A stretch of 63,684 bases of DNA, filler included. It is 5 parts of 5 records of this genome, joined end to end, with 100 filler letters (N's around TTAATTAATTAA, not from the genome) between each part and the next. Parts side by side here need not be neighbours in the genome. Positions count along the whole stretch, not along the records: positions 37,686 to 50,410 come from SRR31156797_12952; 4 more parts are not named here. One strand, written 5' to 3'. Shown piece by piece: positions 1 through 63,684 of this stretch. The position numbers and the translations under genes were made by a program. Each line of letters starts with the position of its first letter. Within the stretch, counting starts at the first letter, position 1. Below the pieces are notes generated by a model. That model saw nothing but the letters and a program-made list of their open reading frames with translations, did no database searches and was not told where the DNA came from.

Positions 1-36
1 GCCATTCAAGCGCTCTCCCAACTGAGCTACGGCCCC
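1..36 (-). tRNA. tRNA-Ala(GGC), 5' half only (truncated by window start)
   Basis: Reverse complement reads GGGGCCGTAGCTCAGTTGGGAGAGCGCTTGAATGGC: Ala acceptor stem GGGGC, D-arm AGCTCAGTTGGGAGAGC, anticodon GGC at the window edge. Confidence 0.93.
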
Positions 37-139
37 AATTGATTTCCGACGGCCAAAGGCCGCTTTCGCACCGATTCAATGCGCCGGAGGGGGCGCAAAG
101 TACTTGGGAACCCCTATAAGGGCAAGGGGAAAAACGCGT

Positions 140-559
140 TTATTGTCCGCGGTCCGACATGTCCTCATCAACGATATGTTCCCTGACCTCGGACATATCG
201 TCGTCGTCCTCGCCCAGGTCGGATGTATCCTCGATCAGGCTGTCGTCCTTGGCTTCGGAGTCAAGGTCGTCGGAATCATCGTCGACATCCGACATCGTAT
301 CGTCGTCGGTGTCGACTTCCGCAACCGAATCCTCGGTTTCATCATTAGCGCTTACCGTCGAAGCCTTACTTGCCTTGGCGATTTCCGGTGTGACGGGTTT
401 TTCCGCAACCGGTGCTGCCGGGCGGCGCTGTCGAACCGAAGTCTTGACGACAAATACGGTGCCACATGACGGGCAGGTCGGCGGTTCACGCCGTAAATCG
501 TAATAACGTGTGCCGCAGCTTTGGCACATGCGTTTAATTCCCCAGTCGGGTTTAGCCAC
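140..559 (-). CDS. TIGR02300 (FYDLN-acid) family protein
   Basis: GTG start at 559 with GGAGG RBS; (M)AKPDWGIKRMCQSCGTRYYDL...CPSCG zinc-ribbon motif followed by an Asp/Glu-rich tail; usual position between tRNA-Ala and aroA. Confidence 0.9.
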   Translation of the reverse strand: MAKPDWGIKRMCQSCGTRYYDLRREPPTCPSCGTVFVVKTSVRQRRPAAPVAEKPVTPEIAKASKASTVSANDETEDSVAEVDTDDDTMSDVDDDSDDLDSEAKDDSLIEDTSDLGEDDDDMSEVREHIVDEDMSDRGQ

Positions 560-784
560 GCAGAACCTCCTGAGTACCGATCCGATGTTTTTCTGCGAAG
601 CCAATTGCCATGAAATTAACGCGCTGTCAAAACCGAAAAACACCGTTGGCGAAAATTCCGGGCTGCCGCCTTGCGGGTTGATCAATCCGAATATTCTTGG
701 CGCTACCAATAATCGGCGGTTTCATGCTAGAGACTGGGCCGGCCGCCAAACGGATTTGGTGCAGCCAAGAGGAGGGAATGGGGT

Positions 785-2125
785 TTGGCATCGGGGCTGG
801 TTTCACGGAAAACGGGCGGGATTTCTGGCGACATTTCGGTGCCCGGAGACAAATCCGTATCGCATCGATCATTGATGCTGGGGGCGCTTGCTATCGGCGA
901 AACCCGAATCGACGGGTTGCTGGAAGCCGAAGACGTTCTTCGCACGGCTTCTGCCGTTTCTGCGCTGGGGGCCAATGTCGAACGCGACAGTGACGGCACG
1001 TGGCGGGTTGCCGGTGTCGGCGTTGGCGGCTTGGCGGAACCGGAAGATGTCCTCGACCTCGGCAATTCGGGCACCGGTGCCCGCTTGCTGATGGGAATCC
1101 TGGCGACCCATCCGGTTATGAGCGTTCTGACCGGCGATGCATCCCTGCGCGGGCGTCCGATGGGGCGTGTGATCCGCCCGCTGGAGGATTTCGGCGCTTC
1201 GTTTCGGGCCCGGGCCGGCGACAGGCTGCCGATCGCCATTTGCGGCGCCGTCGAACCGGTACCGCAGACCTACAGGCTTCCGGTAGCATCGGCGCAGGTC
1301 AAGTCGGCCGTTCTGCTGGCCGGGCTGAATACACCCGGGCGGACCTCGGTTATAGAGCCGAGACCGACCCGCGATCATACGGAACTGATGTTGCGTCATT
1401 TCGGCGCCGAGGTGACCGTCGATGCCGGTGACGACGGCGAGCGGATCGTTTCGGTGAGCGGCCAGCCCGAACTGTCGGGCCGACGGGTGGTCGTTCCGGG
1501 CGATATTTCGTCTGCGGCCTTTCCGCTGGTTGCCGCTTTGATTTCCGCCGATTCGGACCTGACGATTCGCGGCGTCGGCCTGAATCCCCTGCGGACCGGA
1601 CTTTTGACGACGCTCGAGGAAATGGGGGCGCAGGTGCGGATTTCGGACAGGCGGACCGAAGCGGGGGAAGTGATTGGCGATATCTCGGTGGCGCCGGCCC
1701 GTTTGAAGGGTGTTGACGTTCCGGCCGAACGCGCCCCCTCGATGATCGATGAATATCCGATCCTGGCGGTTGCCGCAGCCTGTGCCCAGGGGACGACGCG
1801 TCTGTCGGGACTGGCCGAGTTGAGAGTCAAGGAAAGCGACCGGTTGAGCGCCATCGCCGATGGGCTCGCCGCGTGCGGAAGCAGGATCGAAATCGAGGAA
1901 GACACGCTGATTGTTCACGGTATTGGCCGCCCGCCTGCCGGCGGTGCACGGATTGCGGTAAAAATGGATCATAGGATTGCCATGGCTTTTCTTGTGCTGG
2001 GATCGGCCACCGACGCCGCCGTCGGCATCGACGATGCCGGAGCAATCGCCACAAGTTTTCCACGCTTCGCCGAACTGATGAACGGGCTCGGCGCTTCGAT
2101 TTCGGCCGAGGGAGATGCCTCATGA
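785..2125 (+). CDS. aroA: 3-phosphoshikimate 1-carboxyvinyltransferase (EPSP synthase)
   Basis: Motifs PGDKSVSHR, LDLGNSGTGARL, ASAQVKSA, LRVKESDR, DHRIAMAF. Confidence 0.97.
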   Translation: MASGLVSRKTGGISGDISVPGDKSVSHRSLMLGALAIGETRIDGLLEAEDVLRTASAVSALGANVERDSDGTWRVAGVGVGGLAEPEDVLDLGNSGTGARLLMGILATHPVMSVLTGDASLRGRPMGRVIRPLEDFGASFRARAGDRLPIAICGAVEPVPQTYRLPVASAQVKSAVLLAGLNTPGRTSVIEPRPTRDHTELMLRHFGAEVTVDAGDDGERIVSVSGQPELSGRRVVVPGDISSAAFPLVAALISADSDLTIRGVGLNPLRTGLLTTLEEMGAQVRISDRRTEAGEVIGDISVAPARLKGVDVPAERAPSMIDEYPILAVAAACAQGTTRLSGLAELRVKESDRLSAIADGLAACGSRIEIEEDTLIVHGIGRPPAGGARIAVKMDHRIAMAFLVLGSATDAAVGIDDAGAIATSFPRFAELMNGLGASISAEGDAS

Positions 2126-2763
2126 TCATCGCTATCGACGGTCCGGCGGCTGCTGGCAAGGGAACCCTGGCCCGGCGAATCGCCGAGCATTTTGGTCTGG
2201 CTTTGCTGGATACGGGCCTGCTTTACAGGGCGGTCGGCGTTTCCGTGCTCCAGGGCGGCGGCGATCCCGGCGACCCGGAAACGGCTGCAGCGGCCGCCCG
2301 GAACCTCGAATCCGCCGATCTCGAAAACCCCGAATTGCGTGGTGATGCCGCCGCCGGCGCGGCGTCAAAAGTTGGCGCGATTCCCGCTGTGCGCGAGGCT
2401 TTGCTTGAGTTTCAGCGCCGATTCGCGTCGACCCCTCCGGGCAATGCCAAGGGCGCGGTTCTCGATGGACGCGACATCGGGACGGTTGTTTGCCCCGAAG
2501 CCGACGCCAAGCTCTTCGTGACGGCCTCGGTTGAAGTCCGTTCCTTGAGGCGTGTTAAAGAGTTGCGGGACCGCGGGCTCGAAGCTATACATACCCGCGT
2601 TCTGCATGAAATGAAGGAGCGGGACCGTCGCGACGCGAGCCGCGCAGTCGCACCATTGGAGCCGGCCGAGGACGCATTTCTTCTGGATACTAGCGATCTC
2701 GACCCAGAGGCCGTTTTCGCCCAGGCGTTGGCCTTTATTCAGTCACGGTGCGATTGTGGATAA
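2122..2763 (+). CDS. cmk: Cytidylate kinase
   Basis: IAIDGPAAAGKGT P-loop, LDTGLLYRAV, LDGRDIGTVVCP; ATGA overlap with aroA. Confidence 0.97.
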   Translation: MIIAIDGPAAAGKGTLARRIAEHFGLALLDTGLLYRAVGVSVLQGGGDPGDPETAAAAARNLESADLENPELRGDAAAGAASKVGAIPAVREALLEFQRRFASTPPGNAKGAVLDGRDIGTVVCPEADAKLFVTASVEVRSLRRVKELRDRGLEAIHTRVLHEMKERDRRDASRAVAPLEPAEDAFLLDTSDLDPEAVFAQALAFIQSRCDCG

Positions 2764-2919
2764 GGTTGAGCCGTCGCTTTCATGATGTTGAATAGGTGTC
2801 GAACGTGGCGCCCATGCATGGAATCGCTGGGCAATCCTGTCGTTCAAAAGCCGAAAAGACCACCGGAGACAACCGGTTGGCCAGTAATAATGTGAAATAT
2901 AGAAAGGATCGAAGTTTAA

Positions 2920-4995
2920 ATGGTTGCTGCAAATGTATCGGGCGAAGGGCCGGAGCCCATTAGCACGGAGAATTTTGCCGAACTTCTCGATGAGACGCTG
3001 AGCGAAGAGGGGTTCGAAGGCCAGGTTGTATCAGGCACCGTGATCGGTGTTGAAAACGACATGGTGTTGATTGATGTCGGGTTGAAATCGGAAGGCCGGG
3101 TGCCGGCCAAGGAATTCGCCTCGCCGGGTCAGGATCTGAACCTGAATCCGGGTGATTCCGTCGATGTTTTTGTCGAGCGCTATGAGGACAAGGACGGGAT
3201 CGTCCGCCTCAGCCGCGAGAAAGCCCGACGCGAGGAAGCCTGGACCGAACTGGAAAAGGCCTTCCAGGATGGCAGACGGGTCAACGGGGTCATCTTCCGC
3301 CGCGTCAAGGGCGGCTTTACGGTCGACCTTTCGGGCGCCGTCGCGTTCCTGCCGGGAAGCCAGGTCGATATCCGTCCGGTTCGCGACATTGCACCGCTTA
3401 TGGGCAATCCGCAGCCGTTCCAGATTCTCAAGATGGAACGCAACCGGTCCAACATCGTGGTATCGCGCCGCGCCGTTCTTGAAGAAGCGCGCGCCGAGGC
3501 CCGTGCCGAACTGGTTGCCAACCTGAAAGAGGGTCAGGTTCTCGAGGGTGTGGTCAAGAACATCACCGACTATGGTGCGTTCGTTGATCTTGGCGGCGTC
3601 GACGGCTTGCTTCACGTTACGGACATCGCCTGGCGTCGCATCAATCATCCGAGCGAGGCCCTGCAGATCGGTCAGTCGGTCAACGTTCAGGTGATTCGTT
3701 TCAACGCCGAAACACAGCGCATCTCACTGGGCATGAAGCAGCTCGAGGCCGACCCGTGGGAAGGCGTTGCTGCCAAATACCAGCCGGGCGTGCGTTTCAA
3801 CGGCCGTGTCACCAATATCACCGACTACGGCGCCTTCGTCGAACTGGAACCGGGCGTCGAAGGCCTTGTCCACGTTTCGGAGATGAGCTGGACCAAGAAA
3901 AACGTGCATCCCGGCAAGATCGTGTCGACCAGCCAGGAAGTCGAAGTCATGGTTCTCGACTCCGATCCGGAAAAACGCCGGATCAGCCTGGGTCTCAAAC
4001 AGTGCATGACCAATCCCTGGGACGGCTTTGCCGACCAGTTCCCGGTCGGATCCATCGTCGAGGGCGAGGTCAAGAACATCACCGAATTCGGTCTGTTTGT
4101 CGGCTTGCCCGGCGAGATCGACGGCATGACCCATCTTTCCGACCTTTCCTGGGAAAAGCCCGGCGAACAAGCCCTGGCCGAATTCAAGAAGGGCGATATG
4201 GTCAAGGCCAAGGTCCTGGATATCGATATCGACAAGGAACGCATCAGCCTCGGCATCAAGCAGTTGGTTGATGATCCGTTTGCTTCGGGGATTGCCGGTC
4301 TCAAGCGTGGCGAGGTCGTCACGTGTACCATTTCCAAGGTTGTCGACGGTGGGATCGAAGTCCGGGTTCGCGATGGCGTGACCGGATTTATCCGCAAGGG
4401 CGATCTTTCCCGCGATCGCAGCGAACAGCGCCCGGAGCGTTTCGCCCCGGAAGAGAAAATCGACGCCAAGGTCACACAGATCGACCATGGCAGCCGTCGG
4501 ATTTCGCTTTCGGTCAAGGCCCTGGAGATTCAGGAAGAGAAACGGGCAATGGCCGAGTACGGCTCGTCCGATTCGGGTGCCAGCCTGGGCGATATCCTTG
4601 GTGCCGCCATCCAGCAGAAGCGGGAAGCGGCGGAACGGCGCAAGAAACCGGCTGACGACAAGGCTGAGAAACCGGCCAAGAAATCGACCAAAAAGAAAGC
4701 GGCTGCGGAGCCTGAAGCCGAAGATGTCGAAGCCGAGGCCGTAGAGGCAGAGCCCGTAGAGGCGGAATCCGTAGAAGCCGAGGTCGTGGAAGCGAAGCCC
4801 GCCGAAGCGGAAGAACCGGCTGCCGAGGAAGAAGAGAAGAAGGCGAAGCCGAAAGCCAAGGCGAAGCCGAAGGCGGCAGCAAAAGCGAAGCCGAAAGCTG
4901 CGGCCAAGTCGAAAGCGAAGGCAAAAGACGCCGAAGACGACAAGTCCGAGGCCGAACCCGCTGCCGAAGCCGAGGGCGACGCGACCGAGAAATAG
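2920..4995 (+). CDS. rpsA: 30S ribosomal protein S1 with a long low-complexity C-terminal extension
   Basis: Repeated S1 domains (DVGLKSEG, VKNITDYGAFVDLGG, HVSEMSWT, SGASLGDILG); follows cmk. Confidence 0.97.
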   Translation: MVAANVSGEGPEPISTENFAELLDETLSEEGFEGQVVSGTVIGVENDMVLIDVGLKSEGRVPAKEFASPGQDLNLNPGDSVDVFVERYEDKDGIVRLSREKARREEAWTELEKAFQDGRRVNGVIFRRVKGGFTVDLSGAVAFLPGSQVDIRPVRDIAPLMGNPQPFQILKMERNRSNIVVSRRAVLEEARAEARAELVANLKEGQVLEGVVKNITDYGAFVDLGGVDGLLHVTDIAWRRINHPSEALQIGQSVNVQVIRFNAETQRISLGMKQLEADPWEGVAAKYQPGVRFNGRVTNITDYGAFVELEPGVEGLVHVSEMSWTKKNVHPGKIVSTSQEVEVMVLDSDPEKRRISLGLKQCMTNPWDGFADQFPVGSIVEGEVKNITEFGLFVGLPGEIDGMTHLSDLSWEKPGEQALAEFKKGDMVKAKVLDIDIDKERISLGIKQLVDDPFASGIAGLKRGEVVTCTISKVVDGGIEVRVRDGVTGFIRKGDLSRDRSEQRPERFAPEEKIDAKVTQIDHGSRRISLSVKALEIQEEKRAMAEYGSSDSGASLGDILGAAIQQKREAAERRKKPADDKAEKPAKKSTKKKAAAEPEAEDVEAEAVEAEPVEAESVEAEVVEAKPAEAEEPAAEEEEKKAKPKAKAKPKAAAKAKPKAAAKSKAKAKDAEDDKSEAEPAAEAEGDATEK
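4726..4815 (+). repeat. Degenerate 15-bp tandem repeat encoding VEAEx units in the RpsA tail
   Basis: gtcgaagccgaggcc / gtagaggcagagccc / gtagaggcggaatcc / gtagaagccgaggtc / gtggaagcgaagccc / gccgaagcggaagaa. Confidence 0.8.
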
Positions 4996-5040
4996 GGCCG
5001 CTATCCGCGTTCGCGCGGTGGTGAACCGACTCGTGATCAT

Positions 5041-5076
5041 TGACGGCGCCTCCGCAAGGGGCGCCGTCATATTTTT
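5041..5076 (+). terminator. Intrinsic terminator after rpsA
   Basis: TGACGGCGCC-tccgcaagg-GGCGCCGTCA stem followed by TATTTTT. Confidence 0.7.
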
Positions 5077-5087
5077 GAGAGAGGCCC

Positions 5088-5999
5088 ATGTCCCTCGAAG
5101 CCGACCAGTTGATTGACCGACGGCGCTTGAAACGGCGTTTGGCCTTGTGGCGCATCACCGGCATCGTCGCGGTGGTTGCCATTGCGGTAATTCTGGCAGG
5201 GCGTTTCGCGCCCTGGGCCGGTCGTGACTATGTTGCCTATTTGGCCGTTGAAGGGATCATTCTCGACGATCGCGATCGGGATGCAACGCTTGATGCCATC
5301 GGTGATGACGCGGCGGCAAAGGCTTTGATCGTTTTTCTCAATACTCCGGGCGGCAGTGTCGTCGGCGGCGAGGCGTTGTTTCGCGGCCTGCGCGCCGTCG
5401 CCGAAAAGAAGCCGGTGGTCGCGATCATGGGCGATTTGGCGACTTCGGCCGGATATATGACGGCGCTCGGCTCCGACCGCATATTCGCCCGCGCCGGAAC
5501 CCTGACCGGGTCGATCGGGGTCATCATGCAGTCCGCCGATATCACCGGGCTGCTGGATAAAATCGGGATCAAGCCGGAGACGGTCAAAAGCGCGCCCTTG
5601 AAGGCGCAGCCCAACCCGATGGAACCGTTTTCGCCGGCAGCCCGTGAGGCATCGCTTCAGGTCGTGCTCGACGCCTATGAGTTGTTTGTCGATATGGTTG
5701 AGGAAAGGCGCGGCATGGATCCGGCGAAGGCCAGAGAGCTTTCCGATGGGCGCGTTTTCACCGGGCGGCAGGCGGTGGAAAGAGGCCTGATCGACGAGTT
5801 GGGCGGCGAAAGCGAGGCACGGCGCTGGTTGTCCGAGTCCCGCGACATCGCTTTGTCCCTTCCGAAAAGACATATTGAAATTGCCAGGGATGACGGTTTG
5901 TGGCGTCAATTGCTCGATAGCTCGTTGGGAAAAACTGTGTTTTCTGAACGACTTAGACTTGACGGCCTGATCTCGCTTTGGCACCCTGACATCCGTTGA
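5088..5999 (+). CDS. sppA: Signal peptide peptidase SppA (S49, 36K type)
   Basis: NTPGGSV, ATSAGYM, TLTGSIGV, DGRVFTGRQA, GLIDELG; N-terminal TM helix. Confidence 0.94.
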   Translation: MSLEADQLIDRRRLKRRLALWRITGIVAVVAIAVILAGRFAPWAGRDYVAYLAVEGIILDDRDRDATLDAIGDDAAAKALIVFLNTPGGSVVGGEALFRGLRAVAEKKPVVAIMGDLATSAGYMTALGSDRIFARAGTLTGSIGVIMQSADITGLLDKIGIKPETVKSAPLKAQPNPMEPFSPAAREASLQVVLDAYELFVDMVEERRGMDPAKARELSDGRVFTGRQAVERGLIDELGGESEARRWLSESRDIALSLPKRHIEIARDDGLWRQLLDSSLGKTVFSERLRLDGLISLWHPDIR

Positions 6000-6085
6000 T
6001 GCTGACCTGTTGAAGAACGGCCCGATATCGCCGTTGCTGTCGGCAACCGTTAAGCGGGTAACCGCTTCAGGAGGGGACCCTCGCC

Positions 6086-6364
6086 ATGACCAAATCCGAG
6101 TTGATTGCGCGCCTTGCCGAGGCCAATCCGCATTTGTACCACCGTGACGTGGAAAGAATTGTCACGACCATTTTCGACGAGATCACCGTCGCACTGGCCG
6201 ACGGCGACCGGGTTGAGCTTCGTGGATTCGGGGCCTTTTCCGTGAAAGCGCGCGGGGCCCGCACGGGCCGCAATCCGCGGACGGGTGAAGCCGTCCGCGT
6301 TCCGTCGAAATTCATCCCGTATTTCAAAACCGGCAAGCAGCTTCGCCAACTGCTGAACATGTAA
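6086..6364 (+). CDS. ihfB: Integration host factor subunit beta
   Basis: MTKSELI..., [28 protein letters not shown]. Confidence 0.96.
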
Positions 6365-6449
6365 CCGTACCGATGACGGCGAGGCCGTACTGCCTCGCGC
6401 CCTGCCGGGGCAACTTCTGTTACCACAACGTCTTGAAAGGATCCTCGCT

Positions 6450-6794
6450 TTGAGGCTGTTGACTTGGATCATCATGGTGCCGGTGGCGCTGGCGGTGATC
6501 AGTTTCGCCGTGAATAACCGCGATAGCGTCGGTATCGACCTGTGGCCGGCGCCGATTGTTCTGGATGTGCCGGTATTCGCCATCGTCCTGATCAGCGTCG
6601 TGGTGGGCATGATGGTTGGCGCAGTCGTTGCATGGTTCGGGGGCGGCAAATCCCGCGGACGGGCCCGTGCCAATGTGCGACGGGCGGTCAGCGCAGAACG
6701 CGAGGCAGCGGCTCTTCGCGAACACATGAGCGACGCAGAGGCGTCGAAACCGACTGACACGAAGGCCCTGACGGGGCGGGTGGATGCCGAATGA
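6450..6794 (+). CDS. lapA: LapA (DUF1049) family membrane protein
   Basis: Two TM helices, FAVNNR motif, conserved position ihfB-lapA-pyrF. Confidence 0.8.
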   Translation: MRLLTWIIMVPVALAVISFAVNNRDSVGIDLWPAPIVLDVPVFAIVLISVVVGMMVGAVVAWFGGGKSRGRARANVRRAVSAEREAAALREHMSDAEASKPTDTKALTGRVDAE

Positions 6795-7537
6795 AGACGA
6801 CTGTTGAAACGATGCGGACGACTCCTGCCGATATGGCCAGCCGGATTTTCGTTGCCCTGGACACCCCCGATGCCGACGCGGCGGCAAATATTGCCGGCGC
6901 CGTACGGGGTGCGGTTGGCGGAATCAAGCTGGGTAAAGAGTTTTTCACCGCCAACGGCCCGGAAGGGGTCGATCGTGTTTGCGGGGCGGCCGGTCTGCCG
7001 CTGTTCCTGGACCTCAAATTTCACGACATTCCGAATACCGTCGCCGGTGCCGTCCGGGCGTCGCTCGCGTTCAAGCCGTTGATGCTTAATGTCCACGCTG
7101 CCGGCGGTGCCGCGATGATGCGGGCAGCAGCGGCGGCGGCGGCCGAAGCGGGATCGGCGCGGCCGATGGTTTTGGCCGTGACCGTCCTGACATCGCTGGA
7201 CAACGACGACCTCGCCGACACCGGAATAGCGGGCCCGACCGGCGATCAGGTCGTGCGCCTGGCCAAATTGGCGCAGGAATGCGGAATGGACGGCGTCGTC
7301 TGTTCGGCCCGCGAAATCGTCGCGCTGAGGAATGCCTGCGGCGGCGGCTTCAAATTGGTGGTTCCCGGCATCAGGCCGGCCTGGTCGAGCAGCGACGATC
7401 AGCGCCGCATCGTTACCCCGGTCGAAGCGTTGGCATTGGGAGCCGACTATCTAGTCATCGGGCGACCGATCACGGGTGCCGACGATCCGGCGGTTGCCGC
7501 CGGGCGGATCGTACGGGAGATCGCGGAGGCGGCGTGA
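6791..7537 (+). CDS. pyrF: Orotidine-5'-phosphate decarboxylase (start could be a downstream ATG)
   Basis: FVALD, FLDLKFHDIPNTV, VVPGIRP, DYLVIGRPIT. Confidence 0.97.
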   Translation: MKTTVETMRTTPADMASRIFVALDTPDADAAANIAGAVRGAVGGIKLGKEFFTANGPEGVDRVCGAAGLPLFLDLKFHDIPNTVAGAVRASLAFKPLMLNVHAAGGAAMMRAAAAAAAEAGSARPMVLAVTVLTSLDNDDLADTGIAGPTGDQVVRLAKLAQECGMDGVVCSAREIVALRNACGGGFKLVVPGIRPAWSSSDDQRRIVTPVEALALGADYLVIGRPITGADDPAVAAGRIVREIAEAA

Positions 7538-8175
7538 CCATCGAAGTCAAGATCTGCGGACTTAGCACTTTCGATTCCGTTCGCGCGGCGGTGACGGCCG
7601 GTGCGCGCTATATCGGCTTCGTCCTGTTCGAGCGGTCGCCGCGTTTCGTTACGCCGACACGGGCGGCCGAACTGGGTGGCTACGCGCGCAAGGAAATCTC
7701 CAAGGTCGGACTGGTCGTCAATGCCGACGATACATATCTGGATTTCGTCGTTTCCGAAGGCAATTTCGACATGCTGCAACTGCACGGCAAGGAAACGCCG
7801 GACCGTGTTGCCGAAATCCGCACCAAATTCGGCCTGCCGGTGATCAAGGCGCTGGCCATTGCCGGCCCGGACGATGTGGTTGCCTCCCATGATTTCGAAG
7901 CGGCGGCCGACATGCTGCTGTTCGATGCCAAACCGCCGACGGATGCCGATCGGCCCGGCGGCAATGCCGTACGCTTCGACTGGGACCTTCTTTCGGCCGC
8001 ATCCTGGCCGGTTCCATGGATGTTGGCGGGCGGGTTGGATTCGCACAATGTGGAGGAAGCCGTCAGCCTGAGCGGAGCGACGCGGGTGGACGTTTCGTCC
8101 GGCGTTGAGGACCGTCCCGGGGTCAAGGACAACGATATGATCCGCGAATTCCTGGAAGCCGCCGAAAGATGCTGA
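7534..8175 (+). CDS. trpF: Phosphoribosylanthranilate isomerase
   Basis: GTG at 7534 overlapping the pyrF stop; VKICGL, QLHGKET, LAGGL, VDVSSGVE. Confidence 0.96.
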   Translation: MTIEVKICGLSTFDSVRAAVTAGARYIGFVLFERSPRFVTPTRAAELGGYARKEISKVGLVVNADDTYLDFVVSEGNFDMLQLHGKETPDRVAEIRTKFGLPVIKALAIAGPDDVVASHDFEAAADMLLFDAKPPTDADRPGGNAVRFDWDLLSAASWPVPWMLAGGLDSHNVEEAVSLSGATRVDVSSGVEDRPGVKDNDMIREFLEAAERC

Positions 8176-8347
8176 CCTTCCCGCGATGGCCCGACGCCAC
8201 CAAATTGCCGTTTTTCTCATAAAGAACTGCGATTGTCCGGCGCTTTATGGTTTATTAGCGGCCCGTTCACACCGCCACCGGAAATCCTCGGTCAGAATGC
8301 CTAAATCTATTTGAGACTTTCACGGCGACAGAATTCATGACAACGAC

Positions 8348-9559
8348 ATGAGCAAACTGAACACCTTTCGGGCAGGCCCCGACGAAAGCGGCCACTTCGG
8401 GATTTACGGCGGCCGTTTTGTTGCCGAGACCCTGATGCCGCTGATCCTGGAGGTCGAGCGGGCCTATAACGAAGCCGCCGGCGATCCTGCCTTCGGCGCC
8501 GATATGGAACACTACCTCCGGCACTATGTTGGGCGGCCGAGCCCGCTTTATCTGGCCGAGCGCATGACCGCCGAACTGGGCGGGGCAAAGATCTATTTCA
8601 AGCGCGAGGACCTGAACCATACGGGCGCACACAAGATCAACAACTGCATCGGCCAGGCCCTGCTGGCCCGCCGCATGGGAAAGAAGCGCATCATCGCCGA
8701 AACCGGCGCCGGCCAGCATGGCGTGGCGACGGCGACGGTATGCGCCCTGTTCGATCTGGATTGCATCGTCTACATGGGTCAGACCGACATCGAACGCCAG
8801 GCTCCGAACGTTTTCAGGATGAAGATGCTGGGCGCCGAGGTGCGGCCGGTGACGTCGGGATCGTCCACCTTAAAGGACGCCATGAACGAAGCCTTGCGCG
8901 ACTGGGTCGCAAATGTCGAAGACACGTATTATCTGATCGGAACGGCTGCCGGCCCCCATCCCTATCCGGTCATGGTCCGGGATTTTCAGACGGTCATCGG
9001 CGAAGAGGTTCGCGAACAGATTCTGGAGGCCGAGGGACGCCTGCCGGACACCCTGGTCGCCTGCATCGGCGGCGGTTCGAACGCGCTGGGACTGTTTTTT
9101 CCATTCCTCGATGAAGCGGATATCCGCATCATCGCCGTCGAGGCGGCCGGCGAGGGGGTCGAAACGGGCCGCCACGCCGCCAGCCTGTCGGCCGGGGCGC
9201 CCGGCGTTCTTCACGGCAACCGCACCTATCTGCTGCAGGATGCGGACGGCCAGATCAAAGAGGCCCATTCGGTTTCGGCCGGCCTCGACTATCCTGGCAT
9301 CGGGCCGGAGCATTCGTGGCTCAACGATACAGGGCGGGTCGAGTATGTCTCGATTACCGATAGCGAAGCGCTCGAAGCCTTCCATTCCTGTACCAAATTG
9401 GAGGGCATCATCCCGGCCCTCGAATCGGCGCACGCGGTTGCCCATATTGCCAAAATCGCCAAAGATCTGGGGCCGGAAAACATCGTCGTGCTGAATATGA
9501 GCGGCCGCGGCGACAAAGACCTGGGAACGGTCGCCGATTTTGCCGGGGTGACACTATGA
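8348..9559 (+). CDS. trpB: Tryptophan synthase beta chain
   Basis: [15 protein letters not shown] (PLP lysine), [22 protein letters not shown]. Confidence 0.98.
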
Positions 9560-10401
9560 GCGACGCAACGCGGATCGAGCGGCGTTTCGCCGAACTGAAG
9601 GCCCAGGGGCGTGGTGGTTTTGTTACCTTCGTGACGGCCGGTGATCCAGACCCGGCGACGTCGGCGGAAATCCTGGCCGGTCTGCCGGCGGCCGGGGCCG
9701 ACCTGATCGAACTCGGCATGCCGTTCAGCGATCCAATGGCGGACGGCCCGGCCATTCAGTTGAGTTCGCAGCGGGCGCTCAAGGCCGGAATGACGCTTGC
9801 CCGCACCCTCGATATGGTCGCTGAATTCCGCAAATCGGACGACGATACGCCGATCATCCTGATGGGGTACTTCAATCCAATTTATACCTTCGGCGTCGAT
9901 GCTTTCGTCGCCGCGGCGGCATCGGCCGGGGTCGACGGACTGATCATCGTCGATCTGCCGCCGGAGGAGGAAGCCGAGCTTTGCGCGCCGGCCCGGAAGG
10001 CCGGGATCAATTTCATTTTCCTGACCGCGCCGACCACCGACGAGGCCCGTCTGCCCGATGTTGTGGCCAATGCCAGCGGTTTCGTCTATTACGTCTCGAT
10101 CACCGGAATTACCGGCACGGCGTCGGCTTCGGCCGTCGACGTCGAGGCTGCCATCGGCCGCCTGCGGCGGTTCACCGACCTGCCGATCGCCGTCGGTTTC
10201 GGCATCAATACGGCCGAACAGGCGGGACAGGTGGCGAAGGTTGCCGATGCGGCAGTGGTTGGATCGGCATTGGTCAATCGGGTTGCCGCAAATCTTAACG
10301 CCGACGGATCGGCAACAGCCGGTTTGACGGAATCGGTTCTGGCTTTGGTCCGGGATTTGGCCGCCGGTGTCGCGGCCGGCCGATTGGGAGAGACCGTCTG
10401 A
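9556..10401 (+). CDS. trpA: Tryptophan synthase alpha chain
   Basis: [29 protein letters not shown]. Confidence 0.98.
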
Positions 10402-11405
10402 TGAATTGGTTGAAGAACTGGGTTCGCCCGAAGCTGCGCGAACTGGTCGGGCAGAAAGAGGTTCCCGAGAACCTTTGGCACAAGTGCCCGAAATGCGAAC
10501 AGATGATCTTCCATCGGGACCTGGTGGCGAATTTGCGGGTCTGTCCACATTGCGGCCATCATATGCGCCTGGGTGCGGAAGAGCGTCTGAAGATGTTTTT
10601 CGACGACGGCGAATACCAGACCATCGAATTGCCGGAAGTGCCGGCCGATCCGCTTCGGTTTCGGGATCGAAAACGTTACAGCGACCGACTGAAGGAGGCC
10701 CGCGGAAAGGCCGGCACCGAAGATGCCTTGTCGGTGGCGCATGGAAAAATGGGCGGCATGAATGTCGTCATCGCGGTTTTTAATTTCGGTTTCATGGGTG
10801 GCTCCATGGGGACAGCCGTCGGCGAGGGCCTGCTGTCGGCATCGCGATTGGCCGTCGTTCAGGACGCGCCTTTGATCGTTATTCCTTCGTCCGGCGGGGC
10901 GCGCATGCAGGAGGGCATCCTGTCGTTGATGCAAATGGTCCGCACGACCATTGCCGTCGAGGATGTGCGCGAAGCCGGGCTGCCTTACATCGTCATGCTG
11001 GCCGATCCGACGACCGGCGGGGTATCGGCGTCGTTTGCGATGCTGGGCGATATCACCATCGCCGAACCGGGTGCCGAAATCGGCTTTGCCGGGGCGCGCG
11101 TCATCGAACAAACCATCCGGGCAAAATTGCCGGAAGGATTCCAGCGGGCCGAATACCTGTACGACCATGGAATGATCGATATCGTCGTCGAGCGGCACAA
11201 ACTGCGCGAAACCCTGACCCGCCTGATCGATCTGTTGCGAAATCCCGGACCGTCGGCCGAAGGGGTGCCGATCCCATCGGCCGAAAACGAGTTGGCCGTT
11301 GCGGAAGAGGAGGACCTGCACGAACCGGAGGTTGAGATTCTTCCGCCGGAGGAGAGCGAGGCCGGGTCGGCCAAGACCGACGAGAAGGAATTGCCCGCTG
11401 AGTAG
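10401..11405 (+). CDS. accD: Acetyl-CoA carboxylase carboxyltransferase beta subunit
   Basis: C4 zinc finger (WHKCPKC...VCPHC), [25 protein letters not shown]; acidic C-terminal tail. Confidence 0.97.
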
Positions 11406-12678
11406 CGATCCCATTCTTGAGCGCCTGGGAAAACTTCATCCGAAACTGATCGACCTGTCGCTTGATCGTGTCGAAGCCCTTTTGAATGACCTGGGAAACC
11501 CCCATTGGGCCTTGCCGCCGGTCGTTCATGTGGCGGGCACAAACGGCAAGGGATCGGTTATTGCCTTTTTGGGCGCGATGCTCCGGGCGGCCGGTTATCG
11601 CACCCATATTTTCACATCGCCCCATCTTATTCGCTTCAACGAGCGGATCTGCGTCGCCGGCGAGGAAATCGACGACGACCGATTGACCGGGGTTTTGGAA
11701 GAATGCGAACGCATCAACGCCGGGCGGCCGATCACCTTCTTCGAGATCACGACGGTTGCGGCATTTTTGGCATTCGCCCGGACACCGGCCGATATCGTGC
11801 TTCTCGAAACCGGGCTCGGCGGCAGGCTCGATGCCACCAACATGGTGCCGAAGCCGGCCTTGACGGCAATCACGCCGGTGTCGATGGATCATCAGAGCTT
11901 TCTCGGCGATACCATCGAACTGATCGCTGCCGAGAAGGCCGGAATCATGAAACCGGGCGTGCCCTGCTATTGCGCCGCGCAATCGAAAAAGGCGATGCGG
12001 GTCCTGACCTCGAAGGCGACCGAAACGGGTGCGCCTTTGGTTGTCGAGGGCAAGGACTGGTTCGTCATGGGCCGAGGCGAACAATTGCTGTTCAAGGCCG
12101 GCGATGAGCAACTGGATCTGCCGGTGCCGGCCCTGACCGGCAAGCACCAGCAGCGCAACGCCGGGCTTGCCGTGGCCTGCGCCCGGGCACTGCCGGGCTT
12201 TTCCTTTTCCGCCGACGCCATCGCCGAAGGTTTGCGCCAGGCCCGATGGCCGGCGCGTCTGCAGAGGCTGAACAAGGGGCCGCTATCGGACCTGTTGCCG
12301 AACGATTGGGAGTTGTGGCTCGACGGCGGGCACAATCCGGATGCCGCCAAAGCCTTGGCCAATCACAGCCGCCATTGGCGGGACAGACCCCTGCACCTGG
12401 TGTTCGGGATGATGGCCGGAAAGGACCCGATCGGTTTTCTGAAACCGTTGGAAGCGGTCGTTGCCAGTCTTCGGGGCGTTGCCATTCCGGGCGAGGACGG
12501 CGGATTACTGGCCGAAAAGGCAGCCTTGGCGGCCGAGTATCTGGCCATCGAATCGACGGCGGCGCCTTCCGTGGCGGCGGCAATTACCGATATCGTTAAG
12601 AAATCCAAAAAACCTTCGCGCATTCTTATTTGCGGCTCCCTATATCTCGCCGGACACGTTCTTCGCGACAACGCATAA
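11398..12678 (+). CDS. folC: Folylpolyglutamate synthase/dihydrofolate synthase (start uncertain, probably CTG at 11398)
   Basis: [47 protein letters not shown]. Confidence 0.95.
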
Positions 12679-12747
12679 ACATCGAGATGCCCGGCGGTCG
12701 GGCATATGCGCGCGCAATCGCGGTTAACAATGAAAGGACCGCGCGGA

Positions 12748-13278
12748 ATGACCGACACCTTTGAAACCAGGCGGCTGAAGTTGCGTCCGTTGCAATTGGC
12801 GGATGCGCGCCTGTTCGCACGGCTGTTCGGCGACGACCGCGATGCCGTCGCTATGACGACGACATTGCCGAACCCGTGTACCGAAGAAGAAGCCCACAAA
12901 TGGATCGAGCAACGTATAGCCGGCGGCAACCAGGGATTTGCCATCCATCGGCTGAAGGATGACCTTTTCGTCGGCGCCATCAGGTTTGACGGAACACCGG
13001 ATCTGGTTGAACTGGGCTTCGGCATCGGCCGGCCATTTTGGGGGCGCGGCTACGCCACCGAGGCGGTCCGGGGGATCGTCGATCATATCTGGGATCTGGG
13101 CATCGGATCGGTCGAGGCCTGCACTTTCAAAACCAATCCGGCATCGGCCCGGGTGCTGGAAAAATGCGGTTTTAAGGATATGGGCAGAATCACCCGCAAC
13201 TATCCGCAACGGGGCGGGCAGCGGGCCGTTCACCGCTACCTTCTGGCAATGGAAGAAGCCGATATCATTGCCGAATAA
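12748..13278 (+). CDS. GNAT N-acetyltransferase, RimJ/RimL-like (start may be 12730)
   Basis: ETRRLKLRP, ELGFGIGRPFWGRGYATEA, NPASARVLEKCGF. Confidence 0.9.
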   Translation: MTDTFETRRLKLRPLQLADARLFARLFGDDRDAVAMTTTLPNPCTEEEAHKWIEQRIAGGNQGFAIHRLKDDLFVGAIRFDGTPDLVELGFGIGRPFWGRGYATEAVRGIVDHIWDLGIGSVEACTFKTNPASARVLEKCGFKDMGRITRNYPQRGGQRAVHRYLLAMEEADIIAE

Positions 13279-13408
13279 TGCACCCGCGAAGGAGCCGGGA
13301 CAACGTCCGGCTCGGCGACGGGTAGGCTTGGGCTTTCGATAGCCCTGGTAAAAGCCCCGCCGCAATCGACGGGGCCGCCAATCTATGCCGGTATCGTTCT
13401 CGATGGTC

Positions 13409-13726
13409 CTAAAGGACGGACTCGACCCATTCTACCAGTTTGCTTTTCGGAAGCGCACCGACCTTGGTGGCGGCGACCTGACCGTCCTTGAAGAGGATCA
13501 GGGTCGGAATTCCACGGACGCCGAACTGCGAGGGCGTTGCCGGATTGTGATCGATATTGATCTTGGCGACGGTGACACGGTCGCCCATCTCGGTATCGAG
13601 TTCCTCCAACGCCGGCGCAATCTGCTTGCACGGGCCGCACCATTCCGCCCAGAAATCCACGAGCACCGGAGTCGATGACTGCAAGACATCGGTTTCAAAC
13701 GAGGAATCGGTTACTTGTTTCGGCAT
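13409..13726 (-). CDS. trxA: Thioredoxin
   Basis: [17 protein letters not shown]; 105 aa from ATG 13726. Confidence 0.97.
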
Positions 13727-13830
13727 TTTTTTTAATCCCATCAGTAACTTATGGAAACTCCGGCGACGCGTGCGCGCCATTCATCCGGTTCGTGACACTG
13801 TGCTGAATCTAGAAAGGACCCCGGGGGGCG

Positions 13831-16800
13831 TCAAGGCATGTGGGCATCAAGTTGTCGGTCTTCCAGCTTCATGGCGTTTGGGCCGTCCGTCCACAACAGC
13901 ACGCATTCAACTGCGCGCTCCGGGAAGATGCCGCGCAGGGCCTGCCGGTATACCGCCATCTGGCGAAGGTAGACGGGCGGAACATCGGTATTCGTTTGCG
14001 GTGGCGGACGGTTGGTTTTGAAATCGATAACGGTCACCTTGTCCGGGCCGATCAGAAGCCGATCGACCTGGGCCGATACGACCTGATTGCCGACCTGGCC
14101 AACCAAGGGCACCTCGGCCAGGCTGCCGTCGCCGAAAAAGGCGGCGAATCGCGGATCTTCCATGACGCGAATAATTTCCTCGGCGATCTCGGTCCTTTCG
14201 TTTTCGCTGAGGCCATGGACCGGGCGCGCCAGGAAGGATTCGGCGGCATGCCTTCGGGTGGCGGATGGAAGGTCGGGCAGGTTTTGCAGCAATGTGTGAG
14301 TCAAGCGCCCTTTTTTGAAGCGCTCGCCGGTGTCCCCTAAAAGCGGCGAACTGACCGGCGGTTCATCGCCATCGGGGTGGGACGGCGTCAGCGGCCGAAT
14401 CGGTTCCGGTTCGGGTTCCGGAGGCCGGCCCGCCCAATCGGGAAGGTCGTCCGCGGGACCTGGTTTGCCAAGCGATTCGGCCTTGCCGTCGGGGTCGGCT
14501 TCCTGCCGGTCCTGGATTTGCCAAACGGTTTCACCGTCCTTCAGGCGGACCTCTTTGCCGGTTTCGCGGGCCGCCTTTGCGATCAGATCGTACCAGCATC
14601 CGTCGGCGCGGCCGTGTTTTCCCTCCCACCCGCAAACGTAAAGGCGATCCTTCGCACGGGTCATGGCGACATAAAGAAGACGCCGGTATTCCCGCTGTTG
14701 GTTCCGGCGGCTTTCGTCCCGCAGGCTTTGGCAGAGCGCCCCTTCGTTGTCGCGGTAGCCGGGCCATAGCGGCGCCGGGTCGTCCTCGCCGCCGGCCCAC
14801 AGGATGTTGGAATCGTTCCGGGTGTCCGGCACTTTGCAGGTGTCGGGAAGGAAGACGATTCCGGCCTGAAGCCCCTTGGCGCCATGGACGGTCATGACGC
14901 GGACTTCTTCGCCGCCAATTTCGAGATCGCGTTTGATCTGGCTATCGCCGGCTTCGACCCAATGAAGGAAGCCTTGCAGGGAGGAGGCGTTCTCGCGTTC
15001 GTAGTCGAGCGCCAGGGAGAGGAATTCATCGATCGGATCGTCGGCTTCCGGACCCAAACGCGCCAGTATTTTACGTCGTCCGCCTTCGGGGCCGAGAAGT
15101 CGGGAAAAGAATTCGAACGGCGGTGTAAAATCGGCCGTTTCGAGAACCCGGGAAAGCAGCCGCGCCGCGTCGTTCCATGTCGGTTTTTCCTTGGCCCGTC
15201 GTGCCAATTCGGGCCAAAGATGGCCCTTCCGTTCGTATGCCAGTTCAAACAGGTCGTCGTCGTCAAGACCGCACAGCGGCCCCTTGAGGACCTCGGCCAG
15301 CGACAGGTCGTCCTCCGGCAAAACGGCGAACCGTGCCAACGCCAGAAGATCCATGGTGGCGAGCTGGTCGTTAAGCAGCATGCGATCGCTGCCGGCGACG
15401 GCAATGCCGCGTTGTTTGAGACAGCGGATCATTTCCTCGGCAAAGCGTTCGCGCCGGCGCACCAGGATCATGATGTCGCCGGGCACAATCGGGCGCCCGG
15501 TCGATTCGAGAATTTCGCGGTTAGCCAGCCAGTCGGCGATGCGGTCGGCGATGCGATTGGCAAGGCGGACCTGGGGGCTGTCGGCCGACAACCTGTCGAG
15601 CGGGGTGTCCCAGGGATCCGACTTTTCGATTTCAGCCGGCTGAACGGTCGGCCAGACCTCGATCAGTCCGGCCTGTCCCAGGCGGTTGGAAAGATGGCGG
15701 ATGTTGCGACCGCCGAAGGTCAACCCATCGGCCGCACTGCCGTCGGCGAAAACCGCGTCGACCGTGCGCAGCACCGCCCACACCGATCGGAAGGAAAGCG
15801 GCATTTCGACCGACCGCCACGGATTGCCGGAGTTAAAGGCGCGCTCGGCGAAATAGGCTTCCATTTCGGCGAAGGCTTCGGGGTCGGCGCCTTGGAAACT
15901 GTAGATGGACTGTTTTTCGTCGCCGACCGCAAAAACGGTGCGTATGGCCCGACGGGCGCCTTCTCCGGCAAAGAACTCGCCGGCCAGGGAACGGATGACG
16001 CCCCATTGCTCGGGGCTGGTGTCCTGGGCTTCGTCGACCAGAATGTGGTCGATGCCGCCGTCCAGCTTGTAGTGGACCCAGGCGGCAGCACCGTCTCCTT
16101 CAAGAAGGGCGCGCGCTTTGAGGACAAGGTCGTCGTAGTCAAGCAAACCTCGCCGGTCCTTGAGGCCTTGGTATTCTGCCAACAGGGCATCGCCGATCAC
16201 CAGCAAGGCCGTGGTCGCGTGGACCGTTTCCGCTGCTTTCAGTCGATCATTGAGGTCGAGCAATCGTCTTTGTTCGGCCAGAAGGTCGGAAAATGCCTGC
16301 GGATCGGCTTCGCGCGGCTTTTTGGTCATCAGTCCGCTTTCGGCCCGGGGCTGTCCGGTCTTGGTCAGGAAAACACCGGCATAGGGACCCTGTAAGCCGT
16401 CGATCCGCCGATTCGGATCATCGAGCCAACCGGCAATGACGAACGCCCGGTCCTGATCGGTCTTCGATCCTTCCGCCAATGCCGCGACCGCGTTACGCAG
16501 AGCCGAACCGTCGACGGCGGCGTCTTCTACGGCGGCGGCAAGCAGCGATCGGCGATTGTCGTCGTGGCCCAGCCCGAGTGCGCGACGCACCGCATCGGCG
16601 ACGCCGTCCAAGGATCCATGCCGGCGGATCGTGTCGCGGAACTTCCGGCGATTGGAAATGAGTTCGCGGACAACCGTTTCGAAACCCATTTCGCTGGTGG
16701 CGACGGCGATGTCCGCCAGTGCGGTACTTAGGTGGGCATTGTCGGCCTGCGCGGCGCGGCGCAAAACGGCGTTGCGGGCCTCGGCTAAAAGCTCGCCTTC

Positions 16801-17262
16801 GGTCCGTTCGTCGATAACCGAGAAATGGGCCGGCACGCCGGCTTCGAGCGGAAACTGGCCAAGCAGGCCCTCGCAGAAGGCATGAATGGTGCGGATTTTC
16901 AGCCCGCCCGGCGTTTCCAGCGCGCGGGCGAAGAGATGACGGGCCAGGACCAACTCGCCGTCTTCGACGGCACGGCCGAGAAGCTTCGAGAGCTGTGTGC
17001 GCAGTTCGGCATCGTCGGTCGCCGCCCATTCGCCGAGACGTTCGTTCAGCCGGTTGGCCATCTCGGCGGCGGCTGCCTTGGTGAATGTCAGGCAGAGGAT
17101 TTTCGCCGGCGGTGTTCCGGCCAGAAGCAGACGGGAAATGCGGTCGATAAGAACCCGCGTCTTGCCGGTTCCGGCATTTGCCGAAAGCCAAACCGATTGC
17201 GTCGGGTCGGCCGCCAGGACCTGTGCCGCAACCGCTGACTGGGTGCTGTCCGCCGGTGTCAT
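13831..17262 (-). CDS. addA: Double-strand break repair helicase-nuclease AddA
   Basis: ANAGTGKT, LTFTKAAA, LVDEAQD, VGDEKQSIYSFQGA, MTVHGAKGL, YVAMTRA, C-terminal VDRL...IDFKT nuclease motif. Confidence 0.96.
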   Translation of the reverse strand: MTPADSTQSAVAAQVLAADPTQSVWLSANAGTGKTRVLIDRISRLLLAGTPPAKILCLTFTKAAAAEMANRLNERLGEWAATDDAELRTQLSKLLGRAVEDGELVLARHLFARALETPGGLKIRTIHAFCEGLLGQFPLEAGVPAHFSVIDERTEGELLAEARNAVLRRAAQADNAHLSTALADIAVATSEMGFETVVRELISNRRKFRDTIRRHGSLDGVADAVRRALGLGHDDNRRSLLAAAVEDAAVDGSALRNAVAALAEGSKTDQDRAFVIAGWLDDPNRRIDGLQGPYAGVFLTKTGQPRAESGLMTKKPREADPQAFSDLLAEQRRLLDLNDRLKAAETVHATTALLVIGDALLAEYQGLKDRRGLLDYDDLVLKARALLEGDGAAAWVHYKLDGGIDHILVDEAQDTSPEQWGVIRSLAGEFFAGEGARRAIRTVFAVGDEKQSIYSFQGADPEAFAEMEAYFAERAFNSGNPWRSVEMPLSFRSVWAVLRTVDAVFADGSAADGLTFGGRNIRHLSNRLGQAGLIEVWPTVQPAEIEKSDPWDTPLDRLSADSPQVRLANRIADRIADWLANREILESTGRPIVPGDIMILVRRRERFAEEMIRCLKQRGIAVAGSDRMLLNDQLATMDLLALARFAVLPEDDLSLAEVLKGPLCGLDDDDLFELAYERKGHLWPELARRAKEKPTWNDAARLLSRVLETADFTPPFEFFSRLLGPEGGRRKILARLGPEADDPIDEFLSLALDYERENASSLQGFLHWVEAGDSQIKRDLEIGGEEVRVMTVHGAKGLQAGIVFLPDTCKVPDTRNDSNILWAGGEDDPAPLWPGYRDNEGALCQSLRDESRRNQQREYRRLLYVAMTRAKDRLYVCGWEGKHGRADGCWYDLIAKAARETGKEVRLKDGETVWQIQDRQEADPDGKAESLGKPGPADDLPDWAGRPPEPEPEPIRPLTPSHPDGDEPPVSSPLLGDTGERFKKGRLTHTLLQNLPDLPSATRRHAAESFLARPVHGLSENERTEIAEEIIRVMEDPRFAAFFGDGSLAEVPLVGQVGNQVVSAQVDRLLIGPDKVTVIDFKTNRPPPQTNTDVPPVYLRQMAVYRQALRGIFPERAVECVLLWTDGPNAMKLEDRQLDAHMP

Positions 17263-20261
17263 TCGTCGCCTCCGATGACGGTCCATTCCTTTACCCGGGC
17301 GAGATGGTCGTAGTCGCCGTATTCGCGCGCGAACATGGGGCGCGGCCGTGACAAATAGGGGGTTTGCGGATCGTCGAATGAGGACAGCACCCGCAGCAGA
17401 CCGTCACGAGCATCTGTCGCAAGTTCGGCAATGCCGTCGTCGAGCATCAGGCATTGGCCGGGCGTCCGGCCGCCGGTCAGGCGAAGATATATAAGCTGCG
17501 CCGCCTCGCTTGCCGGAACGCCTTCGAAGTCTCCGGCGGCCGCCATCGCGGCCTCCAACGTTAATTGCGGGACAAGCCCGCTTTTGACCTGCTTCCAGCT
17601 TGGCGTTTGCCCGGTCTTGTAGTCGACAATGGCGATCTTTCCGTCGGACAACCGGTCGAAACGATCTGCCCGCCCGGTGAGCCGGAACGGCCCGCCCGGC
17701 AAACCGAGTTCCATCGTTCCCGAGGTTTCCGTTGCCAGGATGCGAACGCCGGCGGCACGGCGTTTCGTTTCGAAATCCACAAACCATTCGGCCAGCCGTT
17801 CAAATCGGGGCCACCAGAATGCTTCAATGGCCGGGTTCGATGTGCGTTCTTCGAACACCTGGCGGCCGATTTCCAGCAGGCGCTCAAGGCCGTCGCCGGG
17901 GAGTTTTTCGGGAAAAGCGCGTGTGAACCTGTCCAACGCCTCGTGAACGACGATGCCGCGTTCTGCCGCGGTTGGGTCGGCATCGATGGGATCGAGGCGC
18001 TTCAGGCGCAGGATGTGGCCGGCGAAGATGGCGTATGGATCGCGGATCAGGGTTTCGATCCGCGTCACCGATAGACGCCTTGGCCGGGCCGCAACCGGCG
18101 GCTTCGGTTGCGGCGGCGCGACCGGTTCCAGTTTCGATACGGCGTCCAGTTGCTCAAACCAGGAAAGCCACCGGTGGTCGGACCTGATCCGTTTGCCGAG
18201 GCCGGATGCCGCCATCAGGGTCTCAAGGCGGAGCAACCACCGGGAGGGAACGGTCGGGGCACCGGCAACGCGCGTCGCCCGGGTCAGAACGACACGTCCG
18301 GCACAGGCCGCCTGGGCAAAATCATGGGCGGCGAGACCGATGCGGCGTTCCGGCAACGGCAGGCCGAATGATTGCATCATGGGTCGGCTCATCCAGGGGC
18401 CGGCATGGGTTTCCGGTGGCCAGGTCCCTTCATTGAGGCCGCCGAGGATGAGGATGTCGGTCTGTTGAAGACGGGCTTCCAGTGGCCCCCAGATATGCAG
18501 CCTTGGATGAAGGCCGAAGCGCGGACGGACAACGCGCCCGGCCATCGTTTCTTCGATGAAGCCGGGAAGCGAGCGCCGACTGCATTTGCCGATCAGGCCA
18601 GCCGATTCAACCAGTTCGGCGACGTAGCCGGCGGCCGCTTCGCCGGCATCTCCGGCCCACAGTCGGTTGGCTCCGGGTTCTTCGTCGGTTTCGGCAAGGG
18701 CTTCGGCGAAGCGGACAAGGGCCTTGGTCAATTCGCCGGCATCGGCCATTCCGTCCGACAGCTGAGCCCGCAGAGGCCGGCTGGCGGCATCGAGAAAGCC
18801 GATCACTTGAAGGCAGTCTTCGGCATCGCTGATGACCGACGTCAGGCCGTTCAGCCCAGCCGCCGGGCGCGGTCCGCGAAGGGCCATGATTTCGATCTTG
18901 CGTGCCAACGCCCGGCAGGCGGCGGGAGACTTCCCACAGGCGGCAAGGGGATGTTTCAGAGCCGACAAAAGGGAGAGCGGTGCGAAATCCTCTGCGATCA
19001 GACGGGCCGCCAGTAAAAGAAAAACAGCCGGCGGGGTTTGCGCCAGGGGCTTGCCGGCGGAATCGTCGATCTCGATTCCCCAACGCTGCAATTCCGAAGC
19101 GACACGACGGGCCAGCATCCGGTCGGGCGTTACCAGGGCTGCCGTGGTTTCCTTGTTTTCCAGGGCTTCGCGCATGATCAGCGCAATGGTGCCGGCTTCC
19201 TCTCTTGGCCCCGGGCAATCGATGCGGGTCAATCCATCCAGGCAATCCGCGGTTAAGCGCTCACTATCGTGCCATTGATGAGAGACCTCGGCCGGACACA
19301 GGGCGACATTGACCAGACGGCGGCGTCCGTCCGGTGTCTTTGGGTGTTCCGGTGCCGGCCAGTCGGCCACTTGATCCGGTGACATATCCAGTTTTTCGAG
19401 CAGGACCCGCATGCCGAACTGGGGATGCGTCGGCGGCAGGGAGGGGGACCCTGCATCGCCGATTTCACGGTCCAGGCCGGGAAGAACCACACATCCGCGC
19501 GGCAGTCGCGCAACGACGCCCAGCAGATCGGCGGTTGCCGGAATGCTGCCGGTCGATCCGGCCGCGATAACCGGATATTCTGGCGGCACCTGGCGCCATG
19601 CTTCGGCACGCGCCGACAGCAGGCGATTGCGCCGGTCCGCCGCATCGATGCAACCATCGGCGGCCAGGATTTTCGGCCATTGGTCGCTGAGGATGGTCAG
19701 GAATTCCAGGGTAATTTGCCAATGGCCGGCGAAATCCGAATCGGCCGGAACCAACCCGGGAAGGGCGTCGAAAGAAAGCTTTTCGGTGTGAATCTGATCG
19801 AGCAGACGAGCCAGTTCGGCGGCCAGACGGACAGCCTGTTCCGGCCCCAATTCGGACCCGGCCATGGCGACGATCATCCGCGCCAGAAGGATCTGACGGC
19901 GCAGGCCGGGGATCGCCGGCGGGATATCGGATGCGGATTGTCCCTCGTGCCCGACAAACCATGTGCCGGTGGCGCCGATGGCTTCGTTGATGGCCAGTTC
20001 ATCCTCGTCGATGTCGCCCAGGGGAGTAAGCCGCGGCAAAAGCATGGGCCGACCGCCACTGCGACGCAGAAAGGCATCGCGAAGGCCGCGGCAGGCGCGA
20101 CGCGTCGGCAGCAGAATGTGGAACGGTGTCAGAGATTCCGGTTCGCCGTCGATCTGGGCGAGAATGCCGTCAGCCAGCGCATCAAGAAAGGGCGTGCCCG
20201 CCGGGATTGTGAAGACCTTGGCGGCGTCCGATTGGTCGGGTTTGTTCCCGTTTTCGATCAC
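17259..20261 (-). CDS. addB: Double-strand break repair protein AddB (probable GTG start 20261)
   Basis: LLPTRRA, AGSTGSIPATA, LVTPDRMLARRV, LGGLNEGTWP, LSVTRIETLIRDPY, GRADR...IVDYKTG. Confidence 0.95.
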   Translation of the reverse strand: MIENGNKPDQSDAAKVFTIPAGTPFLDALADGILAQIDGEPESLTPFHILLPTRRACRGLRDAFLRRSGGRPMLLPRLTPLGDIDEDELAINEAIGATGTWFVGHEGQSASDIPPAIPGLRRQILLARMIVAMAGSELGPEQAVRLAAELARLLDQIHTEKLSFDALPGLVPADSDFAGHWQITLEFLTILSDQWPKILAADGCIDAADRRNRLLSARAEAWRQVPPEYPVIAAGSTGSIPATADLLGVVARLPRGCVVLPGLDREIGDAGSPSLPPTHPQFGMRVLLEKLDMSPDQVADWPAPEHPKTPDGRRRLVNVALCPAEVSHQWHDSERLTADCLDGLTRIDCPGPREEAGTIALIMREALENKETTAALVTPDRMLARRVASELQRWGIEIDDSAGKPLAQTPPAVFLLLAARLIAEDFAPLSLLSALKHPLAACGKSPAACRALARKIEIMALRGPRPAAGLNGLTSVISDAEDCLQVIGFLDAASRPLRAQLSDGMADAGELTKALVRFAEALAETDEEPGANRLWAGDAGEAAAGYVAELVESAGLIGKCSRRSLPGFIEETMAGRVVRPRFGLHPRLHIWGPLEARLQQTDILILGGLNEGTWPPETHAGPWMSRPMMQSFGLPLPERRIGLAAHDFAQAACAGRVVLTRATRVAGAPTVPSRWLLRLETLMAASGLGKRIRSDHRWLSWFEQLDAVSKLEPVAPPQPKPPVAARPRRLSVTRIETLIRDPYAIFAGHILRLKRLDPIDADPTAAERGIVVHEALDRFTRAFPEKLPGDGLERLLEIGRQVFEERTSNPAIEAFWWPRFERLAEWFVDFETKRRAAGVRILATETSGTMELGLPGGPFRLTGRADRFDRLSDGKIAIVDYKTGQTPSWKQVKSGLVPQLTLEAAMAAAGDFEGVPASEAAQLIYLRLTGGRTPGQCLMLDDGIAELATDARDGLLRVLSSFDDPQTPYLSRPRPMFAREYGDYDHLARVKEWTVIGGDE

Positions 20262-20265
20262 GCCC

Positions 20266-21045
20266 TCACCGATGTTTTGTTTCGGGGTACCGCTCCCGAA
20301 TATAGGACTCGGCTTCGGCAAGCCCTTCCGGGGTTCCGATATGGAACCATTCGCCATCATGGACGACGCCGTAGAGGCGCTGATTTTCGATGGCCCGGTT
20401 ATAAAGGACGGTCAGCGGGAATGCTCCGGCCGGGGCCTCATCAAAGAGCCTCGGGTGCAGAATCTGAATGCCCGTGAACACGAACGGAGAGATTTCGCGC
20501 TCCGGCCGGTTTTCGACCACGCCCGCCGGATCGATGCAGAAATCTCCCATTCCCGAATAGCCGTAGGAATCGACGGTCGAGTGCAGCAGGAGCAGGCCGT
20601 CCATTTTCTCGTCGTCCCACTGCGCCACCATACGCTGCAGCGCCGAGGTCGGTCCGTTGAGCCACAATGAATCGGCGTTGACGACGAAAAATATATCGTG
20701 GCCGAGCGCCGGCAGGGCCTTGGCGACGCCGCCGCCGGTTTCCAGGATAACGTTCTCGTGCGAAACGATGATCTCGGGCGGTTTTTCGCGCTTGTGGACG
20801 TGCTGCTCGATCAGGTCGCCGAGATGGTGGGTGTTGATGACGACCGTTTCGATGTTCTCGTCGTGAAGGCGGTCGATATTGCGATCGAGCATCGATCGGC
20901 CACCAACTTCGATCAGCGGCTTCGGCAGCTTGTCGGTGAGCGGCAGCATCCGCTTGCCGAACCCGGCGGCCAGAATCATCGCCCGCTTCGGCATCGCCGG
21001 ATGCGGTTTAACAACGGTTACCGACGGTTCGTTGCCTTCGGTCAT
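20266..21045 (-). CDS. murU: Nucleotidyltransferase, MurNAc-1-P uridylyltransferase-like
   Basis: AMILAAGFGKRMLPLTDKLPKPL, ETGGG, WFHIGTP; ATG 21045 overlaps the upstream kinase stop codon. Confidence 0.85.
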   Translation of the reverse strand: MTEGNEPSVTVVKPHPAMPKRAMILAAGFGKRMLPLTDKLPKPLIEVGGRSMLDRNIDRLHDENIETVVINTHHLGDLIEQHVHKREKPPEIIVSHENVILETGGGVAKALPALGHDIFFVVNADSLWLNGPTSALQRMVAQWDDEKMDGLLLLHSTVDSYGYSGMGDFCIDPAGVVENRPEREISPFVFTGIQILHPRLFDEAPAGAFPLTVLYNRAIENQRLYGVVHDGEWFHIGTPEGLAEAESYIRERYPETKHR

Positions 21046-22073
21046 GGAATCGTTGCCGGCTGGCATTCGGGAACCTCCCTGCGTTCCTGCGGAACATGCT
21101 GATCAAACCAACTTTTAAGCGGCTCCAGAATCGGATTTTCGAGTTTTCGTTCGAGAAGCCGCCAAAGCCTGGGAATATGGATAAGATAATTAGGCTTGCC
21201 GTCGCGACGGCACAAGCGTGTGAAGATGCCGATGACCTTGGCGTGTCGCTGTGTGGCCAGGATATCGAAGGCGCGATTGAAGGCGTCCGCGTCCATCGCC
21301 GGAAATGCCGATTCGTAGCGCTGCCGCAGATGCTGCGCCAATCCGGGGTCGATGTCCCGCCTGGCATCCTCGATCAACGAGGCCAGGTCGTAGGCTCCCG
21401 GACCGGACAAGGCATCCTGGAAATCCAGGAGGCCGCAGGCGGCGATTCCATCACGGTTTTCAAGATCCATCAGGTTTTCGGCAAAAAAATCTCGCAACAC
21501 CAGGGTTTGCGGCTGGTCTTTCAGGTTAGAAAAAGCAAGCAGCCAGCCTTGCGCGAACTGTTCCCGTATGTCGGGTGGCGTCGGCCGGCCGAAGACGATG
21601 GGCATGTACCAATCGGTCAGCAGAAAAACTTCGGCCAACAGGGTTTCATCGTCGTAACAGGCCAGGCCGGGTGGAACCGCACGATGGGCCGGAAATTCAT
21701 GCAAACCGATCAAAACATCGACCGCGCGCTCGTACAGCGCTCGGGTATCGGCACCTTCGGCCAGCCGTTTGGCATAGGTGTCGTCGCCGAAATCCTCGAT
21801 CAGGAGAAGCCCGTTGTCGCGATCCTCGGCCAGGATGTCGGGGGCTGAGAAGCCGATTTCCGACAGATGGCGGGACATGGCGGCGAAGGGGCCGACATCC
21901 TCCTGTGGCGGTGGCGCATCCATCAGGATCGCCGTGCGGCCGAGCCTGGTCAATCGGTCGTAATGCCGGAACGAGGCATCGCCGGCGATTCGTACACGGC
22001 TGGCGCCGGCCCATCCCGATTTGTTCAGGAAGTCGGATATCGACCGAGCGCGGGTATCGTCGGTGTCAGGCAA
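21042..22073 (-). CDS. amgK: APH-family phosphotransferase, anomeric MurNAc/GlcNAc kinase-like
   Basis: IAGDASFRHY, LMDAPP, LRDFFAENL, LDFQDA, YDLASL; tsaE-amgK-murU order. Confidence 0.85.
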   Translation of the reverse strand: MPDTDDTRARSISDFLNKSGWAGASRVRIAGDASFRHYDRLTRLGRTAILMDAPPPQEDVGPFAAMSRHLSEIGFSAPDILAEDRDNGLLLIEDFGDDTYAKRLAEGADTRALYERAVDVLIGLHEFPAHRAVPPGLACYDDETLLAEVFLLTDWYMPIVFGRPTPPDIREQFAQGWLLAFSNLKDQPQTLVLRDFFAENLMDLENRDGIAACGLLDFQDALSGPGAYDLASLIEDARRDIDPGLAQHLRQRYESAFPAMDADAFNRAFDILATQRHAKVIGIFTRLCRRDGKPNYLIHIPRLWRLLERKLENPILEPLKSWFDQHVPQERREVPECQPATIP

Positions 22074-22554
22074 TCCCGGCCTCCTTCAAACGTGCATTCC
22101 ACGCCGGCGATCCTGCCAACCGGGCATGGCGCGTTCCTTCCGTTTCGCCGATGGCAAGCTCGACATCCAATCGTTCGGGCGGGAGCAGGCCGCCGAGCTT
22201 GTCGGGCCATTCGATCAGGGAGATCCCATCGGCGAAGGCCTCTTCGATGCCCAATTCATAAGCTTCGTCGGGCGACAATAGCCTGAACATGTCAAAGTGG
22301 TGGATGGTCGCGACGGGCGTCTCGTAAGCCTGGACAAGGGTGAAGGTCGGGCTTGGAACTTCTTCCTCGCCGTCGCCCAGTGCGCGGATGAAAGCACGGG
22401 CGAATACCGTTTTTCCGGCGCCCAGCGTCCCCCAAAGAGCGAAGAGATCACCCGGCCTGGCGATTGCCGTCAGGGTATCGGCGAGCGATGCCGTGGCGGT
22501 TTCATCGACCAACGGAATGAGAGCCGGTTCCGGATTTTCTTTGGCGTCGGCCAT
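22066..22554 (-). CDS. tsaE: tRNA threonylcarbamoyladenosine biosynthesis ATPase TsaE
   Basis: GTLGAGKT, VPSPTFTLVQ, HFDMFRL, LIEWP. Confidence 0.95.
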   Translation of the reverse strand: MADAKENPEPALIPLVDETATASLADTLTAIARPGDLFALWGTLGAGKTVFARAFIRALGDGEEEVPSPTFTLVQAYETPVATIHHFDMFRLLSPDEAYELGIEEAFADGISLIEWPDKLGGLLPPERLDVELAIGETEGTRHARLAGSPAWNARLKEAGIA

Positions 22555-22695
22555 GGATTGCCCTGTCCGGTGATCGTCGTTTCGCCTGTTGGGTCTGTGC
22601 GCCTGGTTTGCGGTCATCGCCGTAAATTCCAAATCACACGCCCGCAGGCTGTTTCATCGGCTTTTTTTACCCGTTCGCGCGCCGCCTTTCCATGT

Positions 22696-24963
22696 TCAAT
22701 CGGGCGCATCGGTGATCGCCAAAGATTCATTTTCGGGTTCGGTCGTGCCGGCTTCGCCGGTCGGTAGCCGGCAATCGACGGAAGTGCCGCGGCCGGGGGC
22801 GGTGCGAATATCGACGCGGCCGCCATGAAGTTCGACGAAACGCGTTACCAGCGAAAGACCCAAACCGGAACCTTGTGCCCTCGATTCCGGTGTTTCGCCG
22901 CGCCTGAACGGTTCGATCAGTCGTTCGATGGCATCGGGATCCATGCCCGGCCCGGCGTCGGATACCGATATGACGATATCGGATATCCCGCGAACGGCCG
23001 AAAGGCCGATTTTGCCGCTTCGGGGTGAGAACCGAATCGCGTTGCTCATCAAATTGAAAATCACCTGTTTCAAACGCTTCTCATCGGCGACGATCCAGCC
23101 GATGTCGGTAGCGCAATCGAAATCGATCGTCAGGTTTTTGTGGCGGGCCCGTTCCCGGACCAATTTGAGAACCGCCGCCAACAGGGTGTGGACGTCGACG
23201 GTGTCCAGTTCAAGCGCCATCATGCCGGCCTCGATGCCGGCGAGATCGAGAATATCGTTGACGACCGACATCAGGTTTCGCGAACTGTCCAGGATTCCCT
23301 GGCCATATTCCATCTGACGGCGATTGAGATCGCCGAAATACTGTTCGGTCAGGATCTCGGCAAATCCCATCAGGGTCGTCAACGGCGTGCGGATTTCATA
23401 CGAGACGTTGGCGATGAATTCGGATTTAAGCCGGTTTGCCGCGTCCAGTGCTTCGGCCCGCTGACGCAATGCCTGCTCGACGCGGGCACTGTCCGTGATG
23501 TCGAGAAAACTGATCAGGACGGCGCCGTCCGGCAACGGCACGGTGGCGAATTCGACGATTTTTCCGTCGTTCCGCTCAACATGCCCGGTGTGCGAAGTCC
23601 GGCTCATCAACCGCGCCGCCGTCATCAGACCTTCGGTGCCGCTGGTGCCGGCCTCGGTCAGGAAGGATTGAGCGGCATCGACGAAAGTGCCGACGTTCAT
23701 TGCGTGCACATTGTCTTTGCCTTCGAAGCCCCAGAGGTGTGCAAAGGCCGGATTGCTGAGACGCAGGGTGCCGTCGGCCGCGAAGACGGCGATGCCTTCG
23801 AAAAGGTTGTCGAGGGTCTCGCGCTGGACCGCGTTTAATTCGTTGAGCGATCTTTCGAGCGACAGGCGTTCCGATAGATCGTCGTAGGCGATGACGGCGC
23901 CGCCTCCCGGATTCGGCGCGATCGTCCGGCGAAGGGTTCTGCCGTCCGGCAGGTGCATCAAGGATTCCGACGGCGATCCCGGATTTTTCACCTCGGCAAC
24001 CTGTTCTGCGCGGAAGGCGGCATAGTCGGGCACTTCCGGAAGGCGGCGGTTTTCGCGCAAACCGTCCAGAATGTCGCCCAGGCGTGGGCCGGTCGCCAGC
24101 CAAGCGGTATCGAGATGCCACAGTCCGGCAAAGGCCGAGTTCGAAAATAGGAGGCGGGCCTGCGCATCAAAAACGGAAATTGCCGTCGGAACGGATTCGA
24201 GAATTCGGAACCAGACCACCGCAGATTGGCCCGGTCCAGCCGGTTCGGACGGCATCGCTTCGGGAACGACGAGACGGACGAGCGAACCGTCGGGCAGGGA
24301 GATTTCGGCGTTGCCGTCAAAACCAACAGTTGCACCCGTGGTTTCGGTTCGTTTCGAAGCGTCATTGACAAAGGCCGTTTCACCGTCGGGGCCGAGAATG
24401 CCGGCCGGAAACGGCAGCGCCTGAAGCAGGTCATGAAGAGCGCCGCTATCCATTGTTTGAGGGGATACCGGTGCTTTGTTCGGTGTGTCGGTTCCGGCAC
24501 TCAGATCCCTGAACCACAGAATATCGGCCGCTGCTTCACCGCCTTGACGGACGGCGCGAATTCCGATGATTTGCAAGGTGCGGCCGTTTCCGGCGACCGG
24601 AAGGATAAGGCTGAATCCCTGCCCGTCACGTGCCAGTTGATCCGTTTGGTCGAGCAGGCATTCCGCCGAAGGCCCGTCGAACCGCATCAACAATTCCTCG
24701 AAACGGCTTTCGATTCCGTTCGGAAGGCCGAGCAGGATGGCAAGGCGGCGCGAGCAGATGGTGTTTCCGGATTTGGCGTTGCGCAGCAAAAAACCGTCCG
24801 GAACCGTTTCCAGGATACCGTGGGCGATTTCGGCCTCGGCGCGCAATCCGGCGCATTCCCTGCCGGCCAACAGGTTGCGTCGCCACAGCCAAATCAGCAA
24901 GGGTGCCGAGACCGCCGTGATAAGGGCGGCTCCCGCAAAGAAGGCCAAACCGGGGCCCATCAA
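22696..24963 (-). CDS. divL: PAS-domain histidine-kinase-like protein, DivL-type (Tyr at the phospho-His position)
   Basis: N-terminal TM, several PAS-like segments, H-box ANVSYEIRTPL, HATPase boxes NLMSNAIRF, DAGPG, GSGLGL; lies upstream of tsaE. Confidence 0.78.
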   Translation of the reverse strand: MMGPGLAFFAGAALITAVSAPLLIWLWRRNLLAGRECAGLRAEAEIAHGILETVPDGFLLRNAKSGNTICSRRLAILLGLPNGIESRFEELLMRFDGPSAECLLDQTDQLARDGQGFSLILPVAGNGRTLQIIGIRAVRQGGEAAADILWFRDLSAGTDTPNKAPVSPQTMDSGALHDLLQALPFPAGILGPDGETAFVNDASKRTETTGATVGFDGNAEISLPDGSLVRLVVPEAMPSEPAGPGQSAVVWFRILESVPTAISVFDAQARLLFSNSAFAGLWHLDTAWLATGPRLGDILDGLRENRRLPEVPDYAAFRAEQVAEVKNPGSPSESLMHLPDGRTLRRTIAPNPGGGAVIAYDDLSERLSLERSLNELNAVQRETLDNLFEGIAVFAADGTLRLSNPAFAHLWGFEGKDNVHAMNVGTFVDAAQSFLTEAGTSGTEGLMTAARLMSRTSHTGHVERNDGKIVEFATVPLPDGAVLISFLDITDSARVEQALRQRAEALDAANRLKSEFIANVSYEIRTPLTTLMGFAEILTEQYFGDLNRRQMEYGQGILDSSRNLMSVVNDILDLAGIEAGMMALELDTVDVHTLLAAVLKLVRERARHKNLTIDFDCATDIGWIVADEKRLKQVIFNLMSNAIRFSPRSGKIGLSAVRGISDIVISVSDAGPGMDPDAIERLIEPFRRGETPESRAQGSGLGLSLVTRFVELHGGRVDIRTAPGRGTSVDCRLPTGEAGTTEPENESLAITDAPD

Positions 24964-25076
24964 AACACCGGGCCCACGGTATCAGCGTGGGATATGGATC
25001 GGTTCATCGACACGGCCGGAATCCTATCCCCACTGGGGACGCCCGGCAAGGGCGCCCCGGCGAAGTCTGGAAACCG

Positions 25077-26236
<1,160 letters not shown>

Positions 26237-26336
26237 NNNNNNNNNNNNNNNNNNNNNNNNNNNNNNNNNNNNNNNNNNNNTTAATTAATTAANNNNNNNN
26301 NNNNNNNNNNNNNNNNNNNNNNNNNNNNNNNNNNNN
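26237..26336. other. Artificial contig linker (N runs around TTAATTAATTAA)
   Basis: All-frame-stop spacer padded by N; base composition switches abruptly across it. Confidence 0.98.
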
Positions 26337-27011
26337 TATATTATATCTGTTTGACATCATTGTTTTAACTCTTCCATCGAAAATATCATCGATATATCTC
26401 ATTTGTGCAGCATCCAGATCAAGAATAGTTACATCAGCACCAAATCCAACAGCTATTTTGGCAGCATTCATACCAACGATTCCTCCACCTATAATTACTA
26501 CCTTTGCAGGAGATACACCTGGAACTCCACCTAACAGGATTCCGCTTCCACCCTCATGTTTTTTTAGATAAATAGCTCCCTCTTGTGTTGCAAGTCTACC
26601 TGCAACTTCACTCATAGGTACTAATAACGGTAATGATTTATCTTCCTTTTCAACAGTTTCATATGCAATAGAAACAATATTTTTTCTCATTAATTCCAGA
26701 GTAAGATCTTTAGCAGCAGCTAAGTGCAGATATGTGAATAGAATTTGATTTTCTTTGAATAAGCCAAACTCTTGTGCTAAAGGTTCTTTTACTTTTACGA
26801 TCATTTCAGAAATATCAAATATTTCCTTAGGAGTGTTTAGTAATTTAGCACCTGTTGTAATATACTCCTCATTTGAAATTCCACTGCCGATCCCGGCATC
26901 TTTTTCAATATAAACATCATGTCCTGCTGATACCAAAGCTTCAACACCTTGCGGAGTAATAGCTACTCTGTTTTCATTGTTTTTAATTTCCTTAGGAATA
27001 CCAATAATCAT
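26337..27011 (-). CDS. ald: Alanine dehydrogenase (3' part truncated)
   Basis: [56 protein letters not shown]. Confidence 0.96.
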
Positions 27012-27136
27012 TAATAATACCTCCTGAGTTATTTTTAAAATTTTTATCAACTAATTCAACAAAATGTTGAACAAGAAATTAAAAAAATATAACACTGTAT
27101 GTGTTAATTGATTTATTTGCTTTTATTTCCAATTTG

Positions 27137-27165
27137 AGTATACCTCATGGGAGTAAACATGTCAA
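27137..27165 (-). promoter_or_regulatory. Sigma70-type promoter of ald
   Basis: Minus strand TTGACA-17 nt-TATACT. Confidence 0.75.
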
Positions 27166-27207
27166 ATAAGTTTAATATATAATAAGTATTAATTTAAAAT
27201 TAGAAGA

Positions 27208-27238
27208 ATAAAAAATGAGCCTTAAAAATAAGGCTCAA
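27208..27238 (-). terminator. Intrinsic terminator of the beta-barrel gene
   Basis: TGAGCCTTA-aaaa-TAAGGCTCA with an A run on the left (T run on the minus strand). Confidence 0.7.
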
Positions 27239-27262
27239 CTCTATTAATCAGCATATTAAATA

Positions 27263-27835
27263 TTAAAATAATTGGTATCCAAATTTAAAGGTTAAATATG
27301 GAATAAAAGTTGATTCAGTTCCTTCAAGTGTAGTTACTCCATCTTGTTGTAGAATATCAGCAGTAACGTCAGCGTAATTAAAAGTATAATTAACTTCAAA
27401 CATAAATAAACCGGAAGTGACAGATGATCCAAAACCAAAATAAGGACCTGTAGTAACCTCTTTAACTGTTTGAGTCACGTATGTTGTTTTTATAAATGGA
27501 ATATTGTATCCTCCTGTAACAAAGAAAGCTACATCCATTTCACTTTGAGGAACGATAAATTTTGCGCTTCCTCCTATAGGAATCATATCAACATATTCAT
27601 TTTCATTAATCATTAAATAACTAATACCTGATTCAACACTTAAATGGAATGTGTCAGATAGGTCAAATACCATTTCAACTGAAGCATTTGGCTGAGGATC
27701 AGTTTCAAATTCAGAAGAAGTTAATGTAAAATTTCCTTTAGTTGAAGTTCCTGCTTTTGCCCAAAGTTCAAATGCGTAGGAGTTTATTCCATATATAAGC
27801 ATCAAAAGTAGTAAAATCTTTTTCAAGTTCGTCAC
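27263..27835 (-). CDS. Outer-membrane beta-barrel protein (about 8 strands)
   Basis: Signal peptide (…INSYA), alternating amphipathic strands, C-terminal BAM-type signature FKFGYQLF. Confidence 0.7.
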   Translation of the reverse strand: MTNLKKILLLLMLIYGINSYAFELWAKAGTSTKGNFTLTSSEFETDPQPNASVEMVFDLSDTFHLSVESGISYLMINENEYVDMIPIGGSAKFIVPQSEMDVAFFVTGGYNIPFIKTTYVTQTVKEVTTGPYFGFGSSVTSGLFMFEVNYTFNYADVTADILQQDGVTTLEGTESTFIPYLTFKFGYQLF

Positions 27836-28020
27836 CTTACCTTATAATTATTAATATATTTGTTATTATCATACTATAAATACATAAAAATTACTAATAA
27901 TATTTAAAATTTTAGCAATAATTTAAATTAAAAAAATTCATTATATATTTATAATATCGAACATATTAGAACTTTTTTTAACATCTTTTCTAAAAAAACA
28001 AAATAAATTCAAAAAAAGAT

Positions 28021-28049
28021 TTGACAGACTAAATGTTTTTGACTATAAC
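28021..28049 (+). promoter_or_regulatory. Probable sigma70 promoter of the desaturase-like gene
   Basis: TTGACA-17 nt-TATAAC, then AAGGAGG RBS before ATG 28086. Confidence 0.6.
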
Positions 28050-28085
28050 AATATATAAGTTAAATTACTAAGGAGGTCAAGAATT

Positions 28086-28970
28086 ATGATTAAAGCAGAT
28101 ATAGACCCAAGAATAGAGTCAAGATTAATAGAGTTATATAAAAGGCATGAAGAGAGAGCGGGAAAAATTGATTGGAATTATGCTAAATATATGCCATGGG
28201 ACAAAGGTAGAAGTTTTATAAGCGATCCCTGGAAAGAAGAACAGGTAACGCTGCCTAAAGCGATAACAACAGCAGTTGAAACATCAATGTTAACAGAATT
28301 AAATTTACCATGGTATACCGCTCACTTAAAAGGAACTTTTACTGGTTCAATGGCAGTGTTACAAGATTTTATTCATACCTGGGCAGCTGAAGAGGATCAA
28401 CATGCGAGTGCGCTTGAGACATATTTGTTATTAACAAGAAATACTAACCCGGATAAACTTCATCTTATAAAAAAACAAGTAATGACAGATGGATGGGAAG
28501 CTAGCTTTACTACACCACTTGCGACTATGGCATACACTTCTATTCAGGAACTAGGAACATTGGTATTTTATCAAAATGTTGCTAAAGAAGCATATAAGCA
28601 TGATAAGGACCTAGGAAATCTATTATTAAGATTGTCAAAAGATGAATCACTACACTATGCATTTTACAGTGAAGTAATAAGAATTCATTTGGAAGTAGAA
28701 CCAAATTATGTATTGCATTTATATGAAGTGATTAGACAGTTTCAAATGCCTGGTTCAGTAATAAATGACTTTAAATCTCGTATGAAAATAATTGAAAAAG
28801 GTGCAAATTATGGTCCAAGCGATTATTTTGACAGAGTTTTGCAAGTATTGATAAAAAAATGGGGAATAGATACATTAAGACCAACTTCACCTGAAGCTGA
28901 AGAAGCTAGAAGAGCAATACTGACTTACAGGGATAAGCTTAAAAAAATAATTTTAAGAAGAGCAAACTAA
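28086..28970 (+). CDS. Acyl-ACP desaturase-like diiron (ferritin-like) protein
   Basis: LTELNLPWY, WAAEEDQH, QELGT, DESLH and FQMPG match soluble acyl-ACP desaturase (FA_desaturase_2) motifs. Confidence 0.85.
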   Translation: MIKADIDPRIESRLIELYKRHEERAGKIDWNYAKYMPWDKGRSFISDPWKEEQVTLPKAITTAVETSMLTELNLPWYTAHLKGTFTGSMAVLQDFIHTWAAEEDQHASALETYLLLTRNTNPDKLHLIKKQVMTDGWEASFTTPLATMAYTSIQELGTLVFYQNVAKEAYKHDKDLGNLLLRLSKDESLHYAFYSEVIRIHLEVEPNYVLHLYEVIRQFQMPGSVINDFKSRMKIIEKGANYGPSDYFDRVLQVLIKKWGIDTLRPTSPEAEEARRAILTYRDKLKKIILRRAN

Positions 28971-29067
28971 AAATAAGTGTTTTTCATTAAATAGTTTTAT
29001 GATATAATTTAGATGTATATACAAGTTCGAGTTTGAATTTTATCAATAAAACTATTGAGGTGATAAG

Positions 29068-29289
29068 ATGTTTGATTTTTCAGTTTTTATTCCACAACTG
29101 ATAGTAGGAATATTTTTAATATGTGGTGCGATATTCGATTTTAATTTTTTGTTTGATCATCCACATATTGAGTCGTTGATTAAAAAAATGGGAAGAAGAA
29201 ATTGTAGAATTTTATTCTTTTTAGCAGGAGTATTTGTTATATTTGTAGGAGCAAGATATACATATTGGATAATGCAAATGAAAAAGTAA
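29068..29289 (+). CDS. Imm17-family small membrane protein
   Basis: Two TM helices with GAIFDFNFLF...KKMGRRNCRILFFLAG, resembling the Imm17 pattern GAxxxWxWF...GRxxARIxY; GAGGTG RBS. Confidence 0.65.
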   Translation: MFDFSVFIPQLIVGIFLICGAIFDFNFLFDHPHIESLIKKMGRRNCRILFFLAGVFVIFVGARYTYWIMQMKK

Positions 29290-29326
29290 AACTCACGCTT
29301 TCAATACTTTAGGAAGCGTGAGTTTT
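29288..29326. terminator. Bidirectional intrinsic terminator
   Basis: AAAACTCACGCTT...AAGCGTGAGTTTT between convergent genes. Confidence 0.8.
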
Positions 29327-29347
29327 AAGTTATTCTTTATGTTTTCC

Positions 29348-29929
29348 TCAACCAATTGTTTCTCGAACTTCTTTAACAAACTCTTTATACTGTTTTTTTT
29401 GTTTTGAACTAAGAGTTCTCATAATTCGTTTATCTTTTGATTTCATTGTAACCCGGATTTTATTTAAATATGCTAATTTCTCAATAATAGTATCTACTCC
29501 TTCTTCACCTTTATATTCTTCGTAAATTAGGTTTATCTCATTAACAATTTGAGAAACTTCATCAAATTGATTAGCTTCAAAAGATATCTCGCTCTTCATA
29601 CGCTTAAGCTCTCTTTCAGCTAGTAATTCAGCTTTTTTATATTGATATAATCTATATTGGTTCCGGCTAAGAATCGATTTAATCTCCTTTTGAAACTCAG
29701 TATTCATTTTAAAAGCTTCCTTTAGTTTTTTAATTCGCCCTTTATGTTTTAAAACGTCTCTTTTTTGCATATTAGCATTAAAAAAAAGTGCTTCTAAATC
29801 GAATCTTTGCTCCTCGCTCAAGCTAAGGATATCTTCAAAATATTCAACCTTATCATCAAATATATCAATAGACCATGATGTAGAAAATAGCAATAAAAAA
29901 ATTAAAATAGTAAAGATAGTTTTTTTCAT
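29348..29929 (-). CDS. Exported helical protein with two LSxxQ-type repeats (Spy/CpxP-like, tentative)
   Basis: Signal peptide; LSLSEEQ...ILSRNQYRLY and ...TLSSKQKKQY repeats; GGAGG RBS. Confidence 0.55.
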   Translation of the reverse strand: MKKTIFTILIFLLLFSTSWSIDIFDDKVEYFEDILSLSEEQRFDLEALFFNANMQKRDVLKHKGRIKKLKEAFKMNTEFQKEIKSILSRNQYRLYQYKKAELLAERELKRMKSEISFEANQFDEVSQIVNEINLIYEEYKGEEGVDTIIEKLAYLNKIRVTMKSKDKRIMRTLSSKQKKQYKEFVKEVRETIG

Positions 29930-30035
29930 TTCAGCCTCCTAAATCAATATAAAATATTATATTTTTAGTGTATAGTGCTATGGTTAATATATTATCAAAA
30001 AAGAGTAAAAACATTGTAAACGATTATATTAATTC

Positions 30036-30076
30036 AAAAATAAACAGCTGAGCCTCTATAAGCACTCAGCTGTTTT
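30036..30076 (-). terminator. Intrinsic terminator of aspA
   Basis: AAACAGCTGAG...CTCAGCTGTTT stem just past the aspA stop. Confidence 0.75.
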
Positions 30077-30081
30077 ATCTA

Positions 30082-31596
30082 TTATTTCTTTTTAGTTTTA
30101 TTAGTCTCATTCTGCTTTTCTTTTTCCATAATATTCTCACACTGATTTTTCTTTAGTTCAGCTATCATTCTTTCTTCTTCTTTAAATCTCTCAAGCATAG
30201 CTTTACCTGATATTCCAGGTTCAGTCATATTAATAGGATTTAATATGATGCTTAATTCTTGTGGACTTAGAATTTTTTCTTCTAAAATTAGATCTCTGAT
30301 TTTTTTACCTGTTTTAAGAGATTTTTTAGCAATCTCAGATGCTTTTCTATATCCTATATGTGGTACTAAAGCTGTAACTATACCAATTGAATTTTCAACC
30401 TCCTCATAACAATACTCTTTATTCGCAGTAATTCCTTTGATACAGTTTTCTCTAAAAGTATTAACTGCATTTGTCATTAATTCAATTGATTGGAATAGCA
30501 TATTAAACAATACAGGTTCAAAGGCGTTTAGTTCCAATTGACCTGACTCAGCAGCCATTGTGATAGTTTGGTCATTACCAATTACTAAGAATGAAACCTG
30601 ATTAACTACTTCAGGGATAACCGGATTAACTTTTCCCGGCATAATCGATGATCCGGGTTGTACTTGAGGTAAATTGATTTCACCAAAACCATTTCTAGGC
30701 CCGCTTGACATTAATCTTAGATCATTTGCAATTTTAGATAGATTAATTGCACAAGTTTTGATAGCAGCGGAAACCCACACAAATGAATCAAGATTTTGAG
30801 TTGCATCTATTAGATTATCTGATTGATATACATCAATACCAGTAACTCTTGTAATATTAAGTGCAATTTTATTTACATAGTAGATATCAGCATTCAGTCC
30901 TGTACCAACTGCTGTTCCTCCCATATTCATAAATCTAAGATCATCAATTGTTTGTCTAACTCTTTTAATATCTCTAGCTATAACGGCGGCATAAGCTTCG
31001 AATTCCTGACCTAATCTAATAGGAACAGCGTCCTGAAGTTGAGTTCTTCCAACTTTAATGACATTATTAAACTCTCTTCCTTTTTGTTTGAAAGCTCTTT
31101 GGAGTTCAATCAATTCATTAATTAATGGTTTAATTAGTGTAAGTGTAGCTAATTTTCCACTACTGGGAATAACATCATTAGTTGATTGCCCCATGTTAAC
31201 ATGATCATTTGGATGAATATGTTTATACTCACCTTTGATTCCGCCAAGGATTTCATCTGCCCTATTTGCAATAACTTCATTAGCATTCATATTCATTGAT
31301 GTACCTGCTCCTCCTTGGATAGCGTCAGTAATGAAATGGTCATGGAATTGTTCCTCTATAATCTCTCTACATGCTTGCATAATGGCGTCAGCTTTATTCT
31401 CTTCAAGAACTCCAGCCTCCATATTGGTTAATGCAGAAGCTTTCTTTAACATTGCCATTGCATTAATAAAAGCAGGGTGCAACATTTGTCTGGTAATTCT
31501 AAAATTTTCAGCAGCTCTTAATGATTGTATTCCGTAGTAAGCATCTACCTTTACATCTTTTGATCCAATTGAATCAGCTTCTTTTCTTGTAGTCAT
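30082..31596 (-). CDS. aspA: Aspartate ammonia-lyase
   Basis: YYGIQSLRA, QGGAGTSMNMNANEVIAN, GRTQLQDAVP, GSSIMPGKVNPV. Confidence 0.95.
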   Translation of the reverse strand: MTTRKEADSIGSKDVKVDAYYGIQSLRAAENFRITRQMLHPAFINAMAMLKKASALTNMEAGVLEENKADAIMQACREIIEEQFHDHFITDAIQGGAGTSMNMNANEVIANRADEILGGIKGEYKHIHPNDHVNMGQSTNDVIPSSGKLATLTLIKPLINELIELQRAFKQKGREFNNVIKVGRTQLQDAVPIRLGQEFEAYAAVIARDIKRVRQTIDDLRFMNMGGTAVGTGLNADIYYVNKIALNITRVTGIDVYQSDNLIDATQNLDSFVWVSAAIKTCAINLSKIANDLRLMSSGPRNGFGEINLPQVQPGSSIMPGKVNPVIPEVVNQVSFLVIGNDQTITMAAESGQLELNAFEPVLFNMLFQSIELMTNAVNTFRENCIKGITANKEYCYEEVENSIGIVTALVPHIGYRKASEIAKKSLKTGKKIRDLILEEKILSPQELSIILNPINMTEPGISGKAMLERFKEEERMIAELKKNQCENIMEKEKQNETNKTKKK

Positions 31597-31888
31597 TGAC
31601 TAGCCTCCTATTAATAATGGTTTACTGTAGAGATTTTAACACATACATAATATATTTCAGTTGTCTGAATAACATTTGCAATGTTTTTATTTTTTAAATT
31701 ATCATATATTATATTAATTTTTAAAATATACAAAATAAATAGGTTTTCTCTTCATTCAATTAATATACTACATAATCATAGAAAAAGAAAGAGTAAAACA
31801 TAGTTTTTTTATTATTATTTATTTCACTTTTTGTCAGAATAAAAAGATGTGAATAAATAATTGATTTTGCAAGTATAAAAAAGTAAAT

Positions 31889-31917
31889 AAAAAAAGACGG
31901 AATGTTTAACATTCCGC
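31889..31917 (-). terminator. Intrinsic terminator downstream of the lipoprotein gene
   Basis: CGGAATGTT-t-AACATTCCG with an A run on the left. Confidence 0.65.
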
Positions 31918-32015
31918 CAATACTATTTATTGTACATTAGTTCATATTGAGTATTTGGTTCAGCGTTAAAGTAGAATAAACCTGTTTTTCTTGTAGAAAG
32001 ATGTTAGTAACAGTA

Positions 32016-32870
32016 CTACTCTCTTCTTTTTAAATATTTCTTATATGAAAGAGTTGCAAGAGATCCTTCACTTAAGCCGAGTAAAGCTTCATATTCACTC
32101 TTATTTTTTGTTGAAAGAGTTTCAGATAGAGTAATGCTATTTTCATCAATGAATTCATAAGAGAAAGTAGAAGTAAATGAAGTATCAGGGAGAAATTCTA
32201 ATAAATAATTAAGCGTTAAAAGTTTATTATTAGTTTTCCATGTTCCATAAAATGGTTCCATAACATCTAGAGCAAGATTATAGCCAAGGATATTCATATT
32301 TTCATAGAACTCAATAGTATTGATGTTAATTTTTTCAAACCATTTAATATCTTTTATTTCAATTAATTCATCTTTAGATATTGTTTTTTGTTGTGCAAAT
32401 AAATTGATTTCAATTGCTAAGATAGATTCCGTATCATCTTCTGAAGCATTTCCAATGGCAGAAAACACACCATTCCGAAGATCAAAATTTGCCACATCAA
32501 ACGAATATCTTTTATTATTATAATTAAAACTAAGATAGTTTCCATATACTTGAAGGAATAAATCTTGATTGTAAAAAATATATCCTCCGAAAACATTATT
32601 TCCGCTAAGACTAAATTGATTATTACTGGCTGCAATATCCTCTCCTGAAATAATGAAACTTCCTATCCAAGGTGAATTATATAAGTCAGGAATGACTTGA
32701 TCTATATTTGAAGTAATCAGGTAATTATGCTCTGATGAATCCCATTCGCCTAAGAACTTTTCATCTATATCTATAATATTTTCCTTAGTAGAGTTTTGAG
32801 TATTATCTAAATCTAGAAAATAACAACCATTAAATCCAATAATGAAAAAGAATATTAATAAAATTTTCAT
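32016..32870 (-). CDS. Hypothetical lipoprotein (beta-rich)
   Basis: MKILLIFFFIIGFNGC lipobox-like signal; FLGEW and FYGTW strands; GGAGG RBS. Confidence 0.7.
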   Translation of the reverse strand: MKILLIFFFIIGFNGCYFLDLDNTQNSTKENIIDIDEKFLGEWDSSEHNYLITSNIDQVIPDLYNSPWIGSFIISGEDIAASNNQFSLSGNNVFGGYIFYNQDLFLQVYGNYLSFNYNNKRYSFDVANFDLRNGVFSAIGNASEDDTESILAIEINLFAQQKTISKDELIEIKDIKWFEKININTIEFYENMNILGYNLALDVMEPFYGTWKTNNKLLTLNYLLEFLPDTSFTSTFSYEFIDENSITLSETLSTKNKSEYEALLGLSEGSLATLSYKKYLKRRE

Positions 32871-32985
32871 TTTATCTCTTCCCTCCGATAATCATGAAAT
32901 AGATTATATTTGAAAACAATAAGTGTTTTTTTATTAAGTATAACATTGAGAATTTCCAAATGCAAAATTATCTAAATTAGAATTT

Positions 32986-33072
32986 CTATTTAACGATACT
33001 AGTATCAAACTCAATTTCCATTCTTCTCTTGCATTCATCTATTTCTAAGTCCGTTATAAATGCTACTTCCAT
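32986..33072 (-). CDS. 28-aa small ORF or gene remnant
   Basis: AAGGAG RBS, then MEVAFITDLEIDECKRRMEIEFDTSIVK*; too short for the ORF track. Confidence 0.4.
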   Translation of the reverse strand: MEVAFITDLEIDECKRRMEIEFDTSIVK

Positions 33073-33122
33073 ATCGTGCACTCCTTTTTGATATATATCA
33101 ACCGTTTAATCAAGAGTTGCTA

Positions 33123-33956
33123 TTAAACTCTCTCCAAACAATTCAAAGGAGCCCAAGCTTTTTTATTCTTCTCCCCTTCTTTATACCCCCATATCCATCC
33201 ATTCAGCTCTTTCTCGCCAATAATTTTTTCACCAAAAACTATATCAAACTCTGTTGCATCATAATCTTCTGTAATAATACCTGAATTTCCATCTATATCT
33301 ATAATTTGTTTTGGTATCCATCCTTCATTATCATGAGTCTTGCATAGTACCCAATTAGGCCAATCTCCGTTTGGATTAGATTCCTCTAAAATAGTTATTT
33401 TTTCACCTTTTGAAATTTTAACCGGATTTTCAAACTCACTTTTTCTATTCTCTATTACTTTATACATATATTTATCGCTCCTTTTCAAATCATAGGTAAA
33501 AACCTCTGTAATCTGACCAACATCATCTTTAGTAGTTATGAAATATTTCCAACCTAGTTCAGTGTAATAAGTTGCTGCATGTTCAGTTCGGAGATACAGT
33601 ATCGAATATCCCATATCTTTTGTAATATCAATTACTCTGTTTATTAATAATTTGGCGATTCCTTTTCCTCTGTACTGCTTATCCACATATAGAGAACCAA
33701 GCCAAGGAGTATAATCTAAGCTTTTTAGATCATTTTTAAAGATAGATACAGTTCCTACACATTTATCATTTTCTATAGCCAGAAGTGTAATAGGAAAACT
33801 GTCTGTTTTAACTAATTGAAGAATTCCTTCTATTTGATTAACTGTCACTGTAGGTCGAATTCCTTCAACAAATTCCTTATAAATCCAATGTGCAATTGTA
33901 GATAAGTATTGTTTATTTTCTGCTAAGTATTTTATCTTGATATTAATCACCTTCAT
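33123..33956 (-). CDS. GNAT acetyltransferase fused in frame to a tandem SH3-like domain protein
   Basis: N-half PWLGSLYVDKQYRGKGIA...LYLRT (GNAT); C-half KGEKI...WPNWVLC...EGWIPK and EDYDATE...NGWIWG...AWAPLNCL (two SH3-like repeats). Confidence 0.8.
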   Translation of the reverse strand: MKVINIKIKYLAENKQYLSTIAHWIYKEFVEGIRPTVTVNQIEGILQLVKTDSFPITLLAIENDKCVGTVSIFKNDLKSLDYTPWLGSLYVDKQYRGKGIAKLLINRVIDITKDMGYSILYLRTEHAATYYTELGWKYFITTKDDVGQITEVFTYDLKRSDKYMYKVIENRKSEFENPVKISKGEKITILEESNPNGDWPNWVLCKTHDNEGWIPKQIIDIDGNSGIITEDYDATEFDIVFGEKIIGEKELNGWIWGYKEGEKNKKAWAPLNCLERV

Positions 33957-34022
33957 ATTTCATAGTTGTTAGGTTATTATAGCATCTGAGTATTCAATAT
34001 TCAAGAACATCAAAAACTATAG

Positions 34023-34051
34023 TTGCGCTTATGTAAAATACACAGTATAAT
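34023..34051 (+). promoter_or_regulatory. Sigma70-type promoter
   Basis: TTGCGC-17 nt-TATAAT, then AGGAGG RBS at 34075-34080. Confidence 0.65.
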
Positions 34052-34084
34052 ATAATGGTAAATGTAGATTTGGTAGGAGGAAAG

Positions 34085-34816
34085 ATGAATCTAAAATATA
34101 AAGAATATGAAGGTTGGATTTATCCATTAGATGGATATTTGTATAATGGAAAGTCCTGCGAAAATTTATATCTGTTTGAGAAAGATGGAGCGAAAAGTAG
34201 TTATATTATAGAAAAAGGAAAAAAAAGAGTAACAGCAAACAAAAATGGATTTAAAATTTCACTTGCTAAAATAAAAAAGAAGTTGGAAGATCAAAAAAGA
34301 TATATGTTTTATATAGAGGCAAAAGGTAAAAACCAGGGGAACAAAACGACTTATTTTTTTAATGCTTGGGCCTATGAAAAAGACAATGCGCTTAAAATGA
34401 TTGATGTAGAGGTTGAGAGAATAGAGAGAGAGCGTAGACGTCAACGTAGAAGAGATGAGTTGATGGAATCATATGTGGAAAAAGCAGAGGATATAATAAA
34501 AGCTGTACATGATATGAAGAAAATAACGGATTATGAGAAGATTCTAAGTGATGAATTACCAAAACTTTTACAGATAGAGAAAGTATTGAAAAATGGATAT
34601 TTCGCACTTAATATTCATGATAAAATGAAGAGAAAATCACTTCAAACAAGAAAAGCAATTGCAAAAGAAAGACTTGATGAAGTAAAAGTTCGAATTAAAG
34701 ATGAACTAGATAAAAATCCTAAAATACCAGTTAAGGAGCTTGCGGCTATATTAGGGGTAAGTAGAGAGTATGTGTATAAGCATAACTTACATGTGTATAT
34801 TAAAGAGATGAGATAA
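34085..34816 (+). CDS. Hypothetical basic protein with C-terminal helix-turn-helix
   Basis: C-terminal NPKIPVKELAAILGVSREYVYKH is a typical HTH; the remainder is not recognised. Confidence 0.7.
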   Translation: MNLKYKEYEGWIYPLDGYLYNGKSCENLYLFEKDGAKSSYIIEKGKKRVTANKNGFKISLAKIKKKLEDQKRYMFYIEAKGKNQGNKTTYFFNAWAYEKDNALKMIDVEVERIERERRRQRRRDELMESYVEKAEDIIKAVHDMKKITDYEKILSDELPKLLQIEKVLKNGYFALNIHDKMKRKSLQTRKAIAKERLDEVKVRIKDELDKNPKIPVKELAAILGVSREYVYKHNLHVYIKEMR

Positions 34817-34820
34817 ATGT

Positions 34821-34857
34821 GGAAGAGTATATTTGTTTATGAATATACTCTTTTTTT
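34821..34857 (+). terminator. Intrinsic terminator
   Basis: AAGAGTATATT...AATATACTCTT followed by a T run. Confidence 0.8.
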
Positions 34858-35018
34858 AATGTGTTAGGAAAGTATAAACTTTAAAGTTTTCATTTTATAA
34901 TTATTTTTTTCAATAAAAGTTCATTGTGAATATACAAAAAAGAGGGAATTGGATTTTTTAAAGAATAGTATATAGTGTATTATGATTTAATACTAAATAA
35001 AATATGGAGGGAATGCCG

Positions 35019-37475
35019 ATGAAAAGAAAAATTAAATTAATATTTACTCTAATTGCTCTGTTAGCATTAGTATCATGTTCAAGCGCTGATAAAAAAGAGG
35101 AACTTGTACTTGAAAAACAACAAGTAGATACTAACAAAAATTTAAGAGCTGAGAAGAAAGTTTTCAAAGAAAAACCGTTGCAAACTCTATTAAATGAAGA
35201 AGATGTTGAACTTACGAGATTAGAAAAAACTATGTATGGAGTAAAAGTAACGTCAAGCGTACAACATCTATTTGATGGCTTTTTAAATGGTGATAGTGAA
35301 TTAGCATTTGAGGCAATTGAGAAAAATCAAACTAATGATGAAAAGCCAATTTTACAATGGCAAGTTGAACTCGTAAGAATTCAATTATTAATGCAATTAG
35401 GATTAGAGGAAGAAGCACTCGAAGCTGTTAAAGTAGCTTCTGAATTAGAAAAAAATCAATTTTATAATAATCTAAATAGTTTAGCTCTTTATGCAGAAAT
35501 TCATGCTAAAATGGGAAACTATGATGAAGCTGAGGAAACGGCTAAATCTGTATTATTAACTCTTGAGGATTGGGAATTTCTAACTGAATATGAATCAAAA
35601 CCAAATAATATAGTTGATAATACAGTAAAATTAACTGCTCAATTAAGAGCTTATACAACATTAGCAGTAATACATAACATGAAAGAGGATTATGAAGAAT
35701 CATTGCATTGGTCAACTGAAGCAGAAAAAAGATTTAATGGTTTATTTTATGTATCTAATCATGGAAAATATAGTGATTATATAAATTTAACTTTAGATAT
35801 ATATTATGAAAGAGCACAAAATCTTCTTTTGAAAGCTACAGCAAAAACTGCACTTGGTTATAGTGAAGAAGAAGTAGAAAATGAATTCATGCAAGTACAG
35901 AAATTTTATGAATTAGTTGATTACAAAAAAGGTATGGCGGATATTTTATTATATAAATTAGAAGCTTATAATAAAACAGGACAATTAGAGAAAGCTAATA
36001 AAATAGGAGTAGACGCGTATAACTATTCAACTGATAACTCATTATTCGATCATATGTGGAGAGTTGAAGTAATAAGAGGTGTTACATTTAAAAATTTACA
36101 AATGCCAGAGGAAGCTGAAAAAGCACTTAGAAATGCTAATAAAATAATTAATGATCTAAGTGGAACATTTTCATATAATAGCAGTAAAAAAAGATTTAGA
36201 GTTGTGCAACAAGATATCTTTGAAAACTTAGTTAAATTTGATTTAGGAAAAGAGGAGTATTCGCAACTATTTTATGATCTTGAAAGTTACAACGCAAGAT
36301 TAATTTTAGATGAAACAGATATATCACTTCTTAGAAGTAATAAGAATGAAAAAGTTTTAGAAGATTTACAACTACTTGATATGGAGATACGTGCTCTTAA
36401 TTTTGAAATAAATAGTACAGGAGATATGAAAAAGCCAATTAAAAACTTTAATAAACTAATTGATAAAAAAGAAAAATTACTAAAAAAAATGGGTAAAAAA
36501 GATTCTCGGCTTGTTTCATATATAGTTGTTAAACCTGATAGTTTAAATGAAGTACAAAAAAAATTAAAATCAGATGAAACTATTGTATATTTCCTGCCTA
36601 TGTCTCAAACTCAGCAAATTAAGTATTTAAAAATTGAGAAGAAAAAAGCTGAATTAATCGAATTAAATCTAATAGGAAAAGAACTAAGAAAGTATTTGAA
36701 GAAATTACAAGACGGACTAATGTTAGGAAATATTGATGTAATTAGTTCAAAATCAAAACTTGATACTCAAACGATAGATAACACAGTAGAGTTATTAAAC
36801 ACTTATTTAGAAGTAAAAGAAATGTTTAAAATGGATAAAACTTATATAATTGCAAATAACGATTTAGAATTTATACCTTGGGGAATGTTAGATATAAATA
36901 AACAATTTAGTATTATTCCTAATGGAAGTTGGTTAAACTATGAGGGAGCTTCATATAAATTTAATAATAACAGATTAGTAACAGGAGAGAAAAAGAAAGA
37001 GACTATTAAAATTAAAGGTGCTAAACTACTTACAGATAAAAAACTTACTGAGAAGAATTTAAGAAAAAGAGTGAATAATGGAATTGGAGTTGTTCATTTT
37101 ACAACTAAAACAGATAATGAAATGATTAGAGTTAACTCTAGTGAAACTATAAGCAAAAGAGAAATTTTTACAGAGCCATTACCTATTGCTTTAGTTGTTT
37201 TTGCTAATCATAATGCAGAGTTAAATAAAATAGAAGAAGGGAAAGATAGAATAAAAATCCAAGATGCATTTTATGCAAATGGAACGACTGCTATTCTTAG
37301 TACTCTATGGTTAGTTGAAGATGAAGCAACTGAGATGTTTATGAAAGAGTTTTATAAACAGGTAAAAAAAGGGAATTACTCAAAGGGATATCTAAATGCA
37401 AGAAATTTACTTAAGAAAAAGGGATATCCTGCATCAATTTATGGTTCATTCATATTAGAAGGACTGGATGATTAG
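35019..37475 (+). CDS. TPR-like plus CHAT-domain lipoprotein (catalytic dyad apparently lost)
   Basis: Lipobox LVSC; helical repeats; CHAT hallmarks IIANNDLEFIPWGML, AILSTLWLVEDEATEMFMKEFY, YPASIYGSFILEG. Confidence 0.82.
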   Translation: MKRKIKLIFTLIALLALVSCSSADKKEELVLEKQQVDTNKNLRAEKKVFKEKPLQTLLNEEDVELTRLEKTMYGVKVTSSVQHLFDGFLNGDSELAFEAIEKNQTNDEKPILQWQVELVRIQLLMQLGLEEEALEAVKVASELEKNQFYNNLNSLALYAEIHAKMGNYDEAEETAKSVLLTLEDWEFLTEYESKPNNIVDNTVKLTAQLRAYTTLAVIHNMKEDYEESLHWSTEAEKRFNGLFYVSNHGKYSDYINLTLDIYYERAQNLLLKATAKTALGYSEEEVENEFMQVQKFYELVDYKKGMADILLYKLEAYNKTGQLEKANKIGVDAYNYSTDNSLFDHMWRVEVIRGVTFKNLQMPEEAEKALRNANKIINDLSGTFSYNSSKKRFRVVQQDIFENLVKFDLGKEEYSQLFYDLESYNARLILDETDISLLRSNKNEKVLEDLQLLDMEIRALNFEINSTGDMKKPIKNFNKLIDKKEKLLKKMGKKDSRLVSYIVVKPDSLNEVQKKLKSDETIVYFLPMSQTQQIKYLKIEKKKAELIELNLIGKELRKYLKKLQDGLMLGNIDVISSKSKLDTQTIDNTVELLNTYLEVKEMFKMDKTYIIANNDLEFIPWGMLDINKQFSIIPNGSWLNYEGASYKFNNNRLVTGEKKKETIKIKGAKLLTDKKLTEKNLRKRVNNGIGVVHFTTKTDNEMIRVNSSETISKREIFTEPLPIALVVFANHNAELNKIEEGKDRIKIQDAFYANGTTAILSTLWLVEDEATEMFMKEFYKQVKKGNYSKGYLNARNLLKKKGYPASIYGSFILEGLDD

Positions 37476-37491
37476 TTTAAGTAAAAAACTC

Positions 37492-37521
37492 TTGACAAGA
37501 CTCCTTTAGTTAAGTTATACT
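37492..37521 (+). promoter_or_regulatory. Sigma70 promoter upstream of the riboswitch
   Basis: TTGACA-18 nt-TATACT. Confidence 0.7.
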
Positions 37522-37560
37522 AGACATAAGCAAAGAGATTTTATAAAATTAAATAAAAAA

Positions 37561-37585
37561 CTTCAGGGCAGGGTGAAATTCCCGA
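37561..37585 (+). ncRNA. FMN riboswitch (RFN element), 5' fragment cut by segment end
   Basis: CTTCAGGGCAGGGTGAAATTCCCGA matches the conserved RFN 5' motif. Confidence 0.85.
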
Positions 37586-37685
37586 NNNNNNNNNNNNNNN
37601 NNNNNNNNNNNNNNNNNNNNNNNNNNNNNTTAATTAATTAANNNNNNNNNNNNNNNNNNNNNNNNNNNNNNNNNNNNNNNNNNNN
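37586..37685. other. Artificial contig linker
   Basis: N runs around TTAATTAATTAA. Confidence 0.98.
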
Positions 37686-37719
37686 CTTTGGCCCTCGGAG
37701 AGCCGCCGGAGGCATCTTA

Positions 37720-39450
37720 ATGATCGAAAAGTATTATCAGAGGGAACTGAGCCATTTGCGTGAATTGGCGGTGGAATTTTCCAAGACCCACCCCGCGCTG
37801 GCTCCCATGTTGACCGGACCGGGTGCTGATCCTGATGTGGAACGGCTTCTGGAAGGCTCGGCATTTCTGTCCGGTATGATCAACCAGAAGCTGGATGATG
37901 AATTCCCGGAGATAGTACATGGTCTGGTGCAGCTTATTTTTCCGCACTATTTGCGGCCTATCCCTTCTACTACAATTGTTAAATTTACACCCAAACCAAG
38001 CTTGATGGAAAGTATCCGGGTTCCGGCGGGGGCACAAATAGGTTCTATTCCGGTCAGCGGTGCATCATGTATTTTTTCGACAACTTATGACGTGGATCTT
38101 CATCCGCTTTCCATCATCGATGTGGAACTGGTTAAAAGTGCAGGAACCTCCGGTACCCTGACTATCAATCTGGAATTGAATGGTCTTCCTCTGGATGAAT
38201 GGGAGAATTCCAGTTTGCGTTTCCATCTGACCGGTGATGCGGCCTCCGCCTCCATGCGCTATAAATTTTTATTCAATTACATCCGCGATATTCAGATTAG
38301 CGGTGAAGACGGAAGCTTGTGCGTACTGGGGAAGAGCAATTTCAAAGCTGTCGGTTTTGAGGATGAGGAAGCCCTGCTACCTTATCCCTCGCAATCTTTT
38401 CCGGGCTACCGAATTTTGCAGGAATACTTTATCCTGCCGGAAAAATTTCTTTTTTTTGAGATAACCGGGTTGGATAACTGGCGTAACCGGGGCAGCTCTG
38501 GAAAATTCAAGATCGTTTTGGATCTGGAAAAGGTTCCTCATACTTTCAACCGCTTTACCAAAGAGGATCTTTGCCTGTTCGCCACTCCGGCTATTAATTT
38601 GTTCAAGCGTGATGCCGAGCCAGTGATTCTGGATCATAAGCGCCCGGAATATCAGGTCCGTCCTTCGGGTGATTCCGGTGGCGATTATCAGGTTTACTCA
38701 GTGGATTCCGTGGTCGGTTATGTGCAGGGTACGGTGGAGGAAAAGCCGTACAAACCTTTCCATATGTTTAATCCTCAGGCCGGGGAAATGCCTGTCTATA
38801 CGGTGCACCACCGTCGTTCCCCGGTGCGGGATAAAACAGATATTTTTGTCTCTGTGGCTTATCCGGCGCAGGGAGATGAGCCTGTAACTGAAACCCTGTC
38901 TATGGCTCTGACCTGCACCAACGGCACCTTGCCGGAAAAGTTGCGTTACGGGGATATCAGCAAGCCCACCGGGACCTCTCCGGAGTTGGCTTCATTTGAA
39001 AATATCCGTCAGCCAACATCCCCGGTACAGCCTCCGCTGGGCAGGAACCTGCTTTGGCGGCTGCTTTCACATTTGTATTTGAACTATCTGTCCGTGGCTG
39101 ATGTGGAAAGTCTGCGGGCCATGGTTAAGCTTTACGTTTTTACCGATACCCGTGACCGGGGCGCGGTGGTGGCAAACACCAAAAGGGTGGACGCCATTTC
39201 CGGCATGGAGGTCAGCGAAGGAGACCGTCTGGTGCGCGGTCTGGTTATGCGTGGTCGGGAGATTAAGATGTCGCTTAGCTGTGACGGGTTTGCCAACAGC
39301 GGTGATCTCTATCTTTTTAGTTCGGTGATGAACCGTTTTTTTTCAGGCTATGCCTCGGTAAATTGTTTCACCCGGCTGACTGTTGAGGATACCTTAAACA
39401 AGGAGATCTACAAGTGGACTGCGATGATCGGAAACCGTCCGCTTCTGTAA
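37720..39450 (+). CDS. tssF: T6SS baseplate subunit TssF
   Basis: YYQRELSHLRE, DPDVERLLEG, PHYLRPIPS, LQEYFILPEKF, TPAINLF, WRLLSHL. Confidence 0.96.
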   Translation: MIEKYYQRELSHLRELAVEFSKTHPALAPMLTGPGADPDVERLLEGSAFLSGMINQKLDDEFPEIVHGLVQLIFPHYLRPIPSTTIVKFTPKPSLMESIRVPAGAQIGSIPVSGASCIFSTTYDVDLHPLSIIDVELVKSAGTSGTLTINLELNGLPLDEWENSSLRFHLTGDAASASMRYKFLFNYIRDIQISGEDGSLCVLGKSNFKAVGFEDEEALLPYPSQSFPGYRILQEYFILPEKFLFFEITGLDNWRNRGSSGKFKIVLDLEKVPHTFNRFTKEDLCLFATPAINLFKRDAEPVILDHKRPEYQVRPSGDSGGDYQVYSVDSVVGYVQGTVEEKPYKPFHMFNPQAGEMPVYTVHHRRSPVRDKTDIFVSVAYPAQGDEPVTETLSMALTCTNGTLPEKLRYGDISKPTGTSPELASFENIRQPTSPVQPPLGRNLLWRLLSHLYLNYLSVADVESLRAMVKLYVFTDTRDRGAVVANTKRVDAISGMEVSEGDRLVRGLVMRGREIKMSLSCDGFANSGDLYLFSSVMNRFFSGYASVNCFTRLTVEDTLNKEIYKWTAMIGNRPLL

Positions 39451-40454
39451 CTGGAAACCTGTTCGAAAAACCGACCGGGTATTCCTTTTTTCAGGCTCTA
39501 CGTCTGCTGCGGCTGCATTCGCATAACTGCACGGGCAAGGAGCTTGAAGAATTCTTTCGTGATCACCTACGGGTGCGTCCGCAGCTTTCCCTTGGTTTTC
39601 CGGCAACCGATCTAACCGACATTGAAGAGGAAGAACGGGAAGACGGCGATCTTTATCGTATCGAAGCTACTTTTCTGGGACTTTACGGTGCTTCCTCTCC
39701 GCTCCCGGTTTTTTATACTGAAGAATTGCTGGCCGAGGCTTCGGAAGACAAATCCGTTACCCGCGATTTCCTGAACATTCTTAATAACAACTCTTACATA
39801 CAATTTTTCCGGGCCTGGAGCCGTTCCCGGCTGATGGTTAAGGCTGTGGATGAGCAAGATAATTCCTGGCTGGAGCGTCTGGACAGTCTTCTCGGTTATG
39901 GTCACTACAAGGCTTTTTCCCATGTTCCGCCTGAATGCCGCCGTTATCGTCATATCGGTCTTTTGACCCAATATCCGCGAAGTGCGCTGGGACTTGAAAC
40001 CCTGCTCAAGGATTCCCTTAGGCATGGTGAAATTCATGTGGAGCAATGCGTGTTGCGCAAGGTCAAGATTCCCGAAGACCAGCGTTTTTGTCTTGGGCAA
40101 AATTCCAATGCGCTCGGTGAGAGGTCTTGGATCGGTGAGGAACTGGAAGACCGTAACAGTAAATTCGCAGTACACCTGCAGGGCCTTGATTCAGCTCGTT
40201 TTCACACATTGTTGCCCGGAACCGAGGGCGGGGATAAACTGGATAATTTGGTGCGTGGCTATCTGGTAGAGCCGTTCAAATATGATCTGGTTCTTGAAAT
40301 GAAGCCCGGCGAGGCCAACCCCGCAGTACTGGGGGGGGAACAATGGTCCGGTCTTGGCTGCGATACCTGGGTTTTTGCCGGAGAACATCTGGAATATGCA
40401 AAAGCGTCTTTTCCCAATAAAGGCGGACACATCCATGAGAGGTATGAAGCATGA
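39414..40454 (+). CDS. tssG: T6SS baseplate subunit TssG
   Basis: YSFFQALRLL, SLGFPATD, FLGLYGASSPLP; follows tssF. Confidence 0.94.
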   Translation: MDCDDRKPSASVTGNLFEKPTGYSFFQALRLLRLHSHNCTGKELEEFFRDHLRVRPQLSLGFPATDLTDIEEEEREDGDLYRIEATFLGLYGASSPLPVFYTEELLAEASEDKSVTRDFLNILNNNSYIQFFRAWSRSRLMVKAVDEQDNSWLERLDSLLGYGHYKAFSHVPPECRRYRHIGLLTQYPRSALGLETLLKDSLRHGEIHVEQCVLRKVKIPEDQRFCLGQNSNALGERSWIGEELEDRNSKFAVHLQGLDSARFHTLLPGTEGGDKLDNLVRGYLVEPFKYDLVLEMKPGEANPAVLGGEQWSGLGCDTWVFAGEHLEYAKASFPNKGGHIHERYEA

Positions 40455-43111
40455 TCAATGTAGACATAAGGAACCTTCTTTCAAAGCTGGACACCTTCTG
40501 CACCAATGCATTGCACAACGCAGCAGGTTTAAGTGTTTCGCTCAGCAATTATGAAGTTTCAGTGGAACATTTTTTTATCAAATGCATTGAGGAAGTGAAC
40601 AGCGATCTGCCGCTCATTTTCCGTCAATACGGTGTGGAAAATCCGCGAATTACCGCTGCGCTCACAGATGTGTTACAGGATTTCAAGACCGGTAATTCCG
40701 GTAAGCCCGTATTTTCGCCCATGCTGCTGGAACTTTTTGAGGATGCATGGCTTATTTCCTCGGTGGAGCTTGGCGAAACCCGTATCCGCTCCGGTTCTGT
40801 GCTTTTGGCCTTTCTGGGCAAACCTAATTTTTACGCTTCCGGCAATTATGCTGATCTGTTTTCAGCCATCAACCGCGAGATCTTGCTCAAGGAATTCTGG
40901 ACCGTAACCAAGGGCTCAGTGGAATATAAGATGCCTGCCGCTGCGCCGGGAGAAGCTGCTGCACCTGCCAAGGGCGAGGGCGGATTTATTGAGCGGTTCT
41001 GCATTGATTTCACAGCCAAGGCCCGTGAAGGCGGCATTGATCCGGTTTTTGGGCGTGATCCGGAAATGCGTCAGATGGTGGATATTCTTGCCCGTCGTCG
41101 TAAGAATAACCCTATTCTCGTGGGTGAACCCGGGGTGGGTAAAACTGCGGTCATCGAAGGTCTGGCCTTGCGTATTACCGAAGGGGATGTGCCGGAAATC
41201 TTAAACGATGTAACCCTGCTTGGTTTGGATATGGGCTTACTTGAAGCCGGGGCCGGGATGAAGGGTGAGTTCGAGAACCGACTTAAAGGTGTTATCGATG
41301 AGATCAAATCCAGCGAGACACCGATCATCCTGTTTATTGATGAAGCTCACACTCTGGTCGGTGCCGGAGGTTCTGCCGGGGGGGCTGACGCCGCCAATTT
41401 GCTTAAACCGGCACTTGCCCGCGGGGAGCTGAAAACATGCGCCGCCACCACTTGGACCGAGTATAAGAAATATTTTGAAAAGGACCCGGCACTTGCCCGC
41501 CGCTTCCAGCTGGTCAAGCTGGATGAGCCGTCCGTAGATACTTCGACTATCATCCTGCGCGGTTTGCGCGAAAGTTATGAAAAGGCTCACAACGTGATTA
41601 TCCGTGATGATGCCAACGTGGCTGCCGCTGTTTATTCCGACCGTTACATTACTGGACGATTCTTGCCGGACAAGGCCATTGATCTGCTGGATACCACTTG
41701 CGCGCGGGTAAAGGTTAATCTTTCGGCAAAACCCGGACGTCTGGAGGATTGTCAGCGCGTAGTGCAGGCCCTTGAACGTGAAAAGAAGGCTGTGGACCGG
41801 GATCGCAGTAACGCTGTCGAAGTGGATGAAGAGCATTACAAGGAATTGCTGGCTCAGATTGAATCCAAAAATACTGAGGCCGCAGAGATCAGCGAAAAGT
41901 GGCTCAAGGAAAAGGACGCCGCTCATGCTGTACTGGATGTGCGGGCGCAGATTCAGGAAGCCCGTAATGGTGAGTCGGACCAAGGTGATAATATAGACGA
42001 AGAAAATTATATCAAGCTTAAGGAAGAGCTGGACAAGGCTGATACTGTTTTAGCTGGACTTCAGTCCGATGATCCCATGGTCCAGATTGAGGTCACCCCC
42101 GATCTGGTGGGCCGTGTTGTTTCTGACTGGACCGGAATTCCGGTGGGTAAAATGGCCCGTGATGAGGCCGCCACTGTTGCAGACCTCGAAGAAAAGCTCA
42201 AGGTGCGCATTAAGGGGCAGGATCAGGGGCTTGGGGCTATTGCCGAGGTTATCCGCGCTTCCAAGGCCGGGATCAAGAATCCTGACCAGCCTATCGGGGT
42301 GTTCCTCTTGGTAGGTCCTTCCGGTGTGGGTAAGACCGAGACCGGACTTTCCTTGGCAGATCAGCTTTTCGGTGATGAGCGTTCCGTGGTCACCGTGAAT
42401 ATGAGTGAATTTCAGGAAAAGCACACTGTTTCAAGGTTGATCGGTTCGCCTCCGGGCTACGTTGGCTATGGCGAGGGCGGTATGCTCACCGAGGCTGTGC
42501 GTCGTCAGCCTTATTCAGTGGTTCTTCTGGATGAAGTGGAAAAGGCCCATTTAGATGTGATGAACACCTTTTATCAGGTCTTTGACAAGGGAGTGCTCAC
42601 CGATGGCGAGGGTAAGGATATCAATTTCAGGAACACTATTCTCATCCTGACTTCCAATCTCGGAACGGACGTCATTCAGGAAATGACTGCCAGTCTGGAT
42701 GCTGGTGACGAGATGCCCATGGACGCGGTTCTTTCCGCTGTGCGGCCCCTCCTTTCCCAGCATTTCAAGCCCGCGTTGCTGGCACGTATGAACGTTGTGC
42801 CTTACTTCAGCCTCAATCCTGAAGCCATGAAGATGATCACCCGCCTCAAGCTCGGCAAGCTGGAAAAGATGCTCCTTGCCAACAATAAGATGAAGTTGAG
42901 TTATGACGCTGGGGTCGTTGATCAGATTGCAGCTCGTTGTACCGAAGTGGAAACCGGAGCGCGTAACATTGAATATATCCTTAACGGCAATGTACTGCCG
43001 AAGATGTCAAAGGAAATCCTGCTGCATATGACCGAGGGCGGCATGCCTGAGGCTGTGCATCTGGGTGTGGACGAGGACGGTTCCTTTATCATGGAATTTT
43101 CCGCGGAATAA
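40451..43111 (+). CDS. tssH: T6SS AAA+ ATPase ClpV
   Basis: RRRKNNPILVGEPGVGKT, LKPALARGEL, GPSGVGKTET, NMSEFQEKHTVSRL, GARNI. Confidence 0.96.
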   Translation: MINVDIRNLLSKLDTFCTNALHNAAGLSVSLSNYEVSVEHFFIKCIEEVNSDLPLIFRQYGVENPRITAALTDVLQDFKTGNSGKPVFSPMLLELFEDAWLISSVELGETRIRSGSVLLAFLGKPNFYASGNYADLFSAINREILLKEFWTVTKGSVEYKMPAAAPGEAAAPAKGEGGFIERFCIDFTAKAREGGIDPVFGRDPEMRQMVDILARRRKNNPILVGEPGVGKTAVIEGLALRITEGDVPEILNDVTLLGLDMGLLEAGAGMKGEFENRLKGVIDEIKSSETPIILFIDEAHTLVGAGGSAGGADAANLLKPALARGELKTCAATTWTEYKKYFEKDPALARRFQLVKLDEPSVDTSTIILRGLRESYEKAHNVIIRDDANVAAAVYSDRYITGRFLPDKAIDLLDTTCARVKVNLSAKPGRLEDCQRVVQALEREKKAVDRDRSNAVEVDEEHYKELLAQIESKNTEAAEISEKWLKEKDAAHAVLDVRAQIQEARNGESDQGDNIDEENYIKLKEELDKADTVLAGLQSDDPMVQIEVTPDLVGRVVSDWTGIPVGKMARDEAATVADLEEKLKVRIKGQDQGLGAIAEVIRASKAGIKNPDQPIGVFLLVGPSGVGKTETGLSLADQLFGDERSVVTVNMSEFQEKHTVSRLIGSPPGYVGYGEGGMLTEAVRRQPYSVVLLDEVEKAHLDVMNTFYQVFDKGVLTDGEGKDINFRNTILILTSNLGTDVIQEMTASLDAGDEMPMDAVLSAVRPLLSQHFKPALLARMNVVPYFSLNPEAMKMITRLKLGKLEKMLLANNKMKLSYDAGVVDQIAARCTEVETGARNIEYILNGNVLPKMSKEILLHMTEGGMPEAVHLGVDEDGSFIMEFSAE

Positions 43112-43132
43112 TGAGCATGAGAGGGTAGTTTT

Positions 43133-45442
43133 ATGGCAGAAAATTCCAAGCCCAAGTTTGTTTTTGAGTCCAAGGGTGCGGATAAGAACACCTTCAGTGT
43201 GGTCCGTTTCAAGGGCACCGAAGGATTGTCGACCATTTACCGCTTCAGTATCATGCTGATTTCGGAGAAGAATGACCTCGACATAGGTTCTATCCTCCAG
43301 AATCCAGCGGAGTTCACCATTAAGCGTGATGACGGGGATATCCCGTTCAAGGGTATGCTCAGTTCTTTTGAACAGCTCCATCAGGTTGGGAAGATGTGTT
43401 TTTACCGTGCGGAACTGGTTCCGAAACTCTGGTGGGCCACTCTGACCCATTGTAACCAGATTTTTTTGAATGAAAATGCGCAGGGATTCCTCGCTGATGT
43501 GCTTAAGAAAGCTGGCCTCAAAGAAGGTTTGAGTTTTGATTTTAAGCTGCAAGGATCTTATCCCTCTTGGGAATACATTTGTCAGTACGATGAATCCCAT
43601 TTCAATTTTGTCTCCCGCTGGATGGAGCGGGACGGCATGTATTACTATTTTGAACAGACCGATCAGGGCGAGAAGATGGTTATTACCGATACCCACATCT
43701 CCCATTCGCCCATGAAGGAAGGCACCAGCCTGACCTATTCCCCGCCCAGCAATCTTGACCACACTCATCGTGATGAGATCGTCAAGAATTTCATGCTCAA
43801 ACAGCAGCCTCTGCCAAAGAAAGTGCTGCTCAAGGATTACAATTACCGCAAGCCCAGTCTTGAAATGAAAGCCGAAGCCATGGTTTCGCAGCAGGGCATG
43901 GGTGAGATTTATATTTATGGAGAACATTTCAAGACTCCGGGGGAAGGGAATACGCTGTCCCAAATCAGGGCGCAGGAATTCCTCTGCCGTGAGAAGGTAT
44001 TCCATGGCGTATCCACAGTGCCATACATCCGCACTGGATATATTTTCGAGTTGAAGGACCATTATCGTCAGGATTTTAATCAGCGTTACCTGACCACCGA
44101 AGTTGTGCACGAGGGAAGTCAGGAGGCTTATCTTGTTTCCGGTCTGGGCTTGAATCTGGCTGAAGATGCGGATCGTCTTTATTACCGCAATTCTTTTACC
44201 TGCATACCCGCAAACACACAGTTTCGTGCCGAGCGCAAGGCTGTGAAGCCAAAGTTTTCCGGGACCATTAATGCCAAGGTCGATGCCTCTGGTAGCGGAC
44301 AGTATGCCGAGCTGGACGGGGAGGGACGTTACAAGGTGATCATGCCTTTTGATGAGTCCGGGCGCAGCGGCGGGAAGGCCACGACATGGTTGCGTATGGC
44401 CCAACCCTACGGAGGTTCCAACCACGGCATGCATTTCCCGTTGCATAAAGGTACTGAGGTTTTGATTACTTGTGTTGAGGGAGACCCTGACAGACCCATT
44501 ATCCAGTCTGCGGCTCCCAACCCTGAAAATCCAAGTCTGGTCAAGGATGCCAATCAGACCAAATGCGTAATCGTTACCGGAGGACAGAACCTGTTTCATA
44601 TTCAGGATAAGCAGGGCAGTGAGGGGATGCATCTTAAGACTCCTAAAGATAATACCTATGTGCGTCTTGGTTCAGCCGCAGCAGAACCCTCAGGCGGCGA
44701 AAGTTCAATGACTGAGGACAAGGTTAAAGAGATTGCAGACGAGCAGATTGAAGCGAAAAAGAAAGAAGAAAGTCTGGCTCTGTCCACCGAAGGTAATATC
44801 AAAATTAACGGCAAGAATATTGCCAGCTATATTCTTGGGAATGAGAGTAAGGTTGTTCTCGGATTTTCTCAGCTTGTAAATATCGGTAATGATACCAAGT
44901 TCTTCGGTGCTCTCAAGGAAGACATCGTTGTGGGCATGGAGACCGGGATAAAACTCGCCCTGCTCAATGAAATCACTGCCACAAAGAATGGTCTGGTGGC
45001 GGGTACGGCCCTTAAAGCCGAGACTGAACGTGAAGAATTAATCGCCGATCATCATCGGATGAACATAGATATGACCAAGCTTAACGCTACTTGTGCTGAA
45101 ATCAATGGAGATTTGAGCACTATCCGTGAAGCACACACTAATCTAGCCATGGACTTTGATGACTTGAAAGGAGCAACCGCACAACTGGCAGGGGAAGCCA
45201 GCAAGCTTGCCGGACAGGTTGATGAAGTTTGGGGAGAAATGGATACCGTGGCCGGAAACCTGACACATCTCTGCGGAGAAGTAACAGCATTGGCTGGTGA
45301 GGATAATAAAATTGTCGGGGTGATGGCTAAGAGTATCGGTGAGTCTACGAAGCTGATCGGGACCAGTTCCAATGTAACAGCCGAAACAAGTCAAATCTCA
45401 GGTGAGATGAACAATATTGCCGGCCTCATTAACAATATTTAG
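43133..45442 (+). CDS. vgrG: T6SS spike protein VgrG with an extended repetitive C-terminus
   Basis: EGLSTIYRF, QYDESHFNFVSRWMERDGMYY, GMHFPLHKGTEV, GDPDRPII; C-terminal 8-mer then 7-mer repeats. Confidence 0.94.
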   Translation: MAENSKPKFVFESKGADKNTFSVVRFKGTEGLSTIYRFSIMLISEKNDLDIGSILQNPAEFTIKRDDGDIPFKGMLSSFEQLHQVGKMCFYRAELVPKLWWATLTHCNQIFLNENAQGFLADVLKKAGLKEGLSFDFKLQGSYPSWEYICQYDESHFNFVSRWMERDGMYYYFEQTDQGEKMVITDTHISHSPMKEGTSLTYSPPSNLDHTHRDEIVKNFMLKQQPLPKKVLLKDYNYRKPSLEMKAEAMVSQQGMGEIYIYGEHFKTPGEGNTLSQIRAQEFLCREKVFHGVSTVPYIRTGYIFELKDHYRQDFNQRYLTTEVVHEGSQEAYLVSGLGLNLAEDADRLYYRNSFTCIPANTQFRAERKAVKPKFSGTINAKVDASGSGQYAELDGEGRYKVIMPFDESGRSGGKATTWLRMAQPYGGSNHGMHFPLHKGTEVLITCVEGDPDRPIIQSAAPNPENPSLVKDANQTKCVIVTGGQNLFHIQDKQGSEGMHLKTPKDNTYVRLGSAAAEPSGGESSMTEDKVKEIADEQIEAKKKEESLALSTEGNIKINGKNIASYILGNESKVVLGFSQLVNIGNDTKFFGALKEDIVVGMETGIKLALLNEITATKNGLVAGTALKAETEREELIADHHRMNIDMTKLNATCAEINGDLSTIREAHTNLAMDFDDLKGATAQLAGEASKLAGQVDEVWGEMDTVAGNLTHLCGEVTALAGEDNKIVGVMAKSIGESTKLIGTSSNVTAETSQISGEMNNIAGLINNI

Positions 45443-45468
45443 GCAATAATATCTAGCTCCGGAGTATC

Positions 45469-48400
45469 ATGAAGATATTTAAGGAAAAGCAGCATTCCTT
45501 TTATCCGCGCCCATTGGGAATCGGAGATAAGTTTTACCTCAGTGTCGGGATCATGGCTTTCTTTGACCTTAATGATCCCGATAATCTGCTTGATGAACAG
45601 GAACTCTGGAAGAGCGTACCCACGCAGCTTGGACCCAAGCCGATCATTGATCAGGGCGTGCCCAAGCCACGTGGTGAGTTTTTGGTAAGCGGTTCATGCT
45701 TTGCACCGCGCGGGCAGTCCCGTCCGGCTTCGCAGGTGCAGGTTCGCGTTGGAGAAAAGGAAAAAACGCTTAATATCTTCGGGGACCGTTATTGGAAAAA
45801 CGGGTTGATCACTGAACCGGAACAGTTCGTGGAAATGCCTGTGGTCTGGGCAAATTCGTTTGGTGGGCCGGATTACGCGAGGAATCCGCTTGGTAAAGGC
45901 ATGAGCAAGGTTCCCATGCATGACGGTTCTGATGCCGTACCCCTGCCTAATGTTGAACTGGAGCAGCTGATCGGTTCGCCGTCCCAGAAACCGGTCCCGG
46001 CGGGGTTTGGGCCGCTTGATCTTATGTGGCCGCAGCGGGCCCGGAAAAATGGTACTTATGATGAAAAATGGAAGAATGAACGCTGGCCATTTTTTCCCGA
46101 TGATATGAATTACGAGTTTTTCAATACAGCCAGCGAAGACCAGTTCATGGGTGGTTATTTCAAGGGCGGTGAGTCGGTACTGATCAAAAATATGCATCCT
46201 GATTTCCCGCTTATTGAAAGTTCGTTGCCACGCTTACGCATGCGTTGCTTTGTTACTGTTAATAATAATTTCAAACCTCATACTTTTCCGGTGGGACCGC
46301 TGCCATCCCACCAGATTCACGAGGATGAGGAGTTCCGCGAGGTTTCCACCCGTCTGGAAACAGTATGGTTTTTTCCTTCGATCATGCGCGGACTCCTCAT
46401 CTATCGCGGAACTACTGAAGTTGTGGACGACGAAGGCGCGGATGTGTTGCGGGTCATGATTCGCCACGAAGCGCAGGACGAGGAACCAAAATCCATTGAG
46501 CACTATCGGGATTTACAAATCACGCTTCTTGATCGCGGGGTGGACATTGATATGTCTAAGGCGGAAGAAGCAATGCAGAAGGCCAAAAAATCCCTGCTAA
46601 AAATTAAGAATATTCCCAAGTTTGCGGATGAAATTCGTCAGAAAGCTCTCGGTAATCGCCCTTCCATGCCCATGCGGGACCCAGAGGAGGTTGTGGCCGA
46701 TGCTCAGAAGATGGTTGCCGGACATTACAAAACATTGAATAGCCTGGAAGGCATGGCCCGTAAGGCCCATGCTGAAAACGGTCATTTGGTGGAAATCAAT
46801 CTCGGTGTCTTCGATAAGTTTCGGGGCAAGATTGAAGAACTTGAAAAGAAGTTGACAGCGACCGGGGCAAAGTTCTCCGCCACCAAGAAAAAGCTTGAAG
46901 CATCCCGCAAGGCTGCGGTCAAAGAGGCTTCGACTAAACTGAAAGGGATTAAGCCTGAATATCTCAAGCAAAACGGACTTGACCCTGATGAACCTATTGC
47001 TGCTGAATTTCCCTTTCATAAAAAAGTTAACCCGTGGCATGACCGGGGTTTTCCACTTGTCGCGCGCTGGCGCAGGGCGTTGGAAAATGACCGGGAAACT
47101 ATGAAAAAGCTCACTGACTTAGGAATTGAACGTAAGACTATCAAGCGCATGTGGCTGGGAATGAATTCTGAAGTCCTAAGCGAATACCCGGCGGATTGGG
47201 GGCTGGACGGTGAGGATAAATTTATCGTTCCCGCGGGGCTAGTGCTGCCCCGTTTCGATGGTCCGGTGCTCAATCATATCAAGAGTAATCCGGGTGGATT
47301 TGCAGAGGGTGAGAAGTCGTTAGTTCCCGGCTCAAATGAAAATCCACTTTTCCTGCCCAGCTCGACGCTCATCGATCTGCCGACCTTGCCTGCGGCTGCA
47401 GCGGCCCCGGTGGTTTGCGTGGCTGATGAGTTGCAGGCTCTGTTCATGGAGCAGGAAGTGGGCGATTTTTGTTCCATCCTGACCCTTGAATCACCCAAGG
47501 ATAAACCGGGTGAGGATGCGGCCAAGGAATTGAAAAATGCTCTCGCTGTTTTGATTGTTCAGCCGGAGAAATGGAACAAAGATGGTGAGCTTAGGAAGGT
47601 ATGGAGCGGCTGGCAGTCCGCACTTAAAACCGCTCAGCCATTGGAGCTTGAACACGGAAGCTCTGTCTTTGAATCCAGCAAAAAGGGCAGTGATATCCGT
47701 CAATGGGTGTTGGATCATTTACCTGAAGAGCATGGGGCAGAGCATTCAATTTCCATGTCCATGCCGCAAAAAGGTAGTCCTCCTGACGAGAATTTCCTGA
47801 AAGGTTTCATGCCTCCGTTCCCCGATGTGAAGGGCTTGGCGAAAGGGATTCATGCTGAGGTCCAGAAGAGTTTGGAAGCTAAGTTCGAGCCGATTAAGGT
47901 GAAACAGGAAGCCATGCTTGAAAAGATGCGCGAAGCAGCGACCAAGTATGCCAAATACGGCGCAGACCCTTCAAAAGTAGTGCTTGAACCGACAAGACCG
48001 AAGCCGACAGCTACGCAAGTGGGCAAGGATGCTGCCGCTAAGATCAGGGCCCGGGCCGCAGAGCTTAAACAGCGCAATTTGCTGACCCCGGAAGCTGCGC
48101 AGAAAATGGAAAGTGAAGCTTCAAAAGTGGAAAAAACAGGTGCAAAGCTTGATGCCCAGAACGTAAAGTTACTCAAGAAATTTGAGGCTAAGAAGATCGA
48201 ACTTGCCGAAGGACTAAAGAAGCTTGAAGCCAAAGAACTGCCCGATGGAGCAAAAGCTAAGCTTGCCGAGCACGGATTAAGTGCTGATTCCCTGCGTGCG
48301 CTAAGTCGTGAGGAAGTTCAACGCTATCATGAACAGGGCAGATCTCTGGTGGGCGCAGTGCTCAGTGGAGTGGACCTTTCTGGCCTTGATCTCAGTGGAG

Positions 48401-49299
48401 CGGACTTGAGCAAATGTCAGCTTAAGGGGACGAATTTTAAGGGATCAATTCTGGATAATGCCAAGTTGGTCCAAGCTTTGGGCATGAAAGCCGATTTCAG
48501 CAAGGCTTCCCTTAAAAGGGCTGAACTTGGACGCGGATTGTTTAACAAAGCGATCTTCAAGGAAAGTGATCTCAGCGAAGCCATTGCTGCTCAGGCCATT
48601 TTCAAGGGTGCGGATTTCTCCAAAGCTGTGCTGCATAACGCCAATTTTGACATGGCTATACTCGAAAAAACAGACTTCACCGAAGCAGACCTTAAGGGCG
48701 CACTCATCAATATGTGCATGATCAGCGGCAAGGCCGATCATGCCGATTTCAGTAAATCAACCATCAAGAAATCCATCTTCAAATCATCATCGCTCAGCGA
48801 AGCTGGTTTCAGTGAAGCCTCAGTGAACGAGTCCCTCTTTAACGACGTTGATGCCCACAAGACTGATTTCACAGATGCTAATCTGGATAAATTGCGTACC
48901 GGACGAAATTCCAATTTCAAGGATTCGGATTTCCGTAACGCTACCTTGCGTGGTGCGGCCCTGCGTGAATCAGATTTTACCGGATCAGATTTCCGGGGTG
49001 CGGATTTTGAGAACGGGCTGGTGGATAACTCGCAATTGGTCCGCGCCAACCTGAACGGTGTTTCCGCGAAGGGCGCACGTTTTACCAAAAGTAATCTTGA
49101 AGCCGCTTCCATGCGGGCAGCAAATGTCCACATGGGCGGTATGCGCAAGGCTCGTTTGGTGGATACCGATTTACGCGGATCCAACCTTTTTGCCGTGGAT
49201 TTCTACAAATCCGTGCTCGGCGATACCCGTTTCGAGGCTGCCAATCTCAAACGCAGCCAGTTGCACGGTAAACTTGAACTGCTGGATGACGACTCATGA
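45469..49299 (+). CDS. DUF2169 T6SS adaptor with C-terminal pentapeptide repeats and a large central insertion (TagAB-like)
   Basis: N-terminal PKPRGEFLVSG, FGDRYW, NPLGKG, PAGFGP, GTYDEKW (DUF2169); from ~48340 A(D/N)LxxAxF-type pentapeptide repeats. Confidence 0.88.
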   Translation: MKIFKEKQHSFYPRPLGIGDKFYLSVGIMAFFDLNDPDNLLDEQELWKSVPTQLGPKPIIDQGVPKPRGEFLVSGSCFAPRGQSRPASQVQVRVGEKEKTLNIFGDRYWKNGLITEPEQFVEMPVVWANSFGGPDYARNPLGKGMSKVPMHDGSDAVPLPNVELEQLIGSPSQKPVPAGFGPLDLMWPQRARKNGTYDEKWKNERWPFFPDDMNYEFFNTASEDQFMGGYFKGGESVLIKNMHPDFPLIESSLPRLRMRCFVTVNNNFKPHTFPVGPLPSHQIHEDEEFREVSTRLETVWFFPSIMRGLLIYRGTTEVVDDEGADVLRVMIRHEAQDEEPKSIEHYRDLQITLLDRGVDIDMSKAEEAMQKAKKSLLKIKNIPKFADEIRQKALGNRPSMPMRDPEEVVADAQKMVAGHYKTLNSLEGMARKAHAENGHLVEINLGVFDKFRGKIEELEKKLTATGAKFSATKKKLEASRKAAVKEASTKLKGIKPEYLKQNGLDPDEPIAAEFPFHKKVNPWHDRGFPLVARWRRALENDRETMKKLTDLGIERKTIKRMWLGMNSEVLSEYPADWGLDGEDKFIVPAGLVLPRFDGPVLNHIKSNPGGFAEGEKSLVPGSNENPLFLPSSTLIDLPTLPAAAAAPVVCVADELQALFMEQEVGDFCSILTLESPKDKPGEDAAKELKNALAVLIVQPEKWNKDGELRKVWSGWQSALKTAQPLELEHGSSVFESSKKGSDIRQWVLDHLPEEHGAEHSISMSMPQKGSPPDENFLKGFMPPFPDVKGLAKGIHAEVQKSLEAKFEPIKVKQEAMLEKMREAATKYAKYGADPSKVVLEPTRPKPTATQVGKDAAAKIRARAAELKQRNLLTPEAAQKMESEASKVEKTGAKLDAQNVKLLKKFEAKKIELAEGLKKLEAKELPDGAKAKLAEHGLSADSLRALSREEVQRYHEQGRSLVGAVLSGVDLSGLDLSGADLSKCQLKGTNFKGSILDNAKLVQALGMKADFSKASLKRAELGRGLFNKAIFKESDLSEAIAAQAIFKGADFSKAVLHNANFDMAILEKTDFTEADLKGALINMCMISGKADHADFSKSTIKKSIFKSSSLSEAGFSEASVNESLFNDVDAHKTDFTDANLDKLRTGRNSNFKDSDFRNATLRGAALRESDFTGSDFRGADFENGLVDNSQLVRANLNGVSAKGARFTKSNLEAASMRAANVHMGGMRKARLVDTDLRGSNLFAVDFYKSVLGDTRFEAANLKRSQLHGKLELLDDDS

Positions 49300-50357
49300 G
49301 CATACTGAATCGCGAACAGATATTTACGGCCATTGCCGACAACCAGACTTTGCGGGACATTGACCTTTCCGGGGCCGATCTTTCCGGAGCGGATCTGACT
49401 GGAGGTCGTTTCCATAATGTGAAGTTACATGGGGTCGACCTTTCCGGGGCTAATATCCTCAAAACAGGGTTCAAGAATTGTGAATTTAACGAGGCTCGTT
49501 TTGATGGAACTGACCTGACTAAGGTTAATCTGCAAGGGATGAGCTTTGCCGGGGCTTCTTTCAAGGAAGCAAAAATTCATATGGCAACGCTTCAGAAAAC
49601 AGATTTCAGCGGGGCCGACCTGACCGGGGCGGAACTCACATGGTCCATGGCTCAGCATTCCAGCTTCAAGGGTGCGAACATGCGTTCCATGAAGATCGTC
49701 AAGACTGTGCTTTCTCATTCTAACTTGGACGGGGCCGACTTCTTCGGGGCTAATTTGGATCGGGTGGTCTGTAACGGTTCTTCCTTCAAAGGAACCAAGT
49801 TTAAGGGCGGGACCTATTTCAAGATGATGATGCGTGAGGCCGACTTGGAGAATCAGGATATTTCCGGGCAGCTTTTTTCGCAGGTTCTGTTGGACAGTGC
49901 TAACCTGCGTGGGGCCAATCTTGCCGGAGCTGACATGACCATGTCCAATTTTATGGGTGCGGATTTGAGCGGAGCCAACCTCTCAGGTGCTGTCTTGCGT
50001 AGTTGTATGCTCAGCGGGGCTGTCCTGCGCGAAGCTGATTTCAGCCGTGCCGATCTGACCAAGGCTTACTTAGGCGGGGCGGATGCAACCATTGCTGACT
50101 TTTCCGGGGCGACCATGGTTCATGCAATTTTCAACAAAGCTATCTGTCAGGCCACAAAGTTTGTCGGAGCCAGTTTGCAGCATTCTGATTTTTCGCATGC
50201 TGACCTCACTCATGCTGATTTCAGCAGGGCTTCCATGTATCGGGCTAAGCTGCATCGTATAATCGAGAAGGATACTCGTTGGGATGGAGCGTCACTGATT
50301 ATGCTGCAAGGCACGGACAAAGATATGGAGGAGGCCGAAAACTGGGTGCATAGTTAA
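49296..50357 (+). CDS. Pentapeptide repeat protein (TagB-like)
   Basis: Continuous DLSGA/DFSGA/NLSGA repeats; ATGA overlap with the upstream gene. Confidence 0.9.
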   Translation: MSILNREQIFTAIADNQTLRDIDLSGADLSGADLTGGRFHNVKLHGVDLSGANILKTGFKNCEFNEARFDGTDLTKVNLQGMSFAGASFKEAKIHMATLQKTDFSGADLTGAELTWSMAQHSSFKGANMRSMKIVKTVLSHSNLDGADFFGANLDRVVCNGSSFKGTKFKGGTYFKMMMREADLENQDISGQLFSQVLLDSANLRGANLAGADMTMSNFMGADLSGANLSGAVLRSCMLSGAVLREADFSRADLTKAYLGGADATIADFSGATMVHAIFNKAICQATKFVGASLQHSDFSHADLTHADFSRASMYRAKLHRIIEKDTRWDGASLIMLQGTDKDMEEAENWVHS

Positions 50358-50358
50358 A

Positions 50359-50410
50359 AATGCCTTCGGCGACCCTGCCGGGGGGCCTTAAACCCTTTTG
50401 GAAAAGGGTT
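50359..50410. repeat. Probable REP-like palindromic intergenic repeat (truncated at segment end)
   Basis: AATGCCTTCGGCGACCCTGCCGGGGGCCTTAAACCCTTTTGGAAAAGGGTT with perfect hairpin AACCCTTTT-gg-AAAAGGGTT; recalled as a Desulfovibrionaceae-type repeat (not verified). Confidence 0.55.
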
Positions 50411-50510
50411 NNNNNNNNNNNNNNNNNNNNNNNNNNNNNNNNNNNNNNNNNNNNTTAATTAATTAANNNNNNNNNNNNNNNNNNNNNNNNNNNNNNNNNN
50501 NNNNNNNNNN
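50411..50510. other. Artificial contig linker
   Basis: N runs around TTAATTAATTAA. Confidence 0.98.
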
Positions 50511-52598
50511 AACTCCTTGGATTTCAACCAGTATCGGGGTTTGGTTGCCGAAAGAATCGAAGACCTGACCGGCCGAAAACTGACAATCGAAGGAGATTTG
50601 AACCTCAATATTTCCTTGAATCCCAGTCTTCGCCTTGAAGCCGTTTCATTGGCCAACGCGGATTGGGGGTCGCAGCCCGAAATGTTGCGGATATCCCGGC
50701 TTGATGCCGCCGTCGACCTGCTTCCGTTGCTGACCGGCGAGGCTCGGATTTCGCACATCCGGATTTCGGGGTTCGATCTGTTTGTCGAGACGGATGCCGA
50801 TGGCCGGGGAAACTGGCTGTTCGAAACCGCCGCCGTGCCGAAAGACGAAAGCCCCGAAAGCCCGGAAACCGCTAAATCGCCGTTTGTCCCGATCTTCGAG
50901 GAAATCGTGCTCGAAGACATGAATGTTGCATTCCTGAACGGAAAAAACGGCAACTCCTACGGAACGAAAATCCAGTCGTTGACCGCGCGGCAGGCCAGAC
51001 GGGGATTGCCGATCGATTTGGCAGGCAATGGCACTATCGGCGGCTCGCCTTACGAATTGACGGGAATTGTCGGGCCGATTGCGGCGTTGGTCGAAGGCAA
51101 GGACTATCCCATCGATTTGAAACTGTCCGCCTTCGACAGCGAAGTCGGTATCGATGGAATCCTGGCAAATGGAACGGTGGACCGAGGACTGGTCTTTGGC
51201 CTGTGGATGAAATCAGCCGATCTCGGAAAATCCGTTGATTTGGCCTCGGTGGCTATCCCGGACCTGGAAGGGACAAAGGCCCCGAATGTTCCGTTTGCTG
51301 CCTCGGCATCGCTGGGGCGAACCGAAGGACGCCTCGAACTGATCAATCTTAAAGCCAATTTGGGTGACAGCGATATTTCAGGAAAAGGTGTCGTCAATCT
51401 GGCTGAAGATCGACCGAAATTGAATGCGGAAATTGCTTCCAAACGATTGGATTTCGCAAAGCTATTTCCGGCAATGCCTGCCGAAAAGCCAGGGAACCAA
51501 CAAACGAAATCCGGCGGCGTCGACAATGTTGAAAAACCCGCCAGGATTTTCCCCGCCGATCCGCTGCCATTGGGTGGCTTGCGGGCCATCGATGCCGAAA
51601 TCGCCCTGAGGATCGAGTCGATCCGGCTTCCAAACGGCATCGGCATCGAGAAGGCTGTTATCAAGGCGGATCTGGAACGCGGCCGTTTGACTTTGGCGCC
51701 TATTCAGGCGGAAGTCGGTGGTGGGCGCATAGACGGCCGGATCGAACTGGATGGGCTGACCGATACGGCCAGTCTGTTGGTTTCCGCGACCGGCAAACAG
51801 GTCGGGGTCGGACAACTGCTCGGACAACTCGAACTGAGCGGCATTGTCGAAGGCGGTGCCGCCGATCTGAAGTTGGAGGCGAAAGGAAAGGGCGCCTCCG
51901 TTCGCGACGTCATGGCCGGATTGACCGGCGGAATAACGCTCGAAGTCGGCGAGGGACGCATCCACAATTCGGCGCTCGACATTGCCGGTGCCGATGTGTT
52001 CATGCAGCTGCTGGGGGCGTTGAACCCGGCTTCAACGAAGGAGGATTTTTCGATCCTGTCGTGTGCCGTCATCAAATTCGGCATCGTGGACGGACTGGCC
52101 AAGGCCAATAAGGGCATCGCGCTGGAAACCGACAAGGTCAATGTGATCGGCGACGGTGTTGTCGATCTTAAAACCGAGAAGATCGACTTTGCCGTGAAAC
52201 CCGAAACGCGCGAAGGAACCGGCCTGAATCTTGGTGGAGTTGCCGCCGGACTGGTGCGCGTCAGGGGAACCTTGGCCGAACCCGCCATCGGCATCGACGA
52301 AATCGGCGCCGCCAAAACGGCGGCGTCCGTCGGCGCGGCGTTGGCCACCGGCGGGTTGTCGTTGCTGGGAGAGGCGCTGATGTCGCGCACGACCCAGGAC
52401 CGTCATCCTTGTTTGACCGCGCTCGGTAAAACACCGCCCAACGAAACACCTCAAAAATCGAAAACCGCAACGGAACAAGCCCCTGCATCCCAGGCAAAAA
52501 CGCCGGGATCTCCCATCGATAAAATGGGCGAGGATGCCAAGGGTTTGTTCAAGGGCGTCGGCGATGCGTTCGGCAAACTGTTGGGCGGCAAGAAGTAG
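50511..52598 (+). CDS. AsmA family protein (5' truncated)
   Basis: DFNQYR...TGRKLTIEGD, LANADWGS, GRGNW, LGDSDISG, LSCAV...GDGVVDLKTEKID. Confidence 0.85.
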   Translation, partial: NSLDFNQYRGLVAERIEDLTGRKLTIEGDLNLNISLNPSLRLEAVSLANADWGSQPEMLRISRLDAAVDLLPLLTGEARISHIRISGFDLFVETDADGRGNWLFETAAVPKDESPESPETAKSPFVPIFEEIVLEDMNVAFLNGKNGNSYGTKIQSLTARQARRGLPIDLAGNGTIGGSPYELTGIVGPIAALVEGKDYPIDLKLSAFDSEVGIDGILANGTVDRGLVFGLWMKSADLGKSVDLASVAIPDLEGTKAPNVPFAASASLGRTEGRLELINLKANLGDSDISGKGVVNLAEDRPKLNAEIASKRLDFAKLFPAMPAEKPGNQQTKSGGVDNVEKPARIFPADPLPLGGLRAIDAEIALRIESIRLPNGIGIEKAVIKADLERGRLTLAPIQAEVGGGRIDGRIELDGLTDTASLLVSATGKQVGVGQLLGQLELSGIVEGGAADLKLEAKGKGASVRDVMAGLTGGITLEVGEGRIHNSALDIAGADVFMQLLGALNPASTKEDFSILSCAVIKFGIVDGLAKANKGIALETDKVNVIGDGVVDLKTEKIDFAVKPETREGTGLNLGGVAAGLVRVRGTLAEPAIGIDEIGAAKTAASVGAALATGGLSLLGEALMSRTTQDRHPCLTALGKTPPNETPQKSKTATEQAPASQAKTPGSPIDKMGEDAKGLFKGVGDAFGKLLGGKK

Positions 52599-52607
52599 AA
52601 CGGGCAT

Positions 52608-53351
52608 TTGACGGTGCGGCAGGCAAAACGAAACTATGAAGCGGTAACGGTCGACGAAACGCCCGGCGGTTTTTGCATTCTTTTGGACGGTCGTCCGGCG
52701 AAGACACCCGCCGGTTCCGTCCTGTCTGTTCCAACTCCTGCGCTCGGCCAGGCGATCGCCGACGAATGGGCCAGCCAGAAAGGGAAAATCGATCCGGAAT
52801 CGATGCCGCTTTTTCGACTGGCGGCCAACGCGATCGATCGCATCGGGAATGATCGCGACGACGTTGTTGAAGGAATTGTCGGATACTCCAGGTCCGATCT
52901 GCTGTGTTACCGGGCGGAGCGCCCCGATGAGTTGAGCGCACGCCAGGCGGAACTCTGGCAACCGATCCTCGATTGGGTGGCCGATACGTATGATGCCCGG
53001 TTTGCGATCACCTGCGGCGTGATCCCGGTCGAACAGGCGCCCGAAGCGATCGATCGAATTCGGGAGACGATTGAAAAGCTCGATGATTTTGCATTGGCGG
53101 CATTGGCGGCGGCGACGGCGGCCTGTGGATCGGTATTGCTGGGTCTGGCCTTGATTGCCGGCAGGATCGATCCGGACGAAGCACGAGAGGCGGCGCAACT
53201 GGATGAGTTGTTCCAAGCCGAACGCTGGGGGGAAGATCAGGAGGCGGTGGACCGTCGGCGCGCCTTATTCGCTGAGATGCAGGCGGCGAACCGGTTCAAC
53301 GCGCTTTCGAGGGGTGGCATTAAATCCGCAGCCGGGACAGAATGCGATTGA
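52608..53351 (+). CDS. ATP12-family chaperone protein
   Basis: LLDGRPAKTP, AIADEW, MPLFRLAN, DLLCYRA, LDELFQAERWGED. Confidence 0.9.
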   Translation: MTVRQAKRNYEAVTVDETPGGFCILLDGRPAKTPAGSVLSVPTPALGQAIADEWASQKGKIDPESMPLFRLAANAIDRIGNDRDDVVEGIVGYSRSDLLCYRAERPDELSARQAELWQPILDWVADTYDARFAITCGVIPVEQAPEAIDRIRETIEKLDDFALAALAAATAACGSVLLGLALIAGRIDPDEAREAAQLDELFQAERWGEDQEAVDRRRALFAEMQAANRFNALSRGGIKSAAGTECD

Positions 53352-53421
53352 AACAATACCGTTGCAACGGTACATGGCGAATGGGAGTTACGGTACTTCG
53401 CCGATAACCAGGGAGGAAAAA

Positions 53422-54204
53422 ATGGCCGCCGAGAAAATCGTTCGAGCCGCTGAACTGCTCGCAAACGCATGGACAAACCACCAACAGCTTCGCCAGTTGC
53501 CCGGTGATTGCATACCGGTCGACCGAACGGAAGCCTACGCCATGCAGGATGCGATGGCCGAACGGCTCGGCCTGACCGTGGCCGGGTGGAAATTGGGCAT
53601 GAGTGCACCGGCGACCATGCGCCAGTTCAACGTCACGGAACCCATTCCCGGGCGGATCTTTCGAGAATGTGTTCACGAGGACGGTGCCGAAGTGTCTGCC
53701 GGCGGCTTTACCGGCCCGAAGGTCGAGCCGGAATTTGCGGTTCGTTTGAAAAGCGCTCTTCCGGCCAGAAGCGCCCCCTATTCGCGCGACGATATCGTGA
53801 TGGCGACGGACGCGATCCTGTTGTGTCTGGAAATCGCCGACAACCGCCTATTCATGGATCCGCCCGATCCATTGCCGATGATTGCCGACAACGGCGGTTT
53901 CGCGGCCTATGTCGTGGGGCCGGCGGTGAAGGAATGGCAATCCGCGGATTATGTCGGTGTTGCGGTTGATTTGATTATCGATGGCGAGATCGCGGCGCCC
54001 GGTTTGACCGGCGAATTCCGCATCGACCCCATCGACGTCGTTCTTTGGACGGCGAACAATCTTTCCCGTCGCGGTCATGGATTGGCTGCCGGCGACCTGA
54101 TTTCAACGGGAAGCGCAACGGCACCGACGCCGATGACCATCGGCTCCAAGGCCATCGGCCGTTTCGAGGGGATGGGTGAGGTCAGCGTGACCTTCGTCCC
54201 GTAA
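53422..54204 (+). CDS. 2-keto-4-pentenoate hydratase-like protein (FAH superfamily)
   Basis: GGAGG RBS; AYAMQ, GWKLG, VEPEFA, LEIADNR, IADNG, GDLISTGS. Confidence 0.85.
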   Translation: MAAEKIVRAAELLANAWTNHQQLRQLPGDCIPVDRTEAYAMQDAMAERLGLTVAGWKLGMSAPATMRQFNVTEPIPGRIFRECVHEDGAEVSAGGFTGPKVEPEFAVRLKSALPARSAPYSRDDIVMATDAILLCLEIADNRLFMDPPDPLPMIADNGGFAAYVVGPAVKEWQSADYVGVAVDLIIDGEIAAPGLTGEFRIDPIDVVLWTANNLSRRGHGLAAGDLISTGSATAPTPMTIGSKAIGRFEGMGEVSVTFVP

Positions 54205-54230
54205 ATTTCCAATCCGGATTTTGCTCCAAT

Positions 54231-54261
54231 CCCGGCGGGAGGAAATCCCGCCGGGTTTTTT
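54231..54261 (+). terminator. Intrinsic terminator
   Basis: CCCGGCGGGA-ggaaa-TCCCGCCGGG followed by TTTTTT. Confidence 0.85.
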
Positions 54262-54393
54262 GTTGGAAATCAATGCGATTTCGGCGGAAAGCATTGCGTT
54301 TTCGGCATGGCAGCCAGACTCAATCATTGTTTGCACATAACTCCGAATCGCGTTACTTCCAAGGTCAACCGCGTTCAAAAAACGGAGGAAACC

Positions 54394-54747
54394 ATGGGGC
54401 CGAACTACGTCGAGATTGCAAAATCGGTTAACGACAATGCCAACAAGCTTGCCAGGGCGCATCCGGATGCGATCCTGTCGTTTTCGGATCTTGGCCGCGC
54501 CGTCTATATGGACGGCGACCTCAGCGCCAAGATGAAGGAACTGATTGCCCTTTCCATTGGGATCACGGTTCGATGCGGCGGATGCCTTGGGCATCACGCC
54601 AAAGCCTGTTTCGATCTTGGTGCCACCCGCGAAGAAGTGGTTGAAGCCATCGGTGTGGCTGTCCACATGGGAGGGGGACCGTCGCTGGTATACGGGTCGG
54701 AAGCGCTCAACGCTTTTGATCAGCATGCCGAAGCGGCGAAAAAATAA
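54394..54747 (+). CDS. Carboxymuconolactone decarboxylase/AhpD-family protein
   Basis: KELIALSI..RCGGCLGHH (CxxC...H), MGGGPS; GGAGG RBS. Confidence 0.88.
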   Translation: MGPNYVEIAKSVNDNANKLARAHPDAILSFSDLGRAVYMDGDLSAKMKELIALSIGITVRCGGCLGHHAKACFDLGATREEVVEAIGVAVHMGGGPSLVYGSEALNAFDQHAEAAKK

Positions 54748-54863
54748 ACGGCGGCCCGGCAGGGCAAATCCGAACTTTACTCTCTCTCCGGTTCGGTGGG
54801 CGTGAAATTGTCGATGCTGCCAACGGCCCGAACGCGTTGCGAAACAAAAACAAAAGGTGACGC

Positions 54864-56417
54864 ATGAGTGAGCACGAAGACAAACATAGAGATTCAGCAA
54901 CAGCGGCAAACCCAAGGGCCGGGCGCCATCCTTCGGCGCTTCGGCGCAGCGCCGGACTTGCGGCGGGTTTGCTGGTTTTTACTTTGATGTTGTCGATGGA
55001 TCCGCCGGGCGGCATGCCGGAAAAAGCCTGGACGGTGGCGACGGTCGGCGTGCTGATGGCGTTCTGGTGGGTGCTCGAAGCCATCCCGATTCCGGCCACC
55101 GCACTTGTGCCCATCGCATTTTTCCCGCTGCTGGGTGTGGCGCCGATCAAGGCGACGGCGGCGCCTTATGCGAATCCTTTGATTTTTCTGTTTCTGGGTG
55201 GGTTCATCATCGCTTTGGCGATGGAACGCTGGAACCTGCACCGGCGCATTGCGCTCAATATCCTCAAGCTTGTCGGTGCCAATCCGGCCGCTTTGGTCGG
55301 CGGGTTCATGGCGGCGACGGCCTTTCTTTCCATGTGGGTCAGTAATACGGCGACGGCGACCATGATGCTGCCTATCGGCTTATCCGTGATCGCGTTGGTG
55401 ACCGGAGGCGGTCTGCCGGGCCAAAGCGAGGGACCGGGAGAACGTTTTTCACCGGCATTGCTGTTGGGGATTGCCTATGGCGCCAGCATCGGCGGCATCG
55501 GCACGCTGATCGGCACCCCGCCGAACGCCTTGTTGGCCGGCTATTTTGGCGAAACGTATGGTATCGAGATCGGGTTTGCGGATTGGATGCTGATGGCGGT
55601 TCCGCTGGAAGTCGTCCTGCTCGTCGTTGCCTGGTTGGTATTGACGCGTATCGTGTTTCCGATCCGCGTCAAGGAACTTGTCGGTGTCGAGAAGATCATT
55701 GGCGACGAAATCGGTAAGCTCGGTCCGGTCGGACGCGGCGAAAAACTGATTGCCGCCATATTTGTCGTTACCGCTTCGCTTTGGATGCTGCGACCCCTGA
55801 TCGATGGATGGTTTCCCGGCGTCAGCGTCACCGATCCGGGGATCGCGATCATCGCCGCACTTGTCGTTTTTGTGGTACCGGTCGAGCCCAAGAACCGGGT
55901 TTTCCTTCTGGACTGGACAGCGACACAGAAATTGCCCTGGGGCGTATTGGTTCTTTTCGGTGGCGGTTTGAGCCTCGGTGCCGCGATCAACCAGACCGGT
56001 CTGTCGGAATGGATTGCGACGGCCATGGCCGGCGCTTCCGATTGGCCGACGATCGCCCTGATCTGCGGTGTCGTGGTTGCCGTCATGCTGATCAGCCATA
56101 TGACCAGCAACACGGCGACGGCGGCGGCCTTCCTGCCGCTGACCGCGGCATTGGCGGTCAGCCTGGGCGAGAACCCGTTGCTGCTGACCATTCCGATGGT
56201 CCTGGCCGCCAGTTGCGTGTTCATGATGCCGGTGGCGACGCCGCCCAATGCCATCGTTTTCGCCTCGGGCGAACTAACGGTGCCGCAAATGGCTAAGGCC
56301 GGATTCCTGATCAACGTGGTTTCGCTGATTCTCATCCTGATCGTAGCCTACTCCATTATGGAACTAGCCTTCGGGATTCAGATGGGCGTCGTGCCCGATT
56401 GGGCGAAGGCCGGGTAG
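54864..56417 (+). CDS. DASS/SLC13 family di/tricarboxylate:Na+ symporter
   Basis: LHRRIAL, SMWVSNTAT, GTLIGTPPN, TSNTATA, MPVATPPNAIVF. Confidence 0.92.
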   Translation: MSEHEDKHRDSATAANPRAGRHPSALRRSAGLAAGLLVFTLMLSMDPPGGMPEKAWTVATVGVLMAFWWVLEAIPIPATALVPIAFFPLLGVAPIKATAAPYANPLIFLFLGGFIIALAMERWNLHRRIALNILKLVGANPAALVGGFMAATAFLSMWVSNTATATMMLPIGLSVIALVTGGGLPGQSEGPGERFSPALLLGIAYGASIGGIGTLIGTPPNALLAGYFGETYGIEIGFADWMLMAVPLEVVLLVVAWLVLTRIVFPIRVKELVGVEKIIGDEIGKLGPVGRGEKLIAAIFVVTASLWMLRPLIDGWFPGVSVTDPGIAIIAALVVFVVPVEPKNRVFLLDWTATQKLPWGVLVLFGGGLSLGAAINQTGLSEWIATAMAGASDWPTIALICGVVVAVMLISHMTSNTATAAAFLPLTAALAVSLGENPLLLTIPMVLAASCVFMMPVATPPNAIVFASGELTVPQMAKAGFLINVVSLILILIVAYSIMELAFGIQMGVVPDWAKAG

Positions 56418-56585
56418 CCCGCACCCGGCCACCCCGGCTGCCGGTAAAATCGTCCGAAACCCCGTGCCTATCGCTGGAACGCGTGATCGTTCCTGCCTAT
56501 ACTGCGCTGCGTTCGCGACCCCGCCGGATAGGGAGCCCGGTGGCGCCGCGTCTGGGAAACAGGTGCAAGGGGCGGCGCGGGGCCG

Positions 56586-57130
56586 ATGGGGATTTCGAAA
56601 GATCTTTTGGACGAACTGGCCGGACGCCGCGCCGAGGCTGAGAGCGGCGGCGGTCTGGAAAAGACCGAGGCACGCCGCGCCAAGGGACTGATGACGGCGC
56701 GTGACCGCATCGATTCCCTGTTTACAGCGGGAACTTTCCAGGAATTCGGTCTGCACGCCCGCCACGACACCGATCATTTCACCATCGAGAACAAAGCCAT
56801 GGGCGGCGACGGCGTCGTCACCGGTATCGGCTATGTCGACGACCGGCCGGCCGCGGTCTTTAGCCAGGATTTCACGGTCGCCGGCGGGTCACTCGGCAAG
56901 GTCCATGCGGAAAAAATCTGCGCCATCATGGATTACGCCGAGCGTGCCGGTATTCCGGTCGTCGGCTTCAACGATTCCGGCGGTGCCCGCATCCAGGAAG
57001 GAGTCGAATCCCTTTCCGGTTATGGTCAGGTTTTCAACCGCAACGTCCGTCTATCCGGCGTCGTACCGCAGATCGCCGTGATCGCCGGCCCCTGTGCCGG
57101 CGGCGCCGCCTATTCGCCGGCCCTGATGGA
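56586..57130 (+). CDS. Acyl-CoA carboxylase beta subunit (PccB-like), 3' truncated
   Basis: MTARDRI, GDGVVTG, QDFTVAGGSLG, DSGGARIQEG, GPCAGGAAYSPAL. Confidence 0.92.
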
Positions 57131-57230
57131 NNNNNNNNNNNNNNNNNNNNNNNNNNNNNNNNNNNNNNNNNNNNTTAATTAATTAANNNNNNNNNNNNNN
57201 NNNNNNNNNNNNNNNNNNNNNNNNNNNNNN
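57131..57230. other. Artificial contig linker
   Basis: N runs around TTAATTAATTAA. Confidence 0.98.
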
Positions 57231-57231
57231 C

Positions 57232-57822
57232 GAAACCGATTTTGTAGCCAAGAATGATAATTTTGTAGCATTTGCCGACAGTATTCTTAGTGTTGCTCTT
57301 GCAAACAAAGCTGAAAATCTTGATGCTTTAAAAGCACTTGAACTTGATGGAAGAACTGTTGAAGCGCAAGTAACAGAACAGACTGGTGTAATCGGTGAGA
57401 AACTTGACCTTTCGTATTACGGAACTGTTAGCGCTGAAACCGTAGTAGGTTATATTCATCCAGGCAATAAACTGGCTACATTAGTAGGTTTTAACAAACC
57501 TGAAGTTGATGCGCAGGTAACAAAAGATGTAGCAATGCAGGTAGCTGCAATGGCTCCTGTTGCTGTAGATACCAAAGAAATTCCTCAGGAAACTATCGAT
57601 AAAGAAATTGAAATTGCCAAAGAAAAATTCCGCCAGGAAGGTAAACCAGAAGCAATGCTTGATAAAATTGCTCAAGGATCTTTAAATAAATGGTATAAAG
57701 AGGTAACTCTTTTAAACCAAACTTACGTTAAAGATGGAAAAATTTCTATTAAAGATTTCCTGAAACAAAACGACAGTGAACTTACAGTTACTGCATTTGA
57801 ACGTTTTACGTTGAATGTGTAG
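57232..57822 (+). CDS. tsf: Translation elongation factor Ts (5' truncated)
   Basis: Frame from 57232 begins ETDFVAKN; IGEKL, YIHPG, VAMQVAAMAP, GKPEAMLDKIAQG. Confidence 0.96.
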   Translation, partial: ETDFVAKNDNFVAFADSILSVALANKAENLDALKALELDGRTVEAQVTEQTGVIGEKLDLSYYGTVSAETVVGYIHPGNKLATLVGFNKPEVDAQVTKDVAMQVAAMAPVAVDTKEIPQETIDKEIEIAKEKFRQEGKPEAMLDKIAQGSLNKWYKEVTLLNQTYVKDGKISIKDFLKQNDSELTVTAFERFTLNV

Positions 57823-57843
57823 ATAATAGCTGAAGAAAATATT

Positions 57844-57878
57844 AAAAAGCTATTCGGATTTTCCGGGTAGCTTTTTTT
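57844..57878. terminator. Bidirectional intrinsic terminator
   Basis: AAAAAGCTATTCGG-atttt-CCGGGTAGCTTTTTTT between convergent tsf and oxoprolinase genes. Confidence 0.8.
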
Positions 57879-60800
57879 ATTTCCCAAATCCGCCACCACC
57901 CGGTGTTTGTATTATAAATTTATCTCCCTTTTCCAGATTGATATTCTGAATCGAATCCATTTGTATTATTTCTCCGTTTTTACGAATTACTTTTTGACTG
58001 CCTGATTTCCCCGATTCTGCACCGTTTTTCCCATACGGACCTGATTTTCTGCGTTGGGAAAGTACTGAAAGATTCACAGGTTCAAGGAAAGTAATTTCAC
58101 GCATTACACCGTTACCACAGTTCCATTTTCCTTTCCCGCCAGAATTTTCTCGAATACAAAATTTTTCTAAACGAACGGGGTAGCGATGTTCCAGAATTTC
58201 CGGATCGGTAATTCGTGTATTTGTCATGTGATGATGTACAGCGCTGGCTCCGTTAAAACCATTTCCTGCGCCACAACCTCCGCAAATGGTTTCATAATAA
58301 CCAAAACTACTGTTTCCAAAAAGGGTATTGTTCATAGTTCCCTGACTAGCTGCAACAACACCAAAAGCTTTTAAAATTGTGTCGGTAAGACGCATACTAA
58401 TTTCTACATTTCCACCTACAACAGCGGGGCATTTTTTAGGATCATTGTCAAAATATGGATTTAACAATCCTTCAGGGAGAATAATAGAAACCGGTTCCAG
58501 CAGTCCGTCGTTTAATGGAATTGGCTCATTTAATAATAATCGTAAAACATAAATTACAACACTGTTTACAATTGCCTTTGTTGCATTCATATTTCCTTGG
58601 TGAACGGGAGCACTACCCGTAAAATCAAGTAAGCATTTTCCGTTGTTTATAGTAATGTTAACTTTTAGCAGAGCACCGTCATCTAAATATTCAGTGGCTT
58701 TATAACTTCCGTTGGGAATTTTTTTTAATGTTGTTAACATTTTATTGGAAGCAAGTTCGCGTAATAAATTCATGTATTTTTTAACGCGCTCCAATCCGTA
58801 AGTTTTTATTAGAGAAATTAAGGCCTTTGCACCATTGAGGTTTGCCGCCAGCCCGGCATTTAAATCAGCCAGGTTTTCTTCGGTTGAACGGGAAGGATAG
58901 GGACTTTCCTGCAAAATTCTTTTTATCCCTACCCAATTGGTTTTGTCATTTTTCGTTATAAAGAATGGAGCGATTACTACACCTTCTTCTTCAAGGTTTT
59001 TTGCATTGGGAGGCATAGAACCCGGACTGATTCCACCAATTTCTGAGTGGTGTGCACGGTTGGCGACAAAACCAACACGTTGACCGTTATAAAAAACAGG
59101 TGTTACCAGAGTTACATCAGGTAAATGAGAACCACCATATTTTGGGTGATTGGTTACCATTGTGTCTCCCTCTTCAAAAGTAAAATGCTCTAGTAAGGTT
59201 TGAACACATACTCCCAGTCCGCCTAAATGTACCGGAATATGCGGAGCGTTAGCAACCAGTTTCCCGTTTGTGTCGAGTAATGCACAGGAGAAATCCAGTC
59301 GTTCTTTTATATTTACCGAAAGTGAAGTTCGTTGAAGTAAAGCTCCCATATTTTCGGCAATGGCCATAAACCGGTTGGTAAATAATTCCAATTCGGTCTC
59401 GCGGGTTTGATTTTTTTTGGTTTTAGGAGTTTTTCCAATGTGACTAAGAATTGCTGTTTCGGTATTTTCCAGGTGTAGTTTCCATCCCGATTTTAAAAAT
59501 GTAGTAGAAAAATTGTCGGCAAATAGTGCAGGTCCATTAAATTCTGCGCCCGTTTTTAATACATTTCGTATAAACCCCGGGATTTTATTTTCCATATAAA
59601 ACGAAGGTTTTGGGGCGTATAAATTCTCAGGAATTCGATTTATTTTTTTTCCTTCTGATATTACGGAAGCAACAACACGTATTGTTTCTACTTCTATTTC
59701 ACGGTTTGAAATATGATGTCCAAATATTCTTTTATATTCTTTGTTAAAATCTAAAATCAGACTTTTTATTCCTGAAAATGGAATTTCAAGGCTTGAATCC
59801 TGACCTTTAAACCGAAGAAAAATCATACGTTGCCTTATATTTATTTCATGCTCATCAAAACCTTCATCTAATAATTTTAGTTTGGCTTTTGTTTCTGTTT
59901 CAGAGAAATAATTTTCGAGACTGGATTTTACAGCGCTTAAATTTTTCAGGATTTGTTTTTCGGCAAATCGTTCAATAATAGCATTTCCAATTCCATAAGC
60001 ACTTAGTAAACCTGCATCTTTTGGAAGAAGAACAGTTTTAATTCCGAGCACTTCTGCAATATCGCAGGCATGTAAACCGCCTGCCCCACCAAAAGCAACT
60101 AATGCAAAATCTTTTGGATCATACCCTTTTGATATGGATATTTTTCGGATTGCTCCAGCCATAATTTCATTTGCAATGTCGATAAATCCGGTTAGTACAT
60201 CTTCAGGATTTCGTTGAATTCCTGTTTTTTCTTTGATACGGATTATTAATTCATATAACTTTTTTTCGGCAGCTTCTCTGAACACGGGAATTCCAAACTG
60301 GCTGGTATCGAGTCGGTAAAGTAACAGGTTTACATCGGTAATTGTAAGTGGTCCATTTGCGCCATAACAAGCAGGACCCGGAAAAGCACCTGCACTTTCG
60401 GGGCCTACAAAAAGTTTGTATCCATCAAAACCACAAACAGATCCTCCTCCGGCTGCAACCGTTTCAATGGCGATGGCCGGACTGTTAATTTGGGCATTTC
60501 CTACTTCCAGCTCAAAACGGTAATCAAGTTTACCATTAATGCGCGACACATCGGTGCTGGTTCCGCCCATGTCGAAAGTAATTATTTTTTTAAATCCACT
60601 TTCCTCTCCAATTTTTTTTGCACCTACAACGCCACCTGCCGGACCACTGAGCAAACTGTCTTTAGGGAAAAAGTTTTCGGCTGAGACTAATCCGCCGGCA
60701 CTTGTCATTATTTGAAAAGAGTGATCTCCTATTTTTTCTGAAATCCGGTTGACATAGTTATAAATTATAGGCGATAAATATGCATTAACCACAGTTGTTT

Positions 60801-61629
60801 CTGCGCGGTTAAGAATTTTTATGAGAGGTGATAGTTGCGAGGAAGCAGTAATAAAATTGAATCCTTCCTTTTTTAAAAGTTCAATAATCTGAAGCTCGTG
60901 GGCCGGATTAATAAATGCGTTCATCAATGTTATTGCAATCGCTTCGATATTTACATTAAGTTTTTGAATTTGTTTCTTTAAATCATTTATGTCTAACGAC
61001 TTTAATATTTCGCCATTGGCATTTATTCGTTCGTCGACTTCAATAATTTGTTGTGGAATTTGTTTGGATTTTTGAACATTTAAAGCAAATATATCGGGTC
61101 TTGCCTGGTTTCCGATTTCGAGTAAATCTTTAAATCCACGTGTAACAATAAAAAGTGTTTTTGCTCCTTTTCTTTCAAGAAGTGCATTTGTACCTTTTGT
61201 TGATCCTAATTTTAGTGACAAATCGGGAAAGTTTTCGTTTAATCCGGTTTGGGTAATCAGGCGTGCTCCCAAAATTGGAGCTTCTTCGTTCGAAGTAATT
61301 TCAAAGTTCTGATTGTTGTAGTTTTTATCAAATTGAATGGATTGGTTTAGTTGAATTATCTTGTTTTCAATATCGTATTTTTCAATTTTAATACCTGTAA
61401 AATCAGTTGCAAGAAAACGAAAATGAAATCCGTGTAAGATATCTCTTTTTAAATTCCACGATTCCACAATTTCAAACTGAGTAGGTGAGATTACCTTTTT
61501 TATGGTTCCGCGTAAACAACTGCTGCTTAATACTTTTTTTCGGTATTCGCTTCCTTTTTCGTCTATTCCAATAAAATCGGTGAATGTACCGCCAGTGTCA
61601 ACAAAAAGTTTAAAATATCTTGAGTTCAT
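57877..61629 (-). CDS. oplA: 5-oxoprolinase, fused hydantoinase A/B type (ATP-hydrolysing)
   Basis: DTGGTFTD, SGPAGG, FDMGGTSTDV, AAGGGS, SVNIKERLDFSCA, HIPVHLG, YYETICGG, TPGGGG. Confidence 0.9.
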   Translation of the reverse strand: MNSRYFKLFVDTGGTFTDFIGIDEKGSEYRKKVLSSSCLRGTIKKVISPTQFEIVESWNLKRDILHGFHFRFLATDFTGIKIEKYDIENKIIQLNQSIQFDKNYNNQNFEITSNEEAPILGARLITQTGLNENFPDLSLKLGSTKGTNALLERKGAKTLFIVTRGFKDLLEIGNQARPDIFALNVQKSKQIPQQIIEVDERINANGEILKSLDINDLKKQIQKLNVNIEAIAITLMNAFINPAHELQIIELLKKEGFNFITASSQLSPLIKILNRAETTVVNAYLSPIIYNYVNRISEKIGDHSFQIMTSAGGLVSAENFFPKDSLLSGPAGGVVGAKKIGEESGFKKIITFDMGGTSTDVSRINGKLDYRFELEVGNAQINSPAIAIETVAAGGGSVCGFDGYKLFVGPESAGAFPGPACYGANGPLTITDVNLLLYRLDTSQFGIPVFREAAEKKLYELIIRIKEKTGIQRNPEDVLTGFIDIANEIMAGAIRKISISKGYDPKDFALVAFGGAGGLHACDIAEVLGIKTVLLPKDAGLLSAYGIGNAIIERFAEKQILKNLSAVKSSLENYFSETETKAKLKLLDEGFDEHEINIRQRMIFLRFKGQDSSLEIPFSGIKSLILDFNKEYKRIFGHHISNREIEVETIRVVASVISEGKKINRIPENLYAPKPSFYMENKIPGFIRNVLKTGAEFNGPALFADNFSTTFLKSGWKLHLENTETAILSHIGKTPKTKKNQTRETELELFTNRFMAIAENMGALLQRTSLSVNIKERLDFSCALLDTNGKLVANAPHIPVHLGGLGVCVQTLLEHFTFEEGDTMVTNHPKYGGSHLPDVTLVTPVFYNGQRVGFVANRAHHSEIGGISPGSMPPNAKNLEEEGVVIAPFFITKNDKTNWVGIKRILQESPYPSRSTEENLADLNAGLAANLNGAKALISLIKTYGLERVKKYMNLLRELASNKMLTTLKKIPNGSYKATEYLDDGALLKVNITINNGKCLLDFTGSAPVHQGNMNATKAIVNSVVIYVLRLLLNEPIPLNDGLLEPVSIILPEGLLNPYFDNDPKKCPAVVGGNVEISMRLTDTILKAFGVVAASQGTMNNTLFGNSSFGYYETICGGCGAGNGFNGASAVHHHMTNTRITDPEILEHRYPVRLEKFCIRENSGGKGKWNCGNGVMREITFLEPVNLSVLSQRRKSGPYGKNGAESGKSGSQKVIRKNGEIIQMDSIQNINLEKGDKFIIQTPGGGGFGK

Positions 61630-61641
61630 AAATTGTATTCC

Positions 61642-62958
61642 TTAAATTTTTTTTCCCGACTTAGCTTTCATCCATACAAAAAGTGAGACAACAGCCGAAG
61701 CCAAACCAATAAAAATAAGATAATTATTACCTGAAATAATACCTGTGTTGAACGTGGAATAAATGGCTTTTACTGCACTGTTTAATCCTAATATCAGTGT
61801 TGCAAAAATCACTAGTATCATTAAAATATTCAGGATAAATGGATTGGTTTTTTCTTTTCCTACTATGGTTGAATTGTTAATCACAATAAACAGAAATATA
61901 CTTACAAACGGCAATAAAAATCCGTTGAATGCCTGGGCAAGAATTATTGCCGGAATTGGTTTAATATTTCCAATGGCAAAAACAACACCTGCAAGTAAAA
62001 TAATAATCCAGCCTAATTTGAAATAAATTGAGCCAGGTTTCCATTTTTCAGGATTTTTATTTCCGAACAAGCTTTTTAGTGTAATTGCCGAGGCCAGTGG
62101 GGCAGTAACAGCCGAAGTAAAACCAGCAGCAAAAAGACCAAAACCAAGTAAATATTTTCCGGCAGAGCCAATTTTTTGTTGTAAAACCAACGAAAGTTCT
62201 TCAAACGAAAAAGTTCCTGAAATTAATGTTCCTACTATTAAAACGGCCATCGAAAATAATCCGCCAAGTAAAATGGCAATAATCAGCCCAAAGCGCATCT
62301 GCTTAACGGTTTGTTTCTGGGTAGAAATTCCTGAACCTAAAAATAAATTGTAAGGAACAATGGTTGTTCCAATTAATCCCAGAACCAGTACACTTGCTTC
62401 TGTATTTGAAGGAATTTTTGGAATCAGGGCTCCTTTAATAATTTCAAAAAAGGAAGGTTGGATAAGAATAGCAGTTAGTAAAAAACCTAATCCCATAAAA
62501 ACAACAACAAAGCCCATAATGGTTGAAATAATTTTTAGTGATGGAATACTTAAAATTACAGCAGCAATACTGCCAATTATTAAAATTAAAATGGATGAAG
62601 GAATTCCAAAAATAAGTTTGAATCCGGCAACTGCACCAAGTAAATTTCCCATTTCATAAGCAGCCGCACCTAAAACAACTGCACCCAATACTAAAATTAA
62701 TACCGGAAATTTCGATTTGTTTTTATTGAATTGCTTTACAATTGCCTGCCCCAGGTTTTTGCCTGAATCGATGGTGAGGCGGACAGCAGCTTCCTGTAAT
62801 AAAAGACATGCAAATGTGGAAAATAATATAGCCCACAATAAAGAAGTGCCAAATGTTGCTCCCGATTTTGCAGCTGTGGTTATTGTTCCAGGTCCGATAA
62901 AAGCTGCCGAAACAACCGACCAGAACAAAATATTAAGAATACGGTTCTTTGTTGACAT
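61642..62958 (-). CDS. Nramp-like (YcsG-type) transporter
   Basis: About 11-12 TM helices; AFIGPGTITT, GTTIVPYNLF, FAAGFTS; no DPGN motif. Confidence 0.8.
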   Translation of the reverse strand: MSTKNRILNILFWSVVSAAFIGPGTITTAAKSGATFGTSLLWAILFSTFACLLLQEAAVRLTIDSGKNLGQAIVKQFNKNKSKFPVLILVLGAVVLGAAAYEMGNLLGAVAGFKLIFGIPSSILILIIGSIAAVILSIPSLKIISTIMGFVVVFMGLGFLLTAILIQPSFFEIIKGALIPKIPSNTEASVLVLGLIGTTIVPYNLFLGSGISTQKQTVKQMRFGLIIAILLGGLFSMAVLIVGTLISGTFSFEELSLVLQQKIGSAGKYLLGFGLFAAGFTSAVTAPLASAITLKSLFGNKNPEKWKPGSIYFKLGWIIILLAGVVFAIGNIKPIPAIILAQAFNGFLLPFVSIFLFIVINNSTIVGKEKTNPFILNILMILVIFATLILGLNSAVKAIYSTFNTGIISGNNYLIFIGLASAVVSLFVWMKAKSGKKI

Positions 62959-63039
62959 AAAATTCTTTAAAGCCTCAAAATACGAATATCGGGTAACAAA
63001 TTGAATTGAAAAATTAAAAATACCTAAGATTAAAATATA

Positions 63040-63684
63040 CTATTTTGAGTTTATTGTAATTATCCAATCCTTAATTATTTTCAATACCTCGGGGGCAATG
63101 GTTTCTTCAATCTCTCCGTATTCAGCAATTGAGCCAGTATTGCATTGTTGAAATAAGTGGTTAAGATTTTCAATTTCAATGGTTTTAAAATTAGAATTTT
63201 TCCCTTCTGTTAATGCCTTTGAAATGGCTTCGAGATTTGCCTTTGCCGGTACTTGAACATCTTTTTCGCCATTTAAAGCTAAAACAGGGCATTTTATTTT
63301 AGTTAATGTAGGATATGGATCGTAGGTTAAAAAATATCGAAACCAGGGAGTATTAACTGCATTCACGCGGGCATCGATTGCCTGTTGCTGAGCTTCATTC
63401 ATCATCGGATACATTCCGCCGGAATATGTTCTTTGTAAACGATCCAATTGTTTTACCGAATCTTTTTCATTTAGAATAATATCGAAAATGGCATGTTGAA
63501 GTTGACGGTTTCTGTCTATTATTTCCTGGCTCATCCCAGCAGCAGCAAGCGACAAATTGTTTTGTTCATATAAAATCTGCTCGCCGTTTATACCTGGCCC
63601 TGCCAGTAAAATTATAAATGCAACATCTTCTGATTTAGTTGCTACAATTGGTGCAATTAATCCACCTTCGCTGTGCCCGATTAA
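63040..63684 (-). CDS. Alpha/beta hydrolase (5' truncated)
   Basis: Frame from 63684 reads LIGHSEGG (nucleophile elbow); ALNGEKDVQV and LNHLFQ complete the triad. Confidence 0.88.
   Translation of the reverse strand, partial: LIGHSEGGLIAPIVATKSEDVAFIILLAGPGINGEQILYEQNNLSLAAAGMSQEIIDRNRQLQHAIFDIILNEKDSVKQLDRLQRTYSGGMYPMMNEAQQQAIDARVNAVNTPWFRYFLTYDPYPTLTKIKCPVLALNGEKDVQVPAKANLEAISKALTEGKNSNFKTIEIENLNHLFQQCNTGSIAEYGEIEETIAPEVLKIIKDWIITINSK

Follow-up and report, generated by a model that had tools for sequence, protein, structure and literature searches.

In the class III Tvp proteins TvpAB/TagAB, exemplified by Serratia marcescens SMDB11_2247 and Burkholderia TagAB-5 (BPSS1504), an N-terminal DUF2169 domain is joined by a helical linker to C-terminal pentapeptide repeats, an arrangement that the gene analysed here shares and that also goes by the name 'synteny type C multidomain DUF2169' in the available parts of PMC13373197, PMC11883445 and PMC13584744. 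The mechanism of DUF2169/TagAB/TvpAB proteins is a recent addition to the literature: they cap the VgrG-PAAR tip and possibly fill the baseplate cavity, and in the portions of these sources at hand the published classes consist of DUF2169, helices and pentapeptide repeats. For the function of class III Tvp we follow the accessible text of PMC13373197, in which baseplate cavity filling is put forward as a proposal only. In class III Tvp/TagAB loci, as in the one analysed here, vgrG immediately precedes the gene and a stand-alone gene for pentapeptide repeats (tvpB) comes next; genes for DUF3540 (tvpC) and DUF4150 then follow, as they do in the relatives of the long protein described below.

We analysed a stretch of DNA of 63,684 nucleotides (the window), which N runs, linker sequence and GC steps resolve into five contigs joined by N44-TTAATTAATTAA-N44 linkers. 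Because the window is concatenated from contigs, true genomic context exists only within positions 37686-50410, the contig that carries the gene of interest (Table 1). On this contig the long gene sits in a T6SS gene cluster, and the pentapeptide-repeat gene after it gives an order that matches both its relatives and the canonical loci. The contig stops at 50410, 53 bp past tvpB, its homology to relatives ending at 50351-50410, and a tblastn search for the relatives' downstream genes gave no match in the window. In 3/3 related complete genomes, genes for DUF3540 (TvpC) and DUF4150 (PAAR-like) come directly after tvpB, so that the full class III Tvp order there is vgrG, long gene, tvpB, DUF3540 and DUF4150. 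An identical copy of the contig is present in run X1 at a depth of 275, with the whole gene covered without joints; this X1 contig is possibly the source of the window DNA and so provides no independent read support. Judged by its sequence, the gene encodes a lengthened class III Tvp/TagAB spike chaperone of a T6SS, with an insert of ~230 residues in the helical linker.

Table 1. Features of the contig and of the long protein (positions along the window).
Feature	Position	Strand	Evidence or detail
Contig with the finding	37686..50410	.	12,725 bp, about 50% GC; N runs, linker sequence, GC steps
tssF (baseplate)	37720..39450	+	Pfam T6SS_TssF, E=1.7e-156
tssG (baseplate)	39414..40454	+	Pfam T6SS_TssG, E=7.9e-86
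clpV/tssH AAA+ ATPase	40451..43111	+	Pfam AAA_2, AAA_lid_9, ClpB_D2-small
vgrG spike, 769 aa	43133..45442	+	Pfam Phage_GPD E=4.3e-75, Phage_base_V
Long TvpAB/TagAB-like accessory protein, 1276 aa	45469..49299	+	
DUF2169 (TvpA) domain, residues 23-313	45535..46407	+	Pfam PF09937, E=1.3e-85, 287.8 bits vs cut-off 25
Basic helical region 1, residues 341-522	46489..47034	+	pI 9.5, no Cys; AlphaFold secondary structure, charge, sequence
Primase-like catalytic-core homologue, residues 523-752	47035..47724	+	phmmer, hhalign, AlphaFold, Foldseek, ESM Atlas
A652, TOPRIM catalytic Glu position	47422..47424	+	Column counts, PDB profile alignment
P699-E700-K701, TOPRIM DxD motif position	47563..47571	+	Column counts
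S732, position of Asp in primases' GKDPGEA motif	47662..47664	+	Column counts
Linker + helical region 2, residues 753-940	47725..48288	+	AlphaFold secondary structure, charge
Pentapeptide-repeat (PRP/PPR) domain, residues 941-1276	48289..49296	+	Pfam Pentapeptide PF00805 E=8e-41, Pentapeptide_4
tvpB-like stand-alone pentapeptide-repeat protein, 353 aa	49296..50357	+	Pfam Pentapeptide, E=1.7e-62

The long protein is about 400 residues longer than canonical TagAB/TvpAB, with the linker divided into two helical stretches, both basic, so that the domain order reads DUF2169, basic helices, dead primase core, basic helices and pentapeptide-repeat domain (Pfam repeats from about residue 950 to 1270). 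Alignment of two canonical proteins (846 and 896 aa) to the long protein is confined to its residues 1-356 and 911-1265, and an HMM of the family domain did not match either of them (-0.7 and -1.3 bits). None of 205 plasmid records covered at least 80% of the query. An AlphaFold model of residues 341-940 (pLDDT 90.5, pTM 0.78) predicts helices at residues 405-437, 446-492, 787-828, 848-868 and 874-920 on either side of the insert, which itself is composed of an N-terminal subdomain (about 523-640) and a TOPRIM-fold subdomain (about 645-752). The helical flanks have a pI of about 9.5 versus 5.1 for residues 523-752. We found no Pfam or NCBIfam match to a zinc-ribbon family in the 1276-aa protein, and no Pfam or NCBIfam match to a helicase or helicase-binding C-terminal part; the core is instead followed by helices and pentapeptide repeats.

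An earlier note made from the DNA alone had proposed that this segment is a primase-like module lying between two helical regions of a 1276-aa DUF2169/pentapeptide protein. Positions 47035-47724 do translate to exactly the 230 residues it quoted, and the flanks are indeed helical and basic. The profile search that it recommended, with the segment alone against Pfam, returned no primase or Toprim match: the segment matches no Pfam family at E<=10 and no NCBIfam family, hits one PHROG at E=0.18, and in a search of PDB sequences recovers two unrelated chains at E of about 1.7. Single-sequence library scans thus miss the domain. By contrast, an exhaustive phmmer search of 1.8 billion proteins with the same segment yielded 310 proteins at E<=1e-3, with zinc-ribbon/Toprim primases at E of about 1e-12 to 1e-6 (among them 2e-12). 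We sampled ten matches from the lower part of this list and checked them with Pfam. Primase zinc-ribbon domains were present in 9/10, the tenth being a fragment of the DUF2169 family; seven had a Toprim-family match at E<=0.01, mostly under Pfam's own cut-off, and three were primase-PolA fusions. Identity of the segment to phage/mobile-element DnaG-type primases is about 26-34%.

Profile and structure comparisons lead to the same place. The consensus of 32 related primases (LGWNP, WGL, LPxGLVIP, RYxxVxGS, VxVESELDA, QEAGD, KPD, LDxDxAG, GKDPGEA, DLRxW) aligns column by column with the segment and bears out the motif order that the earlier note had given from recall. Searched against the PDB, the 32-primase profile finds 2au3 (1.9e-18), 5vaz (8e-8), 1eqn/1dd9 (3e-6) and T7 gp4 1nui (6e-6), with its VESELDA Glu and DxD falling on the DnaG catalytic residues, and hhalign of the family profile (138 sequences) with a primase profile (36) gives Prob 100 and E=1.3e-52 over 218 columns. 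An AlphaFold model of the segment, built from P0001 and 77 DUF2169-family rows with no primases in the input, has a pLDDT of 96.5 and a pTM of 0.91. Foldseek with this model found 21 PDB matches at E<=1e-3; the 16 that were listed are all DnaG cores or human Twinkle (TMq 0.46-0.66, the DnaG cores with prob 1.00), a search that the note had recommended. Against the viral library BFVD there were 42 matches at E<=1e-3, those with names being phage primases, and the top ESM Atlas clusters (score 0.96) are labelled 'primase DnaG/twinkle TOPRIM'. A fold search with the 600-residue model again returned DnaG cores and nothing matching the helices. Sequence, profile, structure and language-model searches therefore agree on a DnaG/phage-type primase fold, and residues 523-752 are genuinely homologous to the catalytic core of phage-type DnaG-like primases.

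A mobile-element source, also suggested before, fits the IMG/VR scan, in which viral contigs are rich in the nearest active relatives of the domain. A tblastn search with the primase P0154 hit 12 named phage and 10 plasmid records, mostly through zinc-ribbon-only matches. Among the cluster names for nine primases and a 368-aa protein, P0129, there are only two, 'DNA polymerase' and, for P0129, 'hypothetical protein'. We had considered P0129 as a stand-alone dead primase and rejected it: its K-rich helical start resembles the linker of the DUF2169 family, so we read it as part of a longer family protein and left it out of the primase set.

The active site of the segment is eroded. At the TOPRIM catalytic Glu column, which the PDB profile alignment places over the Glu of 'VEGY' in Aquifex and Pseudomonas DnaG, 35/35 primases have E and the long protein has A652, while the 138 family members have mainly A (70), P (21), S (9) and G (9), with E in six and other residues in the rest. 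The first DxD column is D in 35/35 primases versus P in 115 and D in 3 of the 138; the second is D in 34/35 primases versus K (39), G (37), E (10), D (10) and others in the family. The Asp of GKDPGEA, present in 33/35 primases, is replaced by T (65/138), N (32) or S (17) in most of the family, with D in 12 and other residues in the remainder. Counted over the four metal-ligand columns, acidic residues number four in 33/35 primases and three in the other two; in the family there are none in 99/138, one in 34, two in 5, and three or four in none. Two residues of the N-terminal subdomain have changed as well: the RGL Arg (R/K in 35/35 primases) is L or M in 118/138 family members, and the RY Tyr (Y/F in 35/35) is D or E in 81/138. 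The median pI of the family domain is 4.96 versus 8.87 for primase cores, and its net charge is about -9 versus about +3. With its TOPRIM Glu and DxD gone, and with them the third acidic ligand and the N-terminal subdomain's Arg and Tyr, the domain is predicted to be catalytically dead.

These columns largely uphold what had been read from the sequence by eye. The catalytic Glu position does read A, and the absence of a zinc finger agrees with the lack of a zinc-ribbon family match and of Cys in residues 341-522. The coordinates given for the motif VCVADELQA (47410-47439) span ten codons (VVCVADELQA) rather than nine. The DxD motif is eroded as claimed, but its reading as QPE was misplaced, since the aligned positions P699/K701 (P-E-K) lie one residue to the right.

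Loss of catalysis has not been accompanied by loss of the domain. Estimates of dN/dS for the segment are 0.061-0.148 (7/8 pairs with finite dS), compared with 0.045-0.076 for DUF2169 and 0.045-0.065 for the PRP domain, all of them rough values because most pairs have a dS close to saturation (about 1 or higher). By these estimates the primase-like domain is under purifying selection, in line with the earlier suggestion that it had been kept. Nine segment positions are invariant in a 30-sequence full-length alignment (W523, H524, W562, G564, P594, F596, S622, G665 and W715), and H524, F528, W562 and F596 are conserved specifically in the family, as are G527, R535, D653, P676 and P699. Nor is the insert peculiar to this assembly: we found 82 homologues with the same architecture, the best 120 of 308 matches to the DUF2169 region are nearly all 1209-1303 aa long, and 16/201 sampled genomes of the order encode the segment within ORFs of 1235-1327 aa. 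A scan of genome contigs with the segment gave eight close loci only. Family proteins that carry the domain measure roughly 1210-1330 aa and keep it throughout, down to about 25-30% identity and across several phyla, including many anaerobes. The 138 family rows are cluster representatives (90% or 50% identity) that are not independent and include several close Maridesulfovibrio relatives. In a quick, unrooted tree a single branch (SH-aLRT 100) splits 46 family rows from 35 primase rows, which does not contradict a single origin of the domain.

Since the catalytic residues and the zinc finger have been lost yet the domain is conserved, the fold of a replication enzyme seems to have found new use as a building block. 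We think it likely that the exapted, catalytically dead primase core serves the spike chaperone as a module for structure or protein binding, a function that we infer. A different role, in which the dead core still binds nucleic acid or NTP/(p)ppGpp and acts as a sensor coupling spike loading to the state of the cell, would seem unlikely. The DnaG active site accepts (p)ppGpp as a ligand, and the fold recovered by Foldseek is that of a nucleotide- and ssDNA-binding enzyme. The family has also retained the GS of RYxxVxGS (G in 126/138, S in 134/138) and, in 71/138 members, the RIRR Arg; E654, Q662, E663 and D666 near the old active site are conserved in both family and primases, so a residual metal or ligand site is possible. 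Yet of the four acidic metal ligands no family member has more than two, hydrophobic or acidic residues have taken the place of the conserved Arg and Tyr, the charge and pI differ from those of primases as given above, and the zinc finger for template recognition is absent. The loss of metal ligands and of conserved basic residues, together with the acidity of the domain, speaks against binding of nucleic acid, nucleotide or (p)ppGpp, and a scaffold role appears favoured.

That the protein simply tolerates the insert as a relic, which would separate the helices as inert filling and could be exchanged for any globular domain of like size, also strikes us as improbable. The catalytic residues have decayed, and in the accessible part of PMC13373197 canonical TagAB/TvpAB work without a primase-like domain; against this, the dN/dS of the segment is similar to that of the functional DUF2169 and PRP domains, some of the nine invariant positions are family-specific, and the domain has been retained at low identity over several phyla. 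Less probable still is a part in a delivered effector, for example a primase decoy that disturbs replication in the target cell: secretion of TvpAB and TvpB was never detected in Serratia (PMC13373197), the helicase-binding C-terminal domain of DnaG-type primases is missing, and the contig, cut at 50410, shows no immunity-like gene. What speaks for it is that in the same source class III Tvp goes with PAAR proteins that are small and carry no effector domains, so the toxic activity of class III Tvp clusters is often unassigned. We give almost no credence to chance resemblance, to misassembly or to an artefactual gene fusion. Contigs were joined to make the window, and the only run with the stretch may be its own source, but the architecture occurs in complete genomes and many independent assemblies, the E-values reach 1e-12 (phmmer) and 1e-52 (hhalign), and a single contig spans the gene without joints at the depth given above.

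For the preferred reading, a dead core kept as a module of the spike chaperone, we propose the following mechanism. A primase core would have been captured once, would have lost catalysis and would have been kept as a rigid, non-enzymatic module that makes no primers. Judging only from the pTM of the 600-residue model and charge complementarity, the core probably packs against the two basic helical arms. It may then make the TvpAB-TvpB cap larger or alter its shape, this cap being what keeps the PAAR-like tip in place first on TvpC and later on VgrG; the core would thereby fill more of the baseplate cavity or offer a docking surface for a partner. As a tentative extension, which we hold to be somewhat doubtful in its entirety, domestication of a phage primase core on one occasion may have founded an undescribed 'long' subclass of Tvp, common among anaerobes such as sulfate reducers. 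Here an acidic dead-enzyme head would lock onto two basic helical arms, and head and arms together would make up a rigid cap or docking piece needed by the machine for spike loading or as a baseplate checkpoint.

What is new here is a large unannotated DUF2169 subfamily whose extra domain can be named as a catalytically dead phage-type primase core. We found no description of this architecture in the literature searched; Appendix Figs S11-S12 of PMC13373197, which cover other phyla including Thermodesulfobacteriota, might show the long form, as might the supplement of PMC11883445. The family would offer a clear-cut example of an enzyme turned scaffold, exapted from a mobile-element gene into a host machine. 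For the T6SSs of anaerobes, which have hardly been studied, it provides a defined part for deletion, mutation or pull-down. It also illustrates how exhaustive sequence search and structure search recover a domain missed by Pfam and NCBIfam. If the tentative extension above is true, this would be the first case in which the fold of a replication enzyme serves as a structural component of a secretion nanomachine.

Set against known primases, the core has the same fold and motif order as the phage/mobile-element DnaG-type enzymes, in which a Zn_Ribbon_Prim or CHC2 finger is combined with Toprim_2 and some members are fused to family A DNA polymerase; its relatives of solved structure are Aquifex DnaG (2au3), E. 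coli DnaG (1dde/1eqn) and the T7 gp4 primase (1nui). Positions common to primases and the segment include W523, G552, G564, W577-G578, P588, G590, P594 and G621-S622, and further E654, Q662-E663, G665-D666, W715, R744 and W746. Unlike DnaG-type primases, the core of the long protein lacks a zinc finger and a helicase or helicase-binding part, is acidic rather than basic, has the Glu, DxD, GKD Asp, Arg and Tyr replaced, and forms part of a secretion-system protein. With Foldseek the lowest E-value (6.6e-5) belongs to the N-terminal primase-like domain of the human mitochondrial helicase Twinkle (7t8b/7t8c), a DnaG/T7-type primase without zinc finger or primase activity that is likewise kept within a larger machine. 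To our knowledge, a spike chaperone of the TvpAB type has no known link to nucleic acids. Twinkle's domain, however, stays in a replication helicase and acts on DNA, whereas the host of the core described here is a secretion-system chaperone.

Translation of window positions 47035-47724 yielded 230 residues (523-752, hereafter the segment, P0001) within the DUF2169/pentapeptide ORF, reproducing the residues quoted in the earlier note. A Pfam search of the segment alone, as that note had suggested, matched no family, nor did NCBIfam; PHROGs gave one match (E=0.18) and PDB sequences two unrelated chains (E ~1.7). Homology came instead from exhaustive phmmer and profile searches. With the segment as sole query, phmmer run against 1.84 billion representatives revealed 310 proteins scoring E<=1e-3, of which 91 reach <=1e-10 and 33 reach <=1e-30. 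When 221 matched proteins were sorted by phmmer with five pieces of the query, most had flanks of the DUF2169, helical or pentapeptide type while 55 matched the middle segment only. Ten lower-ranking middle-only matches (E 2e-12 to 1e-6) were scanned with Pfam: nine carry primase zinc ribbons (Zn_Ribbon_Prim and/or Zn_ribbon_DnaG), seven have a Toprim-family match at E<=0.01 (above Pfam's cut-off in only one) and three also contain a fused family A DNA polymerase. The remaining match was rejected as a primase because it is a piece of a DUF2169/pentapeptide family member. P0195, P0208 and P0216, which rank among the closest active relatives, are proteins of ~900-980 aa that combine a zinc ribbon and a primase core with a family A DNA polymerase (and 3'-5' exonuclease); one zinc ribbon/primase/polymerase fusion is named 'DNA polymerase [Gemmatimonadota bacterium]'.

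The consensus of 32 primases (alignment A2) reads LGWNP, WGL, LWLPxGLVIP, RYxxVxGS, VxVESELDA, QEAGD, KPD, LDxDxAG, GKDPGEA, DLRxW, the motif order given in the earlier note. The A2 profile matches the solved DnaG primases of Aquifex (2au3, 1.9e-18), Pseudomonas (5vaz, 8e-8) and E. coli (1eqn/1dd9, 3e-6) as well as T7 gp4 (1nui, 6e-6), placing the VESELDA Glu on the 'VEGY' Glu and LDxD on 'DGD' of the DnaG structures. We then compared 138 middle domains of the family of long DUF2169/pentapeptide proteins (one match covering query residues 5-225; partial or split matches excluded) with 36 primases of at least 320 aa in which the domain begins no earlier than residue 100. Local hhalign of the two profiles gave a probability of 100% and E=1.3e-52 over 218 columns, with 31% identity between aligned sequences.

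Structure prediction agrees with these searches that the segment has the primase/TOPRIM fold, as had been proposed. From an alignment of the segment and 77 full-length DUF2169-family proteins (A3), with zero primases, AlphaFold2 returned a model with mean pLDDT 96.5 and pTM 0.91. Foldseek found 21 PDB matches at E<=1e-3, and the 16 listed are all DnaG catalytic cores (Aquifex, E. coli, P. aeruginosa, M. tuberculosis, B. subtilis, S. aureus) or human Twinkle, at probability 1.00 and TMq 0.46-0.66. The named ones among 42 viral-library matches (E<=1e-3) are phage DnaG-like primases or primase-helicases, and the ESM Atlas feature search was headed, at 0.96, by 'primase DnaG/twinkle, TOPRIM' clusters (Toprim_2, mostly viral). 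A model of residues 341-940 from the same family alignment (pLDDT 90.5, pTM 0.78) places long helices on both sides of the fold, in keeping with the helical flanks described earlier. The pI of the window protein is 9.5 in residues 341-522, 9.5 in 801-940 and 5.1 in the core; medians for 30 family members are 9.5 and 8.1 (helical regions) and 4.9 (core). The pTM and charges suggest that the acidic core packs on basic arms.

Despite this fold, the active site appears to be gone. We aligned the 138 family domains jointly with 35 primases (P0129 was excluded as a family fragment). Replacement of the TOPRIM catalytic Glu, by A652 in the window protein, was borne out. The DxD motif is lost as well, but the aligned columns read P699 and K701 rather than the QPE first reported. 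Of the four ligand positions (Glu, D, D, D), all four are acidic in 33/35 primases and three in 2/35, versus none in 99 family members, one in 34, two in five and more than two in zero (n=138). The Arg column of RGL is R/K in all 35 primases versus L or M in 118/138 family domains, and the Tyr column of RY is Y/F in all 35 versus D or E in 81/138; the RIRR Arg, present in 35/35 primases, is kept in 71/138. The claim that the zinc finger is absent also stood: no zinc ribbon was detected in the 1276-aa protein, and residues 341-522 contain zero cysteines. Charge differs too: the family domain, with a median pI of 4.96 and a net charge of -9, is acidic, and the primase cores, with a median pI of 8.87 and net +3, are basic. 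Common to both is a skeleton of W523, G552, G564, W577-G578, P588, G590, P594, G621-S622, E654, Q662-E663, G665-D666, W715, R744 and W746. A motif within it, E-L-x-A ... Q-E-x-G-D, adjoins the lost Glu and is about equally conserved in family and primases.

Features of the window and of the 1276-aa protein, with residues of the joint alignment
Feature	Position	Strand	Basis or content	Primases (n=35)	Family (n=138)
Contigs	1-26236, 26337-37585, 37686-50410, 50511-57130, 57231-63684		N runs		
Linkers N44-TTAATTAATTAA-N44	26237-26336, 37586-37685, 50411-50510, 57131-57230		paired 44-N runs		
TPR/CHAT gene, 823 aa	35004-37475	+	TPR repeats, C-terminal CHAT (caspase-like) domain; low-GC contig 26337-37585		
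T6SS contig, 12,725 bp	37686-50410		tssF, tssG, clpV, vgrG, 1276-aa gene, 353-aa pentapeptide-repeat gene		
ORF, 1276 aa	45469..49299	+	translation		
DUF2169	residues 23-313		Pfam, E=1.3e-85		
Long helices	residues 405-437, 446-492, 787-828, 848-868, 874-920		AlphaFold2, predicted		
Pentapeptide repeats	residues ~950-1270		Pfam		
TOPRIM Glu	A652			E 35/35	A70, P21, S9, G9, E6, T6, rest scattered
Asp of ELDA	Q656			D 34/35	Q68, E42
DxD first	P699			D 35/35	P115
DxD second	K701			D 34/35	K39, G37, E10, D10
Asp of GKD	S732			D 33/35	T65, N32, S17, D12
E-L-x-A ... Q-E-x-G-D	residues 654, 662-666 (47428-47430, 47452-47466)			E31, Q28, E23, G28, D29	E102, Q123, E125, G125, D127

The genomic context has to be read within one contig. 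GC varies widely from contig to contig (~28-32%, 50%, 57-63%, 36-39%), which makes it likely that the pieces stem from more than one organism, and because the window is a chain of separate contigs, gene neighbourhoods across linkers are meaningless. The upstream CHAT/TPR gene, unrelated to the T6SS genes, and the downstream AsmA gene both lie on other contigs. The T6SS contig ends 53 bp (50358-50410) past tvpB, the pentapeptide protein gene; homology with eight related loci breaks off at this end (50351-50410), and tblastn found no match to the relatives' downstream genes anywhere in the window. In all three related complete genomes, DUF3540 and DUF4150 genes directly follow tvpB, and each has a single DUF2169 gene (ORF 1281-1285 aa, segment 75-83% identical); PF05488 PAAR had no match in these three. 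In the related loci L001 (9434-10479) and L004, tvpC (DUF3540) encodes 207-211 aa, and the DUF4150 PAAR-like protein has 134 aa. The end of the contig at 50410 probably accounts for the absence of tvpC and the PAAR-like gene from the window. An identical 12,725-bp contig in one public run, with word depth 275 and no joints over 45300-50400, a span that takes in the whole gene, may itself be the source of this DNA and is not independent support; that comes from many other assemblies with the identical domain order.

Nei-Gojobori comparison of the window gene with the related loci L001-L006 (8 pairs, one saturated; dS ~1 or more in most) gave dN/dS of 0.061-0.148 for the segment, 0.045-0.076 for DUF2169 and 0.045-0.065 for the pentapeptide domain, with 0.10 for the segment in the least saturated pair, L004-L005. 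These values and the recurrence of the architecture indicate that the insert has been kept, as the earlier note held, and is not unique to one assembly. Annotated as Maridesulfovibrio sp., the top protein matches share 88% identity with the window protein over residues 500-780. The architecture was seen in 82 word-index matches, and among the best 120 of 308 DUF2169-region matches all but five are 1209-1303 aa long, two of the five being marked partial. Sources include Maridesulfovibrio, Pseudodesulfovibrio, Desulfonatronum, Desulfocurvibacter, Desulfonauticus, Desulfotalea, Syntrophus, Deferribacter, Celerinatantimonas, Halochromatium, Thiodictyon and Hyphomicrobiales. An even sampling of the relatives' order, 201 genomes in all, gave 34 with a segment match (E<=1e-5); 18 places in 16 genomes lie in ORFs of 1235-1327 aa, and 23 places in ORFs of 161-614 aa are taken to be ordinary primases. 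Two long-form genes lie ~6-9 kb apart in G032:C44 (9436-10098, 18178-18876) and G020:C18 (172969-173622, 179222-179707), and P0053 and P0070 form such a pair on one Syntrophus contig, which suggests duplicated spike-chaperone modules.

In a quick unrooted ML tree, one branch (SH-aLRT 100) divides 46 family rows (the window protein and 45 random of the other 137) from 35 primases. The tree is compatible with a single capture of the primase core. Cellular DnaG has the catalytic residues too, so activity would be the ancestral state and its loss derived. Uncultivated viral genomes commonly carry members of the primase clade: 278 of 312 IMG/VR pattern matches encode relatives, the best 52% identical to the primase relative P0154.

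What might such a core do? According to PMC13373197, the PAAR-like tip in Serratia is enclosed by TvpAB and TvpB, at first on a TvpC trimer and later on VgrG; Hcp secretion requires both proteins, which are themselves unsecreted, and they were suggested to occupy the baseplate cavity if PAAR has no effector, with the helical region surrounding the beta-prism. By homology, the window protein would take the TvpAB role in a class III Tvp complex, and its dead primase core sits inside the corresponding helical region. Primer synthesis and nucleic-acid or nucleotide binding are argued against because the metal ligands, Arg/Tyr and zinc finger are lost and the charge is acidic. Given the conserved E654, E663 and D666, a retained ligand site keeps a small probability. 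The best-supported reading, with function inferred throughout, is that the core acts as a rigid, non-catalytic module of the cap that may provide bulk, shape or a docking surface.

The earlier note took the protein as a candidate undescribed system, and the full-text literature searched on DUF2169, TagAB and type VI secretion with primase, Toprim, DnaG or pentapeptide gave no account of the domain; 'primase' and 'toprim' are absent from the main text of PMC13373197. A Ralstonia study (preprint and published version) joining type VI secretion, Toprim and DUF2169 was rejected, its Toprim being a topoisomerase of a mobile element.

The relatives' gene order is that of class III Tvp or 'synteny type C' (vgrG, tvpAB, tvpB, tvpC (DUF3540), PAAR-like (DUF4150)) as set out in PMC11883445 and PMC13373197, and by four of the defining features the window protein is a TvpAB/TagAB chaperone. 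A tblastn search of PLSDB with the whole protein returned 205 records, none with at least 80% query coverage. An Escherichia albertii plasmid encodes vgrG, an 846-aa DUF2169 protein, a pentapeptide protein, DUF3540 and DUF4150, and a Caballeronia plasmid encodes a DUF2169 protein of 896 aa. These canonical proteins align to residues 1-356 and 911-1265 only, so the long form has ~400 extra residues, comprising the dead primase core and longer helical arms; the family-domain HMM (filters off) scored -0.7 and -1.3 bits on them. Compared with primase/TOPRIM families, the segment shares fold and homology but lacks the zinc finger, Glu and DxD and, judged by these residues, is not a primase or TOPRIM family member in the functional sense. 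Human Twinkle, whose inactive primase-like domain is the top structural match, offers the nearest analogy.
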